In this document: piece by piece, positions 1-64,000 of the stretch
Layout of the letters: every line of letters starts with the position of its first letter
How positions within the stretch are numbered: the first letter of the stretch is position 1
Source: Firmicutes bacterium UBA3943
GTDB lineage: Bacteria; Bacillota; UBA4882; UBA10575; UBA3943
Length of the DNA: 64,000 nt
Assembly (NCBI GenBank): GCA_002385625.1
Contig: DGDV01000018.1
Location: forward strand, 16,570 to 80,569
Direction of reading: 5' to 3'
Program-made: the position numbers and the translations under genes
Notes under the pieces: generated by a model
The model's input: the letters and a program-made list of their open reading frames with translations, nothing else
Databases searched by the model: none
What the model was told of the DNA's origin: nothing

Positions 1-1408
1 CTCGCGTAAGAACGAGATGATCAACAACTTCCTCAAACCCGGCCTGGAGGATCTTTGTGTCTCTCGGACCACCTTCTCCTGGGGTATTCCGGTGCCCTTT
101 GACCCGAAGCATGTGGTCTATGTCTGGCTGGATGCTTTGACCAATTACATTACGGCCTTGGGTTATCCAGGGGACAATACCCTGATGGAAAAATTCTGGC
201 CCGCCGACGTTCACCTGGTGGGGAAGGAGATCGTCCGCTTCCACACCATTATCTGGCCCATCCTCCTGATGGCCTTGGGTTTGCCCCTGCCGAAGAAGGT
301 CTTTGGCCACGGGTGGCTGATCCTGGAAGGTGGAAAGATGTCCAAGTCCAAAGGGAATGTGGTGGATCCGGTGACCCTGGTTAACCGCTATGGCTTGGAT
401 GCTGTCCGATATTATCTGTTGCGGGAAGTTCCCTTCGGGTCGGATGGTGTATACTCCGAAGATGCATTAATCTTGCGGATTAATACGGATCTGGCCAACG
501 ATCTAGGCAATTTGCTGCACCGCAGCCTTTCCATGATTGAAAAATTCAACGGCGGAGTCGTGCCAGCACCAGGGGCCCTTGTCGAGCTTGATCGTGACTT
601 GATCCGGGCGGCGGAGGCCTGCGGAGCGAAGGTGGCCCAGCACATGGAGGAACTGACGATCTCCGATGCCGTGATGGCCATTATGGATCTGGTTGGACGG
701 GCCAACAAATATATTGATGAAGCAGCTCCGTGGGCGTTGAATAAAGCCGGTAACCGGGAGCGATTGGAGACCGTGCTTTATACCATGGCCGAAGTTTTAA
801 GACTGGTGGCGGTGTTGTTGACCCCCTTCCTGGTGGAGACGCCGGGCCGGATCTGGGAACAGTTGGGCCTGGACGGCAAACCGGTGGACGCCGGCTGGGA
901 TCAGGGGATCCGTTGGGGTGGCTTCCCGGCGGGAACGAAGGTGAAGAAGGGCGATCCCATCTTCCCGCGGATTGAGGTGGAAAAGGAGGACCAGGCTGCG
1001 CCTGCCAAGACTGAACCGGCCCAAGCCCAACAGGCTCAACAGGCCAAGGAGAAGGCCGTCCCTGCGCCCCAGGATGGCGCTGCCGGGTTAATCGCTATTG
1101 ATGAGTTTGCCCGCATTGATTTGCGTATTGCCAAGGTGTTGGCTGCCGAGAAGATTGAGGGTGCGGATAAGTTGCTAAAACTGCAAATCCGCCTGGGCGA
1201 GGAGGAACGCCAGCTGGTGGCGGGCATTGCCCAGTATTACCGGCCGGAAGACTTGGTGGGCACTGAGATTGTGGTGGTGGCCAACCTCAAGCCGGCCAAG
1301 TTGCGGGGAGTGCTTTCTCAAGGGATGCTCCTAGCCGCGTCGGATGGGGAGAAGCTGACCTTGCTCCGCCCGGAACAACCCATTAAGGATGGTGCAAAAG
1401 TTCGATGA
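1..1408 (+). CDS. metG: Methionyl-tRNA synthetase, C-terminal part; the 5' end lies outside the window
   Basis: KMSKS motif (GGKMSKSKGN), anticodon-binding region, and a C-terminal EMAP/tRNA-binding domain (LLKLQIRLGEEERQLVAGIAQYY). The ORF runs open from the window edge. Confidence 0.95.
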   Translation, partial: SRKNEMINNFLKPGLEDLCVSRTTFSWGIPVPFDPKHVVYVWLDALTNYITALGYPGDNTLMEKFWPADVHLVGKEIVRFHTIIWPILLMALGLPLPKKVFGHGWLILEGGKMSKSKGNVVDPVTLVNRYGLDAVRYYLLREVPFGSDGVYSEDALILRINTDLANDLGNLLHRSLSMIEKFNGGVVPAPGALVELDRDLIRAAEACGAKVAQHMEELTISDAVMAIMDLVGRANKYIDEAAPWALNKAGNRERLETVLYTMAEVLRLVAVLLTPFLVETPGRIWEQLGLDGKPVDAGWDQGIRWGGFPAGTKVKKGDPIFPRIEVEKEDQAAPAKTEPAQAQQAQQAKEKAVPAPQDGAAGLIAIDEFARIDLRIAKVLAAEKIEGADKLLKLQIRLGEEERQLVAGIAQYYRPEDLVGTEIVVVANLKPAKLRGVLSQGMLLAASDGEKLTLLRPEQPIKDGAKVR

Positions 1409-2193
1409 TCCGTTGGACGGATACCCATACCCACCTCAACGACGAGGTTTACGAGGGGGAGTTGGAGCAAATCTTGGCGCGCATGGAACAGGCCGGTGTG
1501 GGCCGGGCCATTGTGGTTGGCTATGACCTGGCTTCGGCGCAAAAAGCCGTGGAACTGGCCCGTCTCCATGCCCCCCTTTATGCGGCTGTGGGGGTTCACC
1601 CCCACGAGGCCAAGGATTATACGGAGGAGACTGAAGCCGAGCTAGGAAAACTGCTTCAGGAACCCAAGGTGGTGGCCCTGGGCGAGGTAGGCCTGGATTA
1701 CCACTATGATCATTCTCCCCGCGGGGTGCAGCAGGAGGTCTTCCGCCGGCAGATCCGGCTGGCCCGGGTCCATAAAATGCCGTTGATCATTCACGAGCGG
1801 GAGGCCACCAAGGATGCGCTGGACATTCTCCGAGAGGAGCATGCCGAAGAGGTCGGAGGAGTCTTTCACTGCTTTTCCGGGAGTGTAGAAACGGCTAAGG
1901 AGGCCTTGGCGCTGAACTTCTACATCTCAATTGCGGGGCCGGTGACCTTTGCCAATGCCCGGCGGCTGCCGCAGGTTATTCTCGAGATTCCTGCGGACCG
2001 GTTAATGGTAGAGACTGACTGTCCATATTTGACGCCCCATCCGTATCGGGGGAAACGGAACGAGCCGGCTTTTGTAACCTATGTGGGGGCAGAGGTCGCC
2101 CGGATCCTGGGTATTGCCCCGGAGGAGCTGGCCCGCCTAACCTGGGAGAACGCCGACCGTTGTTTCAGATGGACCCCGAGGAGGGAGAGTTAA
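1405..2193 (+). CDS. tatD: TatD-family metal-dependent hydrolase (YabD-like)
   Basis: N-terminal DTHTHL motif, typical TatD length, ATGA overlap with the metG stop. The metG-tatD order is conserved in Firmicutes. Confidence 0.9.
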
Positions 2194-2194
2194 C

Positions 2195-2785
2195 ATGGGA
2201 GATGTGTACGCCTACTCCCTTTATGGCAACATTTATTTAAACATCACCAATGCCTGCCCTAACCGCTGCACTTTTTGCATCCGCGAGACCAAGAATGGAG
2301 TAGGCTATCCCCTTTGGCTAAAGAAGGAGCCCACGGCGGATGAAGTTATTGCCGCCTTGGGAGATCTCTCCCAATACAAAGAGGCGGTCTTCTGCGGTTA
2401 TGGCGAACCCTTGCTCCGGCCGGAGGTGGTGGCGGCGGTCGCCCGGGCCATCAAGGAACGGGCCGGTTTGCCAATACGGGTTAATACCAACGGTCTGGCG
2501 GAGAAGATCTTAAGCCGTGCCATCCTCCCGATGCTAAAGGGGCTGGTGGATACCATCTCAATCAGTCTGAACTCTCAGGATGCCGAAGCGTATCAGGCCC
2601 TCTGCCGATCGTCCCTGGGATTGCAGGCCTTTCCGGCGGTACTGGAGTTTGCCAAGCGCAGTAAGGAGTATATCCCCCGGGTTATCCTCACCGTGGTGGA
2701 AAGGCCCGGTGTAGATATTGCAGCTTGTGAACAAATAGCCCGGGATCTGGGGGTGGAATTCCGAGTCCGGCATTACCAGCAGTAA
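2195..2785 (+). CDS. TatD-associated radical SAM protein
   Basis: CxxxCxxC cluster ([12 protein letters not shown]), about 196 aa, sits directly after tatD. Confidence 0.8.
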
Positions 2786-2899
2786 AAAGCTACCATCCAA
2801 TCATGGCAGGAATCAACCAACCGAGGATCGAATATACTAATGGCTGGTACGAGCAATTAAAGTATATTTTCCCTTTACGACAATAAAGGGGGTATCGGG

Positions 2900-3946
2900 G
2901 TGGGGCGACGTTCCGATGTAAGGATGGATTGGCAACGGAACCATCATGATCCAGCAGGTTGGGGGCGGCTGGTAGCAATCACCCTCCTGTCCCTGGGGAT
3001 TTTGAGCGCCATTATGTACCTGGTGGCGCTGGACCGTGTGACCGTCTATGTTGACGGCCGGGTATACCGGCGGACGACAGCGGCCGCCACGGTAGGCAAG
3101 GTCTTGACCGAGCTGGGAGTTACCCTTCGGACCGGGGATCAGGTTCAACCGGAATTGACGGAGAAGGTCCGGGAAGGAACCGAAATTCGGGTACACCGTG
3201 GCGTCGAGGTTAAGTTCCACGTGGACGGTGGAGTGCAGACCATCCGGACGGTTCCCGTTTCTGTGGTGGAAGCCCTGCGCCGCGCCAAGATCGAGCTTGG
3301 CCCGGATGATCGGGTGTCAAGCCCGCTGGATGACACTGTCTACGCGGGGCAGGAGATCCGGGTGGTGCGGGTTAGGAAGCGGATCGTGACGGAAGAGAGT
3401 ATCATTAAGGCTCCGGTGGAACTGCGCAAGGATAACAGCCTGAAAGAAGGCGTTCGTCAGATTGTGCAAAAGGGTGAACCAGGCCTGCTCCGGAAGACTG
3501 TGCAGATTACGGAGGAAGATGGCCGGGTGGTTCGCAAGAAGGTCCTGGCCAAAGAGAGGATTAAAGAGCCGAAAAAGCAGATTGTGGCCGTGGGGACTAA
3601 AGAGACTGTATATACCATGACCACCTCCCGCGGCCGGGAGATCCGGTACACCAAGGTGAAGCAAATGGTGGCGACGGCCTATTACCCTGGTCCAGAAAGC
3701 TGCGGGAAATATGCCAACGGTTATACCGCCACCGGCAAGAAGGCTGGTTTTGGTGTGGTGGCGGTGGATAAGCGAGTTATTCCCTTGGGGACCCGCCTCT
3801 ATATTGAGGGCTATGGTTACGCCGAAGCGGCGGATGTTGGCTCTGCCATCCGGGGGGATCGCATCGATCTGTGTTTTGATACATATCGCGAAGCCAAGAT
3901 GTTTGGCAAGAAAACGGTGAAAGTTTATATTTTGGCTCCGCAATAG
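2900..3946 (+). CDS. Cell-wall-associated protein with G5 and 3D domains (YabE-like)
   Basis: N-terminal TM segment, repeated DUF348-like units, a G5-like middle part, and a C-terminal 3D/RlpA-like motif (GYGYAEAADVGSAIRGDRIDLCFDT). GTG start 8 nt after AAGGGGG. Confidence 0.8.
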   Translation: MGRRSDVRMDWQRNHHDPAGWGRLVAITLLSLGILSAIMYLVALDRVTVYVDGRVYRRTTAAATVGKVLTELGVTLRTGDQVQPELTEKVREGTEIRVHRGVEVKFHVDGGVQTIRTVPVSVVEALRRAKIELGPDDRVSSPLDDTVYAGQEIRVVRVRKRIVTEESIIKAPVELRKDNSLKEGVRQIVQKGEPGLLRKTVQITEEDGRVVRKKVLAKERIKEPKKQIVAVGTKETVYTMTTSRGREIRYTKVKQMVATAYYPGPESCGKYANGYTATGKKAGFGVVAVDKRVIPLGTRLYIEGYGYAEAADVGSAIRGDRIDLCFDTYREAKMFGKKTVKVYILAPQ

Positions 3947-3971
3947 AGCGGAGAGTGCCCTTGCGGCTTGC

Positions 3972-4000
3972 AACCCCGGTCAACCGGGGTTTTCTTTATT
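3972..4000 (+). terminator. Rho-independent terminator
   Basis: AACCCCGG / CCGGGGTT stem followed by a T-rich run. Confidence 0.7.
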
Positions 4001-4072
4001 CCTGAAAATTGCAGGAATACCTGCAAATGGCGTCGAAATGTGTGTTAATCAATAAGAAACGGAGGAAAGCGT

Positions 4073-5050
4073 ATGGATACCGAACGAGTCTTGATTGCCA
4101 GCGCGGATTCTCGTACCAACCAAGTACTTGTATATAAACTCACCAATGCCGGATATAGGGTTCATACTGCTGTTTCCGGGGAAGAAGTTGTGGAGAAAAC
4201 CCTGTCCATACAGCCGGATCTTATCCTGTTGTCCATTGCCCTTCCGGATAAGGATGGATTTGAGGTTTGTGCCGAACTGCGGCAAAATCCTTTGACCCGT
4301 CGGACGCCGGTCATTGCTTTGCTTGATGCGGATCTGGAACTACAGGAACTGGCTGAGAAAGGTTTGCGCTTTGACGGGAAGATAGTCAAGCCCTTTAATC
4401 CCCAAGATGCCCTCTTGATGGTCCATGGACTACTGGCCCAGAGACGCTCGATGAAGACGGTGAACCGGTTGACCGGCTTGCCCGAAAAAATCCAGTATGA
4501 AGAGGAGATCCGGGAACGGTTTGAATTGGGCGTCCTTTTTCACCTGCTCTTTGTGGATATCGAGTACTTTACCATTTATAACAAGTATTACGGTTTTGAT
4601 GCAGGGGATGAGGTGATTAAGGCTACTGCCAGGATTTTGGAGGAAGTGGTGGCGTCCCTGGATACCGACGATGTTTTCCTAGCCCATCTTGGCGGCGATA
4701 ATTTTCGGATCCTTCTCCCCCTGGGCTACGGCGAGCGGGTGGGACGGGAGATTATCAAGAAGTTCGATGAGGGTGTCGGTCAATTCTATATGGAACATGA
4801 CCGGGAGCGCGGCGGGATTGTGGTGAAAAACCGCCGGGGGGCCTTGGAACAATGGCCGCTGATGACCATTGCCGTTGCCCAGGTTTCCAACGAGTTTCGC
4901 ACCTTCCGGCATCCCCTGGAGATGGAATTGGTGGGGGATGAATTGCTGATGTATGCCAAAACAATGCCCGGCAGCAATTTTGTTTATGATCGCCGGCGCG
5001 ATCCGGATAAAGTAGAGTCGAAAAATGAGCAACCGAAAAATGAGCAATAA
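4073..5050 (+). CDS. Receiver-like domain fused to a GGDEF-like domain; both key motifs are degenerate
   Basis: The REC fold keeps the conserved Lys (KIVKPF), but the phospho-acceptor context reads DLILLS. The GGDEF domain has NRLTGLP and GGDNF in place of GG(D/E)EF. Confidence 0.8.
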   Translation: MDTERVLIASADSRTNQVLVYKLTNAGYRVHTAVSGEEVVEKTLSIQPDLILLSIALPDKDGFEVCAELRQNPLTRRTPVIALLDADLELQELAEKGLRFDGKIVKPFNPQDALLMVHGLLAQRRSMKTVNRLTGLPEKIQYEEEIRERFELGVLFHLLFVDIEYFTIYNKYYGFDAGDEVIKATARILEEVVASLDTDDVFLAHLGGDNFRILLPLGYGERVGREIIKKFDEGVGQFYMEHDRERGGIVVKNRRGALEQWPLMTIAVAQVSNEFRTFRHPLEMELVGDELLMYAKTMPGSNFVYDRRRDPDKVESKNEQPKNEQ

Positions 5051-5077
5051 TATAGGCAAAAAACGGGGGGTCTTGCC

Positions 5078-5932
5078 ATGAATCTTGCTTCCCCCCGGAC
5101 AGTGAGGGAGCTTTTGGCGCGGCACGGTCTGGAGACAAAGAAGAGCCTGGGACAGAATTTTTTGGTGGATGGTAATACTTTGCGCCGGATCGTGGAGGCC
5201 GCGGAGATTAGCCCGGAGGACTCAGTGTTGGAAATCGGGACGGGCCTGGGGATTTTAACCCGGGAACTGGCCCGGCGGGCAGGCCGGGTTGTGACCGTTG
5301 AGATTGACCGTAGTTTGGCGCCGGTTTTGGAAGAAACTTTGCGGGATCTGGTCAATATCCAACAGGTCTTTGGGGACTTTCTAAAACAACCCCTGGCGGA
5401 ACTTCTGCCGGCCGGGGATAACTGGAAGGTGGTGGCCAACCTTCCCTATTATATTACCACGCCCATCCTTTTTCGCTTGTTGGAGGGGCCTGTGCCGCTG
5501 AGACGGCTGGTGTTTTTGGTGCAAAAGGAAGTGGCCCAGCGGGCGGCGGCTTTGCCCGGCGGGAAAACCTACGGTGCCCTCTCTGTAACCTTGCAGCACC
5601 GTTGCCAGGTTCAGGTGGCCGGGCTTGTGCCGCCGACGGTGTTTATACCGCCGCCAAAGGTAGATTCGGCCATTCTTGTGTTAACCCCTTTGGCGCGAAC
5701 ATTTCCCGAAGAGGCGGAGGGAGTTTTCCGGAAACTGGTGGAAACGGCCTTTCGCTACCGGCGTAAGACCTTGGCCAATGCCTGGTCCAAACTGAATTTG
5801 GACTGGGTAGGCCCGGCCGAGCTGAACAGTGTTTGGAGCACCCTGAAGATAGACCCAGGTATACGCGGCGAGTGCCTTTCTGTTGCTGAGTTTGAGGCAG
5901 TTGCGGAGCACTTGTTGGCACAAAGGAGATAA
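5078..5932 (+). CDS. rsmA: 16S rRNA (adenine1518/1519-N6)-dimethyltransferase
   Basis: LGQNFL motif, SAM-binding EIGTGLG, typical KsgA length. Confidence 0.95.
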   Translation: MNLASPRTVRELLARHGLETKKSLGQNFLVDGNTLRRIVEAAEISPEDSVLEIGTGLGILTRELARRAGRVVTVEIDRSLAPVLEETLRDLVNIQQVFGDFLKQPLAELLPAGDNWKVVANLPYYITTPILFRLLEGPVPLRRLVFLVQKEVAQRAAALPGGKTYGALSVTLQHRCQVQVAGLVPPTVFIPPPKVDSAILVLTPLARTFPEEAEGVFRKLVETAFRYRRKTLANAWSKLNLDWVGPAELNSVWSTLKIDPGIRGECLSVAEFEAVAEHLLAQRR

Positions 5933-5937
5933 ACCCC

Positions 5938-6408
5938 ATGGTTTTTGAAAGCCCGTCAAAGGGTCGACTGGATTTTGAAGAGATGTTTCAGGACATCCGG
6001 GAGTTTGTGGAGGAAGTTCCCCATGGGCAGTACAAACTAATTGTGGGGACGGATTCCCAAGTCAGGGAACGGGTTTGCTATGTAACCGCCGTGGTGATTC
6101 TCAGGGTGGGCAAGGGAGGACGCTTTTATTACACCAAAGAGTACGAGAAGATGCAGCTGGGCTTGAAACAGCGCATCTTTTTGGAGACCTCCCGCAGTCT
6201 TGCCGTGGCCTCAAAATTGGCGGAGAAACTGGCTGCCAACGGCCTGGCCGATTTGGATGTGGAGATTCATTTAGATGTGGGAGAAGACGGACGGACCCGT
6301 GATATTATTAAGGAAGTGGTGGGAATGGTTACTGGGAGCGGGTTTGACGCCCGGATCAAACCTGAATCCTATGGGGCTACAAAAGTGGCGGACAAATTCA
6401 CAAAATAA
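5938..6408 (+). CDS. RNase H-like YkuK-family protein (DUF458)
   Basis: YKLIVGTDSQ motif, about 156 aa, in the ksgA-veg neighbourhood. Confidence 0.7.
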   Translation: MVFESPSKGRLDFEEMFQDIREFVEEVPHGQYKLIVGTDSQVRERVCYVTAVVILRVGKGGRFYYTKEYEKMQLGLKQRIFLETSRSLAVASKLAEKLAANGLADLDVEIHLDVGEDGRTRDIIKEVVGMVTGSGFDARIKPESYGATKVADKFTK

Positions 6409-6416
6409 GACGGGTC

Positions 6417-6445
6417 TTGACAGCATGTAATTCGCCTGCTATAAT
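6417..6445 (+). promoter_or_regulatory. Consensus sigma-A promoter (veg P1)
   Basis: TTGACA (6417-6422), 17-nt spacer, TATAAT (6440-6445). Confidence 0.75.
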
Positions 6446-6455
6446 ATGTCGTTCA

Positions 6456-6484
6456 TTGACATAAGTTTGTGCCTATGGTATAAT
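6456..6484 (+). promoter_or_regulatory. Second consensus sigma-A promoter (veg P2) with an extended -10
   Basis: TTGACA (6456-6461), 17-nt spacer ending in TGG, TATAAT (6479-6484). Confidence 0.75.
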
Positions 6485-6508
6485 GAGACAGTGAGGCAGG
6501 TGAAGTTA

Positions 6509-6781
6509 ATGAATAACCTCAGTGTCCTGGAGCGAATCCGTGAAAGTTTGGGAGATTTTGTGGGACAAGAGATCTGTTTACGGGCAAACAAAGGCCGGAA
6601 ACGTATTCTTGAGGCCCAAGGGATTTTGGAGCAGGTTTATCCCAGAGTTTTCGTGGTTCGTTTTAACGATCACCAGGTTGAAAGGCGTGTTTCATATAGT
6701 TATGCGGACCTTCTCACCGAAACGGTGGAATTATCCGTGGGCGGAACACGTATTGGCAAGTTAGCAGTGACTACTGGGTAA
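6509..6781 (+). CDS. veg: Veg protein
   Basis: About 90 aa starting MNNLSVLERIRESL..ICLRANKGRKR..VYPRVFVV..VSYSYADLLT, which is Veg-like. I chose the ATG at 6509 after a GAGGCAGGTG ribosome-binding site rather than the longer track ORF. Confidence 0.85.
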   Translation: MNNLSVLERIRESLGDFVGQEICLRANKGRKRILEAQGILEQVYPRVFVVRFNDHQVERRVSYSYADLLTETVELSVGGTRIGKLAVTTG

Positions 6782-6792
6782 TTCTGAGCGCG

Positions 6793-6827
6793 AAGCCCGT
6801 CTTTCCTTGGAAAGACGGGCTTTTTTC
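6793..6827 (+). terminator. Rho-independent terminator after veg
   Basis: GCCCGTCTTTCC / GGAAAGACGGGC stem followed by TTTTTT. Confidence 0.85.
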
Positions 6828-6860
6828 TGTTTAATTAAGTCTTGAAGGGGGCTGGCGGTT

Positions 6861-8195
6861 TTGAGGCGAATAATTGGCCCGACCATTTGTTGTTGTGTTT
6901 TGCTGGTGGCGGCGGTGGGGCTTGCCGCTGTCGACGCCGCCGGGGAGATACTCTTGGTGGAACTGATCTCCCAGGAGCGACCGGAGTTTCAGGTGACCGG
7001 GACGGCCAGGCTTACATACCAGGCTTCATCCGATCAATGGCTCCCTGTACGCGATCTGGTGTTAACACCCGAGCGAACCTGGTCCGTCGCCATGGAACCG
7101 GGCACGGGGAAACTCTTACTCACGACGAAGCGCGGTGATCGCATCACTTCAGGACGGCCGATCCGGGTGGTGCCGGACGGGCCGGAGATGACCATCCGGA
7201 TCTTCGGCCGGGAATACAAGGGACAATTGGAGCTTAGGCCTTCTCCGAACGGGGTCCGCATCTATAATGCGGTGGGTTTGGAGGACTATACCTTGGGCGT
7301 CCTGGCCGGGGAGAGCTATGCCAGTTGGCATCCGGAGGCACTGAAGGCACAGGCGGTGGTCATTCGCTCCTATACCCTCAGCCACCGGAGGCGTCACGCT
7401 GACGGTGATTTTTGTGACCAAGCCCATTGCCAGCGCTATTTTGGCGCCATTGGCGAACAGGTCTTCCAAAGGGCGGTGGTGGAAACCAGGGGTCAGATTT
7501 TGACCTACCAAGGCCGGTGTATCAAGGCCCTTTACCATGCCAGCAGCGGCGGCAGGACGGAGAACAATGAGGATGTTTGGCTGGGTGATCCCATTCCCTA
7601 CCTACGGGCGGTGGAAGATTTTGACCAGAACTGTCCCAAATACCTCTGGTGTACACCCACGGTCTATTCCGTGCCGGAGTTCCTGGATAAGTTGGGTTTT
7701 GCCGGCTGGAAAGAGTGTGATATAACGCCAGTTCCTTCCGAGAAGACCGGCAATATTGTGGCCTACCGCTTTCAGAAGCCGGGCAGCAGCGACGGGGAGA
7801 GCCTGACCAGGGAGACCATCCGCTGGCGCCTGGGCTTATTCAGCCCGCGCTTTCAGATGGTGCGCTTGAAAGGCAGTGATTACAACCGGGTTGTTAATGG
7901 ATTGAACAAAGAAAAACTCCAGATTGGCCAGGTTAGTCCCGAAAACGGCCAGATCCGGCTGACCTTCAGGCTTGAGACGGCCCTGTCCGGACAGGAGATC
8001 CGGACGCCCCTCCGTTTAAGTGCAACAGATGTTATTTGCATCTCCGGCAAGGGCTCCGGGCACGGCGTGGGGCTCAGCCAGTGGGGCAGTCAGGGGATGG
8101 CGCTGCGGGGCATGAACTACCAAACAATCCTGCGCCATTATTTTGGCCAAGAGGTTGTTATAGCCGACTATACCTTAAACCAGGAGATTAGATAA
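6861..8195 (+). CDS. spoIID: Stage II sporulation protein D (SpoIID/LytB-domain lytic transglycosylase)
   Basis: Signal anchor, SpoIID-domain motifs (VVIRSYTL, YHASSGGRTENNEDVW), TTG start. Confidence 0.85.
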   Translation: MRRIIGPTICCCVLLVAAVGLAAVDAAGEILLVELISQERPEFQVTGTARLTYQASSDQWLPVRDLVLTPERTWSVAMEPGTGKLLLTTKRGDRITSGRPIRVVPDGPEMTIRIFGREYKGQLELRPSPNGVRIYNAVGLEDYTLGVLAGESYASWHPEALKAQAVVIRSYTLSHRRRHADGDFCDQAHCQRYFGAIGEQVFQRAVVETRGQILTYQGRCIKALYHASSGGRTENNEDVWLGDPIPYLRAVEDFDQNCPKYLWCTPTVYSVPEFLDKLGFAGWKECDITPVPSEKTGNIVAYRFQKPGSSDGESLTRETIRWRLGLFSPRFQMVRLKGSDYNRVVNGLNKEKLQIGQVSPENGQIRLTFRLETALSGQEIRTPLRLSATDVICISGKGSGHGVGLSQWGSQGMALRGMNYQTILRHYFGQEVVIADYTLNQEIR

Positions 8196-8337
8196 GGGTT
8201 TCACAGTTGCCTTTGCCGCCTGGGGCGCAAAAGCAAACCCTTTTGGGTAAGCTAATTTCTGGCGGACTGCTGCCGTTAGCTAAAATTGCAACGACTATTG
8301 TTCCGAGGACTGATCTATGAATATCATTGGATAAATT

Positions 8338-9294
8338 GTGGAGAATGCGGGGGATGAACTGTTGACCAATCCGGACTGGCGCAAAGGCCTAGCCGACCGT
8401 TGTCCGCAGGTGCGCATGCGCTTGGATGTGCCCATGGCGGAGTTGACCACTTTCCGGCTGGGAGGGCCGGTAGACGTATTGGTGGAACCCGAAAGCCCGG
8501 AGGAAGTGGCGGCTGTTGTGGACTATCTGGATCAGGCGGGCGTGCCCTGGATGGTAATGGGATTGGGTTCTAACTTGATTGTGCGTGACGGTGGGATTCG
8601 CGGTGCGGTCATCCGTTTAGGCAAGTCCTTTGCCTGGGTTGAGTTGGCCGAGGAAGGCCGGGTAGCGGCGGGAGCAGCCATTAGCTTGTCGGAGCTTTCC
8701 AAGCGGGTGGGCGAAGCGGGCCTATCCGGGCTGGAGTTTGCCATTGGCATCCCCGGCAGCTTGGGCGGGGCTGTTTTTATGAATGCCGGGGCCTATGACG
8801 GTGAGATGAGCCAGGTGGTCAGGGAGGTCACGGCCTTCCTGCCTGGTCAGGGCTTGGTGCGATTCAAAGGAGATGATCTGTGCTTCGGTTACCGGCGCAG
8901 TTGTTTGCAGAACCGGAAGGCCATTGCCTTGGCGGTCCAATTCCAGCTTAGGCCGGGCGACAAGGAAGAGATCTTCGCGAAGATGGCGGATTTGACGGCA
9001 CGGCGGGAAGCAAAACAGCCTTTGGAGATGCCCAGCGCCGGCAGCGTTTTTAAACGGCCGCCCGGCCATTTTGCTGGTGGTTTGATTGAAGCGGCGGGCT
9101 TAAAGGGACTTAAGGTGGGCGGTGCGCAGGTTTCGCCCAAACATGCCGGCTTTATTGTGAACACCGGTACGGCCACTGCCAAGGATGTGCTGCAGTTGAT
9201 AGCGACTGTGCAAAAACGGGTCTTTGAGCATTCCGGCCTGTGGTTGGAAACGGAGGTAAGGGTGGTGGGGGAAGACTCCCAAAATAATCCTTAA
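8338..9294 (+). CDS. murB: UDP-N-acetylenolpyruvoylglucosamine reductase
   Basis: FAD-binding region (TTFRLGGP..GLGSNLIVRDGG) and a MurB C-terminal domain (GSVFKRPPGHFAG..GGAQVSPKHAGFIVN). Confidence 0.93.
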   Translation: MENAGDELLTNPDWRKGLADRCPQVRMRLDVPMAELTTFRLGGPVDVLVEPESPEEVAAVVDYLDQAGVPWMVMGLGSNLIVRDGGIRGAVIRLGKSFAWVELAEEGRVAAGAAISLSELSKRVGEAGLSGLEFAIGIPGSLGGAVFMNAGAYDGEMSQVVREVTAFLPGQGLVRFKGDDLCFGYRRSCLQNRKAIALAVQFQLRPGDKEEIFAKMADLTARREAKQPLEMPSAGSVFKRPPGHFAGGLIEAAGLKGLKVGGAQVSPKHAGFIVNTGTATAKDVLQLIATVQKRVFEHSGLWLETEVRVVGEDSQNNP

Positions 9295-9330
9295 TTGGGT
9301 CGGCAGGAAGGTTACGTTTGGAGGGCGAAC

Positions 9331-10365
9331 ATGATGGACGGGGGGATGGGTATGTTCGACCTGAAACAGAGAAAGAAATTGCTGCCTGCTTTGACTTTAC
9401 TGGCTTTATTAGTGCTTTTCGCTGTTGCTGTCCTGGGGGAAGAGGAGGAGTGTAAGGAAAACCCCTTGTTGCCCCAGGAATATGATGTTTGGAGCTGTGG
9501 CTGGTCACCCGACGGGTCACGCTTGGTCTTCTCCGGGAAGATGAAAGGGGAAGATTCCACCCGAATGCGGACTTGGCTTTGGACGCCGCCGGACGGGACC
9601 CCGGTTATACTTACTAATACCGAATCTTTGATGGACTTTTCCCCCAGTTGGTCGCCGACGGGGGACTGTATCTTGATGGTTCGGCGTGTCCTGGCCAACG
9701 GCGAGCCCAATGGGGTGGGGCTTTCCTCCTCTATTTGGTTGAAGTCCCTGGTGGGTGGGGCAGGCTTCCAATTGACCAACGGCCATGAGGACCGGGATCC
9801 GGCATGGTCCCCCGACGGAAAAACCGTGGTATTCGTCAGGGGCAACGGCCCATATGTGGCAAATCTATTCCTCATCGACAGGGACGGCAAGAACCTGCGG
9901 CAATTGACGAAAGGCGCCGATAATTTGTTAGCCTTTCCCTGTTGGGGCAGTGACGGCTGGATCTACTATACCAGGTTGCAAATCCGCCACCGGGATATTA
10001 CGGTGAATGCCAAAACTTTTTCCACCATGGAAATTGAGAAGGGTTGGATTGAAAGGATTAACCCCGCCACCGGCCAGGTGGAAGTGGTGGTTAAGGATGA
10101 GTACGATAACCGGGCGCCAGCCCTTTCGCCGGATGGGTGTTATCTGGCCTTTGTCTCCACCCGCGGCGCGTTGCAGCCTACAGGGCGGGTTTATGACCGG
10201 GGGGCCTTGTTGGTTATGGACTTGAAAGACCGGAGTGTCCGGGTGCTTAGCGACAAGGCTGGCCTGAACGGCGCCCCGCCGACCTGGTCGCCCAAGGGTG
10301 ACAGCATCAGTTACTTTTCCTTCCGCAATATTCGGCCGGGCCTTTGGGTGGTGCCCTTCAATTAA
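9331..10365 (+). CDS. Secreted or membrane-anchored PD40/WD40-like beta-propeller protein (TolB-like repeats)
   Basis: Signal anchor (KKLLPALTLLALLVLFAVAVLG) and repeated W/SPDG motifs (WSPDGSRLVF, WSPTGDCI, WSPDGKTVVF, LSPDGCYLAF, WSPKGDSI). ATG at 9331 follows GGAGGG. Confidence 0.75.
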   Translation: MMDGGMGMFDLKQRKKLLPALTLLALLVLFAVAVLGEEEECKENPLLPQEYDVWSCGWSPDGSRLVFSGKMKGEDSTRMRTWLWTPPDGTPVILTNTESLMDFSPSWSPTGDCILMVRRVLANGEPNGVGLSSSIWLKSLVGGAGFQLTNGHEDRDPAWSPDGKTVVFVRGNGPYVANLFLIDRDGKNLRQLTKGADNLLAFPCWGSDGWIYYTRLQIRHRDITVNAKTFSTMEIEKGWIERINPATGQVEVVVKDEYDNRAPALSPDGCYLAFVSTRGALQPTGRVYDRGALLVMDLKDRSVRVLSDKAGLNGAPPTWSPKGDSISYFSFRNIRPGLWVVPFN

Positions 10366-10378
10366 ACCGGATAACAGG

Positions 10379-10406
10379 CGGTCCTCCAAGAGGGCCGTTT
10401 TTATTT
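10379..10406 (+). terminator. Rho-independent terminator
   Basis: CGGTCCTC / GAGGGCCG stem followed by TTTTTATTT. Confidence 0.6.
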
Positions 10407-10457
10407 CGGGTGGCAGGCCGGGGACAAAGGAGTATGGCTAAAGGAGTTTGGCATAAA

Positions 10458-10487
10458 TGTAAACTTAAAAAATACTATTAGGTTGAC
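10458..10487 (+). promoter_or_regulatory. Putative BirA operator overlapping the birA-bioY promoter
   Basis: TGTAAAC-N16-GGTTGAC is an imperfect inverted repeat resembling the TGTAAACC..GGTTTACA bio operator. Its right half overlaps a TTGACC -35, with TACAAT 18 nt downstream. Confidence 0.4.
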
Positions 10488-10535
10488 CAATTGCGGGTGA
10501 TTCGGTTACAATCTGTTCTTGGGAGGTGCCAGGCG

Positions 10536-11513
10536 ATGGAAGAGCCGAGAGTTCTTAAGTTTTTACGGGATTGTGACGACCGGTTTGTCTCGGGGGAAGA
10601 GATGGCGGAGGCGCTTAGCATCTCCCGGGCGGCGGTTTGGAAGGATATTGAGAATCTGCGCCGGTTGGGTTATGCTGTCGCAGCCATCCCCAACCGGGGC
10701 TACCGTTTGGTGGCTAAGCCTGACTGTTTATATCCCTGGGAAGTGCAGGCAGATTTGGCCACCAGCTTTGTGGGGCGGGAGCTTTTTTACTTTCGGGAGA
10801 CGGATTCCACGAACAACCAGGCCAAGAAACTATTGAAGACCGCCACGCCGGCGGAGGGTGCAGCGGTGGTGGCCGAAACCCAGCTGGCCGGGAAGGGGCG
10901 TTTGGGCCGACAGTGGTTCTCACCGGCAGGAGCGGGTATATGGACGAGTATAATCCTTCACCCAGCCTTGCCCGTCGCGGACATGGCCAAGTTGACGATC
11001 ATGGCGGCGGTGGCTGTACGCCGGGCTGTTTTGGAAGCAACAGGGCTGGAGTTGGTTATTAAGTGGCCCAATGACCTGTTGTGGGCCGGGAGGAAGGTCT
11101 GCGGCATCCTGGCGGAGTTGGGCGGAGAGGTGGACCGGTTAGCCTTTTTGGTGGTGGGGATCGGTTTGAATGTCAATCAGGTGGCAGAGGATTTCCCGGA
11201 GGAGCTGCGGGAGACGGCGGGGTCCTTGCGTTTGGCCGCCGGGCGGTCTTTGGACCGGGTGGTGTTGTTGCAGGCCCTCTTTAGGCAGGTGGAGGCCTGT
11301 TACCTGCAGGTACTCAAGGAAGGTTTTGCGGGTATTCTGGAAGATTGCCGGCGGTACTCGGCGACGTTGGGCCAGCGTTTGACAGTGCGGGAAGGGGCGA
11401 GGACCCTGACCGGAGTGGCCCGTGGGATTGGGGATGATGGCGGGCTGCAGTTGGAGCTAACAACGGGTGAGTTGGTAACGGTGTACTCTGGGGATACAAC
11501 ATTATCCGTCTGA
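10536..11513 (+). CDS. birA: Bifunctional biotin-[acetyl-CoA-carboxylase] ligase and bio-operon repressor
   Basis: N-terminal winged HTH (ISRAAVWKDIENLRRLGY), GKGRLGRQW biotin-binding loop, C-terminal SH3-like domain. ATG at 10536 follows GGGAGGTG. Confidence 0.92.
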   Translation: MEEPRVLKFLRDCDDRFVSGEEMAEALSISRAAVWKDIENLRRLGYAVAAIPNRGYRLVAKPDCLYPWEVQADLATSFVGRELFYFRETDSTNNQAKKLLKTATPAEGAAVVAETQLAGKGRLGRQWFSPAGAGIWTSIILHPALPVADMAKLTIMAAVAVRRAVLEATGLELVIKWPNDLLWAGRKVCGILAELGGEVDRLAFLVVGIGLNVNQVAEDFPEELRETAGSLRLAAGRSLDRVVLLQALFRQVEACYLQVLKEGFAGILEDCRRYSATLGQRLTVREGARTLTGVARGIGDDGGLQLELTTGELVTVYSGDTTLSV

Positions 11514-11561
11514 GGAAACTGCGGGCGGACAGGCTGTTATGGCCGGTAGATCAATTATCGG

Positions 11562-12134
11562 ATGAGGGTGGGGATGGTAATGACGGGTAGAACCAAGGAT
11601 TTGGTCTTGGTGGGGTTGTTCGCGGCCTTGACGGCGGTGGGGGCGTTGCTCCAAGTGCCCTTCTTGCCGGATGTGCCCATGACCTTGCAGACCCTCTTTG
11701 TCGTCATGGCAGGGTTGCTGCTGGGCCCCAAGGGCGCTTTTTATAGCCAGGTGGTTTATCTTCTCTTGGGATTGGTAGGGCTTCCCGTCTTTGCCAAAGG
11801 CAGGGGTGGTTTGGCTCATGTGGCCTCACCGACCTTCGGGTTTTTGTTGGGCTTTATCCTGGGTGCACCTGTCACAGGTTGGGTAGACCGTTTTTTACAC
11901 CGCTGGCCCTTGGCCTTGCGGTCGCTGGCGGCGGCGGCAGCCGGTATCGCTGTAATTTATGGGCTGGGAGTACCTTGGGTTCTTCTCTTCCGCACCTTTA
12001 CCGGTAATGCCATCCCCTTTGGTGTCTTTATCGTCTCGCTGGTCCCGATCATGCTGGGGGATGTGCTGAAGATTATTGCCGCTGGCTTTTTGCGCCCTGC
12101 CATCGTCAAGGCCTTGCCGGAGCTGGAAAGGTGA
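11562..12134 (+). CDS. bioY: Biotin transporter S-component
   Basis: Polytopic membrane protein with a BioY-like N-terminus (KDLVLVGLFAALTAVGA) directly after birA. The exact start is uncertain (11562, 11574 or 11580). Confidence 0.85.
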   Translation: MRVGMVMTGRTKDLVLVGLFAALTAVGALLQVPFLPDVPMTLQTLFVVMAGLLLGPKGAFYSQVVYLLLGLVGLPVFAKGRGGLAHVASPTFGFLLGFILGAPVTGWVDRFLHRWPLALRSLAAAAAGIAVIYGLGVPWVLLFRTFTGNAIPFGVFIVSLVPIMLGDVLKIIAAGFLRPAIVKALPELER

Positions 12135-12161
12135 AGGCAGATCGAAAAAACTAAAGTAAGA

Positions 12162-12202
12162 GAATAGCCACTGCAGCTGGTGCTGTGTGGCTATTGATTT
12201 TT
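12162..12202. terminator. Hairpin terminator between the convergent bioY and immunity genes
   Basis: AATAGCCAC / GTGGCTATT stem followed by GATTTTTT on the plus strand, with an A-rich tract on the other side. Confidence 0.75.
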
Positions 12203-12270
12203 TGTGATTTTAGCAGTTTGTGGTTACTCTTTTAAAATAACTTCACCATTGGTTATTAACGCTAAATTGA

Positions 12271-12573
12271 TTATTCTTCTTTTTCCTGCACAGCTTCTTT
12301 TAATTGTGTTGCAACTTTTTTCAACCATTCAATTGGGCTAACTCCAAGGGCAGGGAAGTAGATCTCAGCATAGTTCTGGATGAATTCATTCTTTTCTTGT
12401 TCTGTAATGCTACTTTGGATGAATTCATCAATATAAGAAATTATTTCCAACAACCATTGCCTGTCTTCTTCTTCGATAATTTCATTAAGAGCAGATTCGG
12501 GCGATTCAATATCTTGATGGAATGTTCCGCCAAGAAAGTTCTTAAGTTCGTTTTTTAAATTTTCTAAATCCAT
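12271..12573 (-). CDS. Small acidic CdiI-like immunity protein (putative cognate immunity)
   Basis: 100 aa, very acidic, with the N-terminal motif FLGGTFHQD that I associate with CDI-system immunity proteins. GGGAGGA ribosome-binding site; starts 17 nt after the toxin stop; very AT-rich. Confidence 0.7.
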   Translation of the reverse strand: MDLENLKNELKNFLGGTFHQDIESPESALNEIIEEEDRQWLLEIISYIDEFIQSSITEQEKNEFIQNYAEIYFPALGVSPIEWLKKVATQLKEAVQEKEE

Positions 12574-12590
12574 TTGAATTCCTCCCTATG

Positions 12591-13907
12591 TTATTTCGGA
12601 TAGCCTGTTAAAATATAATAACCTCCGGCTTTATCACTTTTAAGAACTATTCTAGCGTTATATAAGTTTTTGACAACTGTTGAGCCTTGAGCTACACCTC
12701 GCCCTAGAATTGTTGGTGGTTGGCTTTGATAATCTAGTACTAGTCTACCTTTAGCTAGCCAATCTTTTATTATTGAAGTATTTTTTTGGTCAGTTAAAAC
12801 ATTATAGGTTACTTCTTCAGCAATTTCGAGGTTAGTAAAAGAAGATGCACCTGGTAACTTGGGATTCTTTTGCACTCTTTCAATCAATTCAGCATCTGAT
12901 TTTCCTACGTGCCGACTGATTAAATGTCCACCTTTAGCTTCATGTGTCTGTAAACCGCCACCTGGAGCAATTTTCTTAGTTTTGCCCGTATCAATGTTAT
13001 TACTTTTTGATACTGTTGTGGGCTTTTCTGCCTTCGAAGTTGTTGCCACCACCTCCGCCCCTGGTGCGGCTTCTGCCTGAGCGGTTGCGGCAGTTGCAGC
13101 GGTGGTGGCTTTGACGAATGCAAGGATGCCGGGGATGCCGGAACCCTTGGTTTCCTTGGGATGAATGTTGTTGTACTCCAGTTTTATTCGCGGGGCGGTT
13201 ATTTTCATCCTCTTTTCTCCGGCAGAGACCCGGTACCACTCGGCTAAGTCGCACTTGACCGTTTTGCTCCCGACTGTCCTGCGGCCTCCGTCAAGCATGG
13301 CGTCCTTTGCCCCGTACCCGTCGGCGATCAGTTGCCCGATGCGGTCCTGGATGACAGGGTAGTTGTTGCCCAATAGTTCCCGGCCGATGCTGGTGGTTAA
13401 GTCTAGTTCCAATTGGCCGTAGACGGTCTCCCGGTCCCAGCGAATCAGGCTAAAGCTGATACTGAAGGGAAGCCTGGGGGTTGTCGTACAGAACCAATCC
13501 TGCTGGAAAGCAGAAGACTGGTCCGGCTCGTTGCCGGTAAAATATGGGCGGACCCATTGGTTGTCTTCAAAGAGAGCATGGAGGTCCAATGTTTTCTGCT
13601 TCAATCCTGCCAGTTCATCCAGGGAGTCCAAATGGAAGAGGTCTAACCGGTAGACTACATGGAGCAGGCTGCCGTCCTTTTGGGGAACCGGGACATAGCA
13701 GTGCTCCCTGTCTCCGAAACAATGTTGCTGGATGACCAACTCAAAGCGGCCCAGACCATCCACGGAGTCGTAGGTTTCGGTGTAACCCAGGACTGCCGCT
13801 TCTTTGACGGAGATCTTCCGCATGGTCTGACCTGCATAGACAATTTCCAACTCCACATCGTCCCGGGTAACCGGCTGGTGCTTCCGGTACTTGGTGGCCC
13901 AGTTCAT
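12591..13907 (-). CDS. Polymorphic-toxin-like protein: unknown N-terminal domain, Ala/Thr-rich linker, C-terminal RNase A-like (CdiA-CT-type) toxin domain
   Basis: The C-terminus reads THEAKGGHLISRHVGKSDAELIER...NARIVLK...GGYYILTGYPK (His-x10-Arg, then a terminal Thr-x-Tyr). The linker is ATTAATAATAQAEAAPGAEVVATTSKAEKPTT. No signal peptide, LXG, Rhs or FHA repeats. The 5' boundary is uncertain (see findings). Confidence 0.7.
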   Translation of the reverse strand: MNWATKYRKHQPVTRDDVELEIVYAGQTMRKISVKEAAVLGYTETYDSVDGLGRFELVIQQHCFGDREHCYVPVPQKDGSLLHVVYRLDLFHLDSLDELAGLKQKTLDLHALFEDNQWVRPYFTGNEPDQSSAFQQDWFCTTTPRLPFSISFSLIRWDRETVYGQLELDLTTSIGRELLGNNYPVIQDRIGQLIADGYGAKDAMLDGGRRTVGSKTVKCDLAEWYRVSAGEKRMKITAPRIKLEYNNIHPKETKGSGIPGILAFVKATTAATAATAQAEAAPGAEVVATTSKAEKPTTVSKSNNIDTGKTKKIAPGGGLQTHEAKGGHLISRHVGKSDAELIERVQKNPKLPGASSFTNLEIAEEVTYNVLTDQKNTSIIKDWLAKGRLVLDYQSQPPTILGRGVAQGSTVVKNLYNARIVLKSDKAGGYYILTGYPK

Positions 13908-14248
13908 GAAAGCTGTGTCACCCGGGGAGATCTTGCCGATGATGATGGCAAGCCGGGCGACGGGGAAGTAAATGACCTTTTTCTCTTGTCGATTGGTTTG
14001 AACTGGTGGTGGGCTGGTTTGTGCATCTGCAGGATCGGATCTTGCAGATGTAGGATGAAATAGTTCATCTGCAGAAATTGATCTTGTAGATGGAGAATGG
14101 GAGCCTGCATTTGCAGAATTAGATCTTGCAATTGATGAATTAGATCCTGCAACTGCAGAATTCGATTCTGCAATTGAAGAATTCTCCGGTGCAGATGTAA
14201 ATTTGTTTTCTGCAGGTGTAGGAAGTTTTTCTGCAGCTTTGGCGCCAA
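13904..14248 (-). CDS. Hypothetical 114-aa Leu/Gln heptad-repeat ORF; may not be a real gene
   Basis: TTG start 5 nt after the HD gene stop, and its stop overlaps the toxin ATG (ATGA). It translates to repeated (I/F)L(Q/H)(L/M)Q(D/N)x heptads. The overlapping frame is equally open, so this call is weak. Confidence 0.3.
   Translation of the reverse strand: MAPKLQKNFLHLQKTNLHLHRRILQLQNRILQLQDLIHQLQDLILQMQAPILHLQDQFLQMNYFILHLQDPILQMHKPAHHQFKPIDKRKRSFTSPSPGLPSSSARSPRVTQLS
14006..14236 (-). repeat. Eleven degenerate 21-bp tandem repeats (CTGCAG-containing units)
   Basis: Minus-strand units such as TTGCAGGATCTAATTCATCAA and TTGCAAGATCTAATTCTGCAA. The period is exactly 21 nt and two of the three frames are open. 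Confidence 0.9.
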
Positions 14249-14253
14249 TCGCC

Positions 14254-14943
14254 CTATGCTTCCCCGTTGATCTCCCGGTGGAGGCGGGCGAAGAAGTCTA
14301 CCATAAACGCTACCCGGTCCCGGGCGATGGCCCGGGCTTTTTCTGTGAAGAGGCGGGCGGGGAGATGTTTTAGTTTTAGCTCAAACTCCAGGTCCGTGGT
14401 GTGTTTGGCAATATCCTTCACCCGCCCGGCCGGGTCGGCGCCGACCAGGTTCTCCCGGATGTATTTTTCCAGGGGCATCTGGTTGTACAGCGGTTCACCG
14501 TACTGGCCGGCCAAAGCGTAGGAGCGGGCCAGGCCGATGGCGCCGAGGACGTCGAGCTTGTCGGCGTCAAAGAGGATCTTCGCCTCCAGACGTTGCGGCG
14601 GGCAATCCGAGCGGAAACGATGGGTGCGGATGCACTCCACCACCGCAGCGGTCTTTTCTGGATTGTACTGCAAACCCGCCAAAATCTCGCCGGCCATTTG
14701 GGCGCCGGCTACTGCGTGGTCGATTTGGCCCGTCGGATCAGTATCCTCCCGGACCCGGGCAATATCATGGAGGAGGGCGGCCAGTTGCAGGACCTCCAGA
14801 TCCACCCCAGGCTCGCCCTCCGCCAAGCGAAGGCAGGTGGCATAGACTCGGTGGACGTGGTCCAGGTTGTGGGCGGCACAGGACAGCTCCTTTTCAACAA
14901 TGGTTTTTACTGCATTCAAGATTGGCTGGGACATTCTTTTCAT
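14254..14943 (-). CDS. HD-domain phosphohydrolase
   Basis: H..HD motif (LLHDIARV) and downstream DADKLD; about 229 aa. Confidence 0.85.
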   Translation of the reverse strand: MKRMSQPILNAVKTIVEKELSCAAHNLDHVHRVYATCLRLAEGEPGVDLEVLQLAALLHDIARVREDTDPTGQIDHAVAGAQMAGEILAGLQYNPEKTAAVVECIRTHRFRSDCPPQRLEAKILFDADKLDVLGAIGLARSYALAGQYGEPLYNQMPLEKYIRENLVGADPAGRVKDIAKHTTDLEFELKLKHLPARLFTEKARAIARDRVAFMVDFFARLHREINGEA

Positions 14944-15000
14944 CTCCTATATTCCAGTAAAAAGGCTGCTGCTTACTCCGGAAAAGGTGAGGGCAGCGGT

Positions 15001-15669
15001 TTACTTTAAATGCTCAGGTAATTTCTCCAGTAACATACTTAGCGGCAGGGCGGCCAGGGAGTCTAGGCGCAGGTCCGCCCGGGAGTAGTCCAGGGCTCGG
15101 GTCATGGGGCCGGGGACGGCGATGCAAAAGATTCCCGCTTGCTTTGCCGCTAAGACCCCGTTGGGTGAGTCTTCGAAGGCCAGGACCTCCGCCGGGCTGA
15201 GGCCGAGACCATCCAGTGCCGCTAAATAAACCTCGGGGGATGGCTTGGTGCGTGTCACATCGTCGGAGCACTTGATCACCGGAAAGTCCGCCAAGAGCCC
15301 GCGGCGGGCGAGGTGGCCGGTGACCCATTCCCGGGAGGAACTGGAGGCAATGGCCAGTTTTAACCCCAGGGCTTGGGCCGCTCGGATATACTCCCTTACA
15401 CCGGGGAGCAGAGGCTGGGCGTCGGCCAGCTCCCGGTGGCGGCGGCGGCGCTGGAACCGCACGGCCTCTCGGTCGAAGGGATGGCCGAGCAATTGTTCCA
15501 GGTGGTCATAGAGGTTGAAATGATCCGATGAACTCCCGATGGTGGTAAGGTACAGCTTGCGGTCCAAAGTCACCCCAAAGGATTGATAGATCTCCTGCCA
15601 GGCCTGATAACACGGTTCCTCGGTCTCAATGATTAAACCATCGAAATCAAAGATTAAAGCCTTGATCAT
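15001..15669 (-). CDS. HAD-superfamily hydrolase (beta-phosphoglucomutase/phosphatase-like, subfamily IA)
   Basis: Motif I FDFDGLI, motif II IASSS, C-terminal FEDSPNGVLAAKQAG. Confidence 0.88.
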   Translation of the reverse strand: MIKALIFDFDGLIIETEEPCYQAWQEIYQSFGVTLDRKLYLTTIGSSSDHFNLYDHLEQLLGHPFDREAVRFQRRRRHRELADAQPLLPGVREYIRAAQALGLKLAIASSSSREWVTGHLARRGLLADFPVIKCSDDVTRTKPSPEVYLAALDGLGLSPAEVLAFEDSPNGVLAAKQAGIFCIAVPGPMTRALDYSRADLRLDSLAALPLSMLLEKLPEHLK

Positions 15670-15915
15670 AGTTTACCTCCCTGCCGGCCTTCCCTTTAAG
15701 GCAATTCCGTCAATCCCGCCATTTTCCTGCTGGAGAAGGGCGAAAGAACGGTTAATTGTTGCATCCAGTGTTAAGAAGCAGACCTGTTGTAAGAAAGACA
15801 TCCGTAGTTAATGGTTTTGCTGTAAAATAGAGGAGAAACGACCAGGCGGGACAAGAATGCCGGTTGGCTGCAAAGTGGCGCAAAGCGCCCCGACTGCCGC
15901 AAATGCGGTTGTGAG

Positions 15916-16782
15916 GTGGAAGGCATGGAGGAGCGAAGGATCATCGGTCAAATGACGGTGGGTAAGGAGGATGGCGGGCGGCCTATTATCGAGCTGCTCC
16001 GGGAGGTGCTGGCCTTGCCCAAACGGCAGATTAAAAAGGCCATTGCCACCCGGGGGATTCGCCTGAACGGGCGGCCGGTCCATTCGGAGCGCCGGGTTAA
16101 AGCTGGTGATTACTTGGAGGTATCCCTGCCCGGACAAGAGCAGGTAAAGGTGGAACCTGTGCCAATGGAGTTGGCTATTCTCTACGAAGACCAGTGGCTC
16201 TTGGCGGTGAACAAGCCCGTCGGTATTAATGTCCATAACACCCATCCCGGCCAACCGCCTGCTCTAGCCAATGGGGTGGCCCACTACTTCCAGGCAAAGG
16301 GGCGGGCAGTCACGCCGCGGCCGGTCCATCGCTTGGACCGGGAAGCGTCGGGGGTGGTTTTGTTCGCCAAGGACTCCGCCGCCCAAACTCGCTTAACAGC
16401 CGCGTGGACCGGTGAGACGGTCCGCAAGACCTATTGGGCCTTGGTGGAGGGGGCGCTGGCCACTGCCGGGGAAGTCCGGACGCCCATCCGGGGAAAGGCC
16501 GCCCATACCGTTTATCGACCCCTCAATCAGCATGACGGTTATACTGAGCTAGCCATTAATATTTACACGGGTCGGACCCACCAGATCCGGATCCACCTGG
16601 CCCAGATGGGCCACCCGCTCCTGGGCGACCGGCGGTATAACCCCGGGTCCGGTTTTTGCACCAACCGCTTGGCCCTGCATGGGGAGGAACTGGCTTTGGT
16701 TCATCCCGTCACCGGGGAAGAACTGCGGCTGGTCGCCCCGGTGCCCCGGGATGAAATTACCATTGCCCAAGCGATCAAATGA
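15916..16782 (+). CDS. RluA-family pseudouridine synthase with an S4-like N-terminus
   Basis: HRLDREASGVVLFAK catalytic motif and the TGRTHQIRIHL motif. GTG start. Confidence 0.88.
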   Translation: MEGMEERRIIGQMTVGKEDGGRPIIELLREVLALPKRQIKKAIATRGIRLNGRPVHSERRVKAGDYLEVSLPGQEQVKVEPVPMELAILYEDQWLLAVNKPVGINVHNTHPGQPPALANGVAHYFQAKGRAVTPRPVHRLDREASGVVLFAKDSAAQTRLTAAWTGETVRKTYWALVEGALATAGEVRTPIRGKAAHTVYRPLNQHDGYTELAINIYTGRTHQIRIHLAQMGHPLLGDRRYNPGSGFCTNRLALHGEELALVHPVTGEELRLVAPVPRDEITIAQAIK

Positions 16783-16861
16783 CGAAAACGGCTTGAACAG
16801 TGGCGGGGACTGGGAGGGGGCGGAAGCCGGTGCTGTTGTCGGGATGGACGGAGCCTATAGA

Positions 16862-17503
16862 CTATTTTCGACCGAGGATGGCCATGGCCATCAGGAGCAG
16901 TCCGGCGGCCAGGCCGGTGCGCCGGGACGGCCAGCGGTCGCCCAAAAAACGCCCAAGCATCCAACCCAGATGGGTACAGCAAAAGCTTCCGACCGCCACG
17001 GCTAAAGCTGTGGGTACCAAGGGTAGCTCCAACAGGCCAAGGGCCACGCCGCTGGCTAGGCAGTTGGCGGACAAGGCCGTCCCCAATAATAACGCTTCTT
17101 TCAGATCGATGGTTTTGGATTGGTCCAAGTCTGCTTTCAGCGGTTCCTTTAAAATACTGACGATTAGGCCCAGCGGCTTGATGCGGAGACTGCAGACCTC
17201 TCTGGGTTCCTTCTGGTCGGGCGGGGCCCAGCCGTCAACGATGGCTTTAAGACAGACCCACCCGCCAATGAGTACCATGCCTGCCATACCCAGTAAGCGT
17301 GCTGTTGCCGGGCCGACCCATTGGGCCAGTTTCCCGCCGGCGGTGACAGACAGGGCCGTGGCCAACCCGGAGATGGCGGCAATCAGTAGGTTGGCTGGGG
17401 GCGTGATCCGTGTGCCGTTGGCGCCGTAGGCAAGGCAAACCCCCAGATTATCCAGGTTGGCGGCTACCGTGAAGGCGAGAATTGAAAGCAAGACCGACCA
17501 CAT
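16862..17503 (-). CDS. mntP: Manganese efflux pump MntP family (DUF204)
   Basis: Duplicated polytopic membrane protein with an N-terminal NLDNLGV motif; about 213 aa. Confidence 0.75.
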   Translation of the reverse strand: MWSVLLSILAFTVAANLDNLGVCLAYGANGTRITPPANLLIAAISGLATALSVTAGGKLAQWVGPATARLLGMAGMVLIGGWVCLKAIVDGWAPPDQKEPREVCSLRIKPLGLIVSILKEPLKADLDQSKTIDLKEALLLGTALSANCLASGVALGLLELPLVPTALAVAVGSFCCTHLGWMLGRFLGDRWPSRRTGLAAGLLLMAMAILGRK

Positions 17504-17724
17504 ATACCATCACCCGGGGCATTATATGCTTTTAGCGGGGCATCTGCCAACCGCCTGTGGCAAAATGCTGCCTTATGGTTTAGCCAAATGGCCGGAATAG
17601 CCGGGATAGAAGGCCTGCACCCGGGGAAATAAAGGGTTTATTCCGTTGTTTAGCGAATAATAGCATATTTTCTGCTTTCATATTCACGGTTGTGTCAACC
17701 GGCAGCAAGAAAGGGGAGCCTGCC

Positions 17725-18189
17725 ATGCCCAAATTACGTAAAGCGCTCATCCAAGACGCCGAGAATATTCACAGGTTGATCAACAGTTATGCCAATCAGG
17801 GATTGATGCTGGCTAGGTCCAGGAATATGGTTTACGAATGTATCAGGGAATTCACCATCGCTGAGGATGACAACGGCGAGTTTTTGGGTGTGGGCGGCCT
17901 TCATATTATCTGGGAGGATCTGGCGGAGATCCGGGCCTTGGCCATTGAACCAAAGGCCGTCGGCCGGGGGTTGGGCAAATCCATTGTGGAAGCCCTGGTG
18001 GAAGAGGCCAAGCAACTGGGGATCAAACGGGTTTTCTCCTTGACCTACCAGAAGGAGTTCTTTGAACATTGTGGCTTTCGCCTGATTTCCAAAGAAGAGA
18101 TGCCGACGAAAGTCTGGAAGGAGTGTATTAATTGCCCCAAATTCCCCAACTGCGACGAATTGGCCATGATTCGTGATCTGGAGCAATGA
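17725..18189 (+). CDS. ArgA-type (short N-acetylglutamate-synthase-like) GNAT acetyltransferase
   Basis: IRKA..D...I..LI, LARSR, AEIRALAIEPKAVGRGLGKSIVE (acetyl-CoA-binding Q/RxxGxG/A motif), FSLTYQKEFFEHCGF. ATG at 17725 follows AAAGGGGAG. Confidence 0.8.
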   Translation: MPKLRKALIQDAENIHRLINSYANQGLMLARSRNMVYECIREFTIAEDDNGEFLGVGGLHIIWEDLAEIRALAIEPKAVGRGLGKSIVEALVEEAKQLGIKRVFSLTYQKEFFEHCGFRLISKEEMPTKVWKECINCPKFPNCDELAMIRDLEQ

Positions 18190-19817
18190 ACGGGCAAGGC
18201 CAGCGTAAACAGAAGGGGAAGTACTATACCCCCCAAGCGGTGGTAGACCTTTGTTGGGAAGTCTTGCGTGCCAAGATTGCTCCCGCGACCTTGCGGAGTT
18301 TTCAAGTGGTGGATCCCGCTGCCGGGGACGGGGTTTTCCTGCAGGAAGCCTGTGCCCGGGGGTGGATCACGGGACAGCTGGCCACCGGGGTGGAACTTTA
18401 TCCCGGCGAAGCGTCCCGGGCAGGTGTTTTGTTCCGCGTCGTAAAGGGCAATGGCTTAATCGACCGGCCTGAAGAAGATTTTGTCGCCGGCCGCTTTGAT
18501 CTGGCGGTGGGTAACCCACCCTACGGCGGAGAGGGCCTCCGCGATCTGTGCCGGAGTTGGGAGAAGCCAGCCGCCCGGGCGATGTTGCGGCAACTCTTTT
18601 ACCGCTACGATCTGTGCCGTTTTTATTTGGGGCTTGACCTGCCGGAACAACAAGAGTTCAATAGTTGGCTCCGGGGGGCGGCGGGGCAGCGGGCCCTGGC
18701 TAAACTGGGGAGGTGCCCCATCGAGCTCTTTTTCTTGGAACGCTTCATCTGTCTCTGCCGGGAAGGGGGCTGGTGCGCGGTGGTCCTGCCCGAGGGGCTG
18801 CTGGCCAATGAACGGATGCGGTCCTTGCGGGAATGGGTGGAGGAGCGGGCCGCCCTCCTGGCGGTGGTGGCCTTGGACCGCAAGACCTTCCAACGGGAGG
18901 GGACAGCGGCCCGGACCGCCCTGGTCTTTCTGCGGCGGAAACCCTGCCCGGTGGAGGAGGACAACGAAAAGATCTACTTTGCTGCCCCCGCATATGAGGA
19001 GCAGGCCATGGCGGCCACCGAATACTTGGCCCGGGTGGGCCGGGAACTTGGCGGGGGAGAGAAGCCTGTCACCGGGCGGTGGGTGGAGCGGACCCAGGTG
19101 GCCGGGAACCGTTGGGACCCGGGTTTTTGGCATCCCCGCTTTCGGCAGGTTCTTTGCGTCCTTGACAAAGCGCCCCGGCTTGGCGATTTTATCACCCTGC
19201 TGACCTACGGGCCCATTCTCCCGGGTCGGCGGCCGGAACCGGATGAAGGTGGCATTCCTGTGATTGGCCAATCATCCTTTACTGAAGCCGGGTTGGACTT
19301 AAGTAAAGCCATACGGGTGGCGGCGGGTTCTGCCTTTGATCCCCCCAGGAGCCGTGTGCGCCGGGGCGATCTCTTGTTCCCCCGTTCCGGTGAGGGGTCC
19401 TTGCTTCGCTTTAAAGCCGGGGTCTACGACAGTGATCAGCCGGCCAATGTCAGCTGCTTTGTGGATTTGGTGCGCTTAAGCGGGATCGAACCCTATTATG
19501 TTTGGTTGGTCTTGAAAACCCGGTTCCTGCGGGAACAGATTCTCCGCTTGCAAAACGGGGTGGGCACGCCCAACTTGAATTTCCGGGAAATCAGGGAGCT
19601 GCGGATTCCCTGGCAGGACGCGGCGGAACAAGCGGCCTGGCGCGGGGAGTACTTCCGCCGGGTGGCCCCCCTGCACCTGGCCCGCCTGCAGGCCCTAGAT
19701 CCGCTGGAACGGAGCCGGTTGGGGGAGTTGGCCGATGCCGCCTTCCGCCGCTTGGTGCAGGAGTTGGAGGAGACCCTCAACACCCGCTATTTCCCGCGGG
19801 ACAAAAGCAACGGTTAA
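18186..19817 (+). CDS. Gamma-class N6-adenine DNA methyltransferase with a fused HsdS-like target-recognition domain (orphan)
   Basis: GKYYTP N-terminal motif, motif I VVDPAAGDGVFL, motif IV VGNPPYG. The C-terminal half looks like a type I S-subunit TRD (LGDFITLLTYGP..; LQNGVGTPNLNFREIRELRIPW) followed by helical conserved-region-like sequence. ATGA overlap with the GNAT stop. Confidence 0.8.
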   Translation: MNGQGQRKQKGKYYTPQAVVDLCWEVLRAKIAPATLRSFQVVDPAAGDGVFLQEACARGWITGQLATGVELYPGEASRAGVLFRVVKGNGLIDRPEEDFVAGRFDLAVGNPPYGGEGLRDLCRSWEKPAARAMLRQLFYRYDLCRFYLGLDLPEQQEFNSWLRGAAGQRALAKLGRCPIELFFLERFICLCREGGWCAVVLPEGLLANERMRSLREWVEERAALLAVVALDRKTFQREGTAARTALVFLRRKPCPVEEDNEKIYFAAPAYEEQAMAATEYLARVGRELGGGEKPVTGRWVERTQVAGNRWDPGFWHPRFRQVLCVLDKAPRLGDFITLLTYGPILPGRRPEPDEGGIPVIGQSSFTEAGLDLSKAIRVAAGSAFDPPRSRVRRGDLLFPRSGEGSLLRFKAGVYDSDQPANVSCFVDLVRLSGIEPYYVWLVLKTRFLREQILRLQNGVGTPNLNFREIRELRIPWQDAAEQAAWRGEYFRRVAPLHLARLQALDPLERSRLGELADAAFRRLVQELEETLNTRYFPRDKSNG

Positions 19818-20046
19818 AGGAGATTTACCGGACCCGTGGAATACTAACTCAACCCAAGACGGTAGGCAAGGGGAGCCGATCACCGGGGCGTCTTTGGCTT
19901 CTCCCGGAAACGGGCATGCTATTATATAATTGAACTTGATTTATTTGGTCAGTCGGGGTCGCTTTGTTGCACCGGGGTTCTCCGTTTTGCCCCGCCAGAA
20001 TATCTTTTTGCCTTACACAACGATTATCCAGAAAGATGGGACGTTT

Positions 20047-22338
20047 ATGAATCCACCAAAGCGTACTTTCCGCCAATATAAATTAGATGATTTCCAGTAC
20101 GAAGCCGTTTGCCGGCTGCTGGAGGGCCATTCCGTCCTGGTTTCGGCGCCCACGGGTGTGGGCAAGACGCTGATTGCCGACTACTTAATTGAAGAGGCCA
20201 TCGCCAAGGGTGACCGGATTATCTATACCGCGCCCATCAAGGCCCTGTCCAACCAGAAGTTTAAGGAGTTCAAGGCGCTTTACGGTGAGGAACGGGTGGG
20301 GATCATCACCGGTGATGTGGTGATCCGGCCCGAGGCCGATGTGACCTTGATGACGACGGAAATCTTCCGCAACATCCTGCACCAGGACCCGGGGCGTTTG
20401 GCCGGAATCTCCCATGTCATCTTCGATGAGATCCACTACCTCTCCGATGAGGACCGGGGGACGGTCTGGGAGGAGTCTATCATCTTCATGCCCGAGGGTA
20501 TGCGCCTGCTGGGCCTGTCGGCCACCATCCCCAATGCCCGGGAGCTGGCGGATTGGATCAGTGAGATCAAAGGCCACCGGGTGGTGGTCATCACTAAACT
20601 GGAGCGGGCGGTGCCCCTGGAACACTATGTTTATACCCGCCGGACCGGGCCGACGACCCTTAAGGAATTGGTCCGGGCGGAGGAGGAGCGCCGGAAGAGG
20701 GAAGAAAAAGCAGGGAAGAACGGCCGACGGGATTTTCGCCGCCTCCGCAAGGGGGAGACTACCCACCGGGACCTGGTGCGAACGGTGGTGAAGGCCCATG
20801 GCCTGCCCTGTTTGTACTTTGTCTTTAGCCGACGGATGTGTGAGGAGAAGGCCTATGAGCTGGCCCAGGACCAGGACTTTCTCAAGCCTGAGGAGAAGGA
20901 GACGGCGGAGAAGATCATCGATCAGATGGTCCGGGACTTTGGCCTGGACTCCTGGCGGACCATGGGGCATGTGAAGAATCTGCTGTTGAAAGGAATCGCC
21001 TTCCACCACGCCGGCCTCTTGCCGGCCCATAAGGAGATTGTGGAGGCACTGTTTGGGCAGAACCTGGTCCGGGTAATGTATGCCACCGAAACCTTTGCCG
21101 TTGGCATCAATTATCCCGTTCGTACCGTCTGTTTTGACGCTCCCACCAAATGGGACGGGGTGACCTTCCGACCCATGAGTACGCTGGAATACTTCCAAAT
21201 GGCCGGGCGAGCGGGCCGGCGGGGCATTGACGAACGGGGTTTTGTTTACATCCTGGCGGATCTGGACCGGTACCCCCCGGAGGATTTTCCCAGCACCGAC
21301 CCGGCGGATATTGAGGAGTTGCGGAGCCGTTTCAACCTGTCCTACAACTCGGTCTTAAATCTGAACAAGAACCATTCCCCGGAGGAGATCAACCGCATTC
21401 TCAACCAGAACTTTGCTACCTTCCAGGCCCGTAACGACAAGGTGGTTCTTGAGCGGCAGTTGCACCGCCTCCAAAAGAAGTTTGAGAACATGGCCGGGGA
21501 ATACTGCGGCGACTGGAGTACCGTAGCCTGCCCCCGCCTGCGGGAGGAGACCCAGCGGCGCATCCGCCGGCAGGAACGGAAACTCCGCTATATCAAGGGC
21601 CGCCGGGCCCGGCAGGCGATTATGGATGAGATTAAGCAAATGAAACAAACCCTGCTGGCCGTCCCTGTCCGGGACTGCGACGCGGCCAGGGTTGAAGACT
21701 GCCAGAGGAAAAATCAACAGTTCCAAGAGGTGCTTAAGGCCAAGGAGGAGCTGGAACAACAGATTGCCAATATCAAGGTGGCGGGACGATTCGATGACGA
21801 CCTGTCGCTAAAAGAAGCGATCTTGGAAGAGATTGACTATTTGAAAGACGGAAAACTCCTGCCCAGGGGGGAGTTTGCCTCCCAGATCTATGCCCAGGAG
21901 TTGCTCATTACCGAACTTTATTTTAACGGGTTGTTTCATGAGTGGACGGAAGATCAGATCAACGCCGTGATCGTAGCGGTGGACTATGAGCCGCGCAAGG
22001 GGGAATTTCTCCCGCGCAGCCTCCCCTATGACCCCAAGCCCATCCGCCGCATCATCCGGCAATTGTTATACCACTACGGGGTGGAGGAACGGGATGTGCG
22101 CTTCCATCCCAGTCTCTCCAACCTGGCCTTCAAATGGAGCCAGGGCTGTGAGTTCTTTGAGTTGTTGCAGGATGCGCCCCACCTGCAAGAGGGCGATATT
22201 GTCGCCGCCTTCCGGCGAGGCATCGACCTGCTGCGGCAGATCCGCGGGGCCTGTCTGCAGGATGACCCGATTTTGGCCGGAAAACTTAAAAATTGCATGG
22301 ACAAAATGGACCGTGATCTTGTTCAGGTCAATCTGTAA
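20047..22338 (+). CDS. Ski2/HelY-like DEAD/DEAH-box superfamily 2 helicase
   Basis: Motif I APTGVGKT, motif II DEIH, motif III SAT, motif VI QMAGRAGRRG, charged coiled-coil insertion, DSHCT-like C-terminus. ATG at 20047 chosen (MNPPKR). Confidence 0.85.
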   Translation: MNPPKRTFRQYKLDDFQYEAVCRLLEGHSVLVSAPTGVGKTLIADYLIEEAIAKGDRIIYTAPIKALSNQKFKEFKALYGEERVGIITGDVVIRPEADVTLMTTEIFRNILHQDPGRLAGISHVIFDEIHYLSDEDRGTVWEESIIFMPEGMRLLGLSATIPNARELADWISEIKGHRVVVITKLERAVPLEHYVYTRRTGPTTLKELVRAEEERRKREEKAGKNGRRDFRRLRKGETTHRDLVRTVVKAHGLPCLYFVFSRRMCEEKAYELAQDQDFLKPEEKETAEKIIDQMVRDFGLDSWRTMGHVKNLLLKGIAFHHAGLLPAHKEIVEALFGQNLVRVMYATETFAVGINYPVRTVCFDAPTKWDGVTFRPMSTLEYFQMAGRAGRRGIDERGFVYILADLDRYPPEDFPSTDPADIEELRSRFNLSYNSVLNLNKNHSPEEINRILNQNFATFQARNDKVVLERQLHRLQKKFENMAGEYCGDWSTVACPRLREETQRRIRRQERKLRYIKGRRARQAIMDEIKQMKQTLLAVPVRDCDAARVEDCQRKNQQFQEVLKAKEELEQQIANIKVAGRFDDDLSLKEAILEEIDYLKDGKLLPRGEFASQIYAQELLITELYFNGLFHEWTEDQINAVIVAVDYEPRKGEFLPRSLPYDPKPIRRIIRQLLYHYGVEERDVRFHPSLSNLAFKWSQGCEFFELLQDAPHLQEGDIVAAFRRGIDLLRQIRGACLQDDPILAGKLKNCMDKMDRDLVQVNL

Positions 22339-22356
22339 TGATAAAGGGGTAGTTTC

Positions 22357-23514
22357 ATGAGAAGAGGTATTGCCGTTGCAGTCATGGCCGTTCTATTTAC
22401 GGTTTTATCGGGCTACGCCGCCTTAGCCGCCTGGGAGACCCGCTTTGAGGAGAAGACAGTCTTGGTGGAACAGGGTGAAACCATCTCCGGTGATCTCTGG
22501 TGCGCCGGTGATACGGTGCTGATTGACGGGACCGTTGAGGGTGACCTGTTGGTCTATGCCAATAGCTTGGTGGTGAAGGGGGAGGTTAAGGGGGATATCC
22601 TTGGGATGGTTCTAAGCGATGCCTCCTTCGCCGGACGGATCGGCGGTGATCTCCGGCTTCTGGGCGGTCCGTTCTTTACACCCACAGCGAAAATTACCTT
22701 AAGCTGTCCCGTGGGGGGAAACATTTCCGTTAGCAGCAACACCTTCACCATGACCCGGCGGGCATCCGCCCGGGGCCTGTGGGGAAAGGGCGCCGCCTTG
22801 ACCATGAACGGGAGGATCACAGGGGATGTCAGTTACACCGGTCAGAATGTGCTGTTGGGCGGGGAAGTGACTGGCGCCAGCACCATTAAAGCCACCGATA
22901 AGTTTTTGGTGGCACGGGGGGCCAAACTCGGCCACATCTACTATTACCAAAAGCCGCCCCAGCTGGCGCAGGCAGCCTCCGTCGGCCCGGTTAAAAAGCT
23001 TTCTTTGCCCAAGGAACGTCCGGCCTATGCCATTTCTCCCCTGGTTTGGATCTGGTTTTTAGGCACCTTGCTCATGGGGTTCCTTTTTATCCAGGTTTAC
23101 CGGAGCAAAGTTGCCTTGTGGGTGCAAGGGCTCTTAGATTGGCGACGTGCGCTGCTGCTGGGTATTCTGCTGCTTTTTGGCATACCCGCCGGTGTGTTGC
23201 TTCTGCTTATCACCATTGTGGGGGCGCCCTTGGCTGTGCTCCTGCTGGTGCTATGGGTGGCAGCGCTCGTGCTCAGTCCCATCCCCTTCTACCTCTATCT
23301 TGGCGGCGCCGTGGTGCGCCGGTTCCGGATCGAGCGGCCTTTCTCGCCGGGCTTCCTGTTGCTTGTGGGCGGGATTATCACAACCTTTCTTACCACCTTG
23401 CCGTTCATTGGCTTCATCTTCAATTTATTGGCTATCGCCTTTGGCCTGGGCATTCTCTTCCAGAAACCGCCCGTCCTCATCCTCCGTCCCGAAGACAGAG
23501 GGTCCGTCGCCTAA
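22357..23514 (+). CDS. Bactofilin-like (polymer-forming cytoskeletal repeat) domain fused to a polytopic membrane domain
   Basis: Signal anchor, repeated G-D beta-helix-like units (ISGDLWCAGDTVLIDGTVEGDLLVYANSLVVKGEVKGDILG...), and 4-5 C-terminal TM helices. Confidence 0.65.
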   Translation: MRRGIAVAVMAVLFTVLSGYAALAAWETRFEEKTVLVEQGETISGDLWCAGDTVLIDGTVEGDLLVYANSLVVKGEVKGDILGMVLSDASFAGRIGGDLRLLGGPFFTPTAKITLSCPVGGNISVSSNTFTMTRRASARGLWGKGAALTMNGRITGDVSYTGQNVLLGGEVTGASTIKATDKFLVARGAKLGHIYYYQKPPQLAQAASVGPVKKLSLPKERPAYAISPLVWIWFLGTLLMGFLFIQVYRSKVALWVQGLLDWRRALLLGILLLFGIPAGVLLLLITIVGAPLAVLLLVLWVAALVLSPIPFYLYLGGAVVRRFRIERPFSPGFLLLVGGIITTFLTTLPFIGFIFNLLAIAFGLGILFQKPPVLILRPEDRGSVA

Positions 23515-23542
23515 TCTGCCAACCAAAGATTCAGTTGTTGGT

Positions 23543-23575
23543 GACCACCGCCGAGCGCGGTGGTCTTTGTTTTTC
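23543..23575 (+). terminator. Rho-independent terminator
   Basis: GACCACCGC / GCGGTGGTC stem followed by TTTGTTTTT. Confidence 0.8.
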
Positions 23576-23713
23576 TCCCGGTCGGGTATTAACTTCCGGC
23601 GGAGAAGTATAAGTATAGAGGAAAAGTCCTTCTGGCATTTTTCAGCGCTGCCGGGGAAACGGGGAGTTCTCCGGCTTGGTCCGATTTTACTTTGTAAGTG
23701 GGGGGATGGCGAC

Positions 23714-24637
23714 ATGGGTGGCGTGATTGGCCGCAAAGGCCTAATCCGTCTGTTGTCCGTGCTTGTATTCTTCCATGGAGTGTTGGCGGACGGCGGGGCC
23801 GGCCGGTGCAACTGCCCGGCGGAACCCATTCTGTCCTTGGAAAGCGCCACGGCGCACTGTGCCGAAGTCCGGGAGCTTCAGACCTATTTAATGCAACTGA
23901 AACTCTATTCCGGGCCCTGCCATGGCCGCTACAACGAGCAGACGGCCCGGGCGGTTCGGGCCTTGCAAAGGCGACACGGACTAACGGTTAACGGGGTTAT
24001 GGATGAGCCCACCTGGGCGGTCCTGGGAGGCTTGGCCCTGGGTCAGCCGGTGACCGCACCACCACCCGCCGGTGACCTGCGGATTGTGGTGGATACCGGA
24101 ACCTTGACCTTGACGGTGTTAGTGGACGGCCAACCTTTCAAGTCTTTTCCAGTGGCCATTGGCAAACGAGAGACGCCTAGTCCCATCGGAAGCTGGACGG
24201 TGGTGGAGAAGGGCAGGTGGACGGGGGGCTTTGGCACCCGGTGGCTGGGATTGGATGTGCCCTATGGGAAATACGGCATTCATGGGACCAATAAACCCTG
24301 GTCCATCGGGCGCATGGAGAGCCACGGCTGTATCCGCATGTACAACCGGGACGTGGAGGTTTTGTACAGCTGGGTAAAACCAGGGACGCCCGTCAACATC
24401 ATCGGCGATCCCTTTGCCGGTCGCCGGCGCTTGGTCCGTGGCGAGCGGGGCAGTGACGTTTATTATTTGCAGGTGCGCCTCAAACAACTGGGCTATTACA
24501 ATTACCGGCCCGACGGAGTTTTTGGCTACGGCACCGAAAAGGCGGTGAAGGATTTTCAAAGAGCGGAAAAACTAAGAATAACCGGGCAAATCGGTTGGGA
24601 GGAATACCGCCGCCTCCGCCTGGTGGTTCATGAATAA
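23714..24637 (+). CDS. L,D-transpeptidase (YkuD domain) flanked by two peptidoglycan-binding domains
   Basis: Catalytic SHGCIRM motif and PG_binding_1-like repeats (YNEQTARAVRALQRRHGLTVNGV; FGYGTEKAVKDFQRAEKLRITGQ). I chose the internal ATG at 23714, followed by a signal anchor, over the long track ORF. Confidence 0.85.
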   Translation: MGGVIGRKGLIRLLSVLVFFHGVLADGGAGRCNCPAEPILSLESATAHCAEVRELQTYLMQLKLYSGPCHGRYNEQTARAVRALQRRHGLTVNGVMDEPTWAVLGGLALGQPVTAPPPAGDLRIVVDTGTLTLTVLVDGQPFKSFPVAIGKRETPSPIGSWTVVEKGRWTGGFGTRWLGLDVPYGKYGIHGTNKPWSIGRMESHGCIRMYNRDVEVLYSWVKPGTPVNIIGDPFAGRRRLVRGERGSDVYYLQVRLKQLGYYNYRPDGVFGYGTEKAVKDFQRAEKLRITGQIGWEEYRRLRLVVHE

Positions 24638-24756
24638 CGAATTTGCAATGTACAATTGTCTTGTAACAATGTAAAATAAAGAAAAGGCCTAAATGATCGG
24701 GTTGAATTATCGTTCTTGGATTACAGCCGGTTCGAAGCAATTAAGGAGGGCACAAA

Positions 24757-25737
24757 GTGCGGGTATTAGTGACAGGTGGTGCAGGATATATCGGCAGCCA
24801 TATTGTCAAGGCTTTATTGCAAAAGGGCCATTACCCCATTGTCTTGGACAATTTAAGCAAGGGTCATGCTGAAGCGGTCTTGGGCGGAGAATTAATCCGG
24901 GGTGATCTGGGCGATCCCGGGTTGGTCCAGCGGATCATGGAAGCCGGCGAGGTGGAGGCCGTTATTCATATGGCCGCTGACAGCTTGGTGGGGGAGTCGG
25001 TGGAGAACCCCGGCAAGTACTTCCGCAACAACGTGGGCAATACCTTGGTTTTGCTCAACGCTATGGCTGCCAGCGGCGTGAAAAACCTGGTCTTCTCGTC
25101 AACGGCGGCAGTATATGGGGAACCCTGCACAAGCCCAATCGAAGAAACCCACCCCACTTGTCCCACCAATCCGTATGGCACTTCCAAACTCATGGTGGAA
25201 ATGATGCTTCCCTGGTATGAACGGGCCTTTGGCTTGCGCTTCATCTCTTTGCGCTATTTTAATGCTGCAGGGGCCGATCCCGACGGTGAGCTGGGAGAGG
25301 ACCACCGTCCCGAGACCCATCTGATCCCCAATGTCCTCCAAGCGGCACTAACTGGCAGGACAGTGGAGATCTACGGCGCAGACTATCCCACGCCCGACGG
25401 AACCTGTATCCGGGATTACATTCATGTGGCCGACCTTAGCCTGGCCCATTTGTTGGCCTTGGAGGCACTGGTAGCGGGCCAACCGTCGGCCACATATAAT
25501 CTGGGTAACGGCCGGGGGTTTTCCGTGCATGAAGTGATCCGGACCGCCGAAGAAGTAACGGGCGGCAAGATACAGGTGCGGATAGGCCCCAGGCGCCCCG
25601 GCGATCCCGCCGTGCTGGTGGCGTCCGCTGAGAAAATCAGTGCCGAATTAGGTTGGCACCCCCTTTATCCGGATCTGCACCGGATCATCGCCACCGCATG
25701 GCACTGGCAGAAAAATCACCCCGACGGATATCTCTAG
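24757..25737 (+). CDS. galE: UDP-glucose 4-epimerase
   Basis: GGAGYIGSH Rossmann motif and YGTSK catalytic motif. GTG start after AAGGAGGG. Confidence 0.93.
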   Translation: MRVLVTGGAGYIGSHIVKALLQKGHYPIVLDNLSKGHAEAVLGGELIRGDLGDPGLVQRIMEAGEVEAVIHMAADSLVGESVENPGKYFRNNVGNTLVLLNAMAASGVKNLVFSSTAAVYGEPCTSPIEETHPTCPTNPYGTSKLMVEMMLPWYERAFGLRFISLRYFNAAGADPDGELGEDHRPETHLIPNVLQAALTGRTVEIYGADYPTPDGTCIRDYIHVADLSLAHLLALEALVAGQPSATYNLGNGRGFSVHEVIRTAEEVTGGKIQVRIGPRRPGDPAVLVASAEKISAELGWHPLYPDLHRIIATAWHWQKNHPDGYL

Positions 25738-25854
25738 AAGATTAACAAGACAATCAATCCAACAAAGGGGATTTCCCTAATTTTTTCGTTGTTGGGCAGG
25801 GTATTTGGTTTATATGTCGAATTTCAAAACGAAACACCGAAAGGAGTCGTTCTA

Positions 25855-26334
25855 ATGCGTGCCATATTTATTAATCCATTTGTTTCAGCAACATTTGCAG
25901 TTTTCGAAACCATGCTTCAAATTAAGCCGGAGAAAGGTCAACTCAGCTTGAAACATTCGCCGCTGAGCGGCAGGGATGTCAACACGGTCATCGGCGTAAC
26001 CGGCGATATTCTTGGTCAAGTCATCTTCAGCATGGATACGCATACCGCCTTGAGCTTTGCTTCGATCATGTTGATGGGGATGCCCGTCACCGAGCTGGAT
26101 GAGATGGCCAAGAGCGCCGTTAATGAGTTGGGGAACATGATTACCGGTAATGCCACCACAGGGCTGGCGGAGAACGGGTTTTCCTGCAACCTGACACCGC
26201 CCACACTCTTTATGGGTAAAGAAGTCATGATTTCAACAAAGGATTTGCAAATACTGGTCATTCCTATTCTTACCCCCCATGGTCCGGTGGAGATTAATGT
26301 GGCGTTGCGGATGAAAGATAAGAGGGGAGAATAA
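25855..26334 (+). CDS. CheX/CheC-family CheY-P phosphatase-like protein
   Basis: S-x3-E-x2-N-x22-P signature (SAVNELGN...LTPP), about 159 aa. ATG at 25855 follows AAAGGAG. Confidence 0.75.
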   Translation: MRAIFINPFVSATFAVFETMLQIKPEKGQLSLKHSPLSGRDVNTVIGVTGDILGQVIFSMDTHTALSFASIMLMGMPVTELDEMAKSAVNELGNMITGNATTGLAENGFSCNLTPPTLFMGKEVMISTKDLQILVIPILTPHGPVEINVALRMKDKRGE

Positions 26335-27468
26335 ATGGCAGTAAGAACAGTCAAAACCTCAGCCTTGATTCCGGGGATGGTAATAGGCCGGGATATCCTG
26401 CAAAGTTCCGGAGCGTACCTGCTGCAAGAAGGTACGGTCCTAACGCTGGCTGTCATTAGAAAACTGGAGAAGTGGGGGATTGAAGAGGTTCAAATTGTCG
26501 AACCCAACGAGGAACAGAAAGAGGTATGGGAGGCCAAGCTCCGTCCGGAGATGGAACTTTCCCATGCTTCAACGGTTAATCTGATGGAGCAGGTTTTGAC
26601 GAACAATGAATCCTTGGAGATCGAGAAAATCCGCGATGCGGTGGGCGAAATAATGAATCAGGTGGGTTTGGGCCGGGATATCCTGCTTAACCTGTCCCAC
26701 CTCAAGTCCTATGATAATTATTTGTTTGCCCACTCGGTCAATGTCTGCAGCCTTGCCATGATCATCGGCGAGGGAATGGGCATGACCCCCGCAGAACTGG
26801 AGAAACTGGGACTAGCCGCCATTCTTCATGATATCGGCATGTTGAAGGTGCCGGTGGAGATCTGGAAACAGCAACGGGGGCTAACCAGTGAGGAACTGAA
26901 GGAGATCCAACGCCATCCCCTGTACGGGCATGACTTCCTCACTCAAAGCGGAGGTTTTTCCCCGGATGTTATCGCCGGTGCCGTGCAACATCATGAACGT
27001 TATGACGGGAGCGGCTATCCCCATGGCTTATACGGGCAGGAGATCCACAAATACGCCCGGATTATCGCTGTGGCCGACGTCTATGACGCATGTATCTCCC
27101 CCCGCCCCCACCGGGAGCCGATGACGCCCAGAGAAGCCTTGGATAACCTCATGATTTTCAAGGAGAAATATGACCCGGATGTTTTGTACACCTTCCTGAG
27201 CGTGATGGCTGTTTATCCCATTGGGAGCTTGGTTCAGCTCAATACTGGGGAGATTGGGAAGGTGGTTGGGATACATAAGAATCAACCCTTCCGTCCGGAG
27301 CTGCGTGTGTATACCGATCGCCAGGGTAAGATCCTGGAGAAACCCAGGCGGATTAATCTTGACGATAAAAATTTTCTTCTGATTCACATTGCCAAAACAC
27401 TGGAGCGGGCTGAAATCGCGGCATTCTTGAGTAAATTTGGTTCGGGCGTCAGCGCCTGGGATATCTGA
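26335..27468 (+). CDS. HD-GYP-domain c-di-GMP phosphodiesterase
   Basis: HDIGM and HHERYDGSGYP motifs. Starts immediately after the CheX-like stop. Confidence 0.88.
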   Translation: MAVRTVKTSALIPGMVIGRDILQSSGAYLLQEGTVLTLAVIRKLEKWGIEEVQIVEPNEEQKEVWEAKLRPEMELSHASTVNLMEQVLTNNESLEIEKIRDAVGEIMNQVGLGRDILLNLSHLKSYDNYLFAHSVNVCSLAMIIGEGMGMTPAELEKLGLAAILHDIGMLKVPVEIWKQQRGLTSEELKEIQRHPLYGHDFLTQSGGFSPDVIAGAVQHHERYDGSGYPHGLYGQEIHKYARIIAVADVYDACISPRPHREPMTPREALDNLMIFKEKYDPDVLYTFLSVMAVYPIGSLVQLNTGEIGKVVGIHKNQPFRPELRVYTDRQGKILEKPRRINLDDKNFLLIHIAKTLERAEIAAFLSKFGSGVSAWDI

Positions 27469-27501
27469 TATTTCCTCTGTGGACAAGTTAAGGAGAAGGA
27501 T

Positions 27502-28620
27502 ATGCAAAGCGAGGAAGTATTACGACCGCAGACCAGAATCAGGCTTCGGCCGATCAACGGAATTTACCGCGGGGATTATGACAGTACAATTCGGGAAGTG
27601 ACCGCCGAGGGAATCCGTATTTCCATGCCTACTTCCGGCGGGCAGTATGTGCTGTTGCCTGCAGGTACTGTCCTTAAAGTCCAGGGGATGGAGGATGAGT
27701 CCTTCGATTTTACGGCCGAGGTGATCCAACGGATGCTCCGGCCCGAGCCGTCACTGTTGATCACACGGCCCCATGGTATCTCCCGCCTGGGCCGGGAGGG
27801 ACAAAACCTCCGCACCCGTGTCATCGCCGTCACCAGCGGCAAGGGTGGGGTCGGCAAGACCAGCCTGACAATCAATCTGGGCATTGCCATGGCCCGGCTG
27901 GGCGAGCCGGTGGCGATTATCGACAGCGATTTGGGCCTGGGTAATGTGGATGTACTCTTGAATATTACGCCCAAGTATAATCTCCGGCATCTCCTGACCG
28001 GGGAAAGGTCGGTGGAAGAGGTTATGGTGGAGGGGCCGGCCGGGGTAAAGATCATTCCCGGCGGTTCCGGTCTGCGGGAACTTGCGGACTTGGCTGATTG
28101 GCAGATTGGGGAGGTCATCTCCCGCTTAAACTCTATCGAAAACTATGCCAGGACCATTTTCTTCGACACCGGTGCGGGGCTCGGACGCAATGTCACCCAC
28201 TTTTTGCTGGCTTCGGATGAGGTCTTGCTGGTTACTACCACCGAACCCCATGCCATTACCGATGCCTTTGCCGTGGCCAAGGTCCTTGCCACGGAACGTT
28301 CGGATATCCGGATCCACCTTATTGTCAACCGGGCGGAGACTTTGGAAGAGGGCCGCGCCGTCGCTGACAAGTTTCTCTTTACCGGTAAACGTTTCCTTGA
28401 TTTGGATATTTCCCTGCTGGGGATCGTACCCGATGATCATCTGGTTTCCAAGGCGATCAAGGCCCAGAATCCTGTGATGATTGCTTATCCGTCGTCAAAG
28501 GCGGCCGTGTCCATAGATAAAGCTGCCCGGGGCCTGCTGGGGGAAAGCGTCCGGCAAGGGAACGGGTCCCGGGGTATCCGCGGTTTTTTGGAACGGGCGC
28601 GCCAATTGTTCCGTGAATAA
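27502..28620 (+). CDS. PilZ-like N-terminal domain fused to a MinD/FlhG(ParA)-type P-loop ATPase
   Basis: N-terminal RIRLR (RxxxR) with a diverged second PilZ motif (EVTAEG), then a deviant Walker A VTSGKGGVGKTS, IIDSDLGLGN, and a MinD/FlhG-like remainder. Confidence 0.75.
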   Translation: MQSEEVLRPQTRIRLRPINGIYRGDYDSTIREVTAEGIRISMPTSGGQYVLLPAGTVLKVQGMEDESFDFTAEVIQRMLRPEPSLLITRPHGISRLGREGQNLRTRVIAVTSGKGGVGKTSLTINLGIAMARLGEPVAIIDSDLGLGNVDVLLNITPKYNLRHLLTGERSVEEVMVEGPAGVKIIPGGSGLRELADLADWQIGEVISRLNSIENYARTIFFDTGAGLGRNVTHFLLASDEVLLVTTTEPHAITDAFAVAKVLATERSDIRIHLIVNRAETLEEGRAVADKFLFTGKRFLDLDISLLGIVPDDHLVSKAIKAQNPVMIAYPSSKAAVSIDKAARGLLGESVRQGNGSRGIRGFLERARQLFRE

Positions 28621-28660
28621 AATGTCTCCCTGCTTGGCAGGGGTGTCTGCGAAGAAAGAA

Positions 28661-28700
28661 GAAAAAGCTCCTCTTGCGGAAAGAGGAGCTTTTGTTTTGT
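28661..28700. terminator. Bidirectional terminator between the convergent PilZ-ATPase and glutamine synthetase genes
   Basis: AGCTCCTCTT / AAGAGGAGCT 10-bp stem, flanked by an A-run upstream and TTTTGTTTTG downstream. Confidence 0.85.
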
Positions 28701-28720
28701 CTTGCGGGAATGGAATGGTG

Positions 28721-30622
28721 CTAAAACAGGTTTCGCCGGTATTCGTTGTATAAGACCTTCAGTTCTCTCATCATTGCATTCATCTGCTGTTGCAAACGGG
28801 AGATTTCAGGATAGTCGTGTTTTTCGATGGCTTGACGCAACTGGGCGAACAGGGAGATCCGCCCGAATTCGTCCTTCATCAGTTCGCGCCGGACTGTATT
28901 GACTTTGTTCCAACGCTCCTCATCGATGGACGAAGCATCGGGGGTGTCGAGTCGGGTGAGGGAGCGGATGATCTCCACGTTCTCCGGCAGAATGCGGTCC
29001 CGCAGCTCGGTAATCCATTGGTTTAACATGGCCTGGGCGTAGGAGCGGATGATCTTGCCGGAGAAGACCTCGCCTTGGCGGAGGACGGCGGCTTTTTCTG
29101 CATATTTCTCCAGGTTCTCCATGGCCTCCCAGACAGTAGCGGGGGGCCGGCCGAACAGCTGGTCACGTTCCTCGGCGGAGTATGCAGCAAAGACGTCTTC
29201 CTCGGACCGGTAGGCCCGATGGAGTTCCAGGTACAGTCCGGGTTCGTTTGGTTTCTTCGAAAACTCCCGTTCCAAGTCAGCGGAGGTCCGACCCTCTTTG
29301 ACCACATGGACGATGCCGTCCATAATGCCTTGGTAAATGGCGGCCAAGGCCAGATAGGTATTGGTATGGGGGTTGGGTGACCGCACCTCAAAGCGGGTGG
29401 CCGCGGGATCATCGATATCACGGATTAAACCCAAGAGAACCGTGCGGTTGCGGGACGGTGTGGCCACGTCATGGCCAACGGAGGCCACGATGCAGACAGG
29501 CGCTTCAAACCCGGGCTGGAGCCGGTTGAAAGCATCGTTGGACGCGGAGATAAAGGCGCTGATTGTCTCGTAATTTTTGAGCATGCCCAGCAGGGCGCCC
29601 CAGCCGATGGGGCTTAAGAACTCCCGGTTGGCATCCAGGGGAGCAAAGATGTTCCGGATGGAACCGTCCTTCAGCCGTAAGGAGATACCCACATGGGTAT
29701 GCTCGCCGTTGCCCGCCACCCCTTCCATGGGTTTAGCCATGAAAGTAACTTCGAGCCCGTGCCGGCGGAAGGTCTCTTTTATGATGATCCGGGCTAATAG
29801 CTCATTGTCTGCGGCTTGCAGCGCATTAGAGAAGCGCCAGTCGATTTCCAGTTGCTCCATAATGTGGGTAAGCCCGCCGCCGTCGCCGATCTGGGCTTTA
29901 ATCCCGCCCACTTCTTTATGGCCCATTTCAGGTTCCAAGCCATATTGCTCCAAAAGCATCAGGGAATGCTCCAGGGCAGTACGGACCACGCCCTTCGTGC
30001 GCTTCCAGTATTGCTCCTGCAAGACTTGGGAGGCGGTGAGCTGTTCAATCTCTGCTTTCTCATTGGGGGTTTTAACCCAAAACTCCAGCTCCGTCGCTGC
30101 AGTCAGGATTACTTCTACGATCTGATCGGGATGAATGCCATGGGCTTGGGCCACTTCGGGAAAGGCCCGTAACAGCTCGGGCAGGAGCCGTTGCACCCGA
30201 TCCATGGCGCGCAGGAGGACGGAGCGGGAATCGATGCGCTCGCCGGAATGGATCAAAAAGGACGGGATGCGTAAGGTACCGACGGGCAACTGGGTTTCGG
30301 GGTCAATATGCTCCCAGTTGTAGTCCACATACCAGTTGACATTGAGGTCCGCTTCAAAATCAACCTTGCCGTCGTTGAGGGTGGCGATGTGGGGCAAAAC
30401 CACGCTGGAGCCGTCGGTTTGGATGCCGCCCTTCAGAAATTTATTGATATCCTTGAGAAACAACTTGATGGGGATTTTCTCGTCGGTGTCGTTCCCGCCG
30501 AGATCCACCCCCACCAGGGAGACAAAGCGGATCTCCGGGTGGGAGGTGAGAATTGTTTTGAGGCGTTCCGGTGAGTGATCCTCAGGTTTGATCAGGTAAA
30601 CCAGGTTTTGATACAATATCAA
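28721..30622 (-). CDS. Large (about 630 aa) glutamine synthetase family protein (type III-like)
   Basis: GS beta-grasp N-terminus (RFVSLVGVDLGGNDTDEKIP) and a catalytic domain (HKEVGG, GNGEHTHV, NRTVLLGLIR, EVRSPNP). TTG start; the second TTG at 30616 is also possible. Confidence 0.8.
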   Translation of the reverse strand: MILYQNLVYLIKPEDHSPERLKTILTSHPEIRFVSLVGVDLGGNDTDEKIPIKLFLKDINKFLKGGIQTDGSSVVLPHIATLNDGKVDFEADLNVNWYVDYNWEHIDPETQLPVGTLRIPSFLIHSGERIDSRSVLLRAMDRVQRLLPELLRAFPEVAQAHGIHPDQIVEVILTAATELEFWVKTPNEKAEIEQLTASQVLQEQYWKRTKGVVRTALEHSLMLLEQYGLEPEMGHKEVGGIKAQIGDGGGLTHIMEQLEIDWRFSNALQAADNELLARIIIKETFRRHGLEVTFMAKPMEGVAGNGEHTHVGISLRLKDGSIRNIFAPLDANREFLSPIGWGALLGMLKNYETISAFISASNDAFNRLQPGFEAPVCIVASVGHDVATPSRNRTVLLGLIRDIDDPAATRFEVRSPNPHTNTYLALAAIYQGIMDGIVHVVKEGRTSADLEREFSKKPNEPGLYLELHRAYRSEEDVFAAYSAEERDQLFGRPPATVWEAMENLEKYAEKAAVLRQGEVFSGKIIRSYAQAMLNQWITELRDRILPENVEIIRSLTRLDTPDASSIDEERWNKVNTVRRELMKDEFGRISLFAQLRQAIEKHDYPEISRLQQQMNAMMRELKVLYNEYRRNLF

Positions 30623-30708
30623 TTCACCTTGCTTTCTTCCTTACTGTCGGACTAAGCCGTAAAAGCGCGGTTTTGTTGTCCTCGGGATCATAAAAACATC
30701 TATGCAAC

Positions 30709-30737
30709 ATTATAGCAATAACGGCGGATGTTGTCAG
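30709..30737 (-). promoter_or_regulatory. Sigma-A-type promoter for the glutamine synthetase gene
   Basis: On the minus strand: CTGACA, 17-nt spacer, TATAAT. Confidence 0.55.
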
Positions 30738-30957
30738 GAGGTTTTTGCAACGGCAAGTGAAGATTTTTCCGGGAGAAAGTCCTTACCCAGGAGAATATGC
30801 TAAAGCGTAATAACTGCGGGAAGACGCGCAATAAATCCTTTTGTTGAAGTATAATCGGAAATAATTTAACAAATTGTCAATGATTTGCAGGGGAAAGCGA
30901 AGAAAACCAGAATCTGTAATTTGTGGTCGGTAATTAAAGACGAACGGAGGAATTAAG

Positions 30958-31821
30958 ATGTGGCGGAGACTTTTGACGGTTGCGGCCATGTTGGCCTTGT
31001 TGGCAATGTCGGGTTGTATCAATTATACGGAAGAGACAGTTTTGCAAAGCAATGGTTCCGGACGCATGAAGATCCAATACAGTATTGAAGAATCCATGTT
31101 TGCCATGATGGAGCAGGGTGAAGACCAGGTAGAAAATCCCTTTGAATTTGACAAGGAAAAGGTAAAGGCGCAATTTGATAGTAAGAATATAACTGTGAAA
31201 AAGATCGATGTTTTTAGTGAACAAGGGAAACGAAATGTCGTGATTGAACTGGCATTTAAAGATATTAACAAGCTTTCCGAGGCCAAGTTCTTTATGGACC
31301 GGCAGATCAGTTTCAAAAAGGACAAAAAGGGCAACCTGGTCTATAAGATGGTCGTAGCTGGTACGGCCGATGAGCCGGAGGAAGCGGAGAATGACACCGC
31401 TGCAATGATGCAGGCAATGTTCGCCGGCTATACCTTTAAATTTACCACGAAGATGCCAGCCAAGGTTTTGGAAGCCAACGGGAAGATCAATAAGAACACA
31501 GTGATTTGGGAGATACCCCTTCCCACTGCTATGAAGGGCATGACGATGGAGGCAAAGATAAAAGCCGGGCCGGATCCTGTGGTTATCATTGGTATTCTCT
31601 TGGCTGTACTGGTGCTTGCGGTTGTTTTCTTTGCGCTGAGCGCCCGTAAGCCCAAAGCGCCGGCGAGCGGAGAACCGGTGGCGGCTAAAGAGCAGAGGGC
31701 GCCGGAGGTTGTTGAAGAACAGGTGAAACCGGAAGTTGTTGAGGAACAATTGGTGCCAGAGGAAGAGGCGCCAGTGGAAACCCTCGAGGAAGACGAGGAG
31801 CCCGGGGAACCGTTGGCTTAA
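30958..31821 (+). CDS. Hypothetical lipoprotein with a C-terminal TM helix and an acidic Pro/Glu-rich tail
   Basis: Lipobox LAMSGC, late TM segment VVIIGILLAVLVLAVVFFAL, tail PEVVEEQVKPEVVEEQLVPEEE. Confidence 0.6.
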   Translation: MWRRLLTVAAMLALLAMSGCINYTEETVLQSNGSGRMKIQYSIEESMFAMMEQGEDQVENPFEFDKEKVKAQFDSKNITVKKIDVFSEQGKRNVVIELAFKDINKLSEAKFFMDRQISFKKDKKGNLVYKMVVAGTADEPEEAENDTAAMMQAMFAGYTFKFTTKMPAKVLEANGKINKNTVIWEIPLPTAMKGMTMEAKIKAGPDPVVIIGILLAVLVLAVVFFALSARKPKAPASGEPVAAKEQRAPEVVEEQVKPEVVEEQLVPEEEAPVETLEEDEEPGEPLA

Positions 31822-31864
31822 AGCAAAGACCGATTAAGGCTGATTAAAGCCGGAAAATCAAATG

Positions 31865-31893
31865 AAAAGGGCTGCTGTGGCAGCCCTTTTTTT
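31865..31893. terminator. Bidirectional terminator between convergent genes
   Basis: GGGCTGC / GCAGCCC stem flanked by AAAA and TTTTTTT. Confidence 0.8.
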
Positions 31894-31896
31894 GGT

Positions 31897-33249
31897 TTAC
31901 CAGCGATAACTCCAGCCGAACTGCCAAATGGATGCGGCATTGTCATGCTGCCAACCCAAGGTGTAGACCTGGCTGTTGCTGCCCAGGAAGGCGGCGGCCA
32001 GGGAGAAGGCGCCGTCCGTGTTGGCCCCGGCGGTAATACTCAGGCGTGGTGAGACCAGGTAGACCTGGCGGAGTTGCCAGTTGGCCCGGTCCTCCCGGGT
32101 GGAGGCGGTAAGTTGTGTCCCCCAGCATTTGCTCCAGCGGTAATACTGTCCCCATTCCAACCATGGTTTATGGTTGTTGGCTGCGCCGATGGCAAGACAC
32201 CAGTGGCCGAGACCCCGCACGCCGATGAGGGAGGCGTAGTCCCGCAGGTCCAACATTTTATAGAAATTAAGGGTCACCCCGGGGTCATGGCCGTCGGTGG
32301 CCAGCTCCAAGCTGACTTGGGGGCAAAGGGGGACGGTGAAGGAGGCGGGTATTTTCTCTGTGCCCTCCGGGCGTTGATAGGCGACGGTCGCCAGAAAATA
32401 CAGGCGGGTGGGGTCCGGCAGCAGCGGGGAGTCGGGGAGATTCGCTTCAATGGTTAAAGGATCTTCCGTTAATGAAGAAATCTTGGCAGAATCCGGCGAT
32501 ATCTTTAAAGCCAGGGTGACCAGGACGGGCAGGTGGTCTGAGCCGTTCCAGGGAAGGGTGCTGCCCTTTACCGCTTGCCAATGCCTGCTGTACCAGATCT
32601 GGTCCGGTCGGCCGGAGGGTTGCCCGGTGGGGAATGATTCACCCAGGGGCAGGGTGGCACCTGCCTCGGTCGCCAAAGCCGTCAGTTCCGTGAATAACTT
32701 GGCGTGGGGCTCTACGTTAAAATCCCCCATGAGAATAAAGGGTCCGGTGGCAGCTGCCAGGATGCGGGTGACGGCCGCCAGCTGATGTTCCCGGTCGTCA
32801 TGGCTTAACCCTAAATGGGTATTGAAGACCCGGACGATCGTGCCGTTGAAGTTTACAGCTACTTCCAGCAGGCCCCTTTGCTCAAGTTGGCTCGGGAGAT
32901 AGTAATGGCGGTGCCGGGCGATCGGATGCTTTGTCAGCAAGGCATTGCCAAAACGAAACCAGCCCAGGTTGGCATTGCCCTTATGAATGATTTGGTACCC
33001 GGAGTTTTTTAACCGGGTAAGGACGCTATCCTCCACCTCCTGCAGGGCAATGAGGTCGGGTCTTTCCTCCGCCACCAGCCTAAGGAGACTTTCGATGTTA
33101 TCGGCGCCTGCAGCGTTCCGCCCATTATGCAGGTTCAAGGTCATGACATTAACCTGCAAAGGCCGGTCCAGGGCTAAAGCCGGCGCGGAGGCAAGGCCAA
33201 GCATTGATAAGGCAAATAAGAGAGGAATTGCCCGGTTTAGTCGCGGCAA
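31897..33249 (-). CDS. Secreted endonuclease/exonuclease/phosphatase (EEP) family protein with a C-terminal beta-barrel-like domain
   Basis: Signal peptide (LLFALSMLGLASAPALA) and EEP motifs (VMTLNLHNG, LIALQEV, ILMGDFN, GSDHLPV). The last roughly 200 aa have alternating-hydrophobic strands and end in SIWQFGWSYRW. Confidence 0.75.
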   Translation of the reverse strand: MPRLNRAIPLLFALSMLGLASAPALALDRPLQVNVMTLNLHNGRNAAGADNIESLLRLVAEERPDLIALQEVEDSVLTRLKNSGYQIIHKGNANLGWFRFGNALLTKHPIARHRHYYLPSQLEQRGLLEVAVNFNGTIVRVFNTHLGLSHDDREHQLAAVTRILAAATGPFILMGDFNVEPHAKLFTELTALATEAGATLPLGESFPTGQPSGRPDQIWYSRHWQAVKGSTLPWNGSDHLPVLVTLALKISPDSAKISSLTEDPLTIEANLPDSPLLPDPTRLYFLATVAYQRPEGTEKIPASFTVPLCPQVSLELATDGHDPGVTLNFYKMLDLRDYASLIGVRGLGHWCLAIGAANNHKPWLEWGQYYRWSKCWGTQLTASTREDRANWQLRQVYLVSPRLSITAGANTDGAFSLAAAFLGSNSQVYTLGWQHDNAASIWQFGWSYRW

Positions 33250-33393
33250 AGTAAGTCACCTAACCGTATTTTTGTATTGAATGACGGTGAAAGCACGCCG
33301 TTCTGAGTAACATAATTCGCCGGAAAGGGTATGCGGTCCTCTTGCGTCATTTTACCACCGGCGCCTGAGCCTGACAGGGCTTGTTTTTGCTGA

Positions 33394-33428
33394 TTTACAA
33401 TTGAGGTCACAAAATGTACAATTGTAAA
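33394..33428. repeat. Inverted repeat TTTACAATTG-N15-CAATTGTAAA in a divergent intergenic region
   Basis: Perfect 10-bp arms at 33394-33403 and 33419-33428. Confidence 0.8.
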
Positions 33429-33571
33429 AGGGTTGGGTTTGGGTATTTGCCTAACCAGACGGTAGGCAAAATAATTCCAAAGGTTGTTTCCCCATCGTTC
33501 TTCTTTTATGGTATAATTCTCGTATTGAGTAATTTTCGCCCACAGATTGCGGGGTTAAGGAGTAGGTTTTA

Positions 33572-34579
33572 GTGAAAAACCTGATCATTCCCAAGAACTA
33601 TCGGGCCAAGCTCTCGCTCAGGGAAACGGAAGTGGCCATCAAAAAGTTGAAAGATTTTTTTGAACGGGCTTTGGCGGAAGAAATGAACTTGGTGCGGGTG
33701 TCCGCCCCCTTGTTTGTGCGGCCCGGGTCCGGCCTGAACGATAACCTTAGCGGTGTTGAACGCCCGGTGGCCTTTGACGTTAAATCTATCAACGAGGAAT
33801 GCGAGATCGTCCACTCCCTGGCGAAATGGAAACGCATGGCCCTCCATCGTTACGGTTTCTCCGTCGGGGAGGGGCTCTATACTGACATGAACGCTATCCG
33901 GCGGGATGAGGATCTGGATAATCTTCACTCCATCTATGTGGACCAATGGGACTGGGAGAAGATCATCCGGAAAGAAGACCGGAATACCGGGACCTTAAAG
34001 TCGGTTGTCCGCCAGATCTACCGGGTCTTCCTCAAGACCCGGGACTACATTTGCGACGAATATCCTGTCCTACAGCCGCATCTTCCTGCGGAGATCAGCT
34101 TTATTAGCTCCCAGGAACTAGAAGATCTTTATCCCGGTTTGCCGCCGAAGGAGCGGGAGGATGCCATCACGGAGGAGAAGGGCGCGGTCTTTGTCATGCA
34201 GATCGGTGGGGTTCTCAAATCCGGCGAGAAGCATGACGGCCGGGCGCCGGACTATGATGACTGGTCCTTAAACGGTGACATCCTCTTCTGGAACCCGCTG
34301 CTTAGGAAGGCCTTTGAGATTTCCTCCATGGGGATCCGGGTAGACGAAGAGGCCTTGCTGCGCCAATTAAAGCAGGCCGGGTGCGAGGACCGGTTAGAGC
34401 TCCAGTTTCATCAGGATTTATTGGCCAAGAAGCTTCCTTACACCGTGGGCGGCGGCATCGGGCAGTCGCGCTTGTGCATGTTTTTCCTGGAAAAGGCCCA
34501 TATCGGTGAGGTGCAGTCTTCGGTCTGGCCTGACAGGATGATTGAGGCTTGTGCCGCTGCGGGCATCCAATTGCTTTAA
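33572..34579 (+). CDS. asnA: Aspartate-ammonia ligase (asparagine synthetase A)
   Basis: AsnA-type class II synthetase-like motifs ([32 protein letters not shown]). GTG start after AAGGAG. Confidence 0.92.
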
Positions 34580-34643
34580 ACAATGGCTTTAAACGAGCGC
34601 CGGTGGTCAAGGGACCACGAGGTTGGTTGGAAAGGGGATTAAA

Positions 34644-36035
34644 ATGGATTTTACCACAGTCAAACAGTTGTATCGTCAAACCCAGTCCTATCTTGGCCAG
34701 CGGGTCCGGGTTGGCGGTTGGGTTCGGACTGTTCGGGACGTGAAGACCTTTGCTTTCATTGAATTGAATGACGGTTCATTCTTTAAGAATTTACAGGTTG
34801 TGGTGGATGAAGCCCTGTCGAACTTTGCCGAGGTGGTTAAGTTGGGTGTGGGTTCGGCCATCATTGTTGAAGGCGTGGTGGTGGACAGCCCCGGTGCCAA
34901 ACAGCCCTTTGAATTGAAGGCGGAGTTTGTTACCGTCGAAGGGACGTGTCCCACCGATTATCCGTTGCAAAAGAAGCGGCATTCCTTTGAGTTTTTGCGG
35001 AGCATTGCCCACCTGCGGCCGCGGACCAATACATTTTCTGCAGTGTTCCGGGTGCGGTCCCTGGCGGCCTATGCCATCCACCGGTTCTTCCAGGAGCGGG
35101 GTTTTGTCTATGTCCATACTCCCATCATCACCGGGAGTGACTGCGAGGGAGCAGGCGCCATGTTCCGCGTCACCACTTTGGACCCCGATGATCCGCCGCG
35201 GACACCCGACGGTAAGACCGACTTTAACAAGGACTTTTTCGGCAAAGCCACCAATCTGACGGTTAGCGGCCAGTTGGAGGGCGAGACCTATGCCATGGCC
35301 TTCCGCAATATTTACACCTTTGGGCCAACCTTCCGGGCGGAGAACTCCAACACACCCCGGCACGCGGCGGAGTTCTGGATGATCGAGCCGGAGATGGCCT
35401 TTGCCGACCTTAATGACAACATGGTCCTGGCGGAGGATATGCTTAAGTACCTGATTAATTACGTCATGGAAAACGCCCCGGAGGAAATGGAGTTCTTTAA
35501 TAATTTCATAGACAATACCTTGTTTGACCGGTTGCAGAACATTGTCAACTCCGAGTTTGCCCGGATCACCTATACCGAAGCGGTGGAGTTGTTGCAAAAG
35601 TCGGGTCAGAGTTTTGAATATCCGGTGGCATGGGGTTGCGACCTTCAAACCGAGCATGAGCGGTACCTGACCGAGCAAGTCTTTAAGAAACCGGTCTTTG
35701 TCATTGACTATCCGAAGGAGATTAAAGCCTTTTACATGCGGCAGAATGATGACGGCAAGACGGTGGCAGCCATGGATCTCTTGGTCCCCGGCGTCGGGGA
35801 GATCATCGGCGGCAGCCAGCGCGAAGAACGACTGGACCGTTTGGAGGCCCGCATGAAGGAATTGGGTTTGGCCCGGGAAGATTACTGGTGGTACCTGGAT
35901 ACCCGCAAATACGGCGGGACAAAGCACGCCGGCTTTGGTTTGGGCTTTGAGCGGGCGATTATGTATATAACCGGGATGACCAACATCCGTGATGTGATTC
36001 CCTTCCCCCGCACTGTCCGTATGGCCGAGTTTTAA
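34644..36035 (+). CDS. asnS: Asparaginyl-tRNA synthetase
   Basis: OB-fold N-terminus ([11 protein letters not shown]), class II motifs ([14 protein letters not shown]). ATG at 34644 follows GAAAGGGGA. Confidence 0.93.
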
Positions 36036-36126
36036 AAAGTTATAAATAAAAATATAGAGTTATAAGTTATAAGGAGTACCAATAATTACTGGTAACTACA
36101 CGCAACATGCCATGGTTGACTTGTCG

Positions 36127-36156
36127 GCTGCGCCATAGATTTGGCGCGGCTTTTTT
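36127..36156 (+). terminator. Rho-independent terminator after asnS
   Basis: GCTGCGCCA / TGGCGCGGC stem followed by TTTTTT. Confidence 0.85.
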
Positions 36157-36221
36157 ATAATCCACAATCTACCTGCGGCACTTCCCTCAATTGTTATGCT
36201 ATAATTCCTTTATGTTAACTT

Positions 36222-36247
36222 AATGACTATTACAAATGACTATTACA
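36222..36247 (+). repeat. Perfect tandem direct repeat, 2 x 13 bp (AATGACTATTACA)
   Basis: Sits between a TGCTATAAT -10 element (36197-36205) and the ribosome-binding site of the ORF at 36271. Confidence 0.9.
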
Positions 36248-36270
36248 ATTAACGGGGGGAGGACGCCCGA

Positions 36271-36831
36271 ATGATACCTAACGGCAAATTTCCCATGAAG
36301 AAAATTGGCCTGGGACTGCTGGCCTTTTTTCTGACTGTTACGGTGCTTTTCGGCGGTTATACCGCATTGCAACGGGTCCGCTACGGGATCCTTGACGGGA
36401 AACGGTGGGAAAAACAGGGGATCGCCGCTTTCCGGACCCGCCCGGAGGGGGATAACGTGGTATTAGAGGTGGAAGCCGGAGCAATCAAGGACTTCCGCTT
36501 AACAATGGAAGAGCTCATCCGCCAAGTGGAGAAGGGCCGGGGCCAACGGGTGGTGCGGGTGGATTTCCTGCAGCCCGCCAGCTCCAAGCTGGAAAAGGTC
36601 TATGACCGTTTGAGTTTTACCTTGGCCGAAGTTAAAGCAACTGGGAGATATACCCTATTGCCGGCGGCCGCGGAGCTGATTGCAGCAGAAGAGAAGGTTC
36701 GGGTCGGGATTGAAGTCGGGGACCGTTTCATTTTTGTCCGCTTGGAGCAGGGGAAGGACCGGCTTTACCGGGTGGTTGGCCTGCCGACCGTCGGATCGTC
36801 CGTTTTGGTGATGACAGGAGGTGGCCGTTGA
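36271..36831 (+). CDS. Hypothetical membrane-anchored protein
   Basis: N-terminal TM segment (IGLGLLAFFLTVTVLFGG), no recognisable domain. Its stop overlaps the start of the next gene. Confidence 0.55.
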   Translation: MIPNGKFPMKKIGLGLLAFFLTVTVLFGGYTALQRVRYGILDGKRWEKQGIAAFRTRPEGDNVVLEVEAGAIKDFRLTMEELIRQVEKGRGQRVVRVDFLQPASSKLEKVYDRLSFTLAEVKATGRYTLLPAAAELIAAEEKVRVGIEVGDRFIFVRLEQGKDRLYRVVGLPTVGSSVLVMTGGGR

Positions 36832-38321
36832 TGGGTATGGAATGGTTAATCGGAGCTGGAGCGGGTGTGTTTGTTTTTTTGATCTATTTAGGTTTGGATA
36901 TCACGCCTTTTCTCTTTCTGGGCGGCGCGGTAGCCGCATTGTACCTTTTGACCCAGGGCCGGGGTGTGGGCAGAAACTTTGAGTTCCTGGGCGGCGGGGA
37001 AGGAGCTCCGCCCATCAGTCAAGTGACCTTCAGTGACATTGGCGGCCAGGATACGGCCAAGCGTGAGTTGATGGAGGCTTTGGATTTTGTCAAGGACTCC
37101 TCCCGCACCGAGCAACTGGGGATCCGGCCCCTCAAAGGTATCCTGTTGACCGGGCCGCCGGGCACGGGCAAGACGCTCATGGCCAAGGCGGCGGCGGAGT
37201 ATACGGGGGCGGTTTTTGTCTATGCCTCTGGTTCCGAGTTTATCGAGATGTATGCCGGGGTAGGCGCCCAACGGATCCGGCAGCTCTTTGGCAGGGCCCG
37301 TAGTTTGGCCCAGAAACATGGCAAAAACCACGCCATTATTTTTATTGATGAGATCGAGGTTATCGGTGGGAAGCGGGGGACCCATACCTCCCACCTGGAG
37401 TATGACCAGACCTTGAACCAGCTTCTGGTGGAGATGGATGGGCTCCGCAGTCATGATGATGTGCATATTCTGGTGGTGGCGGCCACGAACAGGGCCGACC
37501 TCTTGGATGATGCGCTGCTTCGGCCCGGTCGTTTTGACCGGCAGGTCCGGGTGGATCTGCCGGAGAAGGAAGGACGCCTGCGGATCCTGGAGATTCACAT
37601 GCGGAACAAACCGCTGGAGGATGAGGTGGATCTGGAGGAAATTGCCCGTGAGACCTTTGGTTTCTCCGGTGCTCACTTGGAGTCCCTCTGCAATGAGGGG
37701 GCCATTTTGGCCTACCGGAAGGGCAAGACCCGCATCGGCCAGGAGGAACTGCGGGAAGCCATCGACAAGGTGATCCTCGGGGAAAGGTTGGAGAAACGTC
37801 CCACCGACGCGGAGTTGAAACGTGTCGCCGGCCATGAGGTGGGCCATGCCCTGGTCAGTGAGGTGGTTGATCCGGGGTCGGTGGCCTCGGTGACGGTTAC
37901 CTCCCGCGGGCGGGCCTTGGGTTTTATGCGGCCTGTGCCTGTGGAAGAACGGCACTTATATACGAAGGAGCATATTCTGGACAGGATTGCCGTTTGCTTG
38001 GGCGGCGCGGTGGCGGAAGAGGCCATCTACGGGGAACGCAGCACCGGCTCGAGCCAAGATTTTGAGCAGGCCAATCAACTGGTGAGCCAGTTGATTGGTG
38101 CAGGTCTCTCGTCGCTGGGAATTGTCAACGAGAAGTACCTCTCCCAGGAGAAGCTCCACCAGGCGGCCAAGGAGATCCTGGAGGAGCAGGAGGAACGGGT
38201 CCGCGGGATTATCAATGCCCGTGTGGACCTGATCAAGCAAGTCAGTGAAATTCTGATGGAACAGGAGAAGATCTCCGGTGAGGAATTCCGGTCGCTGCTA
38301 AAACTGGCAACCGCAGCGTAA
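36828..38321 (+). CDS. Short FtsH-like AAA+ zinc metalloprotease paralog
   Basis: Two closely spaced N-terminal TM helices with no extracytoplasmic domain. Walker A GPPGTGKT, Walker B IIFIDEID-like (IIFIDEIE), SRH, M41 zinc motif HEVGHA. Confidence 0.85.
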   Translation: MMGMEWLIGAGAGVFVFLIYLGLDITPFLFLGGAVAALYLLTQGRGVGRNFEFLGGGEGAPPISQVTFSDIGGQDTAKRELMEALDFVKDSSRTEQLGIRPLKGILLTGPPGTGKTLMAKAAAEYTGAVFVYASGSEFIEMYAGVGAQRIRQLFGRARSLAQKHGKNHAIIFIDEIEVIGGKRGTHTSHLEYDQTLNQLLVEMDGLRSHDDVHILVVAATNRADLLDDALLRPGRFDRQVRVDLPEKEGRLRILEIHMRNKPLEDEVDLEEIARETFGFSGAHLESLCNEGAILAYRKGKTRIGQEELREAIDKVILGERLEKRPTDAELKRVAGHEVGHALVSEVVDPGSVASVTVTSRGRALGFMRPVPVEERHLYTKEHILDRIAVCLGGAVAEEAIYGERSTGSSQDFEQANQLVSQLIGAGLSSLGIVNEKYLSQEKLHQAAKEILEEQEERVRGIINARVDLIKQVSEILMEQEKISGEEFRSLLKLATAA

Positions 38322-38475
38322 GCTGGGAAAGATTATCCGTTGGTTCTTTGCCTTGAACCGGCAGGAGAATGCCGACGAAATGAGAATTAACCTGAGTATA
38401 CTGGAGCAATGGGCCGGTGCGACCGGATGGGGTCGCCGCCGGCTTGTTCCGTATTCTCACATGGGGGGACCCGGC

Positions 38476-39720
38476 ATGCGCGCAGAGATTGTTTGTATCG
38501 GGACGGAACTGTTGTTGGGGGAGATCGTGGATACCAATGCCGCTTTTTTGGCCCGGCAATTGGCGGAGTTGGGAATTGATCTATATTATAAGTCAACCGT
38601 TGGGGATAATTTAGAGCGAATAGTCGAAACGCTGGAGCGGGCTTGGCAACGCTCGGATCTCCTGCTGCTTTCCGGCGGGCTGGGTCCTACCCAGGATGAC
38701 TTGACCAGGTTTGCCCTTGCCCAGCTGATCGGTGAGGAACTAACCCTGAATGAAGAAGCCCTGGCGCAGGTAGAGGGATATTTTGCCCGCCGGCAGCGGC
38801 TGATGCCAGAGATCAATCGGCAGCAGGCCTTGTTGCCCCCGTCGGCCCGCCCTTTGCCCAATCCCCGGGGGACCGCGCCGGGGATTTGGTTGGAGAAAGA
38901 CGGGAAGTATATAGTGGCCCTTCCGGGTGTCCCGCTGGAACTGAAAATGCTGATGACCGGCGAGGTGCTCCCCAGGCTCCGGCAGCTTTTAGGTCAGGAC
39001 CACCCCGGTTTGATCACCCGGGTCCTCAAAACCACCGGGATCGGAGAGTCGGCCCTGGAAGAACGTATCACCGACCTGTTAGAGGTTCGGGACGGGGTGA
39101 CGATCGCCCCTTACGTCAAACACGGCGAGATCCATCTGCGTTTGGCCGTGAAGGCCGCAACGCGCCAAGAGGGGTTGGCGCGCATGGCGCCGCTGGAGGC
39201 TGCGTTGCGGGAGCGGTTGGCCACCTACATTTATGGCGCGGACGAGGAACGTTTGGAGGACGGAGTGGGCCGCTTGCTGTTGGAACAGGGTTTGACCCTC
39301 GGTCTGGCCGAGTCCTGCACCGGGGGTTTGCTTGGACACCGGATTACGGAGGTTCCTGGCAGTTCCGCCTACTTTATGTTAGGGATTGTTGCCTACAGCA
39401 ACGAAGCCAAAAAGAAGCTGCTTGGCGTGGAGGAGGAAACCCTCCGGTGCCACGGGGCGGTTAGCCCGGAGACGGCAGAGGCGATGGCCAAGGGCCTTCG
39501 GCGGCGCTATGGTGTAGATTTAGGCTTGGCAACCACCGGGATCGCCGGTCCCGGCGGTGGCACACCGGAAAAGCCGGTGGGACTGGTTTATACGGCTCTG
39601 GCCGCACCCGGCGGCGTGCAGGTGCTCTGCCATCATTTCCCCTGGGACCGGACAGAAAATAAACTGGCGACGGCTCAGGCGGGCTTGACCATGCTATGGC
39701 AATATCTGGCCAAGCAATGA
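38476..39720 (+). CDS. cinA: Competence/damage-inducible protein CinA (MoCF-binding domain plus PncC nicotinamide-nucleotide amidase domain)
   Basis: MRAEIVCIGTELLLGEIVDTN N-terminus; C-terminal ESCTGG motif. Confidence 0.92.
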   Translation: MRAEIVCIGTELLLGEIVDTNAAFLARQLAELGIDLYYKSTVGDNLERIVETLERAWQRSDLLLLSGGLGPTQDDLTRFALAQLIGEELTLNEEALAQVEGYFARRQRLMPEINRQQALLPPSARPLPNPRGTAPGIWLEKDGKYIVALPGVPLELKMLMTGEVLPRLRQLLGQDHPGLITRVLKTTGIGESALEERITDLLEVRDGVTIAPYVKHGEIHLRLAVKAATRQEGLARMAPLEAALRERLATYIYGADEERLEDGVGRLLLEQGLTLGLAESCTGGLLGHRITEVPGSSAYFMLGIVAYSNEAKKKLLGVEEETLRCHGAVSPETAEAMAKGLRRRYGVDLGLATTGIAGPGGGTPEKPVGLVYTALAAPGGVQVLCHHFPWDRTENKLATAQAGLTMLWQYLAKQ

Positions 39721-39737
39721 AGAACAGGAGGTAAAGC

Positions 39738-41216
39738 ATGGGCCGAAGTTTTTGGCAACGGCTGACGCAAACCGCTATTGTAATACTCTTTAGCGCATTG
39801 GCCCTGCATTTCTTTGGAACAATGGACACACGGCTGGGTCCCCTCGATCTCCGACTGCAGATGCGTTGGTCGGTCCGGGGCGAAACACGCCTGGTGCTTC
39901 CCCCGCTGGGGCAGATCAAAGCGGATACCCACGGGGTTCCGGTGGCCTTCTGCGTGCAACTGAACCGGATCGATGAAAACCTGTTACAATCAGAATTGGC
40001 CGACCAGGAAAAACCCGCCGAATACCTGCAAACTTTCCTTCCCCAACTGCGCCGGATCTTTATCCATTTTTTCCTGGTGTTGCTTTTGGTGGGGGCTGGG
40101 GCGGGCGTGATGGCCGGCATGATCATTTGGGGTTGGGCCAACTGGAAGCGCTGGGTGCGATCGCTGCTGTTAGGGGCGGTCTTTACTGGCGTGGTTTTAG
40201 GTGGTGTGATGATCCAATACAACCAGCAGGCTTTTGACCGACCCCGGTACGAAGGGATGCTGGAAGCAGCCCCCTGGTTGTTGGATCTGGTGGATAAGGG
40301 CCTGGCACAACTAGATACGCTAGGGCGCAAACTGGAGGTGATGGCCGGCAATCTCAACCGCCTCTTTACCCAAGTTGACCAATTGGATCCCTTGGCCCGG
40401 GCCGACGGGACCTTGAAGGTCGTTCACGTTTCCGATATTCATAACAATCCGGCGGCTTACGACTTTCTGCGGCGGGTGGTCAAGGGGTTTGGGGCTGACC
40501 TGATCATTGACACCGGCGACATCACCGATTACGGTACGCCGCTGGAGGCCCGGATGGCCGAAGCCTTGGCGGGGGTTGGCGTACCCTATTTCTTTGTGCC
40601 GGGGAACCATGATGCGCCGGAGGCCATTGCCAGGCTAAAGCAGATCCGGGGTATCCGTGTGCTGGATAACGGAGTTGTAACCTATAAAGGCCTGAATATT
40701 TTGGCCTGGGGTGACCCGACCGCCAAAACCGGGAAGTTGACAGCCACAGCCCAGGAGCTGCGGCAAGCGGCGGAGGAGTTAACTGCAGAGTTTGCCCGTT
40801 TGGAAAAAGCGCCCGACCTGGTGGCAGTCCATAATGTCACCGTGGCCCGGGGTTTGCTGGGGAAGGTCCCCTTGGTGTTGCATGGTCACGACCACCGGGC
40901 GCGTATCTATGAGCGCAGTGGCACCCGGGTGGTGGATGCGGGCACCACCGGAGCCGCCGGTGTCCGGGCCCTGGAGAACGTTTCCCAGGATGGTGTGCCC
41001 TTTAGCCTGGCGTTATTGCACTTTGATCCTGTGGAGGACGGAGAAGGAGGCCGGGCCATTACCCTCACCGCGGTGGATCTGATTAAAGTATATAGTCTGA
41101 ACGGGCGCTTTGTTTTAGAGCGCAAAGTAGTCAAGGGGGGTGAAGAGAATACGGCTGTTTCTAGGGATTTGGTTGACGGCGGATCTGCAGCGGAAAGTGA
41201 CCGGGTGCATCCGTGA
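39738..41216 (+). CDS. Membrane-anchored calcineurin-like metallophosphoesterase
   Basis: N-terminal TM helices, then VVHVSDIHN, DTGDITDYG and VPGNHD motifs. Confidence 0.8.
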   Translation: MGRSFWQRLTQTAIVILFSALALHFFGTMDTRLGPLDLRLQMRWSVRGETRLVLPPLGQIKADTHGVPVAFCVQLNRIDENLLQSELADQEKPAEYLQTFLPQLRRIFIHFFLVLLLVGAGAGVMAGMIIWGWANWKRWVRSLLLGAVFTGVVLGGVMIQYNQQAFDRPRYEGMLEAAPWLLDLVDKGLAQLDTLGRKLEVMAGNLNRLFTQVDQLDPLARADGTLKVVHVSDIHNNPAAYDFLRRVVKGFGADLIIDTGDITDYGTPLEARMAEALAGVGVPYFFVPGNHDAPEAIARLKQIRGIRVLDNGVVTYKGLNILAWGDPTAKTGKLTATAQELRQAAEELTAEFARLEKAPDLVAVHNVTVARGLLGKVPLVLHGHDHRARIYERSGTRVVDAGTTGAAGVRALENVSQDGVPFSLALLHFDPVEDGEGGRAITLTAVDLIKVYSLNGRFVLERKVVKGGEENTAVSRDLVDGGSAAESDRVHP

Positions 41217-41703
41217 GTTATCTGAAACAAGCAGCGGGATCAGGTGGACGCCCCCGGAGCAACTGCATTTTACCTTGAAGTTCCTGGGGGAGCAGCCCCC
41301 GGAAATGCCGGCGCGTTTGGCCCCGGAGCTCCGGGAAGTGTCAGCCCTGCATCCTGCCTTTGATCTTAAATTTGGCCCGGGGGGCGTCTTTCCCCGCCAC
41401 GGTGAGCCACGGGTGCTTTGGCTGGGGCTTGCCGAGGGGCAGGAGCCCATTGCCGCCTTGGCGGAGAGCGTGGAGTCGGCCTGCCTTAAGCTGGGCCTGC
41501 CCCGGGAGGACCGGGTTTTCCGGCCTCACCTGACCATTGGGCGGGTAAAGGCATCTCCGGCCATGTTTGACCGGGCCCGGCTGGCGGCGGGGATATCCGG
41601 CAGGATGACTGTTGATGGATTTGCTTTGATCGAGAGTGTCCTGAGTCCGGGTGGACCGACATACCGGGAATTGCAACGGTTTAAACTGGGCAACAGAGGA
41701 TAA
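41140..41703 (+). CDS. thpR: RNA 2',3'-cyclic phosphodiesterase (2'-5' RNA ligase family, 2H phosphoesterase)
   Basis: Two H-x-T/S-x motifs (HFTL, HLTI), N-terminal RLFLGI. GTG start, overlapping the upstream gene by 77 nt. Confidence 0.8.
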
Positions 41704-41733
41704 TGCCGATATTATGCAGGGATTTAAGATTCA

Positions 41734-41762
41734 TTGACACAAGGGGCAAACTCTGTTATACT
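41734..41762 (+). promoter_or_regulatory. recA sigma-A promoter
   Basis: TTGACA (41734-41739), 17-nt spacer, TATACT (41757-41762). Confidence 0.7.
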
Positions 41763-41768
41763 AGGAAG

Positions 41769-41782
41769 CGAACAAATGTTTG
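41769..41782 (+). promoter_or_regulatory. LexA/DinR (Cheo) box
   Basis: CGAACAAATGTTTG compared with the Gram-positive SOS box CGAACnnnnGTTCG. It lies just downstream of the -10 element of recA. Confidence 0.75.
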
Positions 41783-41801
41783 GGGGAAGGCGGGCGATAA
41801 G

Positions 41802-42869
41802 ATGTCTACCGCAGAGAAGCAAAAAGCGTTGGAAATGGCTATGCTGCAGATTGAGAAGCAGTTTGGCAAGGGTTCCATCATGAGACTTGGTGAAGCAGTT
41901 GACAAGATGAACATTGAAGTTATTCCGACGGGCGCGATCACGTTGGACCTGGCCTTGGGCGTCGGCGGCGTGCCGCGCGGGCGGATCGTCGAGATTTACG
42001 GGCCGGAGTCCTCCGGTAAAACCACAGTTGCTTTGCATATAGCAGCCGAGGCCCAGCGTCTGGGTGGGGTTGCTGCTTTCATCGACGCCGAGCATGCCCT
42101 GGACCCGATTTATGCGCGGAAACTTGGTGTGGATATTGACAATCTCCTGATCTCCCAGCCTGATACTGGGGAACAGGCCTTGGAGATAGCCGAAGCACTG
42201 GTGCGCAGCAATGCCGTTGATATAGTTGTTGTTGACTCGGTAGCAGCGCTGACCCCGCGGGCGGAGATCGAGGGCGAGATGGGCGATGCCCATGTAGGGT
42301 TGCAAGCCCGCCTCATGTCGCAGGCGCTGCGGAAATTGACCGGCGCCATCAGCAAATCCCGGGCAATTGTCATCTTCATTAACCAGATCCGGGAGAAGGT
42401 TGGCGTGATGTTCGGTAATCCCGAAACCACCCCGGGCGGACGTGCCCTTAAGTTTTACGCTTCCATCCGGATGGAAGTGCGCAAGATCGAGACTTTGAAA
42501 CAGGGCAGTGAAATGGTGGGCAGCCGTACACGGGTGAAGGTGGTCAAAAACAAGGTGGCACCGCCGTTTAAAGAGGCAGAGTTTGATATTCTCTACGGCA
42601 TTGGGATCTCCAAGGCGGGAACAATTCTGGATATGGCGGTGGAAGCTGATATTATAAATAAGAGCGGTGCTTGGTATTCCTATGGCGACACCAGAATTGG
42701 CCAAGGCCGGGAAAATGCCCGTGACTTTTTACAGAACAATCCTGCGTTGCTTAAAGAGGTGGAGGAGAAGGTTCTGGCGGCGGTGGGGATCGCCCGCTTA
42801 AATAACGCCGCGGAAGCCGCGGAAGCCAAAGGGGCTAAGGACGAAAAACAGGCGAAAGCAAAGGCCTGA
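41802..42869 (+). CDS. recA: Recombinase A
   Basis: [22 protein letters not shown], Walker [13 protein letters not shown] at 41802 chosen over the longer track ORF. Confidence 0.97.
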
Positions 42870-42875
42870 TGTGTT

Positions 42876-43328
42876 TTGAAACGCAGTGGTATGCAAGAGG
42901 CTTTACGGCTTTTGGGGCAGCGGGCCTATTCTCGTTGGGGGATGAGCGAAGCCCTGCGCCGCCGGGGTTATGCTGAAGCGGAGATCGCCGAATGCCTTGA
43001 GCGGCTCACCGATTGGGGCTATATCAAGGATGACGAATTTGCCCGGGACCGGATTGCCCATTATCGTAACAAAGGTAAAGGAAGGGAGTATGTTTTTGGG
43101 CGGTTGCTAGAAAACGGCCTGCCAGAAGAGGATATTCGCCGGTATCTTGAGGAGTGGTATCCTTGGACGGAGGAATACCGCCTTGCGCGGCAGATTGCGG
43201 AGAAACGGCTGTCCCAAACAGAGAACCCTTCGCGGAAAGAGAAGATGAGGGTTCTACGGTATTTAGCCCAATCCGGTTTCACAGAGGAAGCCATCAGGGC
43301 CTGCGGTTACGCAGAGGAGGATACTTGA
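42876..43328 (+). CDS. recX: RecA regulator RecX
   Basis: About 150 aa helical-repeat protein directly after recA (ALRLLGQRAYSRWGMSEALRRRGY). TTG start. Confidence 0.8.
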   Translation: MKRSGMQEALRLLGQRAYSRWGMSEALRRRGYAEAEIAECLERLTDWGYIKDDEFARDRIAHYRNKGKGREYVFGRLLENGLPEEDIRRYLEEWYPWTEEYRLARQIAEKRLSQTENPSRKEKMRVLRYLAQSGFTEEAIRACGYAEEDT

Positions 43329-43440
43329 CAGGGTTAAGAAAAATGGATAAAATGATAATTGGAGTAGAACACCTATGGGAAGCCGAGTTCTTACTCGGCT
43401 TTATTGGTTTATGTTTCTACTTTTGCAAATGTGAAAGGAG

Positions 43441-44991
43441 GTGTCAGGTATAGATATAATTAAACAATTATTACCAATCATTCTGATTTTCGGCGTTGGC
43501 GCTGTTCTTGGTTTGTACCTTGAAAAACTTCTGGCCAAGATGCGGTTGAACTCAGCTGAAGAAAAGGCCCGGGCGCTCATTGATAATGCAGAGAAAGAAA
43601 TTGAAGCAAAAAAGCGCGAAGCATTGCTCGAGGCCAAAGAGGAAGCCCTCCGGGTCAAAAACGACTTGGAGCGAGAGATCAGGGAACGGCGTAACGACAT
43701 TCAACGACAGGAAAAACGACTGCTGCAAAAGGAAGAGTCGTTAGACCGCAAGTCCGAAAATCTTGAGAAAAAAGAGGAACAGATTGCCAAGAAAGAGGCG
43801 GAGGTTGAAAAACTAAAAGCAGAGTTGTTAGAACTCCAGCAGATCCAGCGAAAGGAACTGGAAAGAATCTCCGGTCTTTCTTCAGAGGAAGCAAAAAACA
43901 TTTTACTTGAAAATGTCGAGCGTGAGATCTCACAAGAGATCGGTATGCGGATTCGGGATCTGGAGGCAAAGGCCAAGGAAGAGTCCGAACGTAAAGCCAG
44001 GGAGATCATCTCGGCAGCCATCCAACGGTGCGCTGCTGATCATGTGGCAGAAACAACTGTTTCTGTAGTAGCGCTGCCCAACGATGAAATGAAAGGACGG
44101 ATTATCGGCCGTGAAGGCCGGAACATCCGCGCTCTGGAGACCTTAACAGGTATAGACCTTATTATTGATGATACGCCGGAAGCGGTCATTCTCTCCGGTT
44201 TTGACCCGGTCCGGCGGGAAGTGGCCAGAATTGCGTTGGAACGCTTAATTACCGATGGACGGATCCACCCAGCCCGAATTGAGGAAATGGTGGAAAAAGC
44301 CCAAAAAGAAGTGGAGAATATCATCAAGGAAGAAGGCGAGCGGGCTACCTTCGAAACCGGTGTCAACGGACTTCACCCCGAACTCATCCGACTGCTTGGT
44401 CGGTTGAAATATCGGACCAGTTATGGGCAGAATGTCCTTAAACATTCGATTGAGGTTGCTCATTTGGCCGGCCTTATGGCCGCTGAACTTGGCGCTGACG
44501 TAGCAATAGCCAAACGCGCCGGTCTTTTGCACGACATTGGCAAGGCCATCGACCATGAGGTGGAAGGCCCCCATGCTACCATCGGTGCGGATATGGCAAG
44601 GAAGTACAAGGAATCCCCTGCGGTTGTCCATGCGATTGCCGCCCATCATGGCGATGTTGAAGCAAATACTATTGAAGCGGTGCTAGTTCAGGCGGCGGAT
44701 GCTATCTCTGCAGCAAGACCCGGTGCGCGCCGGGAGACCCTGGAGACGTACATCAGGCGACTGGAAAAACTGGAGAGTATTGCTGAATCCGTCGAAGGTG
44801 TCGATAAAACCTACGCAATTCAAGCCGGTAGGGAAATTCGTATTATGGTGAAGCCTGATAAGGTCGATGATTTGAACGCGATCCGGATAGCCCGGGAAGT
44901 TGCCAGGCAGATCGAAAACGAACTGGAGTATCCGGGACAGATCAAAGTTACCGTCATTCGAGAAACCCGGGCTGTGGATTATGCGAAATAA
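43441..44991 (+). CDS. rny: Ribonuclease Y
   Basis: N-terminal TM helix, long charged coiled coil, KH domain ([11 protein letters not shown]), HD domain (LLHDIGKA). Confidence 0.96.
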
Positions 44992-44999
44992 CAAACCAA

Positions 45000-45026
45000 G
45001 GCCACCGGAAGCGGTGGCCTCTTTTT
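45000..45026 (+). terminator. Rho-independent terminator after rny
   Basis: GGCCACCG / CGGTGGCC stem with a GAAG loop, followed by TCTTTTT. Confidence 0.85.
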
Positions 45027-45181
45027 CGAAAAAAATATTTCATTTTCGGCTTATAGAACCCAATGGTATTGTGAAGAATGATGAAGCGATTAGTGATTGC
45101 AAGAGCAGGATTTTGGCTGGGCAAAAAGAAAATATACACTAGAGACTGCACTAAATTATGGCGGATAAGGAGGGGTAACGG

Positions 45182-45700
45182 ATGAAAGGTGTTTTTTGGA
45201 AAGAAGGCGAGCCCTTTAATAATTCAATGAGTCTCATCGTATCGTTGATGGTCCGTTATCCGGAGATCGCCACCCTGAGTTTGGATCCCCAGGAGAAGAC
45301 CCTTCATTTTACCTTTCTCATCGGGCATGAGCTTGCAGAGGCGGAATTCCGACTCTTCTTGCAAGACTATACAATGAGTCTGGAGGTCTTGGCCGAACTG
45401 AACCAACGGAATTACAGCATCGCCTCCATCTCCTACTACACCCAGGACAACTTTAGTTTTCTTGAAGTAGTTCGTGACATCTCTTCCCTGAGCCAGGAAG
45501 AGATCTCCCTGATTGTGCATTTAGTCCGAGAAAAACTTGGTGAGTTGGTTTGTGATCCCGAAGATGTAGTCGGTGAAGAGGAGCAGGTTTTTCAGGAGGA
45601 GCTGATCGAGCATATGCTGGAAGACCTGAAGGACTCCAGGCAAGAGAAGAAGCTCATCGGTATTCGTGAGGAAGGACGGGTTATGATTTTTAACCGCTAG
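45182..45700 (+). CDS. Hypothetical acidic protein
   Basis: 172-aa ORF with a GGAGGGG ribosome-binding site between rny and ymdB. No motif recognised. Confidence 0.5.
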   Translation: MKGVFWKEGEPFNNSMSLIVSLMVRYPEIATLSLDPQEKTLHFTFLIGHELAEAEFRLFLQDYTMSLEVLAELNQRNYSIASISYYTQDNFSFLEVVRDISSLSQEEISLIVHLVREKLGELVCDPEDVVGEEEQVFQEELIEHMLEDLKDSRQEKKLIGIREEGRVMIFNR

Positions 45701-45771
45701 TAATTTAGAGATCTGCTCACAGCCCCCACTACCGGTGGGGGTAAGTTTTAGGATTAAAAGGAGAAAACTGA

Positions 45772-46548
45772 ATGCGTCTGGTCTTTTTAGGAGATATTGT
45801 TGGTAAGCCGGGACGGGCAGCGGTCCGAAAGAAGTTGCCGGAGATCCGCAGGCAGTACCGGGCGGATTTGGTTGTGGCCAATGGCGAAAATGCCGCTGGA
45901 GGTTTCGGCTTGAACTTGGATGTTACCAAAGAGCTTTTAGATGCAGGTATCGATGTGATCACCCTGGGGAATCACACCTGGAAGAACCGGGAGATCTTCC
46001 AGGTTTTAGAGAGGGAAGAACGGGTGTTGCGGCCGGCAAACTATCCACCTGACACCCCCGGTCGGGGTGCCGGTTTATTTACCGCAGCCAACGGTGAGTT
46101 GGTGGGGGTCTTCAATTTGTTGGGCCAGGTCTATCTGGAGGCCCTGGACTGTCCCTTCCGGATGGGTTTGGAGCTTGCCGCGGAACTCCGCAGAAAAACC
46201 CCGTATGTCCTCTTGGATATGCATGCTGAGGCGACCTCGGAGAAGATTGCCCTGGCTCGCTATTTGGATGGTAAAGTATCAGCGGTTTTAGGCACCCATA
46301 CTCATGTCACTACGGCCGATGAAACCATTCTCCCCCAGGGCACTGGGTACATAACTGATGTGGGGATGTGCGGGCCCGTCGACTCGGTCTTGGGCGTCCT
46401 TCCGGAACTGGCCATCCGCAAGTTTGTGACGAAACTGCCCGTCCGTTTTGAGGTGGCCAGCGGCCCGGTGGCGATTTGCGGAGTCATCTTGGAATTGCAG
46501 CAAAACGGTTCAACTCAAGTCATTGAACGTTTTAAAGTTATGGCTTAG
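45772..46548 (+). CDS. ymdB: YmdB-family metallophosphoesterase (2',3'-cyclic-nucleotide 2'-phosphodiesterase)
   Basis: MRLVFLGDIVGKPGR..ANGENAAGGFG..GNHTW; conserved rny-ymdB-spoVS order. Confidence 0.92.
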   Translation: MRLVFLGDIVGKPGRAAVRKKLPEIRRQYRADLVVANGENAAGGFGLNLDVTKELLDAGIDVITLGNHTWKNREIFQVLEREERVLRPANYPPDTPGRGAGLFTAANGELVGVFNLLGQVYLEALDCPFRMGLELAAELRRKTPYVLLDMHAEATSEKIALARYLDGKVSAVLGTHTHVTTADETILPQGTGYITDVGMCGPVDSVLGVLPELAIRKFVTKLPVRFEVASGPVAICGVILELQQNGSTQVIERFKVMA

Positions 46549-46800
46549 GAGAAATCCACGGATCTTTGGCATATAAGACAAGGCCTCCCATTAAATTTAT
46601 AGGGAAGGGGAAGCTGCCGCCAATAATTACTTAACTGGCGCAAAGGACTTAACATGCCTTGGTGCTCCTTGTTTTTGGCGAACAGTAAACAAAATGTTAA
46701 AGATATTTTGATCTATTAGCTTAAAAAAAGAGGAATTTTGCAATTAGGCAAAAATATATACATTGCTTAAGTAAAAAATAGCCAAAGGGAGGAAGCGGGC

Positions 46801-47061
46801 ATGGAACTTCTTAAGGTAGCGGCCAAATCTAATCCTAACTCTGTGGCGGGTGCAATGGCCGGAGTCATTCGGGAGAAAGGAAGCGTTGAAATTCAGGCCA
46901 TTGGAGCCGGCGCCATTAATCAAGCTGTCAAGGCTGTGGCAATTGCCCGTGGATTCGTGGCGCAAGGCGGGATAGACCTGGTCTGTATCCCGGCCTTCAG
47001 TGATGTTTCCATCAACGGGGAGGAAAGGACGGCAATCAAACTGATTGTTGAGCCCCGTTAA
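46801..47061 (+). CDS. spoVS: Stage V sporulation protein S
   Basis: MELLKVAAKSNPNSVAGAMAGVIREKG..IQAIGAGAINQAVKAVAIARGF..TAIKLIVEPR, close to B. subtilis SpoVS as I recall it. Confidence 0.97.
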   Translation: MELLKVAAKSNPNSVAGAMAGVIREKGSVEIQAIGAGAINQAVKAVAIARGFVAQGGIDLVCIPAFSDVSINGEERTAIKLIVEPR

Positions 47062-47080
47062 ATCCATGCTGTAGTCTGAG

Positions 47081-47110
47081 GGGACCTGCCGGGCAGGTCC
47101 CTTTTCTTTC
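47081..47110 (+). terminator. Rho-independent terminator after spoVS
   Basis: GGGACCTGC / GCAGGTCCC stem followed by TTTTCTTTC. Confidence 0.85.
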
Positions 47111-47145
47111 TAAGGGAGAAGAGAAACGGAGGTTGTGGGTGGAAG

Positions 47146-48096
47146 ATGCCTTGGAAACAGTACTGGCCGGTGGCGGATGGGCATGCGGATACACTGGTGG
47201 CGGCGACGGGAGAAAGTCGTTCTTTTTTTCAAGAGAGCGCCCATGGGCACATGGATTTGGTGCGCTTGCGCAGAGCCGGGGTGGATCTGCAAGTGTTGGC
47301 AATCTGTGCTGAAGAAAGGGGTTCATCCTACGCCTGGGCGGTGGGATTGTTAGAGGAGTTTGCCCGAAAGTACCGGGAACATACGGAGGACTGCGTCTGG
47401 CTGAGGGAGGCCGAAGATTGGCGCCTGTGGGAAAACAGCCGAAAAACAGGGGTGCTTTTGGCCTTGGAGGGACTGGAGCCCTTGGAGGGAGAAGTGAAGC
47501 GGCTGGAGGAGTTCTATGCTTTAGGTATCCGGATGGTTTCCCTGACTTGGAATCATGCCAATCCCTTTGCGGCAGGCGTTTTAGCCAACGGCGGCCTGAC
47601 CAGGAAGGGGCGGATGGCGTTGGCGTGTTTGACCGATCTGGGGATGGCCCTTGATCTCTCCCACCTGCATCAGGAGGGGTTCTGGGAGATTATCCGAGCT
47701 CAACCCCCCGGACCTGTCCTGGCGACCCATGCCAATGCCGCTGCATTGATGTTCCATCCCAGGAATCTGACGGATGACCAGATCAAAGCCCTGGCAGATT
47801 TAGGCGGGACGGTAGGGGTGGCGATGTACCCGCCTTTCCTGACCGAGGAAACCGCCAACGTTCGTCATGCGTTAAAACATATAGAGCATATCATGGAAGT
47901 CGGTGGGATGGGTTGTCCAGCCTTTGGTTGCGACTTTGACGGCATCAAAGAAACACCCCGTGGCATAACAGATGTCACCGATTTTCCGGAGGTCTTTGCT
48001 GCCATGGAGGAGGAGGGATGGGCACCTGAGGTCATCCAAGGAATTATTGGCGCCAATCTGGTTGCGGTGTTACGCCGTACGGCCGAGCTCGATTAA
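47146..48096 (+). CDS. Membrane dipeptidase family (peptidase M19)
   Basis: N-terminal DGHADTL motif, LTWNHANPFA, LDLSHL, HANA motifs. Confidence 0.82.
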   Translation: MPWKQYWPVADGHADTLVAATGESRSFFQESAHGHMDLVRLRRAGVDLQVLAICAEERGSSYAWAVGLLEEFARKYREHTEDCVWLREAEDWRLWENSRKTGVLLALEGLEPLEGEVKRLEEFYALGIRMVSLTWNHANPFAAGVLANGGLTRKGRMALACLTDLGMALDLSHLHQEGFWEIIRAQPPGPVLATHANAAALMFHPRNLTDDQIKALADLGGTVGVAMYPPFLTEETANVRHALKHIEHIMEVGGMGCPAFGCDFDGIKETPRGITDVTDFPEVFAAMEEEGWAPEVIQGIIGANLVAVLRRTAELD

Positions 48097-48311
48097 ATAT
48101 GGTCTTCTGCCAATTTTCGCTGGATTCGCCTGCAATTGACGGAAGGGTTTAGTATGCGCAAATCGAATCTCTTATTTCGAAACAAACTGTGAACGATGGC
48201 TTGTTGCCGTGAATACTCACGGCCATTACCCGCCTGCGCTCACCGGATGGCGTTGTAGCAACAAACTTAGCACTTTTTGCAGAAACAATCGGAATAAGAG
48301 GTGGCCCAAGA

Positions 48312-48851
48312 ATGGCGCAGTTTAAGCCGGTCCGGATTCGTCCGCTAAAGGAAGAGGACTTAAGTGCGGTTGCCCGTTGGAACAATGATGCGGAAGTAGG
48401 ACAATATATGGACGGACCGCAACCCAAGACTTTGGAGGAGTGTCGCCAGTGGTTCGCTGATTGCCGGGGCTCCCGGAACCAGCGGCTTTTTGCCTTGGAG
48501 ACCCTTGAGGGTAAACTCCTGGGAGAACTGGAGTTGGATCACATCTCCTGGCGCAAGCGGGAAGCGGAACTTAGGATCTGCATTGGTGAGAAAGAATACT
48601 GGAACCAAGGGTATGGCCGGGCTGCCGTCCGGGCTTTACTGGACATTGCCTTTGAACATTTAAATCTTAGCCGGATCTACCTCCGGGTTTATCAGGCCAA
48701 CAAAAGGGCGATTAATTGCTACAGAAAAGTAGGATTTCGCTGCCGGGGGCGGCTGCGAAGGTTGAACGATACCCAGTGGCGCAATCTCCTATTAATGGAT
48801 ATCGACCGGGAAACCTTGGCTAAGGTGGAAGATAAACAAATGGTAATATGA
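48312..48851 (+). CDS. GNAT-family N-acetyltransferase (RimJ/RimL-like)
   Basis: IRPL..EDL..V..W.ND, and an acetyl-CoA motif region (WNQGYGRAAVRALLD..RIYLRVYQANKRAINCYRKVGF). Confidence 0.8.
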   Translation: MAQFKPVRIRPLKEEDLSAVARWNNDAEVGQYMDGPQPKTLEECRQWFADCRGSRNQRLFALETLEGKLLGELELDHISWRKREAELRICIGEKEYWNQGYGRAAVRALLDIAFEHLNLSRIYLRVYQANKRAINCYRKVGFRCRGRLRRLNDTQWRNLLLMDIDRETLAKVEDKQMVI

Positions 48852-48999
48852 TAATGGAGAAAATTTTCGCAAATGAAGGATAAGTCAGACCTTCGTCGAA
48901 TTGAATATAATCAATATTGTGTTAAAGGTTCCGGAGATGCCACACGATTGCAGGGGTTTGAGTTACGGAGCCTTTGAACAACCTGGCGGGGGTGTAACG

Positions 49000-49809
49000 A
49001 TGAGTAGTGAAAAAATCAGGGTGATGATTGCCGATAACAATCGGGAGCTTTGCGCGGCGCTAAGCGACCACTTGGCTCTGCAGAGCGATATGGAGCTGGT
49101 GGGCTTGGCCTACGACGGACTTGCCGCCTTGGAGAAGATTAAGGCGGTGAATCCGGACGTGCTTATTTTAGACATTACCATGCCATATCTGGACGGGATC
49201 GGCGTGATGGAAAGGCTGCAGGATTACTCGCCGATGCCCAAGATCATCGTGTTGACTGCCTTTGAACAAGAGGCAATGGTGCAACGGATGATCAGTATGG
49301 GAGCTGTTTATTACATGGCCAAACCCTTTGACACAACAACGCTGATTGAACGGATTCGTCAATTCGGGCGGGATGTGATGCCGAAGGAGAACCGGGCTAA
49401 GGAAGATCCGAACGGGTATGGTCCCATCCATGTAAGTAAAGAACGGGTGGAAAACGATTTAGAGCTGCGGGTCAGCAAACTCTTCCATGAGATGGGGATC
49501 CCGGCGCATTTTCGCGGCTATGCATACTTACGGGATGCGATTATTATGGCTGTCCAAGAGGTGGAGTTGTTAGGAAATATTACCAAACACCTTTATCCCC
49601 GAATTGCTGACAAGTACCGTTCAACCTCCAGCGGGGTGGAATCAGCTATTCGCCATACCATTGAAGTAGGTTGGCAACGCGGCAATCCGGAGACCTTTGT
49701 CAAAATCTTCGGCCCCGGGGAGCGGGGGAAAGGGAAGTTTCCTACTACTGCCTCCTTTATTGCTAAAATTGCCGATAAACTTAGGTTAGAGACAAAATAC
49801 ACCGCATAA
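49000..49809 (+). CDS. spo0A: Sporulation master regulator Spo0A
   Basis: Receiver domain (IRVMIADNNRE..DVLILDITMPYLDG) plus a Spo0A-specific C-terminal DNA-binding domain (SGVESAIRHTIEVGWQRG..SFIAKIADKL). ATG at 49000. Confidence 0.96.
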   Translation: MSSEKIRVMIADNNRELCAALSDHLALQSDMELVGLAYDGLAALEKIKAVNPDVLILDITMPYLDGIGVMERLQDYSPMPKIIVLTAFEQEAMVQRMISMGAVYYMAKPFDTTTLIERIRQFGRDVMPKENRAKEDPNGYGPIHVSKERVENDLELRVSKLFHEMGIPAHFRGYAYLRDAIIMAVQEVELLGNITKHLYPRIADKYRSTSSGVESAIRHTIEVGWQRGNPETFVKIFGPGERGKGKFPTTASFIAKIADKLRLETKYTA

Positions 49810-49864
49810 TTACAGGTAACGGTAAAAGAGTGAGGTAGGTATGGATTTGCTTTAATGTCAACAG

Positions 49865-49888
49865 GCGGGTGCTCCCGCTTTTTATTTT
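49865..49888 (+). terminator. Rho-independent terminator after spo0A
   Basis: GCGGG / CCCGC stem followed by TTTTTATTTTT. Confidence 0.6.
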
Positions 49889-50008
49889 TAAAAATGATTG
49901 GTTCAATGATAATCTCCGCTCCTAATGGATTGTGCCAGCGGGTAATTGCGGGTATAATGAAAAGATAAGGGATTTTTGGACGGATCAAGATTGGATAAAG
50001 GTGAGCTT

Positions 50009-51043
50009 ATGGATTTATTGGGTTTAACCCGGGATGAAATGCGGGAATTGATGCGGTCCCTTGATGCCGAGTTATTCCGGGCGGACCAGATCCTCAATTG
50101 GTTGTATGACCGGCAAGTAACGGATATTGGGGAGATGCGGAATCTGCCCGATGGTTTACGGCGGGCCCTGACGGAGAGGGGATGGCGGGCACAGGCGTTG
50201 GCCGTTGCTTTAACCCGCTCTGCCGGAGACGGGACCGAAAGATACCTGTTTGCGTTGGCAGATGGTGAATCGGTGGAGGGTGTTTATCTTCCAGAGAAGA
50301 AACGGCAGACTGTTTGCTTATCCTCACAGGTGGGTTGCGCTATGAACTGCCGGTTTTGCGCTACCGGCCAAACAGGTTTTGTCCGGAACCTGAGCGCGGG
50401 TGAGATGGTGGATGCTGTCCGCCAGATCGGGCGCAGAAAACAGAAGAGGATCAGTCATGTTGTAGTAATGGGACAAGGGGAGCCATTGGCCAATTACGAT
50501 AACCTGCTCAAAGCTTTAGAGATCTTGAAAGCCCCCTATGGATTAAACATATCCGCCAGGCACATCTCTATCTCCACAGCGGGACTTGTTCCCCAAATAT
50601 TGGCCTTGGCTAAAAAGGGCTTCCAATACAACCTGGCAGTTTCCCTTCATGCCACCAATGATGAGTTGCGGAGCAGCCTAATGCCGGTCAACCGGGCTTA
50701 TCCCCTTGGGGATCTGCATGACGCTTGCCGGGAATATGCGTCGGCGACCGGGCGCCGGGTGACTCTGGAGTACATTATGATTCGGGGTATTAACGATTCC
50801 CGGAAGGATCTTGAGGGGCTTATTGCCTTTGCCAAAGGCTGGTTATCCCATGTTAATTTGATTCCCTTTCATAGTGTTCCGGGTAGCCAGTGGACAGCTT
50901 CAACCCGGGCGACTATTGAGCGATTTTTGGATGACCTGCAAAGGGCAGGGATCCCGGCGACGCTCAGGCGTAGCCGGGGGGAGGAAGTGCTGGCTGCCTG
51001 TGGTCAGCTGCGGCAGGAAACAATTATGTCAAATAAACATTAA
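50009..51043 (+). CDS. rlmN: 23S rRNA/tRNA (adenine2503-C2)-methyltransferase, radical SAM
   Basis: FRADQILNWLY, CAMNCRFCATG radical SAM cluster, MGQGEPL. ATG at 50009 follows AAAGGTGAG. Confidence 0.94.
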   Translation: MDLLGLTRDEMRELMRSLDAELFRADQILNWLYDRQVTDIGEMRNLPDGLRRALTERGWRAQALAVALTRSAGDGTERYLFALADGESVEGVYLPEKKRQTVCLSSQVGCAMNCRFCATGQTGFVRNLSAGEMVDAVRQIGRRKQKRISHVVVMGQGEPLANYDNLLKALEILKAPYGLNISARHISISTAGLVPQILALAKKGFQYNLAVSLHATNDELRSSLMPVNRAYPLGDLHDACREYASATGRRVTLEYIMIRGINDSRKDLEGLIAFAKGWLSHVNLIPFHSVPGSQWTASTRATIERFLDDLQRAGIPATLRRSRGEEVLAACGQLRQETIMSNKH

Positions 51044-51087
51044 TGATATGGCAGTAAGCAGACGCGGTCTGTAGGGAGGTAAGAACA

Positions 51088-51549
51088 ATGGGTGTGTGGC
51101 GTCTTGTCCGAAAGGTCATGGGGTTGAAATGGCCCGGGCAATCCTCCGATAAAGGAAAGCAACGGGAGGATGAGCTTTTGGAAGAAACAAGGATATACAA
51201 AAAAGCCAACGCCACTGCCAATGGAAAGCGCCGTTACAGACTGGTGGTCCTTACCGGACGGGACATGGGACGGGAGTATTTACTGATGCCTACTGTAATG
51301 AAAATCGGCCGGAAGGATGATTGCTTCGTATTACTCACTGATACTAAAGCCAGCAGGGAACATGCCCTCCTGCGGTACCGTGCGCGGGAAGACGGGTATG
51401 TATTGGAGGATTTAGGGAGTACCAACGGCACTTATTTGAATGACCGCCGGATCCGCCAAGAGTATCTTCGGTCGGGGGATATTATCCGGGTTGGTGAAAC
51501 CACCATGCAGTTTTTGTTATTAGAGGCGACGGAGGCGAGTAAGCATTGA
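51088..51549 (+). CDS. FHA-domain protein
   Basis: C-terminal FHA signature (IGRKDDC..L.D...SREHALL.....GYVLEDLGSTNGTYLN). Confidence 0.85.
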   Translation: MGVWRLVRKVMGLKWPGQSSDKGKQREDELLEETRIYKKANATANGKRRYRLVVLTGRDMGREYLLMPTVMKIGRKDDCFVLLTDTKASREHALLRYRAREDGYVLEDLGSTNGTYLNDRRIRQEYLRSGDIIRVGETTMQFLLLEATEASKH

Positions 51550-51601
51550 GGGTGGGAGAAATATTACCGGGAGTGACCTTTGCCGTTGAGGGGTGACAGG
51601 A

Positions 51602-52294
51602 ATGCGGGTTGGTATGGCGACTCATGTTGGACATGTTAGGGAAAAGAATGAAGACAGTATGGGGTGGCGCGACGGCCTTTTTGTGGTGGCCGACGGGATG
51701 GGCGGCCATAATGCCGGTGAGGTCGCCAGTGCTTTGGCGGTGGAATATATACTCCGGATCAAGGGAAAATCCGATTTTCGAAGGGCACTGAAACGTGCGG
51801 TTGAGCAGGCCAACCGGGCCTTATTGGACATGGCCGGTAAAGATCCGAATTGTTCAGGAATGGGGACAACCCTTGCTGTGCTCTATATAAAAGATGACAA
51901 AGCTGTTATCGGACACATCGGCGACAGCCGGGTCTACCAATGGCGGCAGGGCGAACTCAGGCGCTTAACCCGGGATCATTCTTTGGTGGAAGAGTTGGTG
52001 GCCAACGGGGGAATTACAGCTGAGCAAGCCCGGAACCATCCGCAGCGCAACATCTTGACCAGGGCCTTGGGTACGCCGAACTTGCCGGAGATAGAGCTTG
52101 TTGAACTGCCGATTGAAGCGGGTGACCGTTTCCTTCTGTGTACTGACGGGCTGAGCGGCCCCTTAAGTGATGAGGAGATTGCGGCAGTCATCAGTGAGGA
52201 CAAAAGCCCACAGGAATTGGCTGACAGTCTTGTGGAACAGGCTAATGGGAAAGGCGGCCCGGATAATGTCACCATTATTGTGGTGGAGATCTAA
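51602..52294 (+). CDS. stp: PP2C-family Ser/Thr phosphatase
   Basis: REKNEDS, VADGMGGH and CTDGLS motifs. Confidence 0.92.
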   Translation: MRVGMATHVGHVREKNEDSMGWRDGLFVVADGMGGHNAGEVASALAVEYILRIKGKSDFRRALKRAVEQANRALLDMAGKDPNCSGMGTTLAVLYIKDDKAVIGHIGDSRVYQWRQGELRRLTRDHSLVEELVANGGITAEQARNHPQRNILTRALGTPNLPEIELVELPIEAGDRFLLCTDGLSGPLSDEEIAAVISEDKSPQELADSLVEQANGKGGPDNVTIIVVEI

Positions 52295-52466
52295 ACCGCT
52301 CCCATTTTATACCGGCTTATGGAGCCCCTTGTTTAAAATACCTGATTGGTCATTAGTCTGGAAGTTCGTGGGAGGCTTTGGTTCGACGTAAAAATAACGG
52401 GGAAGAAGAGGAATTGAAGTTCCTCCGACGAAGTAAATACGGATAGGTTAAGGCTAAGTTGAGCGT

Positions 52467-52504
52467 CAAAGATAGATTTATCCATCAAAGACAGATTCAT
52501 CCAT
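52467..52504 (+). repeat. Tandem direct repeat, 2 x 19 bp (CAAAGAYAGATTYATCCAT)
   Basis: CAAAGATAGATTTATCCAT (52467-52485) immediately followed by CAAAGACAGATTCATCCAT (52486-52504), 40 nt upstream of prkC. Confidence 0.9.
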
Positions 52505-52543
52505 CGGAAAACAGTGTTTAATCCTGCCCAGGGGAGTGAATAG

Positions 52544-54412
52544 TTGGTGATTGGGAAAGTTCTGGGAAACCGTTATCACATTGTGGAGTTATTGGGCGAA
52601 GGCGGCATGGCCTTGGTCTATAAAGCGGAATGTTCATTATTGCGCCGTCCTGTTGCTGTAAAAATCCTGCGTTCCCAGTATGCCAACGATTCCGAGTTTG
52701 TGGAGCGTTTTCGCCGGGAGGCGCAGGCTGCCGCCAGCCTTTCCCATCCTAATGTAGTGAATATTTATGATGTGGGGAATGAAGACGGCATTGATTATAT
52801 TGTCATGGAGTATGTGGCCGGAGAGAATCTCAAAGAGTTGATCCGGCGCGAAGCACCATTTTCCGTCCGGCGGGCCTTGACCATTGCCGCCCAAATCTGT
52901 GAGGCGCTGCAACACGCCCACCAGCATAATATCATTCATCGTGACATTAAACCCCATAACATTCTGATTACGCCGGAGGGCAGGGTAAAGGTAACCGATT
53001 TTGGTATTGCGCGGGCGGTCAGCGCCAGCGGCATGACCCAAACCGGTATGGTCTTTGGGTCGGTGCAATATTTCTCTCCGGAACAAGCTGAGGGTGGTAT
53101 TGTCGGAACCCAATCGGATTTGTATTCCTTAGGTTGTGTGTTGTACGAGATGTTAACCGGTAAGGTTCCTTTTACCGGGGAAAGCCCAATTGCCATTGCC
53201 CTCAAGCATATTCAGGAGGAGCCTGTTCCGGTGGAACGGTTGCGCCTGGGAATTCCCCCGGCAGTCAGTCGCATTGTGGAAAAGGCCTTGGCCAAACCCT
53301 TGTCTGAGCGATATTCCACGGCCTATGCAATGCTGCGGGAGATCCATGCGGCGCTTGGCTCTGAAATGCTGATTATGGAAGGGGAGACCGAAGACCTGCC
53401 AACTCAGGCCATTGCTGCGGTTACCCCTGAGAAACCATCCCGGAAACAACCCTGGTTCAAGTGGTTGGCCTATGCCTTATCGGTTATTGCCATAATGGCC
53501 CTCACCGGGTTTGGGCTTAAGTTGGCCATAAAACCCCGCGCGGCTGTAGAGGTCCCCGACCTGCGCGGGATGACTTTGGATGAGGCAACCCGGGTGGCCG
53601 GAGAGCACCAGTTGAAGGTGGAAGTAGCCCGGCGGGTCTTTCATTCGGAAATAGCGGAGGGGCGAGTGGTTGCCCAGGAACCCGAAGCAAACAGAAAAAT
53701 CCGCATTGGCCGGGAGATTAAGCTAACTCTCAGTAGAGGGTATGAAATGGTCATTGTTCCGGACTTAATCGGTAAATCCCAGTTGGAAGCAGAACTTGCT
53801 CTGGAAAGCAGCCGGCTCAGGTTGGGTGATATTTATATGGAACCCAATAATGAGATTCCCAAGAATTATGTGGCGCGGCAAAAACCGGAAGCAGGAACCA
53901 GCATCCAAAAGGATGCCCGGATTGACTTGTATTTAAGCCTTGGTCCGAATGTGGATACGGTTAAAGTGCCTAACTTTATTGGTCGGCAATTGGCGGAAGT
54001 CCAGGCGGAACTGGCCGGACTGGGTTTGGTCTTTAATAAAGCAACCCCGGAGGTCAGTGCTTTTCCTGAGGGTCAGATCCTAGACCAGCAACCTGCCCCC
54101 GGCACAGATGTGCCCTTGGGGACGGCCATGTCCTTTGTGGTCAGTGCCGGTCAGTTTGGCGGAGCAAGCCCGGGAAGTCCGAGTGCTGCTTCTGCGGAGA
54201 TGCGTCAGGGCAGGATCCACGTTCGGATTGATTCAGGCCCTGCGTTGCAACATGTAAAGATTGTAGTTGCCGACAGTCAAGGCCATCGTACAGTTTATCG
54301 CGGGAAACACCAGCCCGGGGAGCGGGTGGATGTGCCGGTACAAGTCACTGGGCCAGCAAAGGCCTATGTCTATCTTGATAATGTCCTAAAAGGGGAAGAG
54401 GTCATTCCATGA
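52544..54412 (+). CDS. prkC: PASTA-domain Ser/Thr protein kinase
   Basis: Hanks kinase motifs (GEGGMALVYKA, HRDIKPHNIL, DFG, SPEQ), one TM helix, three PASTA repeats, and a C-terminal beta-rich domain. Confidence 0.95.
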   Translation: MVIGKVLGNRYHIVELLGEGGMALVYKAECSLLRRPVAVKILRSQYANDSEFVERFRREAQAAASLSHPNVVNIYDVGNEDGIDYIVMEYVAGENLKELIRREAPFSVRRALTIAAQICEALQHAHQHNIIHRDIKPHNILITPEGRVKVTDFGIARAVSASGMTQTGMVFGSVQYFSPEQAEGGIVGTQSDLYSLGCVLYEMLTGKVPFTGESPIAIALKHIQEEPVPVERLRLGIPPAVSRIVEKALAKPLSERYSTAYAMLREIHAALGSEMLIMEGETEDLPTQAIAAVTPEKPSRKQPWFKWLAYALSVIAIMALTGFGLKLAIKPRAAVEVPDLRGMTLDEATRVAGEHQLKVEVARRVFHSEIAEGRVVAQEPEANRKIRIGREIKLTLSRGYEMVIVPDLIGKSQLEAELALESSRLRLGDIYMEPNNEIPKNYVARQKPEAGTSIQKDARIDLYLSLGPNVDTVKVPNFIGRQLAEVQAELAGLGLVFNKATPEVSAFPEGQILDQQPAPGTDVPLGTAMSFVVSAGQFGGASPGSPSAASAEMRQGRIHVRIDSGPALQHVKIVVADSQGHRTVYRGKHQPGERVDVPVQVTGPAKAYVYLDNVLKGEEVIP

Positions 54413-55308
54413 AGGAAAAAGCCTCACATCTCCCGGTGGGCAGGGTGTTAAAAGGTATTGCCGGCTTTTATACGGTGGCCGACGAGAATGGGGTGATCAT
54501 GGAGGCAAAAGCCCGGGGGAGACTGCGCCGGGAAGATGAACTATTAGTTGGCGACTTGGTGCGGTACCAACGGTGCGAAGAAGGGAAATGTACCATCGAA
54601 GAGATCCTGCCCAGGACTACGGTTTTAAAAAGGCCATATATTGCCAATGTTACTCAGATATTACTGGTATTTGCCTTAAAAAACCCGGATTACAATACTG
54701 TCTTGATTGATCGCTTTCTTGTGCTGGCCGAAGCGGCAGCGATCCCTTGTATGATTGTTTTTAATAAGGCCGACTTGGTGAAAAAAGCTGAGGCCGAAAA
54801 AATAGCCCGGCTCTATGAGGAGATCGGCTACAAAGTCCGGGTGACAAGTACCCTGACCAATCAGGGCAAAATGTTGTTAAAAAGAGATCTCCGGGAACAG
54901 GTAACCGTAGTGGCCGGTCCCTCCGGTGTTGGCAAGTCGGCTCTGCTCAACATGGTCAGCCCCGGTTACCGGTTAAAGACCGGTACTGTCAGCAGAAAGA
55001 TTGGGCGGGGTCGTCATACCACCCGTCAGGTGGAACTCCTTCCGTTGCCGGGTGGGGGCTATGTGGCGGATACTCCGGGTTTTACCCAGATTGATTTGGA
55101 TTTTTTGACGCCCGATGAATTACCGTCCTTTTTCACCGAATTTACCAGGATGGGTGGGTGTAGATTCCGAGGCTGTTTACACTTGGCGGAACCTGGTTGT
55201 TCCGTGAAGTCCGGTGTGGAAAACGGGAAGATTCACGGGTTCCGTTATGAGCATTATAAGGATTTTATGCAGGAAATTCGAGGGTTTTACGAGAATCGAT
55301 ATAAATAA
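54409..55308 (+). CDS. rsgA: Ribosome small-subunit biogenesis GTPase
   Basis: Circularly permuted GTPase (NKADL, GPSGVGKSAL, DTPGF) with a C-terminal zinc knuckle (CRFRGCLHLAEPGC). Confidence 0.94.
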   Translation: MKEKASHLPVGRVLKGIAGFYTVADENGVIMEAKARGRLRREDELLVGDLVRYQRCEEGKCTIEEILPRTTVLKRPYIANVTQILLVFALKNPDYNTVLIDRFLVLAEAAAIPCMIVFNKADLVKKAEAEKIARLYEEIGYKVRVTSTLTNQGKMLLKRDLREQVTVVAGPSGVGKSALLNMVSPGYRLKTGTVSRKIGRGRHTTRQVELLPLPGGGYVADTPGFTQIDLDFLTPDELPSFFTEFTRMGGCRFRGCLHLAEPGCSVKSGVENGKIHGFRYEHYKDFMQEIRGFYENRYK

Positions 55309-55391
55309 AACAGAAAATGCTTTTTAAACCATGAACTGATCCGTCCGGAGGGTAAGTCCATGGTTAACGGGTCGGGAAGGGAGTTTTACGG

Positions 55392-56051
55392 TTGAATCTT
55401 CAGATCGCCCCATCCATTTTAAATGCGAATTTTGCCGATCTGCGGTCTGAATTGGCGAAAATAAACGAAGCTGACTGGTTGCACCTGGATATTATGGATG
55501 GGCATTTTGTCCCAAACCTGACTTTTGGGCCGCCGGTTGTCGCCATGTTGCGTTCTGTAACTACCCTACCGATGGATGCTCATCTTATGGTTGACAACCC
55601 GGAAGAGCTAATTCCGGCCTTCGCCGAGGCTGGTGTGGAGCGGATTACCGTTCATGTGGAGAGCACCAAGCACATCCACCGGCTAATCCAGCAGATTAAA
55701 GCTGCCGGGTGCAGCGCCGGTGTGGCTTTGAATCCCGGTACGCCCCTTGATAGTCTGGATTATATCCTTTCCGAGTTATCACTGGTAATGTTAATGACGG
55801 TTAACCCCGGCTTTGGCGGACAAAAATTTATTCCGGAAGTTTTACCCAAGATATCCTTATTAAGGGGAAAATTGGACAAAGAAGGTTTTTCTTGTGACAT
55901 TGGTGTGGATGGTGGGATCAACTTGGAAACCGCCCGGGAGGTCATAAAGGCAGGCGCCAATCATTTGGTGGCAGGGACCCTGATTTACAAAGCAACAGAT
56001 CCGGCGGGCATGATTAAGAAGCTTCGTGTTATAGCGCAAGGGGAGGCGTAA
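55392..56051 (+). CDS. rpe: Ribulose-phosphate 3-epimerase
   Basis: HLDIMDGHFVPNLTFG, MTVNPGFGGQKF, VDGGIN. TTG start. Confidence 0.94.
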   Translation: MNLQIAPSILNANFADLRSELAKINEADWLHLDIMDGHFVPNLTFGPPVVAMLRSVTTLPMDAHLMVDNPEELIPAFAEAGVERITVHVESTKHIHRLIQQIKAAGCSAGVALNPGTPLDSLDYILSELSLVMLMTVNPGFGGQKFIPEVLPKISLLRGKLDKEGFSCDIGVDGGINLETAREVIKAGANHLVAGTLIYKATDPAGMIKKLRVIAQGEA

Positions 56052-56053
56052 TT

Positions 56054-56545
56054 ATGTCGTTCCAGCATATTGACTCCTTTGTTAAAGCAGCGTATACGGT
56101 GATTGAATCCATGCTGAATCCCGACGTTTCAGCAGGAAGACCCTTCTTTAATGAGGAGCCTTTGGAGAAATACGATATCTTGGTATTGGTGGGCGTGTTG
56201 GGAGATCTTCAGGGACAGGTTATTTGCGGTATGTCGACGGAAACCGCCAAAAAGATCATCTCCCGGATGATGTGTATGGAAGTTGATGACATCAACGAAA
56301 TGGGAATGAGCGCCATCTGTGAATTGAAGAATATTATTGTGGGTACGGCGAGCACAAACCTGTCCATGCTGGGGTTCAATTGCAATATTACACCCCCCTT
56401 GTTTATTATGGACAAAAAAATCCCGGATTTTCTCAAGCATATCCATACGACGCTGGCCATTCCCATTATTACTCCCTTTGGTGAGTTGGATATTAATCTA
56501 TCCTTGAAAAAGGACGAGTTTGCTACCCCGAATGTAACGGCGTAA
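56054..56545 (+). CDS. Second CheX/CheC-family phosphatase-like protein
   Basis: S-x3-E-x2-N-x22-P signature (SAICELKN...ITPP); a paralog of the ORF at 25855. Confidence 0.7.
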   Translation: MSFQHIDSFVKAAYTVIESMLNPDVSAGRPFFNEEPLEKYDILVLVGVLGDLQGQVICGMSTETAKKIISRMMCMEVDDINEMGMSAICELKNIIVGTASTNLSMLGFNCNITPPLFIMDKKIPDFLKHIHTTLAIPIITPFGELDINLSLKKDEFATPNVTA

Positions 56546-56602
56546 AACAGGGCGAAAGGGTAGATACTAAGGGCACTGTCCGCCAACTTCGGAGGTGATA
56601 TT

Positions 56603-56869
56603 ATGGGAGAGCAGTCCAATGAAGCAACCATGCGGTTTTCACCAAAAGAAATTGAGATGACGGAGGTCCGTCTGATCCTGCGCCAGGTCTGTAATGCATT
56701 GAAGGATAAAGGCTATGATCCCCTGGATCAGGTGGTGGGATACCTTTTGTCGGGTGATCCGGCATATATTACCAACCACGGTAATGCCCGGGTTTTAATC
56801 CGGCGGTTGGACAGAGACCAGATCCTTGAAGAATTGGTCCGATTTTATCTTGACGGGGAAGGGGTTTGA
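56603..56869 (+). CDS. IreB-family regulatory phosphoprotein (UPF0297)
   Basis: GYDPLDQVVGYLLSGDPAYITNHGNAR motif; about 88 aa. Confidence 0.85.
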   Translation: MGEQSNEATMRFSPKEIEMTEVRLILRQVCNALKDKGYDPLDQVVGYLLSGDPAYITNHGNARVLIRRLDRDQILEELVRFYLDGEGV

Positions 56870-58128
56870 ACTTGGATTGTTTAAGAATCCAGGGAGGGAA
56901 GCCGCTTTACGGAAGAATTACGATCAGCGGAGCCAAGAATAGTGCCTTGGCTCTTATTGTCGGTGCCGCCCTTGGCGAAGAGCCGGTGGTATTAGAAAAC
57001 ATCCCGGACAATACCGATGTCCATGTAATTTTCGACCTGCTCCGGGAGGTTGGCGTCACAGTTCAATCGCTGGATAAGGGGAAGTGGTCCGTTGACGGAT
57101 CAACCCTGAACTCCAGTAAAGCCTCGTATGAACTGGCGCGAAAGTTGCGGGCTTCCTTTTATTTGGCCGGACTTTTGTTGGCCAAACGCCATGAGGCTGT
57201 GGTGCCGCTGCCCGGCGGGTGTTTTCTGGGTCCGCGGCCGGTGGACTTTCATTTAAAGGGTTTCCAGGCCTTCGGGGCTGAGGTGGCCATTGAGCACGGT
57301 TGTATGATAGGCAAAATCACCAAGCCGCAAGGGACCAGGTTTTTCATTAACCGGTCCAGTATGGGTACAACCGTTAATTTGCTTTACTTGGCAGTGCTGA
57401 CGCCTGGGACCACGATTCTGGAGAATGCTGCGAAGGAACCGGAGATTGTGGATTTGGCGGTCATGCTCAACTGTATGGGGGCGAAGATCCGGGGTGCAGG
57501 GACCGACGTTATTCGTGTGCAGGGCGTAAAAAGCCTGCATGGGACCGATTATTCCATTATTCCCGACCGGATTGAAGCAGGTACTTATATGGCGATGGTT
57601 GCCGCCACAGGCGGTGATGTGACCTTGGAAAATGTTATGAGCGAACATATCCGGGCCACCATCACAAAACTGCGGGAGGTCGGGGCCGAGATCGAGGAGG
57701 GAGAAACCTCCGTCAGGATTCAGATGGAGGGGCGTCCGAAGGCAACTGATATTGAAACCGCTCCTTATCCAGGATTTCCCACTGATATGCAGCAACCGAT
57801 AGGTGCCTTGTTGGTGAGCGCTGATGGTACCAGCGTGATTCGGGAGACCGTTTATGAGAGCAGGTTTAATTACCTTAATGAACTGGTCAGGATGGGGGCG
57901 GATGTCCGGTTTGAACGGGACCGGGCTATCATTAAAGGCATCGAACGCCTGTCGGGGGCGCCTGTTGAGGCCTTTGACCTGCGGGCCGGGGCGGCAATGG
58001 TGCTTGCTGGCTTATCTGCTGAAGGTGAAACAGTAGTATCGCAAGTGGACAGGATTGACCGGGGCTATGAAAAAATTGAAGAAAAATTAACGGCGGTGGG
58101 AGCTGTTATTTGTCGGGAGTCGGTCTGA
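56866..58128 (+). CDS. murA: UDP-N-acetylglucosamine 1-carboxyvinyltransferase
   Basis: ISGAKNSALALI N-terminus, length and inside-out alpha/beta repeats typical of MurA, PGFPTDMQ motif. TTG start overlapping the upstream stop. Confidence 0.93.
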   Translation: MNLDCLRIQGGKPLYGRITISGAKNSALALIVGAALGEEPVVLENIPDNTDVHVIFDLLREVGVTVQSLDKGKWSVDGSTLNSSKASYELARKLRASFYLAGLLLAKRHEAVVPLPGGCFLGPRPVDFHLKGFQAFGAEVAIEHGCMIGKITKPQGTRFFINRSSMGTTVNLLYLAVLTPGTTILENAAKEPEIVDLAVMLNCMGAKIRGAGTDVIRVQGVKSLHGTDYSIIPDRIEAGTYMAMVAATGGDVTLENVMSEHIRATITKLREVGAEIEEGETSVRIQMEGRPKATDIETAPYPGFPTDMQQPIGALLVSADGTSVIRETVYESRFNYLNELVRMGADVRFERDRAIIKGIERLSGAPVEAFDLRAGAAMVLAGLSAEGETVVSQVDRIDRGYEKIEEKLTAVGAVICRESV

Positions 58129-58156
58129 GTTTGGACGGGTTTTTTGTAAAATCGAG

Positions 58157-59107
58157 GTGGTAAAGGTGGCCAAAAAAATTAAGTATCTTGTGCCGGCAGT
58201 GCTGTTGTTCTGTGTGGGCTGGAGCTACCGGATGCCGTCATACCTAAATCCGGGTGTTTACCAATTGTCCCCGCGAACCACCTGGTCTTCACTGCCGGCT
58301 TCTGCTTTTAAACTGGTTAAGGATGATATTTCCTCCGCCGAACCCAAGGATCTTAAGGCCGCACCACAGATCAAAGCTGGTCAGAAGGCTGTTTACGCCT
58401 CCTTCACCTTGGGTAATGCGGGGCAAAAAGTGAATTACCTTGCGATTTTGGATGAAAAGGCAAAATGGCAAAGCTTGTATGTGGATGTTAACGGTGATAA
58501 CTGCTTTGATGAGCAGGACCGGGTGGACCTTTCTTTCGAGGAGCAAGTCCGGGGAAACCGTCTCAAATATACAATTGAGCCTGTTGTTATTCCCGTCTCC
58601 TACAAAAATTCGGCGGGCCGGATCATCCGGAAGAAGCTCCAGGTTGATATTTATTTATTTTATAACCCCAATAACAGTCTTGTGGAAACGATGCATCGCG
58701 TGGTTACCTGGTTTGAGGGGGAAGGACGCTTTTCTCCGAAAAAAGGCCTGGAATATCCGGTCCGGTTTGCCCTGGTGGATCTAAACGGTGACGGGAATTT
58801 TAACAATTTCAGTGAAGACGCCGTTTATATTGATCTTAACTACGACGGGGTCTTTGGTCAAAGGGAAAGGGTGACATTCAGAGCTTTATTTGATCTGCAA
58901 ACTGCCACCGGTGAGAATAAGCAATACCGGCAGTATGTCTTCCCCTGGCCCTACCGGCTGGCGGTTGTTCCGGTAGCTGAGTGGGAAAGCAGCAGTTTTT
59001 ACGATCCGGTTGATGATGCGGAATTCCCGGTAGAAACGGTGAACCCTCCCGCCGTAGCTGAACCGGGCGCCGATAAAGAGGCATTGCCCAGGGGGGTGAA
59101 AAAGTGA
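58157..59107 (+). CDS. Hypothetical membrane-anchored protein with DxDxDG-type loops (paralog A)
   Basis: Signal anchor (YLVPAVLLFCVGW); loops VDVNGDNCFDEQD, VDLNGDGNFNNF, IDLNYDGVFG. Confidence 0.55.
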   Translation: MVKVAKKIKYLVPAVLLFCVGWSYRMPSYLNPGVYQLSPRTTWSSLPASAFKLVKDDISSAEPKDLKAAPQIKAGQKAVYASFTLGNAGQKVNYLAILDEKAKWQSLYVDVNGDNCFDEQDRVDLSFEEQVRGNRLKYTIEPVVIPVSYKNSAGRIIRKKLQVDIYLFYNPNNSLVETMHRVVTWFEGEGRFSPKKGLEYPVRFALVDLNGDGNFNNFSEDAVYIDLNYDGVFGQRERVTFRALFDLQTATGENKQYRQYVFPWPYRLAVVPVAEWESSSFYDPVDDAEFPVETVNPPAVAEPGADKEALPRGVKK

Positions 59108-59946
59108 AGCGCCGTTGGCTTATTTTCTTGGTTTTCGGGTTGTTGTTTGCCATAGGCGCCGGTAATCGGCCGGTGCTAACACCTGGGATCTATCCGGTTC
59201 AACCGGGCGGGAACGGTTGGGATCAGGTAGTCTTTGATAAGAAGTCGAATTATCGTCCCGGCATCAAATATTTCACCGCGATTCAGCCCAGCGATGTCCG
59301 TTTGGAACTCCCGAAAGAACGGTTTGCCTCCTTCAGTTTCGGCCGTTTTTCCCTGGGAAGCGCAGGAACCGAGTATACCATGGTTATTGGCAGTCAAAAC
59401 AGGTACTTCTTTGATACTTTATATATCGATCTGGACCGGGATGGGGTAATTACCGCCCGGGAAGAGGTGAAGATGAACGAACGACAAAGTGTTGCCCTGG
59501 GGTATACGGTGCAGGAGTTGGATGCCGAAGCCAGGTTGACGGTGGCCTACCGAACCTCAACGGGCAAGATCGTTGAACATCCCTTGGATATTCGCCTCAT
59601 CTTTTACTACGGGAAATTCTCTGATGAACCCATGGTCTTTTATATGGTCCAGAATACCACCTTTCTTCAGGGGACGGGTCTTTTGAACGGAAAGCCGCTC
59701 TCATTTGCCCTTGTGGATGGTGATGGCAACGGCCGGTACAATGATTGGGGTGATGACTTCCTTTTTTATGACAAAAACGGAGACGGAAAGTATCACTTTG
59801 GCAAGGAGAGTCAGGTACTTAACCCCTTGCATGACTTGAAGATCGGGCAGAACAACGGGATCTACCGCCTTATTGTTCCGGTGTTCCCGGCGAAGATTGG
59901 ACTGATTGCTGCCGATGCTGATTACAAAATGGCGGACTTTGAATAA
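59104..59946 (+). CDS. Hypothetical membrane-anchored protein with DxDxDG-type loops (paralog B)
   Basis: Signal anchor (WLIFLVFGLLFAIGA); loops IDLDRDGVITARE, VDGDGNGRYNDW, YDKNGDGKYHF. Colinear similarity to the upstream ORF and a GTGA start-stop overlap. Confidence 0.55.
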   Translation: MKRRWLIFLVFGLLFAIGAGNRPVLTPGIYPVQPGGNGWDQVVFDKKSNYRPGIKYFTAIQPSDVRLELPKERFASFSFGRFSLGSAGTEYTMVIGSQNRYFFDTLYIDLDRDGVITAREEVKMNERQSVALGYTVQELDAEARLTVAYRTSTGKIVEHPLDIRLIFYYGKFSDEPMVFYMVQNTTFLQGTGLLNGKPLSFALVDGDGNGRYNDWGDDFLFYDKNGDGKYHFGKESQVLNPLHDLKIGQNNGIYRLIVPVFPAKIGLIAADADYKMADFE

Positions 59947-60023
59947 AAAAAGTACAAACATCCGGTTCCGGGCAGGCGTTTTCTTTGACTGGAACAAGGA
60001 TTGTCAAGGAAGGGAGAAGGTCC

Positions 60024-60890
60024 TTGCAAAAGGTACGGATTGTGACGGACAGTGCAGCCGATTTACCCAAAGCGGTCCGGGAAGCGGAAGGGATTGCCAT
60101 GCTTCCCATGCAAATAACCTTTGGTGATGAAGAGTTCCGGGATGGTGTGGATTTAAGCACGGCAGAATTTTACCGCCGTCTGCGCGAGGGAAATATCCTG
60201 CCGAAGACGGCCCAACCCCTGGTGGCTGAAGTGGAGAAGGTCTTTCGGGAGTTGACCGCTGACGGGTCATCATTGGTTGTGCTCCACATGTCCTCCGGGC
60301 TTAGCGGTACCTATGCCACCTCCCTCATGTTGGCGGAGGAGTTGAAGGCGAAGGGGGCGGATATTCACGTGGTTGACAGCCTCTCTGCCTCTTTGGGCCA
60401 AGGTTTGTTGGTGCTGTCTGCCGCCAGGATGGCCCGGCAGGGGGCCACGTCCGGCGAGATCGTGGCGGATCTGGCCCGGCGCATTCCCCGGATAAATCAT
60501 TTGTTTATCCTTGATACCATTGAGTATTTACTCAAGGGCGGCCGGATTACAAAGACCGAGGCTGTCTTGGGAACCATTTTGGATGTTAAGCCCCAGCTTT
60601 ACATCAACAACGAAGGGCGGATCCTGGTCAAAGCGAAGGTGCGCGGTCGGAAACGTTCCATTGCCCAATTGCTGGAGGAAGTGGGCAAGCGGTTGACAGA
60701 TCCGTCCCGGCAGACAGTTGGTGTTGTCCATGCCGATTGCCCCGATGAGGCGGGAGAGTTGGTGGAGCAGGTTCGGCAGAGATTTGCGCCTGCTGAGATC
60801 ATTACCAGTGAGATGACGGCTACAGTGGGGACCCACGTGGGGCCGGGATTACTGGGGGTTGTTTTTGAAAGTGATCTGGGGCGTGGATAA
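60024..60890 (+). CDS. DegV-family fatty-acid-binding protein
   Basis: VRIVTDSAADLP N-terminus and DegV-like length. TTG at 60024 follows GGAAGGGAGAAGG. Confidence 0.88.
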   Translation: MQKVRIVTDSAADLPKAVREAEGIAMLPMQITFGDEEFRDGVDLSTAEFYRRLREGNILPKTAQPLVAEVEKVFRELTADGSSLVVLHMSSGLSGTYATSLMLAEELKAKGADIHVVDSLSASLGQGLLVLSAARMARQGATSGEIVADLARRIPRINHLFILDTIEYLLKGGRITKTEAVLGTILDVKPQLYINNEGRILVKAKVRGRKRSIAQLLEEVGKRLTDPSRQTVGVVHADCPDEAGELVEQVRQRFAPAEIITSEMTATVGTHVGPGLLGVVFESDLGRG

Positions 60891-60913
60891 GAAACGCCGG
60901 TAATAAACGGTGC

Positions 60914-60947
60914 AGGAGGCAGCTGATTGACTGCCTCCTTTCTTGTT
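60914..60947 (+). terminator. Rho-independent terminator after degV
   Basis: AGGAGGCAG / CTGCCTCCT 9-bp stem followed by a T-rich run. Confidence 0.8.
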
Positions 60948-60966
60948 CTCCATTTTTACTCCGGCA

Positions 60967-61812
60967 TTATTCTTCCGATGTGGCCGGAAAGTCGGGCTTG
61001 GACCGGAAGGCCGGTATCGTTACGGGTAAGCCGTGGCAGACTGATCCTAATGTATCGGCGCGCAGTCCCAGCCGGAGGGCCTCCAGGGCAATGACGTTAT
61101 CCGCCGGTATATTGCCCAGATTGACATTGGGGCCAAAACTGTTGATCAGGATCTTTTGCTGCACCTTCAGGGGGGCTTCCCAAAGAATCTTCTCAACGGG
61201 CGCGGCCTGAACGACTTTTGCCAACTCCTCTTCGATGATCCCGCCGTCCTGATCATAGATCCCCACGCCTTTGCCTGATTCTCGGGCTTCAATGATCACC
61301 TTCTCGGCGCCGTTGGCCAGATCGGCCAAGATTGTCCCGGTGGCGACGGTCCGGGTCCGGGCCGGATCCTTCTTGCCAACTTCGCTGATCAACCGGAAGC
61401 CGTGTTTGCGGCAGAGATCGAAGAGGCGGTAACGGGTAAGGGCATTCATGGTAATTGTTCCATCGGAAACTTCAATCAGATCAAAACCAATGTCTTTGGC
61501 CCGGGAGAGAAATTCCCGGGTTTTTCCTTGGTAGACTGCGATCTCCAGCAGGGTTCCCCCAGGGAAGACACTGATGCCGTGATCCCGGATTATTTGTACT
61601 TTCTGTCTAAGTATTTCCTCGGGATAAAGGGCGGAGGTGCCAAAGGTCAGTTTGATCAGGTCAATATAATCGTCGGCGGTCTCTAGCAGAGATAAGGTAT
61701 CCGAGATTGGCAGGCCTTTATCGATGACCATGGTCCAGCCGGTATGGCGGGGTTTGGCAAGACGGGAAGTCAGCGGGGGTGTTAACACTCCGTTCCAGGC
61801 GTTAAGCGACAC
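60967..61812 (-). CDS. comA: Phosphosulfolactate synthase (ComA/YitD family)
   Basis: KPRHTGWTMVIDKGL, IDLIKLTFGTSAL and IEVSDGTI motifs typical of (2R)-phospho-3-sulfolactate synthase. Confidence 0.85.
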   Translation of the reverse strand: MSLNAWNGVLTPPLTSRLAKPRHTGWTMVIDKGLPISDTLSLLETADDYIDLIKLTFGTSALYPEEILRQKVQIIRDHGISVFPGGTLLEIAVYQGKTREFLSRAKDIGFDLIEVSDGTITMNALTRYRLFDLCRKHGFRLISEVGKKDPARTRTVATGTILADLANGAEKVIIEARESGKGVGIYDQDGGIIEEELAKVVQAAPVEKILWEAPLKVQQKILINSFGPNVNLGNIPADNVIALEALRLGLRADTLGSVCHGLPVTIPAFRSKPDFPATSEE

Positions 61813-61846
61813 AGTATATCCCTCCCTAAGGTTTTCAGCATAGTTT

Positions 61847-62383
61847 ATGCTGGGAAGATTGGGGAGTGATTGCGCATGTTTGGCGCGGTTGGTTAATAGG
61901 TATAGACAAGGGAGGGATTGGCTGACGGTTCACGATAACCTCTTAATCCTGATGATCATGGGGTTGGGTTTGGCCTTCAATAACAGGCTGATTACCGCCA
62001 GCGCCGGTTTGATCTTGGCCGTCAAGGCCATTCACTTGCAGTCATTATTAAGGCTAATTGACCGATGGGCCATGGAAATTGGTCTATTATGCATGTTAAT
62101 GGCGGTTTTGACCCCCTTTGCCCTGGAACGGGTGGGGATTGATGATATTTGGGCGGCTTTTCGTACTTCCTCCGGCCTGCTGGCAATTGCCGGGGGCATC
62201 ATCGCCGCCTATGTTTGCGGTCGGGGTGTGCTTCTTTTGCAACTTCGCCCGGAGGTTGTGGTGGGACTGGTGATTGGGACAGTCATCGGGGTTTCACTGT
62301 TTCGTGGCATACCGGTGGGACCATTGGCTGCGGCCGGGGTTACGGCCATGCTGCTAAATTTGTTGGGAGTCGGGGGGAAATAA
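61847..62383 (+). CDS. DUF441/UPF0756 family membrane protein (YtwI-like)
   Basis: Four TM helices, C-terminal VIGVSLFRGIPVGPL motif. The true start is probably downstream of 61847. Confidence 0.6.
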   Translation: MLGRLGSDCACLARLVNRYRQGRDWLTVHDNLLILMIMGLGLAFNNRLITASAGLILAVKAIHLQSLLRLIDRWAMEIGLLCMLMAVLTPFALERVGIDDIWAAFRTSSGLLAIAGGIIAAYVCGRGVLLLQLRPEVVVGLVIGTVIGVSLFRGIPVGPLAAAGVTAMLLNLLGVGGK

Positions 62384-62391
62384 GGACGGTG

Positions 62392-62652
62392 ATGGGAGAA
62401 AAGATGGTGGTAAATATGGCGTTGGTGCGGGTAATCTCGGGATTACTGGAAATTGGTGCAGCCATGGCCATCATCCGCTTGGGCCGGATCGAAACGGCTT
62501 TGCGGATTAATGCATTTTTAGGGCTGATTGGTCCCCTAGTCTTCCTGGCGGTAAGTGCTTTGGGCCTGGTGGCAGTGGCGGTTCGTTTAATTCCTTGGAA
62601 GGTGGCATTGCTTATTCTTGGTTTGATCTTGGTGTTGATCGGTACGAAGTAG
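62392..62652 (+). CDS. Small membrane protein, YqhV-like (DUF2619)
   Basis: About 86 aa, three TM helices (RVISGLLEIGAAMAIIRL...). Internal ATG of the longer track ORF. Confidence 0.55.
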   Translation: MGEKMVVNMALVRVISGLLEIGAAMAIIRLGRIETALRINAFLGLIGPLVFLAVSALGLVAVAVRLIPWKVALLILGLILVLIGTK

Positions 62653-62670
62653 GGACGGGGGGACGGAGAA

Positions 62671-63948
62671 ATGCAGGCTGTCTTTGTTGTGCGCAAAGGG
62701 CGGACCCTATTGCTGGCTGTAGGTGGAGTCTTGGTGACCCTCGCCTTGGTGACATTCCCGGAAGAGGGACTGCAGGCTGCGAAAGACGGTTTAAAGGTCT
62801 TTTGGGAGATTGTCCTTCCCTCCTTATTTCCATTTTTTGTCCTTTCCGAGCTCCTTTTGGGCCTGGGAGTGGTGCATTGTCTGGGGGTGATCTTGGAACC
62901 CATTATGCGGCCCTTTTTTAATGTGCCGGGTGTGGGGGCCTTTGCCTTGTCCATGGGCCTGGCCGCCGGTTATCCCATGGACGCCGTGATCACTGCGAAA
63001 TTTCGGAGGAGTGGTTTGTGCACAAGAACGGAAGGCGAACGCCTTTTGGCCTTTACCAATACGGCAGATCCCCTTTTTATGTTCGGAGCGGTGGCGGTGG
63101 GGATGTTCGGCAATGTGCGATTGGGGGCCTTAATCGCCACCGCCCATTATCTTTCTGCCTTTTCCGTGGGTTTTCTCTTCAGGTTTTACGGAGAAAGAAA
63201 GCTTGGCCAAGACCGGAGCATTTCCGAGGCTTCTCCCCGGGAAGGAGTCTTTAAACGGGCCTTGTACGCCCTGTATAAGGCGCGCCAGGAGGATGGCCGG
63301 CCGGTGGGGCAGTTATTGGGCGATGCGGTGAAAGAGTCCATGGCCACAATCTTTATGATTGGCGGATTTATTATGCTCTTTGCGGTCTTGGTCAGAATAT
63401 TGACGGCCATAGGTGTGATGGCGCTGATTACACCGGTGGTTTCCGGTTTATTGCGCCTCTTTGGACTGGATCCGGGGCTGGCCGGTTCCTTGCTCCAAGG
63501 GTTGTTGGAGATTGATCTGGGTTGTATGGCGGTGGCTCGGACCACGGCGCCCCTCAGCCATAAAATGATCCTGGTCAGTTCCATCATCGCTTGGAGTGGT
63601 TTGTCCGTCCATGGGCAAGTCGCCAGTGTGGTCCATGGCACTGATATTCGCTTGTTGCCGTATCTGGTTGCCCGGGTCCTGCATGCATTGTTAGCCGGCT
63701 TGTACACGCTGTTATTATTAAAACCCATGGCTATTGTCACGGGAGCGCTGCCACTGGCAATAACATATACACCCTTAGGCGGGCTTCGCCGTGTCGTCCT
63801 GACCGGACGGCAACTGGCGGTGATTGTTGGTAGCCTGCTTTTGCTGGCTGGGTTCAATTATTTGCGGCAAAAGTTTGTCTTAGTAAAAGAAAGAGGGGGA
63901 TGCCTCTGTTCCCGGCCGTCAGAGACGGCCAAGGGGGAAAACCGCTAA
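62671..63948 (+). CDS. ylbJ: Sporulation integral membrane protein YlbJ (nucleoside-recognition/Gate domains)
   Basis: Polytopic; WEIVLPSLFPFFVLSELL..LEPIMRPFFNVPG..SMGLAAGYPMDA. Confidence 0.85.
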   Translation: MQAVFVVRKGRTLLLAVGGVLVTLALVTFPEEGLQAAKDGLKVFWEIVLPSLFPFFVLSELLLGLGVVHCLGVILEPIMRPFFNVPGVGAFALSMGLAAGYPMDAVITAKFRRSGLCTRTEGERLLAFTNTADPLFMFGAVAVGMFGNVRLGALIATAHYLSAFSVGFLFRFYGERKLGQDRSISEASPREGVFKRALYALYKARQEDGRPVGQLLGDAVKESMATIFMIGGFIMLFAVLVRILTAIGVMALITPVVSGLLRLFGLDPGLAGSLLQGLLEIDLGCMAVARTTAPLSHKMILVSSIIAWSGLSVHGQVASVVHGTDIRLLPYLVARVLHALLAGLYTLLLLKPMAIVTGALPLAITYTPLGGLRRVVLTGRQLAVIVGSLLLLAGFNYLRQKFVLVKERGGCLCSRPSETAKGENR

Positions 63949-64000
63949 AACCATAAGGACAAAAAGATATCCGTCCCCGAAACTTGCGGAATTTATGTTA

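Follow-up and report, generated by a model that had tools for sequence, protein, structure and literature searches.

The two minus-strand ORFs at 12271-13907 of the window (the whole stretch of 64,000 nucleotides analysed here) almost certainly encode, as judged from their sequences, a toxin and its immunity protein. The toxin ends in an RNase A-like domain, and its N-terminal part belongs to a rare family of constant carriers that bear other toxins elsewhere and probably fold like Hcp. On balance, we lean towards one explanation for the whole, namely a toxin-immunity module on an Hcp-like carrier that would be delivered by a tail-like apparatus. Both the toxin domain and the immunity domain are of textbook kinds; the carrier hints at delivery of such toxins by Gram-positive bacteria. 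The features of the pair are the following.

12591..13907, minus strand: toxin ORF of 438 aa, consisting of a truncated carrier, an Ala-rich junction, a linker and an RNase A-like toxin
12597..12929, minus strand: RNase A-like toxin domain, aa 327-437 (Pfam PF18431 and PDB 5E3E_B)
12909-12911, 12876-12878, 12606-12608 and 12600-12602, minus strand: functional residues His333, Arg344, Thr434 and Tyr436, respectively
12580..12586, minus strand: Shine-Dalgarno sequence GGGAGGA of the immunity gene, within the 17-nt spacer 12574-12590, read from the sequence
12271..12573, minus strand: immunity gene of the CdiI_2 family, 100 aa, pI 4.25, 23 D+E versus 8 K+R
12163..12195, minus strand: stem-loop AATAGCCAC...GTGGCTATT with a T-rich tract after it, in the gap that separates the immunity gene from the convergent bioY

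The original prediction, made from the letters alone, had described these two ORFs and cited peptides from them, all of which are present here. Employing the Pfam profile search that it had proposed, we found the C-terminus of the toxin and the small protein to score far above the curated cut-offs. The toxin C-terminus matched RNAse_A_bac (PF18431) with E=1.5e-24 and 87.5 bits (cut-off 27) over the full profile, positions 1-113 of 113, and PDB chain 5E3E_B, the CdiA-CT of Yersinia kristensenii, aligned with the toxin domain end to end (chain residues 1-112, E=6e-19). Both matches confirmed the layout that had been given for the Yersinia toxin, a His-x10-Arg pair and then a terminal Thr-x-Tyr 101 residues after the His. 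His333, Arg344 (+11), Thr434 (+101) and Tyr436 correspond, with the same spacing and aligned in the HMMER alignment, to His175, Arg186, Thr276 and Tyr278 of CdiA-CT(Ykris), whose roles have been described (PMC5435912).

The nearest kin of the toxin C-terminus are proteins of Lihuaxuella thermophila, Bacillus velezensis and B. subtilis (46-54% identity), and one relative from Bacilli (Bacillus) is annotated as a WXG100 T7SS target. Since RNase A-like toxins fused to type VII effectors have already been published in Gram-positives (PMC5435912) and the closest kin of the C-terminus are in Bacilli, the warhead itself is not surprising. The identical 438-aa protein occurs on 19 public contigs from different digesters, with the same neighbour genes; MAG records of it include HHZ19347.1 (locus-tag prefix GX391_) and HPT67100.1/HOQ23684.1 (prefix PLI94_). 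As predicted, it has no signal peptide: the ORF contains no hydrophobic segment suggesting one, or a transmembrane helix (maximum Kyte-Doolittle 19-residue mean, 1.25).

The 100-aa protein, for which a CDI-type immunity function had been proposed from its acidity and its FLGGTFHQD motif, is acidic, carries the motif and belongs to Pfam CdiI_2 (PF18593, residues 8-91, E=1.6e-18, 67.7 bits versus a cut-off of 26.7). It also matched phrog_16822 (E=4.4e-34). The pair thus resembles CdiA-CT/CdiI of Y. kristensenii (5E3E) in its whole toxin domain, in the four residues and in the acidic CdiI_2 protein encoded directly downstream, but the immunity protein has diverged so far that its sequence finds no direct match among PDB chains. 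The 17-nt gap ahead of the small ORF does hold the ribosome-binding site that had been read in it, and the immunity gene has, besides this strong site of its own, a promoter-like site upstream. The stem-loop beyond the gene, found by RNAfold of 12135-12270 and not called by a consensus terminator scan, is a probable terminator.

The N-terminal ~280 aa of the toxin form a constant carrier that no Pfam, NCBIfam or PHROGs family covers. A search of 1.84 billion representative proteins gave 11 hits (clusters) for it, and one of 185,579 GTDB species genomes none; a profile of the Hcp-like domain retrieved one extra cluster from an index of 5.8 billion proteins, and a metagenome scan yielded six loci, all of known types. 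The parts of the gene that bear on this family are as follows.

13143..13907, minus strand: conserved carrier module as annotated, aa 1-255 (alignments, AF2, Foldseek)
13053..13088, minus strand: recombination junction, with ATAQAEAA (aa 274-281) at nt 13065-13088 (protein alignment, BLASTN)
12150..13052: low-GC swappable cassette of linker, toxin C-terminus, immunity gene and 3' flank (composition profiles)

In full-length relatives, the counterpart of aa 1 to ~90 of the window carrier is residues 48-135 of the Hcp/tail-tube-like domain; aa ~148-255 of the window carrier form a second subdomain. Through the Ala-rich ATAQAEAA, the carrier is joined to five types of C-terminal toxin, each followed by its own small ORF: RNAse_A_bac with CdiI_2, DUF6883 with DUF4926, NucA/NucB with DUF2625, Endonuclea_NS_2 with a YezG-like protein, and an unassigned C-terminus (P0003) with DUF7674. 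Only CdiI_2 and YezG-like are named immunity families among these downstream ORFs, and the other three are taken as putative immunity genes from their position.

The composition of the DNA changes at the junction. GC falls from ~57% to ~34% at the boundary between carrier and cassette, and the cassette stays at 34-40% in 200-nt windows, compared to 54% for the genome; the 1-kb bin 12001-13000 has 38.5% GC, versus 47-62% in every other bin. Two loci were found with two alleles each, and their breakpoints lie at the ATAQAEAA junction. At the first, the allele L013 is 98% identical to the window in DNA down to 13053, yet bears DUF6883 and DUF4926. At the second, L010 and L014 share 98.7% identity as far as the junction, are unrelated over the cassette and regain 100% identity downstream. 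Similarity between loci likewise all stops at 13053 (BLASTN breakpoints: window 13053, L010 10966, L014 6043, L013 3053), and a conversion tract spans 13162-13060 in the comparison of the window with L013. These alignments indicate that, at one chromosomal locus, entire cassettes replace each other through recombination that begins within the carrier, at its conserved 3' end.

To have allelic cassettes replaced at a conserved junction is the hallmark of polymorphic toxins (PMC3482391). The swapped C-termini, the covarying immunity ORF and the junction recombination with a GC break that define a polymorphic toxin system (Zhang et al. 2012) were all found here, and a constant carrier with varying toxins and cassette swapping very probably represents a polymorphic-toxin family. 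The carrier behaves as the trafficking head of such a toxin, and adds a head domain by which further toxins and immunity proteins can be mined from anaerobic-digester communities, for example the P0003 C-terminus with DUF7674. A phage origin of the cassette was rejected: the C-terminus and the immunity protein both have matches among PHROGs families, but tblastn against 50,697 phage genomes and IMG/VR scans with the carrier and with the C-terminus found nothing.

An AF2 model of the carrier, built on 9 sequences only, was mostly beta (pLDDT 68, pTM 0.71). The top PDB matches in Foldseek were Hcp proteins (6BDC, 7YW0, 7FCF), among them Hcp1 of F. johnsoniae, Hcp5 of B. fragilis and other T6SS Hcp proteins, together with a Streptomyces CIS component. 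Probabilities were 0.97-1.0 and TM-scores on the target 0.53-0.58, with a top E-value of only 6e-3 and with E-values of at least 1e-3 for all structural matches of the carrier. A fold search of BFVD returned tail tube, gpD/hub and Dit-N proteins. TssD was the sole Pfam family to recur among carriers, in 3 of 7 members (best E=8.7e-5; E=0.15 for the window-type carrier), and its best score, 20.9 bits in the relative P0020, is below the Pfam cut-off of 25.8. The halves of the carrier, searched as sequence profiles against PDB, gave no match. Modelled alone, the second subdomain reached a pLDDT of 54, and its fold search gave noise only; an internal duplication of the carrier, as in the double tube domain of gp27/VgrG, was not supported (hhalign probability 0.2). 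Hcp and tail-tube proteins are thus the only structural affinity of the carrier, and the model suggests that its first ~135 residues are likely to adopt their fold.

Two contigs link carriers to spike genes. On one (L099), a toxin-less relative of the carrier (P0017) sits between a DUF4280 gene (E=4e-36) and a VgrG-like gene, with Imm11 downstream; the VgrG-like gene matched Phage_GPD above the cut-off and the VgrG structure 8GRA with E=3e-6. On the other (L104), a DUF4280-TNT toxin gene, with an in-frame TAG, lies 8 kb from another carrier toxin. Both contigs come from other organisms (27% GC for L099 and ~47% for the flanks of L104, versus 54% here). Sheath and baseplate genes were found nowhere, and the contigs of the window organism showed no VgrG or PAAR gene either.

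Given the Hcp-like fold predicted for the carrier, the toxin would belong with the specialised tube-protein effectors, of which the Hcp-ET proteins in Gram-negative T6SS are examples. A phage-tail-like spike-and-tube apparatus with VgrG-like and DUF4280/PAAR-like parts, encoded elsewhere in the genome, would deliver it; the RNase would degrade RNA inside a neighbour cell without the immunity protein, and CdiI_2 would shield the producer and its kin. We favour reading the toxin as an effector of the Hcp-ET kind, delivered by a tail-like system of Firmicutes that would be as yet undescribed. For tail-like delivery of the carrier toxins as such, we put the prospects at a little short of even. More tentatively, sporeforming Firmicutes might possess a phage-tail-derived, T6SS-like route for antibacterial toxins, the tube-like part of which would be the undescribed Hcp-like carrier family; this larger proposal we regard as possible but somewhat unlikely.

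The likeness to Hcp-ET and to toxins headed by Hcp1, VgrG or PAAR (PMC3482391) lies in a tube-protein-like N-terminus with interchangeable C-terminal nucleases and downstream immunity genes, and in the PAAR-like and VgrG-like genes associated with carrier relatives. In contrast to Hcp-ET, the carrier does not reach the threshold of any Hcp/TssD sequence model and has an extra region of ~150 residues, no T6SS core genes (sheath, baseplate, ClpV) were seen here, and the hosts are Firmicutes without an outer membrane. The available text of two surveys (PMC8651086; PMC5349215) describes orphan pairs of DUF4280 (PAAR_H2) and Phage_GPD in Firmicutes. L099 has exactly such a pair, and in L104 DUF4280 is part of a long toxin fusion, as is described there for that subtype. 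That text describes no tube component for the pairs, whereas here an Hcp-like protein stands between both genes, and among the homologues of this protein are polymorphic toxins. If the proposed delivery is right, the carrier would complete, as their third member, the orphan VgrG-like plus DUF4280/PAAR-like gene sets of Gram-positives, and would also be the scaffold on which polymorphic toxins mount RNases, DNases and other warheads. An Hcp-like protein between DUF4280 and VgrG-like genes, with swappable nucleases elsewhere, makes a concrete gene set to test.

The annotated ATG of the toxin ORF is not the ancestral start, a point that the original prediction had missed. The toxin frame remains open for ~130 codons upstream of this ATG without a start codon, and homologues of the carrier begin 47 residues earlier, with MSD. 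Two features lie in this upstream region.

13908..13982, minus strand: 25 in-frame codons, KKVIYFPVARLAIIIGKISPGDTAF, matching residues 23-47 of full-length paralogues, with no in-frame ATG, GTG or TTG upstream
14022..14183: array of ~9 units of a 21-bp repeat with the 18-bp palindrome ATTCTGCA-NN-TGCAGAAT (TRF period 21/42)

The window allele has lost the native leader, with its Shine-Dalgarno sequence and hairpin, and the first ~22 codons; the annotated ATG has a weak, distant GGGTGA only. Because the native start and these codons are gone, the allele may be crippled. Initiation at the annotated ATG would remove the first three strands (beta1-beta3) of the modelled Hcp-like domain, and the product may be defective in delivery. 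The palindrome occurs 9 times versus 0.92 expected, with 7 of the 9 occurrences within the array. The array directly borders the toxin gene at its truncated 5' end, and each paralogue has two units upstream. We consider the array a candidate operator array. Rfam produced a sub-threshold plant miRNA hit only, which is noise, on the upstream repeat and leader. The only RNase version with an intact N-terminus (P0025) lies on a contig that joins the upstream genes of locus 2 to the bioY of the window, and was therefore treated as an assembly chimera.

These observations bear on the possibility that the allele in the window is decaying or disarmed: a deletion of the leader and the first ~22 codons would leave it without a deliverable toxin, and selection would keep mainly the immunity gene, for protection against kin still deploying the RNase, as with orphan toxin/immunity modules at other polymorphic-toxin loci. 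We regard this as possible, if rather doubtful; it concerns the window allele only and is compatible with the explanation given for the family. Besides the lost start and leader and the missing strands, frameshifted or split copies in other assemblies (P0012+P0023, P0011) and the separate expression signals of the immunity gene are consistent with decay. However, the 438-aa ORF is intact and the same in all 19 contigs, the 25 upstream codons remain protein-like (dN/dS 0.23-0.49, versus ~0.32 for the core), an ATGA overlap with the upstream ORF could permit translational coupling, and the truncated allele itself took part in a recent cassette exchange. A selection test on the truncated allele has no power, because the window and L013 are one substitution apart outside the conversion tract.

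Other explanations concern the family as a whole. The protein might be a self-contained bacteriocin of the colicin or S-pyocin kind, released by lysis or by sporulation-associated lysis of the mother cell and taken up without an injection machine, with the carrier as its receptor-binding or translocation domain. The arrangement of constant N-terminus, C-terminal nuclease, downstream immunity gene and operator-like repeats is generally that of colicin and pyocin operons; signal peptide and adjacent secretion genes are absent at all three loci, and the second subdomain, to which no fold was assigned, could bind a receptor. We nevertheless consider a bacteriocin improbable: no lysis gene lies beside the loci, the sole fold signal of the carrier is that of Hcp and tail tubes, and a receptor-binding domain would not explain the toxin-less homologue between PAAR-like and VgrG-like genes. 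Cytoplasmic features, solitary two-gene loci among housekeeping genes and the PHROGs matches would also suit an intracellular toxin-antitoxin or abortive-infection module, in which the carrier would be a sensor that releases the variable nuclease and the small protein an antitoxin. This is quite unlikely, in that the named partner ORFs (CdiI_2, YezG-like and the Imm11 of L099) are interbacterial immunity types, cassette replacement of the kind seen here marks polymorphic toxins (PMC3482391), and the phage-genome and both IMG/VR searches were empty. Nor did PADLOC give a credible hit for carrier, toxin or immunity protein, and anti-phage defence was rejected on that ground. Least of all do we expect a classical CDI (CdiB/CdiA) or type VII substrate with its machinery encoded outside the window, although the toxin family was first described in CdiA and a near relative is the Bacillus protein annotated as a WXG100 target. 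CdiB/CdiA is an outer-membrane system. Here, on a Gram-positive-type sporeformer, Pfam and NCBIfam gave no TPS or FHA hit; the filamentous haemagglutinin body of CdiA and its VENN motif are absent, and the window contains no CdiB. The Bacilli type VII toxins share the phylum and the toxin-immunity logic with the present pair (PMC5435912), but their N-terminal heads are helical WXG100 or LXG domains, whereas the carrier has no Pfam hit to either and is predicted to be mainly beta-strand, not a helical bundle. Membership of the whole protein in CDI or T7SS was rejected because the carrier has no TPS, FHA, VENN, LXG or WXG signal. With the N-terminal part free of Pfam and NCBIfam matches, the original prediction was also right that FHA, LXG, WXG, Rhs and MuF domains are missing. 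It had called export unexplained. The want of machinery in the window stands, and there is now a lead, in the form of a rare, probably Hcp-like, polymorphic carrier domain.

The annotation covers essentially the whole window, with a few ORFs left without a Pfam match, and in it no CdiB, T7SS or T6SS gene was identified, as had been noted. The genes are housekeeping and sporulation genes only. SpoIID, Spo0A and SpoVS are present, in keeping with the proposed sporeforming host, a Firmicute that comes from biogas digesters. The best match of BirA, adjoining the toxin locus, is from a Peptococcia MAG, at 45% identity.

The toxin and immunity ORFs lie on the minus strand as originally predicted:

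12591..13907, minus strand, toxin ORF, 438 aa
12271..12573, minus strand, immunity ORF, 100 aa

They are separated by the predicted spacer of 17 nt, which contains GGGAGGA. The end of the toxin had been read as an RNase A-like domain of the CdiA-CT type and the 100-aa ORF as a CdiI-like immunity protein, and profile-HMM searches bore out both readings: RNAse_A_bac (PF18431) matched toxin residues 327-437 (E=1.5e-24) and CdiI_2 (PF18593) matched residues 8-91 of the 100-aa ORF (E=1.6e-18), each far above the curated Pfam cut-off. The toxin end also gave a full-length alignment with PDB 5E3E chain B, the CdiA-CT of Yersinia kristensenii (E=6e-19). The predicted active-site spacing was exact: His333, Arg344 (+11), Thr434 (+101) and Tyr436 are the counterparts of His175, Arg186, Thr276 and Tyr278, which were validated by mutagenesis in the Yersinia toxin (PMC5435912). 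The immunity protein has a pI of 4.25. Over 19-residue stretches, the hydrophobicity of the toxin never reaches that of a signal peptide or a transmembrane helix, in agreement with the predicted lack of a signal peptide. The toxin-immunity pair is genuine and ordinary in kind. RNase A-like toxins of Gram-positives have already been published, on type VII effectors (PMC5435912); the closest relatives of the RNase C-terminus are found in Bacilli (46-54% identity), one of them annotated as a WXG100 T7SS target. The toxin gene contains a promoter-like TTGTCA-16-TAGAAT at its 3' end (window 12649-12676, minus strand), ~75 nt before the immunity ATG, which could allow toxin-independent expression of the immunity gene; this is weak evidence because the region is AT-rich.

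The constant N-terminal ~280 residues of the toxin (the carrier) are rare and interesting. With the first 300 residues of the toxin as query, only 11 clusters were recovered from 5.8 billion proteins, and the metagenomes concerned were all of anaerobic digester or biogas origin; an HMM run exhaustively against 1.84 billion representatives also yielded only 11 proteins, including distant relatives with an Endonuclea_NS_2 C-terminus, and no relatives were found in 185,579 GTDB species genomes. The 11 clusters have a common N-terminal region (64-99% identity) and the Ala-rich motif ATAQAEAA but differ in their C-termini, which are RNAse_A_bac, DUF6883, NucA/NucB DNase and one without a Pfam match. 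The small ORF 3' of the toxin differs with the C-terminus (CdiI_2, DUF4926, DUF2625, DUF7674 or YezG-like); two of these, CdiI_2 and YezG-like, are named immunity families, and the position of the other three suggests that they are immunity proteins as well. In the window, the C-terminus and the small ORF form a foreign cassette: at about 13000 the GC content drops from ~57% to ~34%, and it rises again near 12150; bin 12001-13000 has the lowest value of all 1-kb bins of the window (38.5% GC, the remaining bins 47-62%).

Allelic replacement of the cassette (linker, toxin C-terminus, immunity gene and 3' flank) was observed at two loci. In contig L013, the locus is that of the window itself (HAD, HD, repeat ORF and toxin) and the DNA is 98% identical as far as window position 13053, beyond which DUF6883 and DUF4926 stand in place of the RNase/CdiI_2 cassette. 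Similarly, contigs L010 and L014 share 98.7% identity as far as this junction; unrelated cassettes of 946 bp and 1,087 bp follow, and downstream of these the identity returns at 100%. Between the window and L013, 22 substitutions fall within 13162-13060 and 1 outside, and the 22 turn the window sequence into the type of the second carrier locus (locus 2); the exchange is therefore a gene-conversion tract that begins within the carrier's conserved 3' end. Directly after the DUF6883/DUF4926 and NucAB/DUF2625 cassettes comes the C-terminal end of an IS3/rve-type transposase:

L013 3900-4052, IS3/rve-type transposase end
L010 11833-12025, IS3/rve-type transposase end
L014 7131-7243, IS3/rve-type transposase end

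That the metagenome contigs stop at this point suggests a repeated IS, and this element may help to move cassettes between loci.

MAGs with the locus-tag prefixes GX391_ and PLI94_ contain both the window protein and a paralogue (P0003); this organism therefore encodes two or more carriers, and their warheads differ. The C-terminus of the paralogue (residues ~345-455, L007 11030-11368), in toxin position, has no Pfam match and is followed by a DUF7674 protein (11365-11733); the two are a candidate undescribed toxin-immunity pair of the same organism. With all the defining features present, this is a polymorphic toxin system.

The carrier has no match in Pfam, NCBIfam or PHROGs and no credible match in PADLOC. 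Structure, sequence and neighbourhood provide three weak but independent indications that its first ~135 residues have an Hcp/tail-tube fold. An AlphaFold2 model of a full-length carrier (pLDDT 68, pTM 0.71), with only 9 sequences behind it, had as best PDB matches Hcp1 of Flavobacterium johnsoniae, Hcp5 of Bacteroides fragilis and other T6SS Hcp proteins, together with a Streptomyces contractile-injection component and phage baseplate/hub proteins (probability 0.97-1.0, target-normalised TM 0.53-0.58, but E only ~6e-3). Against a viral structure library, it matched tail tube, gpD/hub and Dit-N proteins. When members were scanned singly, TssD was the sole recurrent Pfam family (3 of 7, best E=8.7e-5; window-type carrier, E=0.15); every match was below the cut-off, and by sequence criteria the carrier is not an Hcp/TssD member. 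Residues ~183-290 (full-length numbering) gave no fold match and were poorly predicted alone; they probably pack on the first domain.

Homologues start with MSD, 47 residues upstream of the annotated Met of the window toxin. The window retains 25 in-frame codons 5' of the annotated ATG, homologous to residues 23-47; it is without the native leader, its Shine-Dalgarno and codons 1-22, and runs directly into a 21-bp palindromic repeat array. The annotated ATG has a weak and distant Shine-Dalgarno, and a product started there would lack beta1-beta3 of the modelled Hcp-like domain. dN/dS was 0.23-0.49 in the upstream codons vs ~0.32 in the core. The window allele is identical on 19 contigs and is therefore stable. 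A 485-aa protein (P0025) was rejected as the intact RNase version: contig L102 (JGI Ga0116255_10054332) joins locus-2 upstream genes to the window RNase/CdiI_2 cassette and bioY, an arrangement that almost certainly arose in assembly, as a chimera across the conserved carrier sequence, and a caution against taking the 485-aa protein at face value. In paralogues, a 9-bp hairpin, GTTCCCACC-N14-GGTGGGAAC, immediately precedes the ATG of the carrier gene and includes the Shine-Dalgarno AGGTGGG in its 3' arm; it may serve translational control:

L010 9966-9998, hairpin, deleted in the window allele
L007 9966-9998, hairpin, deleted in the window allele

The unit of the tandem repeat is an 18-bp palindrome, ATTCTGCA-NN-TGCAGAAT, present ~9 times before the window toxin and twice before each paralogue:

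window 14022-14183, 21-bp repeat
L007 9615-9653, 21-bp repeat
L010 9850-9888, 21-bp repeat
L014 4924-4962, 21-bp repeat

The array looks like a putative operator for a dimeric regulator, because the motif is ~10-fold over-represented in the window (9 matches vs 0.92 expected) and confined to the spot upstream of the toxin (7 of 9 in 14022-14161). Gene callers predict a heptad-like ORF of 114 aa through the array (13904-14248), with an ATGA overlap with the toxin ATG.

In relatives, the carrier is linked to spike-type genes. A toxin-less relative (P0017, contig L099) lies directly between DUF4280 (PAAR-like, E=4e-36) and VgrG-like genes, with an Imm11 immunity gene downstream; the VgrG-like gene is above the cut-off for Phage_GPD, below it for Phage_base_V, and matches PDB 8GRA VgrG (E=3e-6). 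The set (5775-10205, from a 27% GC organism) reads DUF4280, Hcp-like P0017, a 206-aa unknown, VgrG-like (470 aa), a 196-aa unknown and Imm11, and is preceded by FHA, FHA, PP2C, TPR and Sel1 genes. This 10-kb contig has neither a sheath nor a baseplate gene. Contig L104 has a carrier-DUF6883 toxin and, 8 kb away, a second type of polymorphic toxin:

L104 719-2065, minus strand, DUF4280 / hydrophobic segment / TNT NADase polymorphic toxin, strong RBS before the gene

This gene has one in-frame TAG at codon 30, which could reflect a pseudogene, a sequencing error or recoding; two small ORFs after it (489-812 and 55-411, 32% GC) are candidate immunity genes.

Polymorphic toxins with Hcp, VgrG and PAAR heads are known from T6SS, and firmicutes are in the distribution of Zhang et al. 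(PMC3482391). In two reports, DUF4280 adjoins Phage_GPD in Firmicutes without T6SS/eCIS core genes, and an unknown phage-like system is speculated for such pairs (PMC8651086, PMC5349215). The carrier as a family, its association with these orphan spike genes and its use as a scaffold for at least five toxin types appear to be new. We infer that the carrier toxin functions like Hcp-ET (Hcp with a C-terminal extension toxin, of Gram-negative T6SS); in the best-supported model, it would be a polymorphic effector delivered by an undescribed tail-like system in Firmicutes. The main weaknesses of the model are the only moderate structural statistics, the absence of machinery from the same-organism finds and the 5'-truncated window allele. 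No delivery machinery was found in the window organism, and the spike-gene links come only from contigs of differing GC (L099 27%, L104 flanks ~47%, vs 54% in the window organism).

Gene calls with Pfam annotation over essentially the whole window upheld the predicted lack of delivery machinery: no secretion or injection genes were identified, a few ORFs were without a Pfam match, and the genes include MetRS, TatD, MurB, SpoIID, BirA, BioY, RecA, RNase Y, SpoVS, Spo0A and a PASTA kinase. Amid housekeeping genes, overlapping ORFs of 316 and 280 aa (58157-59946) have no Pfam match at E<=1e-5. At 18186-22338, the gene of a 543-aa protein with faint N6_Mtase/Eco57I matches adjoins that of a 763-aa DEAD/ResIII/DSHCT (Ski2-like) helicase, and the pair may be restriction- or defence-related.

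Follow-up and report, generated by a model that had tools for sequence, protein, structure and literature searches.

[quoted passage not shown] Hcp–toxin fusions are thereby already an established effector class. Gram-positive genomes have been known since 2016 to contain PAAR-like (DUF4280) and VgrG-like genes; a 'phage-like translocation system' was only speculated upon, and no tube, sheath or cargo logic was described (PMC5349215, PMC8651086). The clusters of DUF4280 and VgrG-like genes are described as being without T6SS or eCIS genes, and a Hcp-like component was not noted in them (PMC8651086). Another system of Gram-positive bacteria, S8-PTS/BetaH, requires a signal peptide, a BetaH domain and an S8 peptidase gene (PMC9424270); all three are absent here and this candidate was rejected.

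In this work we looked at a toxin gene in a 64-kb window, which is the whole stretch of DNA that was analyzed. The first-pass annotation had suggested that the N-terminal region of its product is a new delivery or anchoring domain, or else a host protein that has captured a toxin cassette. Judging from the swapping of tips and immunity genes, an exact chimera and the stand-alone homologues that lie beside DUF4280 and VgrG-like genes, this region is a delivery-type module and neither an enzyme nor a housekeeping protein. The delivery part of the suggestion can thus be kept, but the kind of module is not new, as Hcp and tail-tube proteins have the fold that is predicted for it. A captured host protein found no support, with no intact homologue seen outside toxin fusions or PAAR-like/VgrG-like modules.

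Similar to Hcp-ET, the proteins described here have an N-terminal carrier, for which a Hcp fold is predicted in this work, a linker and an exchangeable C-terminal nuclease (PMC6099711, PMC3482391), together with an immunity gene directly 3′ and several toxin clans on one carrier. In contrast to Hcp-ET, the family matches no Hcp or TssD sequence family and its carrier is about twice as long, because an extension of ~170 residues follows the barrel. Its hosts are spore-forming Bacillota without known T6SS core genes and not Proteobacteria, and the window copy is without the first strands. The reading towards which we lean, with modest confidence, is that of a Hcp-ET-like toxin fusion belonging to a Firmicutes VgrG/PAAR-like system, with the window copy as a reservoir cassette.

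The toxin gene in the window

The toxin open reading frame (ORF; 12591..13907 on the minus strand, as are all its parts) encodes 438 amino acids. It starts with a constant N-terminal module without a family match (13110..13907, residues 1-266), followed by an Ala/Thr/Lys-rich low-complexity linker (12930..13109, residues 267-326) that joins the module to the toxin tip (12594..12929, residues 327-438). The module ends near residue 266 (..ILAFVK, at window position 13110), so that the N-terminal region of about 250 amino acids that had been set apart earlier is real, but it extends further than was thought and its 5′ end is incomplete by about 47 residues.

The tip is of the bacterial RNase A-like, CdiA-CT type. 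It matches the PF18431 model (RNAse_A_bac) over residues 327-437 and model positions 1-113 of 113 (E 1.5e-24), as well as the CdiA-CT in PDB entry 5e3e_B (E 5e-18). The downstream 100 amino acid ORF (12271..12573, minus strand), a predicted immunity gene, belongs to the CdiI_2 family (PF18593, E 1.6e-18). It begins 18 nt past the toxin stop codon, has its own GGAGG ribosome-binding site, and the identical protein was found on 73 contigs. The locus has the arrangement by which a CdiA-CT RNase A-like tip with CdiI_2 is recognized, namely a full-length PF18431 domain with a PF18593 gene 3′ of it, and tip and immunity gene are in the same families as the pair of PDB 5e3e. The difference is in the carrier, which is not a CdiA filamentous haemagglutinin, and the locus has neither CdiB nor a TPS domain.

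The GC content of the N-terminal region (54.9%) is host-like when compared with the entire window (54.1%), as had been noted. The tip (35.6%) and the immunity gene (34.3%) are much lower, and within the linker (53%) the content declines from host-like to tip-like values. From their low GC content, the tip and the immunity gene appear to have been acquired horizontally. A Kyte-Doolittle scan found no hydrophobic signal or transmembrane segment in the window toxin, in agreement with the earlier description; the highest 19-residue mean is 1.25 and lies within the Ala/Thr linker. The statement that the N-terminal region holds no recognized domain was confirmed as well. Residues 1-255 have zero Pfam matches even at E<=10, the region has none in NCBIfam, PHROGs, PADLOC or the PDB sequences (phmmer, and a profile for PDB), and the N-domain matches neither the LXG nor the WXG100 profile.

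Exchange of tips on a constant carrier

The homologues of the N-terminal module bear five C-terminal tips (PF18431, PF21814, PF14040, PF13930 and one that is unnamed), and the immunity-type gene downstream differs from tip to tip; the polymorphism that had been proposed as a check is thus present. RNAse_A_bac is followed by CdiI_2 at the window locus, DUF6883 by DUF4926 at the window's HAD-HD locus and at a second locus, DNase_NucA_NucB by DUF2625, the unnamed tip by DUF7674, and Endonuclea_NS_2 (E 1e-42) by a YezG-like gene. The window module is 70-76% identical to the paralogues P0005 and P0015 and 25-32% identical to the more distant P0011 and P0013, and a stand-alone protein at locus L102 is ~30% identical (versus the family profile). 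A phmmer search over 1.84 billion representatives returned 6 proteins only, and the family is therefore rare at the sequence level. Profile-guided scans of GTDB representative genomes and IMG/VR viral contigs found zero members, and a scan of JGI metagenomes found copies of already known lineages only; because of these results a phage or prophage origin of the family is unsupported. Among the same GTDB representatives, the window's RNase Y has its best match, at 77%, in a Bacillota metagenome-assembled genome.

Evidence for exchange comes from an exact chimera, locus L004. As far as codon ~240 its sequence agrees with the window at 100% identity; from there on it agrees with the paralogous locus L001, again at 100%, over the tip, the immunity gene and a further ~450 nt. 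By sliding identity the breakpoint zone maps to 13163..13194 on the minus strand (codons ~238-249, ..KITAPRIKLEYNNI..). Here the tip-swapped allele (P0002 of L004) turns from window-type to L001-type at about column 720, and a comparison of the proteins P0001, P0002 and P0005 supports the same breakpoint. P0141, from another sample, is a mosaic with an intact head, the window body and the RNase tip, and P0140 is a second mosaic protein. In L006, IS elements precede an orphan 3′ fragment (17460-18272) that carries a NucA tip and comes with DUF2625. Paralogues co-occur in the same metagenome-assembled genomes (shared locus-tag and accession series), and the tips and immunity genes, of 33-41% GC, are found within genes of 55-59% GC. 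It is shown by these alignments that tips and immunity genes move among at least three paralogous loci, at least two of them in one genome, and that the exchange uses homologous recombination inside the constant part.

Three features by which polymorphic toxins are recognized (Zhang/Aravind 2012) are found: a constant N-region carries unrelated tips, the downstream immunity-type gene switches along with the tip, and there are orphan cassettes and tip-swap recombinants (L006, L004, P0141 and P0140). On the strength of the sequence comparisons, uncultured spore-forming Bacillota have a small family of polymorphic toxins, and this region is its constant carrier part. This would still hold if the fold assignment discussed below is wrong, as the family would then remain a constant domain, without annotation, of polymorphic toxins in Bacillota.

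A close parallel to the window copy itself is found in the orphan CT/immunity cassettes of Rhs and CdiA. Similar to these, the window copy is 5′-truncated and has lost its own translation start, keeps a constant stretch as recombination homology before a different tip and immunity gene, and has exact recombinants with a full-length gene. Unlike these, it is unusually long, with ~85% of the constant region, lies at a separate chromosomal locus and not directly 3′ of the main gene, and keeps an in-frame Met and purifying selection, so that it may still be expressed. The orphan-cassette dynamics known from Rhs and CdiA are thus seen in a new carrier, with exact recombinants caught in metagenomes.

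Predicted fold and genomic neighbors

Structural models of the N-domain were made in AlphaFold2 for the paralogue P0015 (pLDDT 60.6, pTM 0.62) and the stand-alone protein P0013 (pLDDT 74.4, pTM 0.72), both on one shallow alignment of six sequences. Both models have a mixed beta/alpha fold, as had been suggested from the sequence, with a beta-rich N-terminus; in the P0015 model the region equivalent to the linker start is of low confidence. When they were compared with the PDB in Foldseek, nearly all the best matches of both were Hcp proteins (7fcf, 6bdc, 7yw0, 1y12, 4hkh and 8yun) or tube proteins of contractile injection systems (PVC, AFP, Algoriphagus and Streptomyces CIS), with probabilities of 0.9-1.0 but weak scores (E 4e-3 to 0.1, TM-score to target 0.4-0.65). 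Structural matches in a viral library are tail tube, T6SS component and baseplate hub proteins. The tube fold is common to baseplate-hub domains too, and for this reason a tube subunit is not separable from a hub-like protein. At the sequence level, the Hcp/TssD profiles of Pfam and NCBIfam are unmatched by the N-domains of the window, P0005, P0011, P0013, P0015 and L102 (E<=1-10), and the N-domain profile retrieved no Hcp from the PDB sequences. The full module has ~310 residues, and its core (~1-140 in intact members) is predicted to be a Hcp/phage-tail-tube beta-barrel. In the window copy, residues 1 to ~90 (minus strand) would be the rest of this core from helix alpha1 onward, and residues ~90-266, which terminate in ..GSGIPGILAFVK, form a family-specific alpha/beta extension on the same strand.

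The genomic neighbors of the stand-alone homologues fit this prediction. In two low-GC loci these genes are located between DUF4280 (PAAR-like) and VgrG-like genes, which is the neighborhood of spike genes by which Hcp/TssD is recognized. The order in L011 is DUF4280 (E 4e-36), P0013, a 206-aa gene, the VgrG-like gene (Phage_GPD above the Pfam cutoff, Phage_base_V and DUF2345 below theirs), a 196-aa gene and Imm11. In L102 it is DUF4280, a 241-aa homologue (BLAST E 2e-34, hhalign probability 99.3%), a 196-aa gene and the VgrG-like gene. Both stand-alone proteins thus lie exactly between the members of the DUF4280 and Phage_GPD/VgrG-like pairs, whose VgrG-like family is widespread in Firmicutes. 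Another likeness to these pairs is in P0011, whose tip (67% identity) and immunity protein (66%) are shared with an Aneurinibacillus effector/immunity pair that adjoins a VgrG-like gene.

The toxin-fused copies, including that of the window, differ in being unlinked to such a cluster in the available DNA. No spike gene accompanies them: genes for a VgrG-like protein, DUF4280, a sheath or a baseplate are absent both from the 64-kb window and from within 10 kb of every toxin-fused member, and the window genes are all housekeeping genes (MetG, TatD, MurB, SpoIID, BirA, BioY, RecA, RNase Y, Spo0A and others). The neighborhood search that had been recommended therefore gave a divided answer, positive for the stand-alone homologues but with nothing near the fused copies. 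Among the best 120 of at least 344 VgrG-like homologues, none has a high-GC amino-acid composition like that of the window organism, which may thus lack the VgrG-like system; this counts against the reading that we favor. The same is true for two other observations. Neither the window nor L011, L102 or L020 showed a sheath gene, and in these Firmicute clusters no sheath is recognized. In the syntenic Aneurinibacillus cluster no Hcp-like homologue was detected by hmmsearch with all filters off, so that a Hcp-like gene is not universal in VgrG-like clusters.

The truncated window copy and its possible roles

All the other lineages (P0005, P0015, P0011 and P0013) have ~47 further conserved residues ahead of the position of the window's Met. 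An in-frame remnant of the N-terminal strands is found in the window at 13908..13982 on the minus strand (25 codons, KKVIYFPVARLAIIIGKISPGDTAF), with no ATG, GTG or TTG ahead of it, and is now untranslated or part of the 5′ leader. When DNA and protein are aligned with the intact paralogues, the first ~22 codons of the family are seen to be replaced in the window by a 21-nt tandem repeat. The dN of the remnant versus the paralogues is 0.20-0.23, compared with 0.057 between two intact paralogues (over 25 codons only). Three to four predicted strands are lost (E4-10, E22-28 and E33-40 in the P0015 model, E6-43 in that of P0013); a complete barrel is absent from the window copy, and its ORF begins at the position of helix alpha1. 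From the loss of the first 47 codons, the product is probably not tube-competent, and the window copy either yields a truncated protein or serves as a reservoir cassette of an orphan-like kind. The premise that the N-terminus dictates the export route, from which the earlier description had started, is weakened for this copy, since the true N-terminus of the family is missing from it.

One possible option is that the window copy is a decaying relic with no present function as a toxin or as a recombination donor. The true start and the strands are gone, the remnant codons are under relaxed constraint, and in the 345-nt gap upstream no sigma-70-like promoter was found. However, the 438-codon frame is intact and ~99% conserved in at least 12 contigs, the dN/dS of the N-module versus the paralogues (0.27-0.33) is equal to the value of the intact paralogues, the immunity gene is kept and widely seen, and the window sequence recurs in the recombinant full-length gene of P0141. 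A split gene in L005 (P0009) had raised the idea of a pseudogene; its frameshift is probably a homopolymer assembly error, because the contig shows 10 indels per 20 kb versus the window. We regard a relic as very improbable, and the most likely role of the window copy is that of a large reservoir cassette of the orphan type. The dN/dS and the frame kept in at least 12 contigs suggest that the truncated copy is translated and is useful without the first strands. Such usefulness fits a tube subunit poorly, which is another point against the favored reading.

In the Hcp-ET-like model, the Hcp-like core would make the protein a part or a passenger of a tube/spike assembly, by analogy to the T6SS effectors Hcp-ET. 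A VgrG-like spike and a DUF4280 PAAR-like tip would be further parts of this assembly, which, again by analogy, would carry the nuclease into neighboring cells, while the immunity protein would shield the producer and its kin. The window cassette would trade its body and tip with the full-length paralogues.

Other routes can explain part of these data. The protein may be a diffusible bacteriocin similar to colicins or S-pyocins, with the N-region as a receptor-binding or translocation module and the toxin–immunity complex freed by lysis or another non-classical route, without an injection machine. This would fit a toxin without a signal peptide, the absence of secretion genes near every fused copy, the purifying selection on the truncated copy, and the nuclease tip with an immunity gene directly 3′, which is the layout of colicins and pyocins too. 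Yet, a lysis or release gene adjoins no copy, a receptor-binding domain does not explain toxin-free homologues between PAAR-like and VgrG-like genes, and the predicted fold is Hcp/tube-like, all of which make a bacteriocin an unlikely explanation. Secretion by a type VII (ESX/Ess) system, with the N-region as a new counterpart of LXG, is improbable to about the same degree as a relic. The family does share with LXG toxins the phylum, the lack of a signal peptide and the pool of tips and immunity genes (Endonuclea_NS_2/YezG-like and SUKH-type, typical of LXG/YeeF-type toxins). It differs from them in that the LXG and WXG100 profiles are unmatched, the N-region is predicted to be beta-rich and not a helical bundle, genes for WXG100, EssC or a Lap-type small helical partner are absent from all neighborhoods, and the stand-alone homologues keep company with VgrG-like and PAAR-like genes.

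The least probable alternative is an intracellular toxin–antitoxin or abortive-infection module, in which the N-region is a sensor or regulator and the RNase hits the cell's own RNA when triggered. An isolated two-gene unit amid housekeeping genes, a product that is probably cytoplasmic, and a tip and immunity gene that look horizontally acquired would agree with such a module. Against it, PADLOC gave no match for the toxin and a non-significant one for the immunity protein (E 0.015), the tip and the immunity protein belong to families of polymorphic toxins that act between bacteria, orphan cassettes and the swapping of tips on a constant N-domain are hallmarks of exported polymorphic toxins, and the homologues associate with spike genes.

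A broader and tentative reading, which we consider possible although rather doubtful, is that the N-domain proteins and their stand-alone relatives are the missing Hcp-equivalent tube of a phage-tail-derived secretion system of Firmicutes that has no recognizable sheath. If true, this system would consist of VgrG-like, DUF4280 PAAR-like and Hcp-like parts, spore-forming Bacillota would deliver polymorphic nucleases to their neighbors with it, and it would do the work of type VI secretion in hosts other than the classical Gram-negative ones. The predicted Hcp-fold protein encoded between the DUF4280 and VgrG-like genes supplies a candidate third component, and the five nuclease-type tips that are naturally fused to the Hcp-like component, and that have immunity genes, tie it directly to a cargo. 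The question of delivery thereby becomes testable with defined genes.

Where the 5′ end was lost, the tandem repeat (14066..14183, no strand assigned) takes up part of the 345 nt that separate the toxin ORF from the HD-domain gene. It has a period of 21/42 nt, contains CTGCAG and has TRF scores of 104-125. Rfam, promoter and terminator scans of this repeat gave nothing meaningful, and the exact 114-aa ORF that runs through it (TTG start, 13904-14248) is missing from a collection of 15 billion proteins. The repeat motif occurs 4 times versus 0.04 expected, a related motif is present upstream of the paralogues, and in one frame, that of the 114-aa ORF, the repeat is read as ILxLQDx heptads.

Toxin tips and immunity genes on a constant N-terminal domain

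The toxin ORF of the window (12591..13907, minus strand) encodes 438 residues. Its tip (residues 327-437) is a bacterial RNase A-like CdiA-CT domain, with a full-length match to PF18431 (E 1.5e-24) and a match to a solved CdiA-CT structure in a PDB sequence search (5e3e_B, E 5e-18). The gene for the CdiI_2 immunity protein (100 aa; 12271..12573, minus strand; PF18593, E 1.6e-18) starts 18 nt downstream of the toxin. The first ~255 residues have no match in Pfam (E<=10), NCBIfam, PHROGs, PADLOC or PDB sequences, and the toxin has no segment whose hydrophobicity would suit a signal peptide or membrane anchor. The N-terminal region has 54.9% GC and the window 54.1%; the values for the tip and the immunity gene are 35.6% and 34.3%. 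The first-pass annotation, which had described this region as lacking a recognisable family and a signal peptide and as having host-like GC, is therefore correct. The N-terminal domain is conserved up to ~residue 266 (..ILAFVK) and is followed by an Ala/Thr/Lys-rich linker.

At the sequence level the family of this domain is rare: a word-indexed search of 5.8 billion proteins gave 10 relatives, exhaustive phmmer of 1.84 billion representatives gave 6 and a profile search gave 14. By comparing these sequences we show that nuclease tips, together with their matching immunity genes, are exchangeable on a constant N-terminal domain. At the window's own HAD/HD locus, the allele P0002 (contig L004; N-terminal domain 99% identical to that of the window) has a DUF6883 tip followed by a DUF4926 gene, and the same pair is found in P0003-P0008 at a second locus (~70% identical). 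P0014 has a NucA/NucB DNase tip with the immunity-type gene DUF2625; P0015, at a third locus adjoining gerA genes (~75% identical), has an unnamed tip with DUF7674; and P0011, from a MAG of 32% GC (32% identical), has an Endonuclease_NS_2 tip (E 1e-42) with a YezG-like gene. With the window copy included, one domain thus bears five tips, each with its own, different downstream immunity-type gene, the pattern that had been proposed as the hallmark of polymorphism. In the high-GC lineage every tip and immunity gene has 33-41% GC, within genes of 55-59% GC. An orphan SUKH/SMI1_KNR4-type immunity gene (L010, 2042-2344) lies ~1 kb upstream of P0011, with a long non-coding gap between them.

The alignments also show that this exchange of tips proceeds by recombination inside the constant part and takes place between paralogous loci and orphan fragments. 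Up to ~codon 240, L004 and the window are 100% identical; from there on L004 is 100% identical to L001, a paralogous locus, throughout the tip and the immunity gene and for ~450 nt past them. An orphan 3' fragment behind IS elements on L006 starts inside the N-terminal domain (LSISFNLIRWD..) and has a NucA tip and DUF2625; its recombinant counterpart is P0014. In P0141 the head, which is intact, is that of the second-locus lineage (P0004/P0006-type), and the body and RNase tip are those of the window lineage; P0140 is a mosaic in three parts. The window-type copy and the P0015 paralogue co-occur in NCBI MAGs (for example, PLI94_03590 with PLI94_00010), a pairing repeated in two further accession series, and in one sample the contigs with window-type and second-locus copies are near-equal in coverage.

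Several IS-type transposase genes (rve/HTH_Tnp_1 pairs and Transposase_mut; L006, 12141-20273) stand between the broken main gene P0010 with its DUF4926 gene and the orphan NucA-tip/DUF2625 cassette, and the toxin island is therefore a hotspot for insertion and rearrangement. The same contig, which carries a second-locus paralogue, encodes a 319-aa protein (720-1679, minus strand) whose N-terminus is hydrophobic and rich in Gly and Ala and whose C-terminus is a TNT toxin domain (NAD+ glycohydrolase-type); together with the 75-aa and 118-aa ORFs downstream it resembles a toxin-immunity unit in its own right, with a different type of delivery.

Predicted fold and genomic context of the N-terminal domain

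AlphaFold2 models were built for the intact N-terminal domain of P0015 (pLDDT 60.6, pTM 0.62) and for P0013, a stand-alone homologue of 222 aa (pLDDT 74.4, pTM 0.72); the structure evidence rests on six sequences. Each model has a beta-rich core, after which come helices and a hairpin. For both, the top Foldseek matches in the PDB are almost all T6SS Hcp proteins (7fcf, Flavobacterium johnsoniae Hcp1 6bdc, Bacteroides fragilis Hcp5 7yw0, Pseudomonas aeruginosa Hcp1 1y12, EAEC Hcp1 4hkh and 8yun) or tube proteins of contractile injection systems (PVC, AFP, Algoriphagus and Streptomyces CIS). A viral structure library gave matches to tail-tube, 'T6SS component' and baseplate-hub proteins; the tube fold is also common to hub domains. 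The probabilities are 0.9-1.0 but the E-values only 4e-3 to 0.1 and the TM-scores to target 0.4-0.65, and therefore the predicted Hcp/tube fold is a consistent and reproducible call but not a strong one.

The genomic context supports this Hcp/tube reading independently of the models. On L011, P0013 has a DUF4280 PAAR-like gene (E 4e-36) on one side and, on the other, a VgrG-like gene (Phage_GPD above its Pfam cutoff, Phage_base_V and DUF2345 below theirs), from which it is separated by a ~200-aa gene; FHA, FHA and PP2C genes lie upstream and an Imm11 gene downstream. The same arrangement is found on L102, located via a VgrG-like protein with 55% identity: DUF4280, a 241-aa protein, a 196-aa gene, VgrG-like. 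The 241-aa protein is clearly homologous to P0013 (34% identity, E 2e-34; hhalign 99.3%).

The VgrG-like family has >340 members, among them proteins of Aneurinibacillus, Brevibacillus, Paenibacillus, Lysinibacillus and also Clostridia MAGs; of the members listed, none bears a source name from outside Firmicutes, and none of the best 120 looks derived from the high-GC organism of the window. No sheath was recognised in the Firmicute DUF4280/VgrG-like clusters. In the syntenic cluster of Aneurinibacillus, which has no detectable Hcp-like gene, a second VgrG-like gene is followed by a 512-aa toxin whose tip is 67% identical to that of P0011, with a YezG-like immunity protein 66% identical; thus one cassette serves both as an Hcp-like fusion and as a VgrG-adjacent effector. 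This conserved Firmicute cluster (L020/L021; CP080764.1, 1314776-1336200) is syntenic with L011 in its first part and reads DnaJ, FHA, FHA, PP2C, PP2C/TPR, 425 aa, 229 aa, then 881 aa (Hsp70/actin-like ATPase motifs), 260 aa, 207 aa, VgrG-like, and finally pentapeptide-repeat protein, Imm11-like, DUF4280, second VgrG-like, Endonuclease_NS_2 toxin and YezG. Most of its genes have no Pfam family, and its FHA/PP2C pair is reminiscent of the switch by threonine phosphorylation that some T6SSs have.

Truncation of the window copy

Every other lineage, the distant P0011 and P0013 included, starts ~47 residues earlier than Met1 of the window copy (at 13907) and shares a conserved N-terminal motif (M..Y.l.Is......SpiIs.V...P...l.iI.G.i). 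In the two models the part missing from the window corresponds to three to four beta strands ahead of the first helix. In the window 25 codons upstream of Met1 are still in frame, reading KKVIYFPVARLAIIIGKISPGDTAF, and no ATG, GTG or TTG precedes them; there the homology ends and a 21-nt CTGCAG-containing tandem repeat takes over. Three assemblies that are independent of one another (L004/L015, L005 and the window) have both the truncation and the repeat. Over the module from Met1 onwards, dN/dS (Nei-Gojobori) between the window and two intact paralogues is 0.33 and 0.27, compared with 0.29 between the paralogues themselves, and the translated part is therefore under ordinary purifying selection. 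In the 25-codon remnant dN is 0.20-0.23 against the paralogues and 0.057 between them, which indicates relaxed constraint, albeit in a small sample. GGGTGA lies 10 nt ahead of Met1, and the intact paralogues have AAAGGTGGGAAC ahead of their own start; no sigma-70-like promoter was found in the 345-nt gap upstream of the ORF. The ENA contig L005 is 99.9% identical to window 3447-23912, yet has 10 indels in 20 kb, one of which breaks the toxin gene into 152-aa and 273-aa calls. This apparent frameshift is probably a homopolymer assembly error, so split genes of that assembly are not readable as pseudogenes.

The CTGCAG-rich repeat (21/42-nt; 13904-14253, core 14066-14183) occupies the space that separates the HD-domain gene from the toxin ORF. 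One of its frames is a 114-aa TTG ORF of ILxLQDx heptads that overlaps the toxin start as ATGA; it was called by the gene caller in L004, and the exact protein was not found in a collection of 15 billion proteins. The motif ILHLQ(E/D)RILQMQ is also present in short ORFs upstream of paralogues (L001, 9778-9987; L007, 9603-9740), and the repeat could encode a small coiled-coil protein or else be an operator array or a scar of recombination. Upstream of Met1 the toxin frame itself is open for >115 codons (13908-14260), with no stop and no ATG, GTG or TTG, and runs into the HD-domain gene at its 3' end; in L015 it is 539 codons long. This is probably a side effect of repeat composition. The remnant also holds an inverted repeat, CTTGCC-ATCATCATC-GGCAAG (13932-13953, minus strand), which in the paralogues is CTTGCC..GGCAGG with a G-U wobble and may be either a hairpin in the leader or no more than conserved coding sequence.

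Proposed delivery and alternatives

With a core predicted to be Hcp/tube-like, and by analogy with Hcp-ET effectors, the fusion toxin would ride a VgrG-like plus PAAR-like spike/tube assembly into neighbouring cells, in which the nuclease tip would act; the immunity protein would protect kin. The neighbourhoods answer the question of a secretion apparatus in part: stand-alone homologues lie beside DUF4280 and VgrG-like genes, but there is no apparatus gene in the 64-kb window, whose content is entirely housekeeping, nor within 10 kb of any toxin-fused copy. Beside the Hcp-like carrier we keep a diffusible bacteriocin of the colicin type, a T7SS substrate and an intracellular TA or defence module as less likely explanations of the protein.

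As it lacks the first strands and a start region of its own, the window copy is probably incompetent as a carrier. Its main role may be that of a large reservoir cassette, to which P0141 is relevant, as there the body and tip of the window lineage are installed behind an intact head. The copy could also be a functionless relic, an explanation that we likewise keep; given the purifying selection and the intact frame, the truncated protein may instead be made and used.

Hcp1-toxin fusions are an established trafficking mode (PMC3482391; PMC6099711). The N-terminal domain is therefore not a categorically new domain class, and the delivery module suggested in the first-pass annotation would not be of a new kind. 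What is new is a predicted Hcp-fold family that current profiles miss, its occurrence in spore-forming Bacillota, its place inside DUF4280 and VgrG-like modules, and natural fusions of an Hcp-like domain to polymorphic nucleases, with orphan-cassette dynamics that resemble those of Rhs/CdiA.

Elsewhere in the window (18186-22338), a protein of 543 aa that matches N6_Mtase and Eco57I faintly adjoins a DEAD/ResIII/DSHCT helicase of 763-802 aa, and the two may be a restriction- or defence-type pair unrelated to the toxin.
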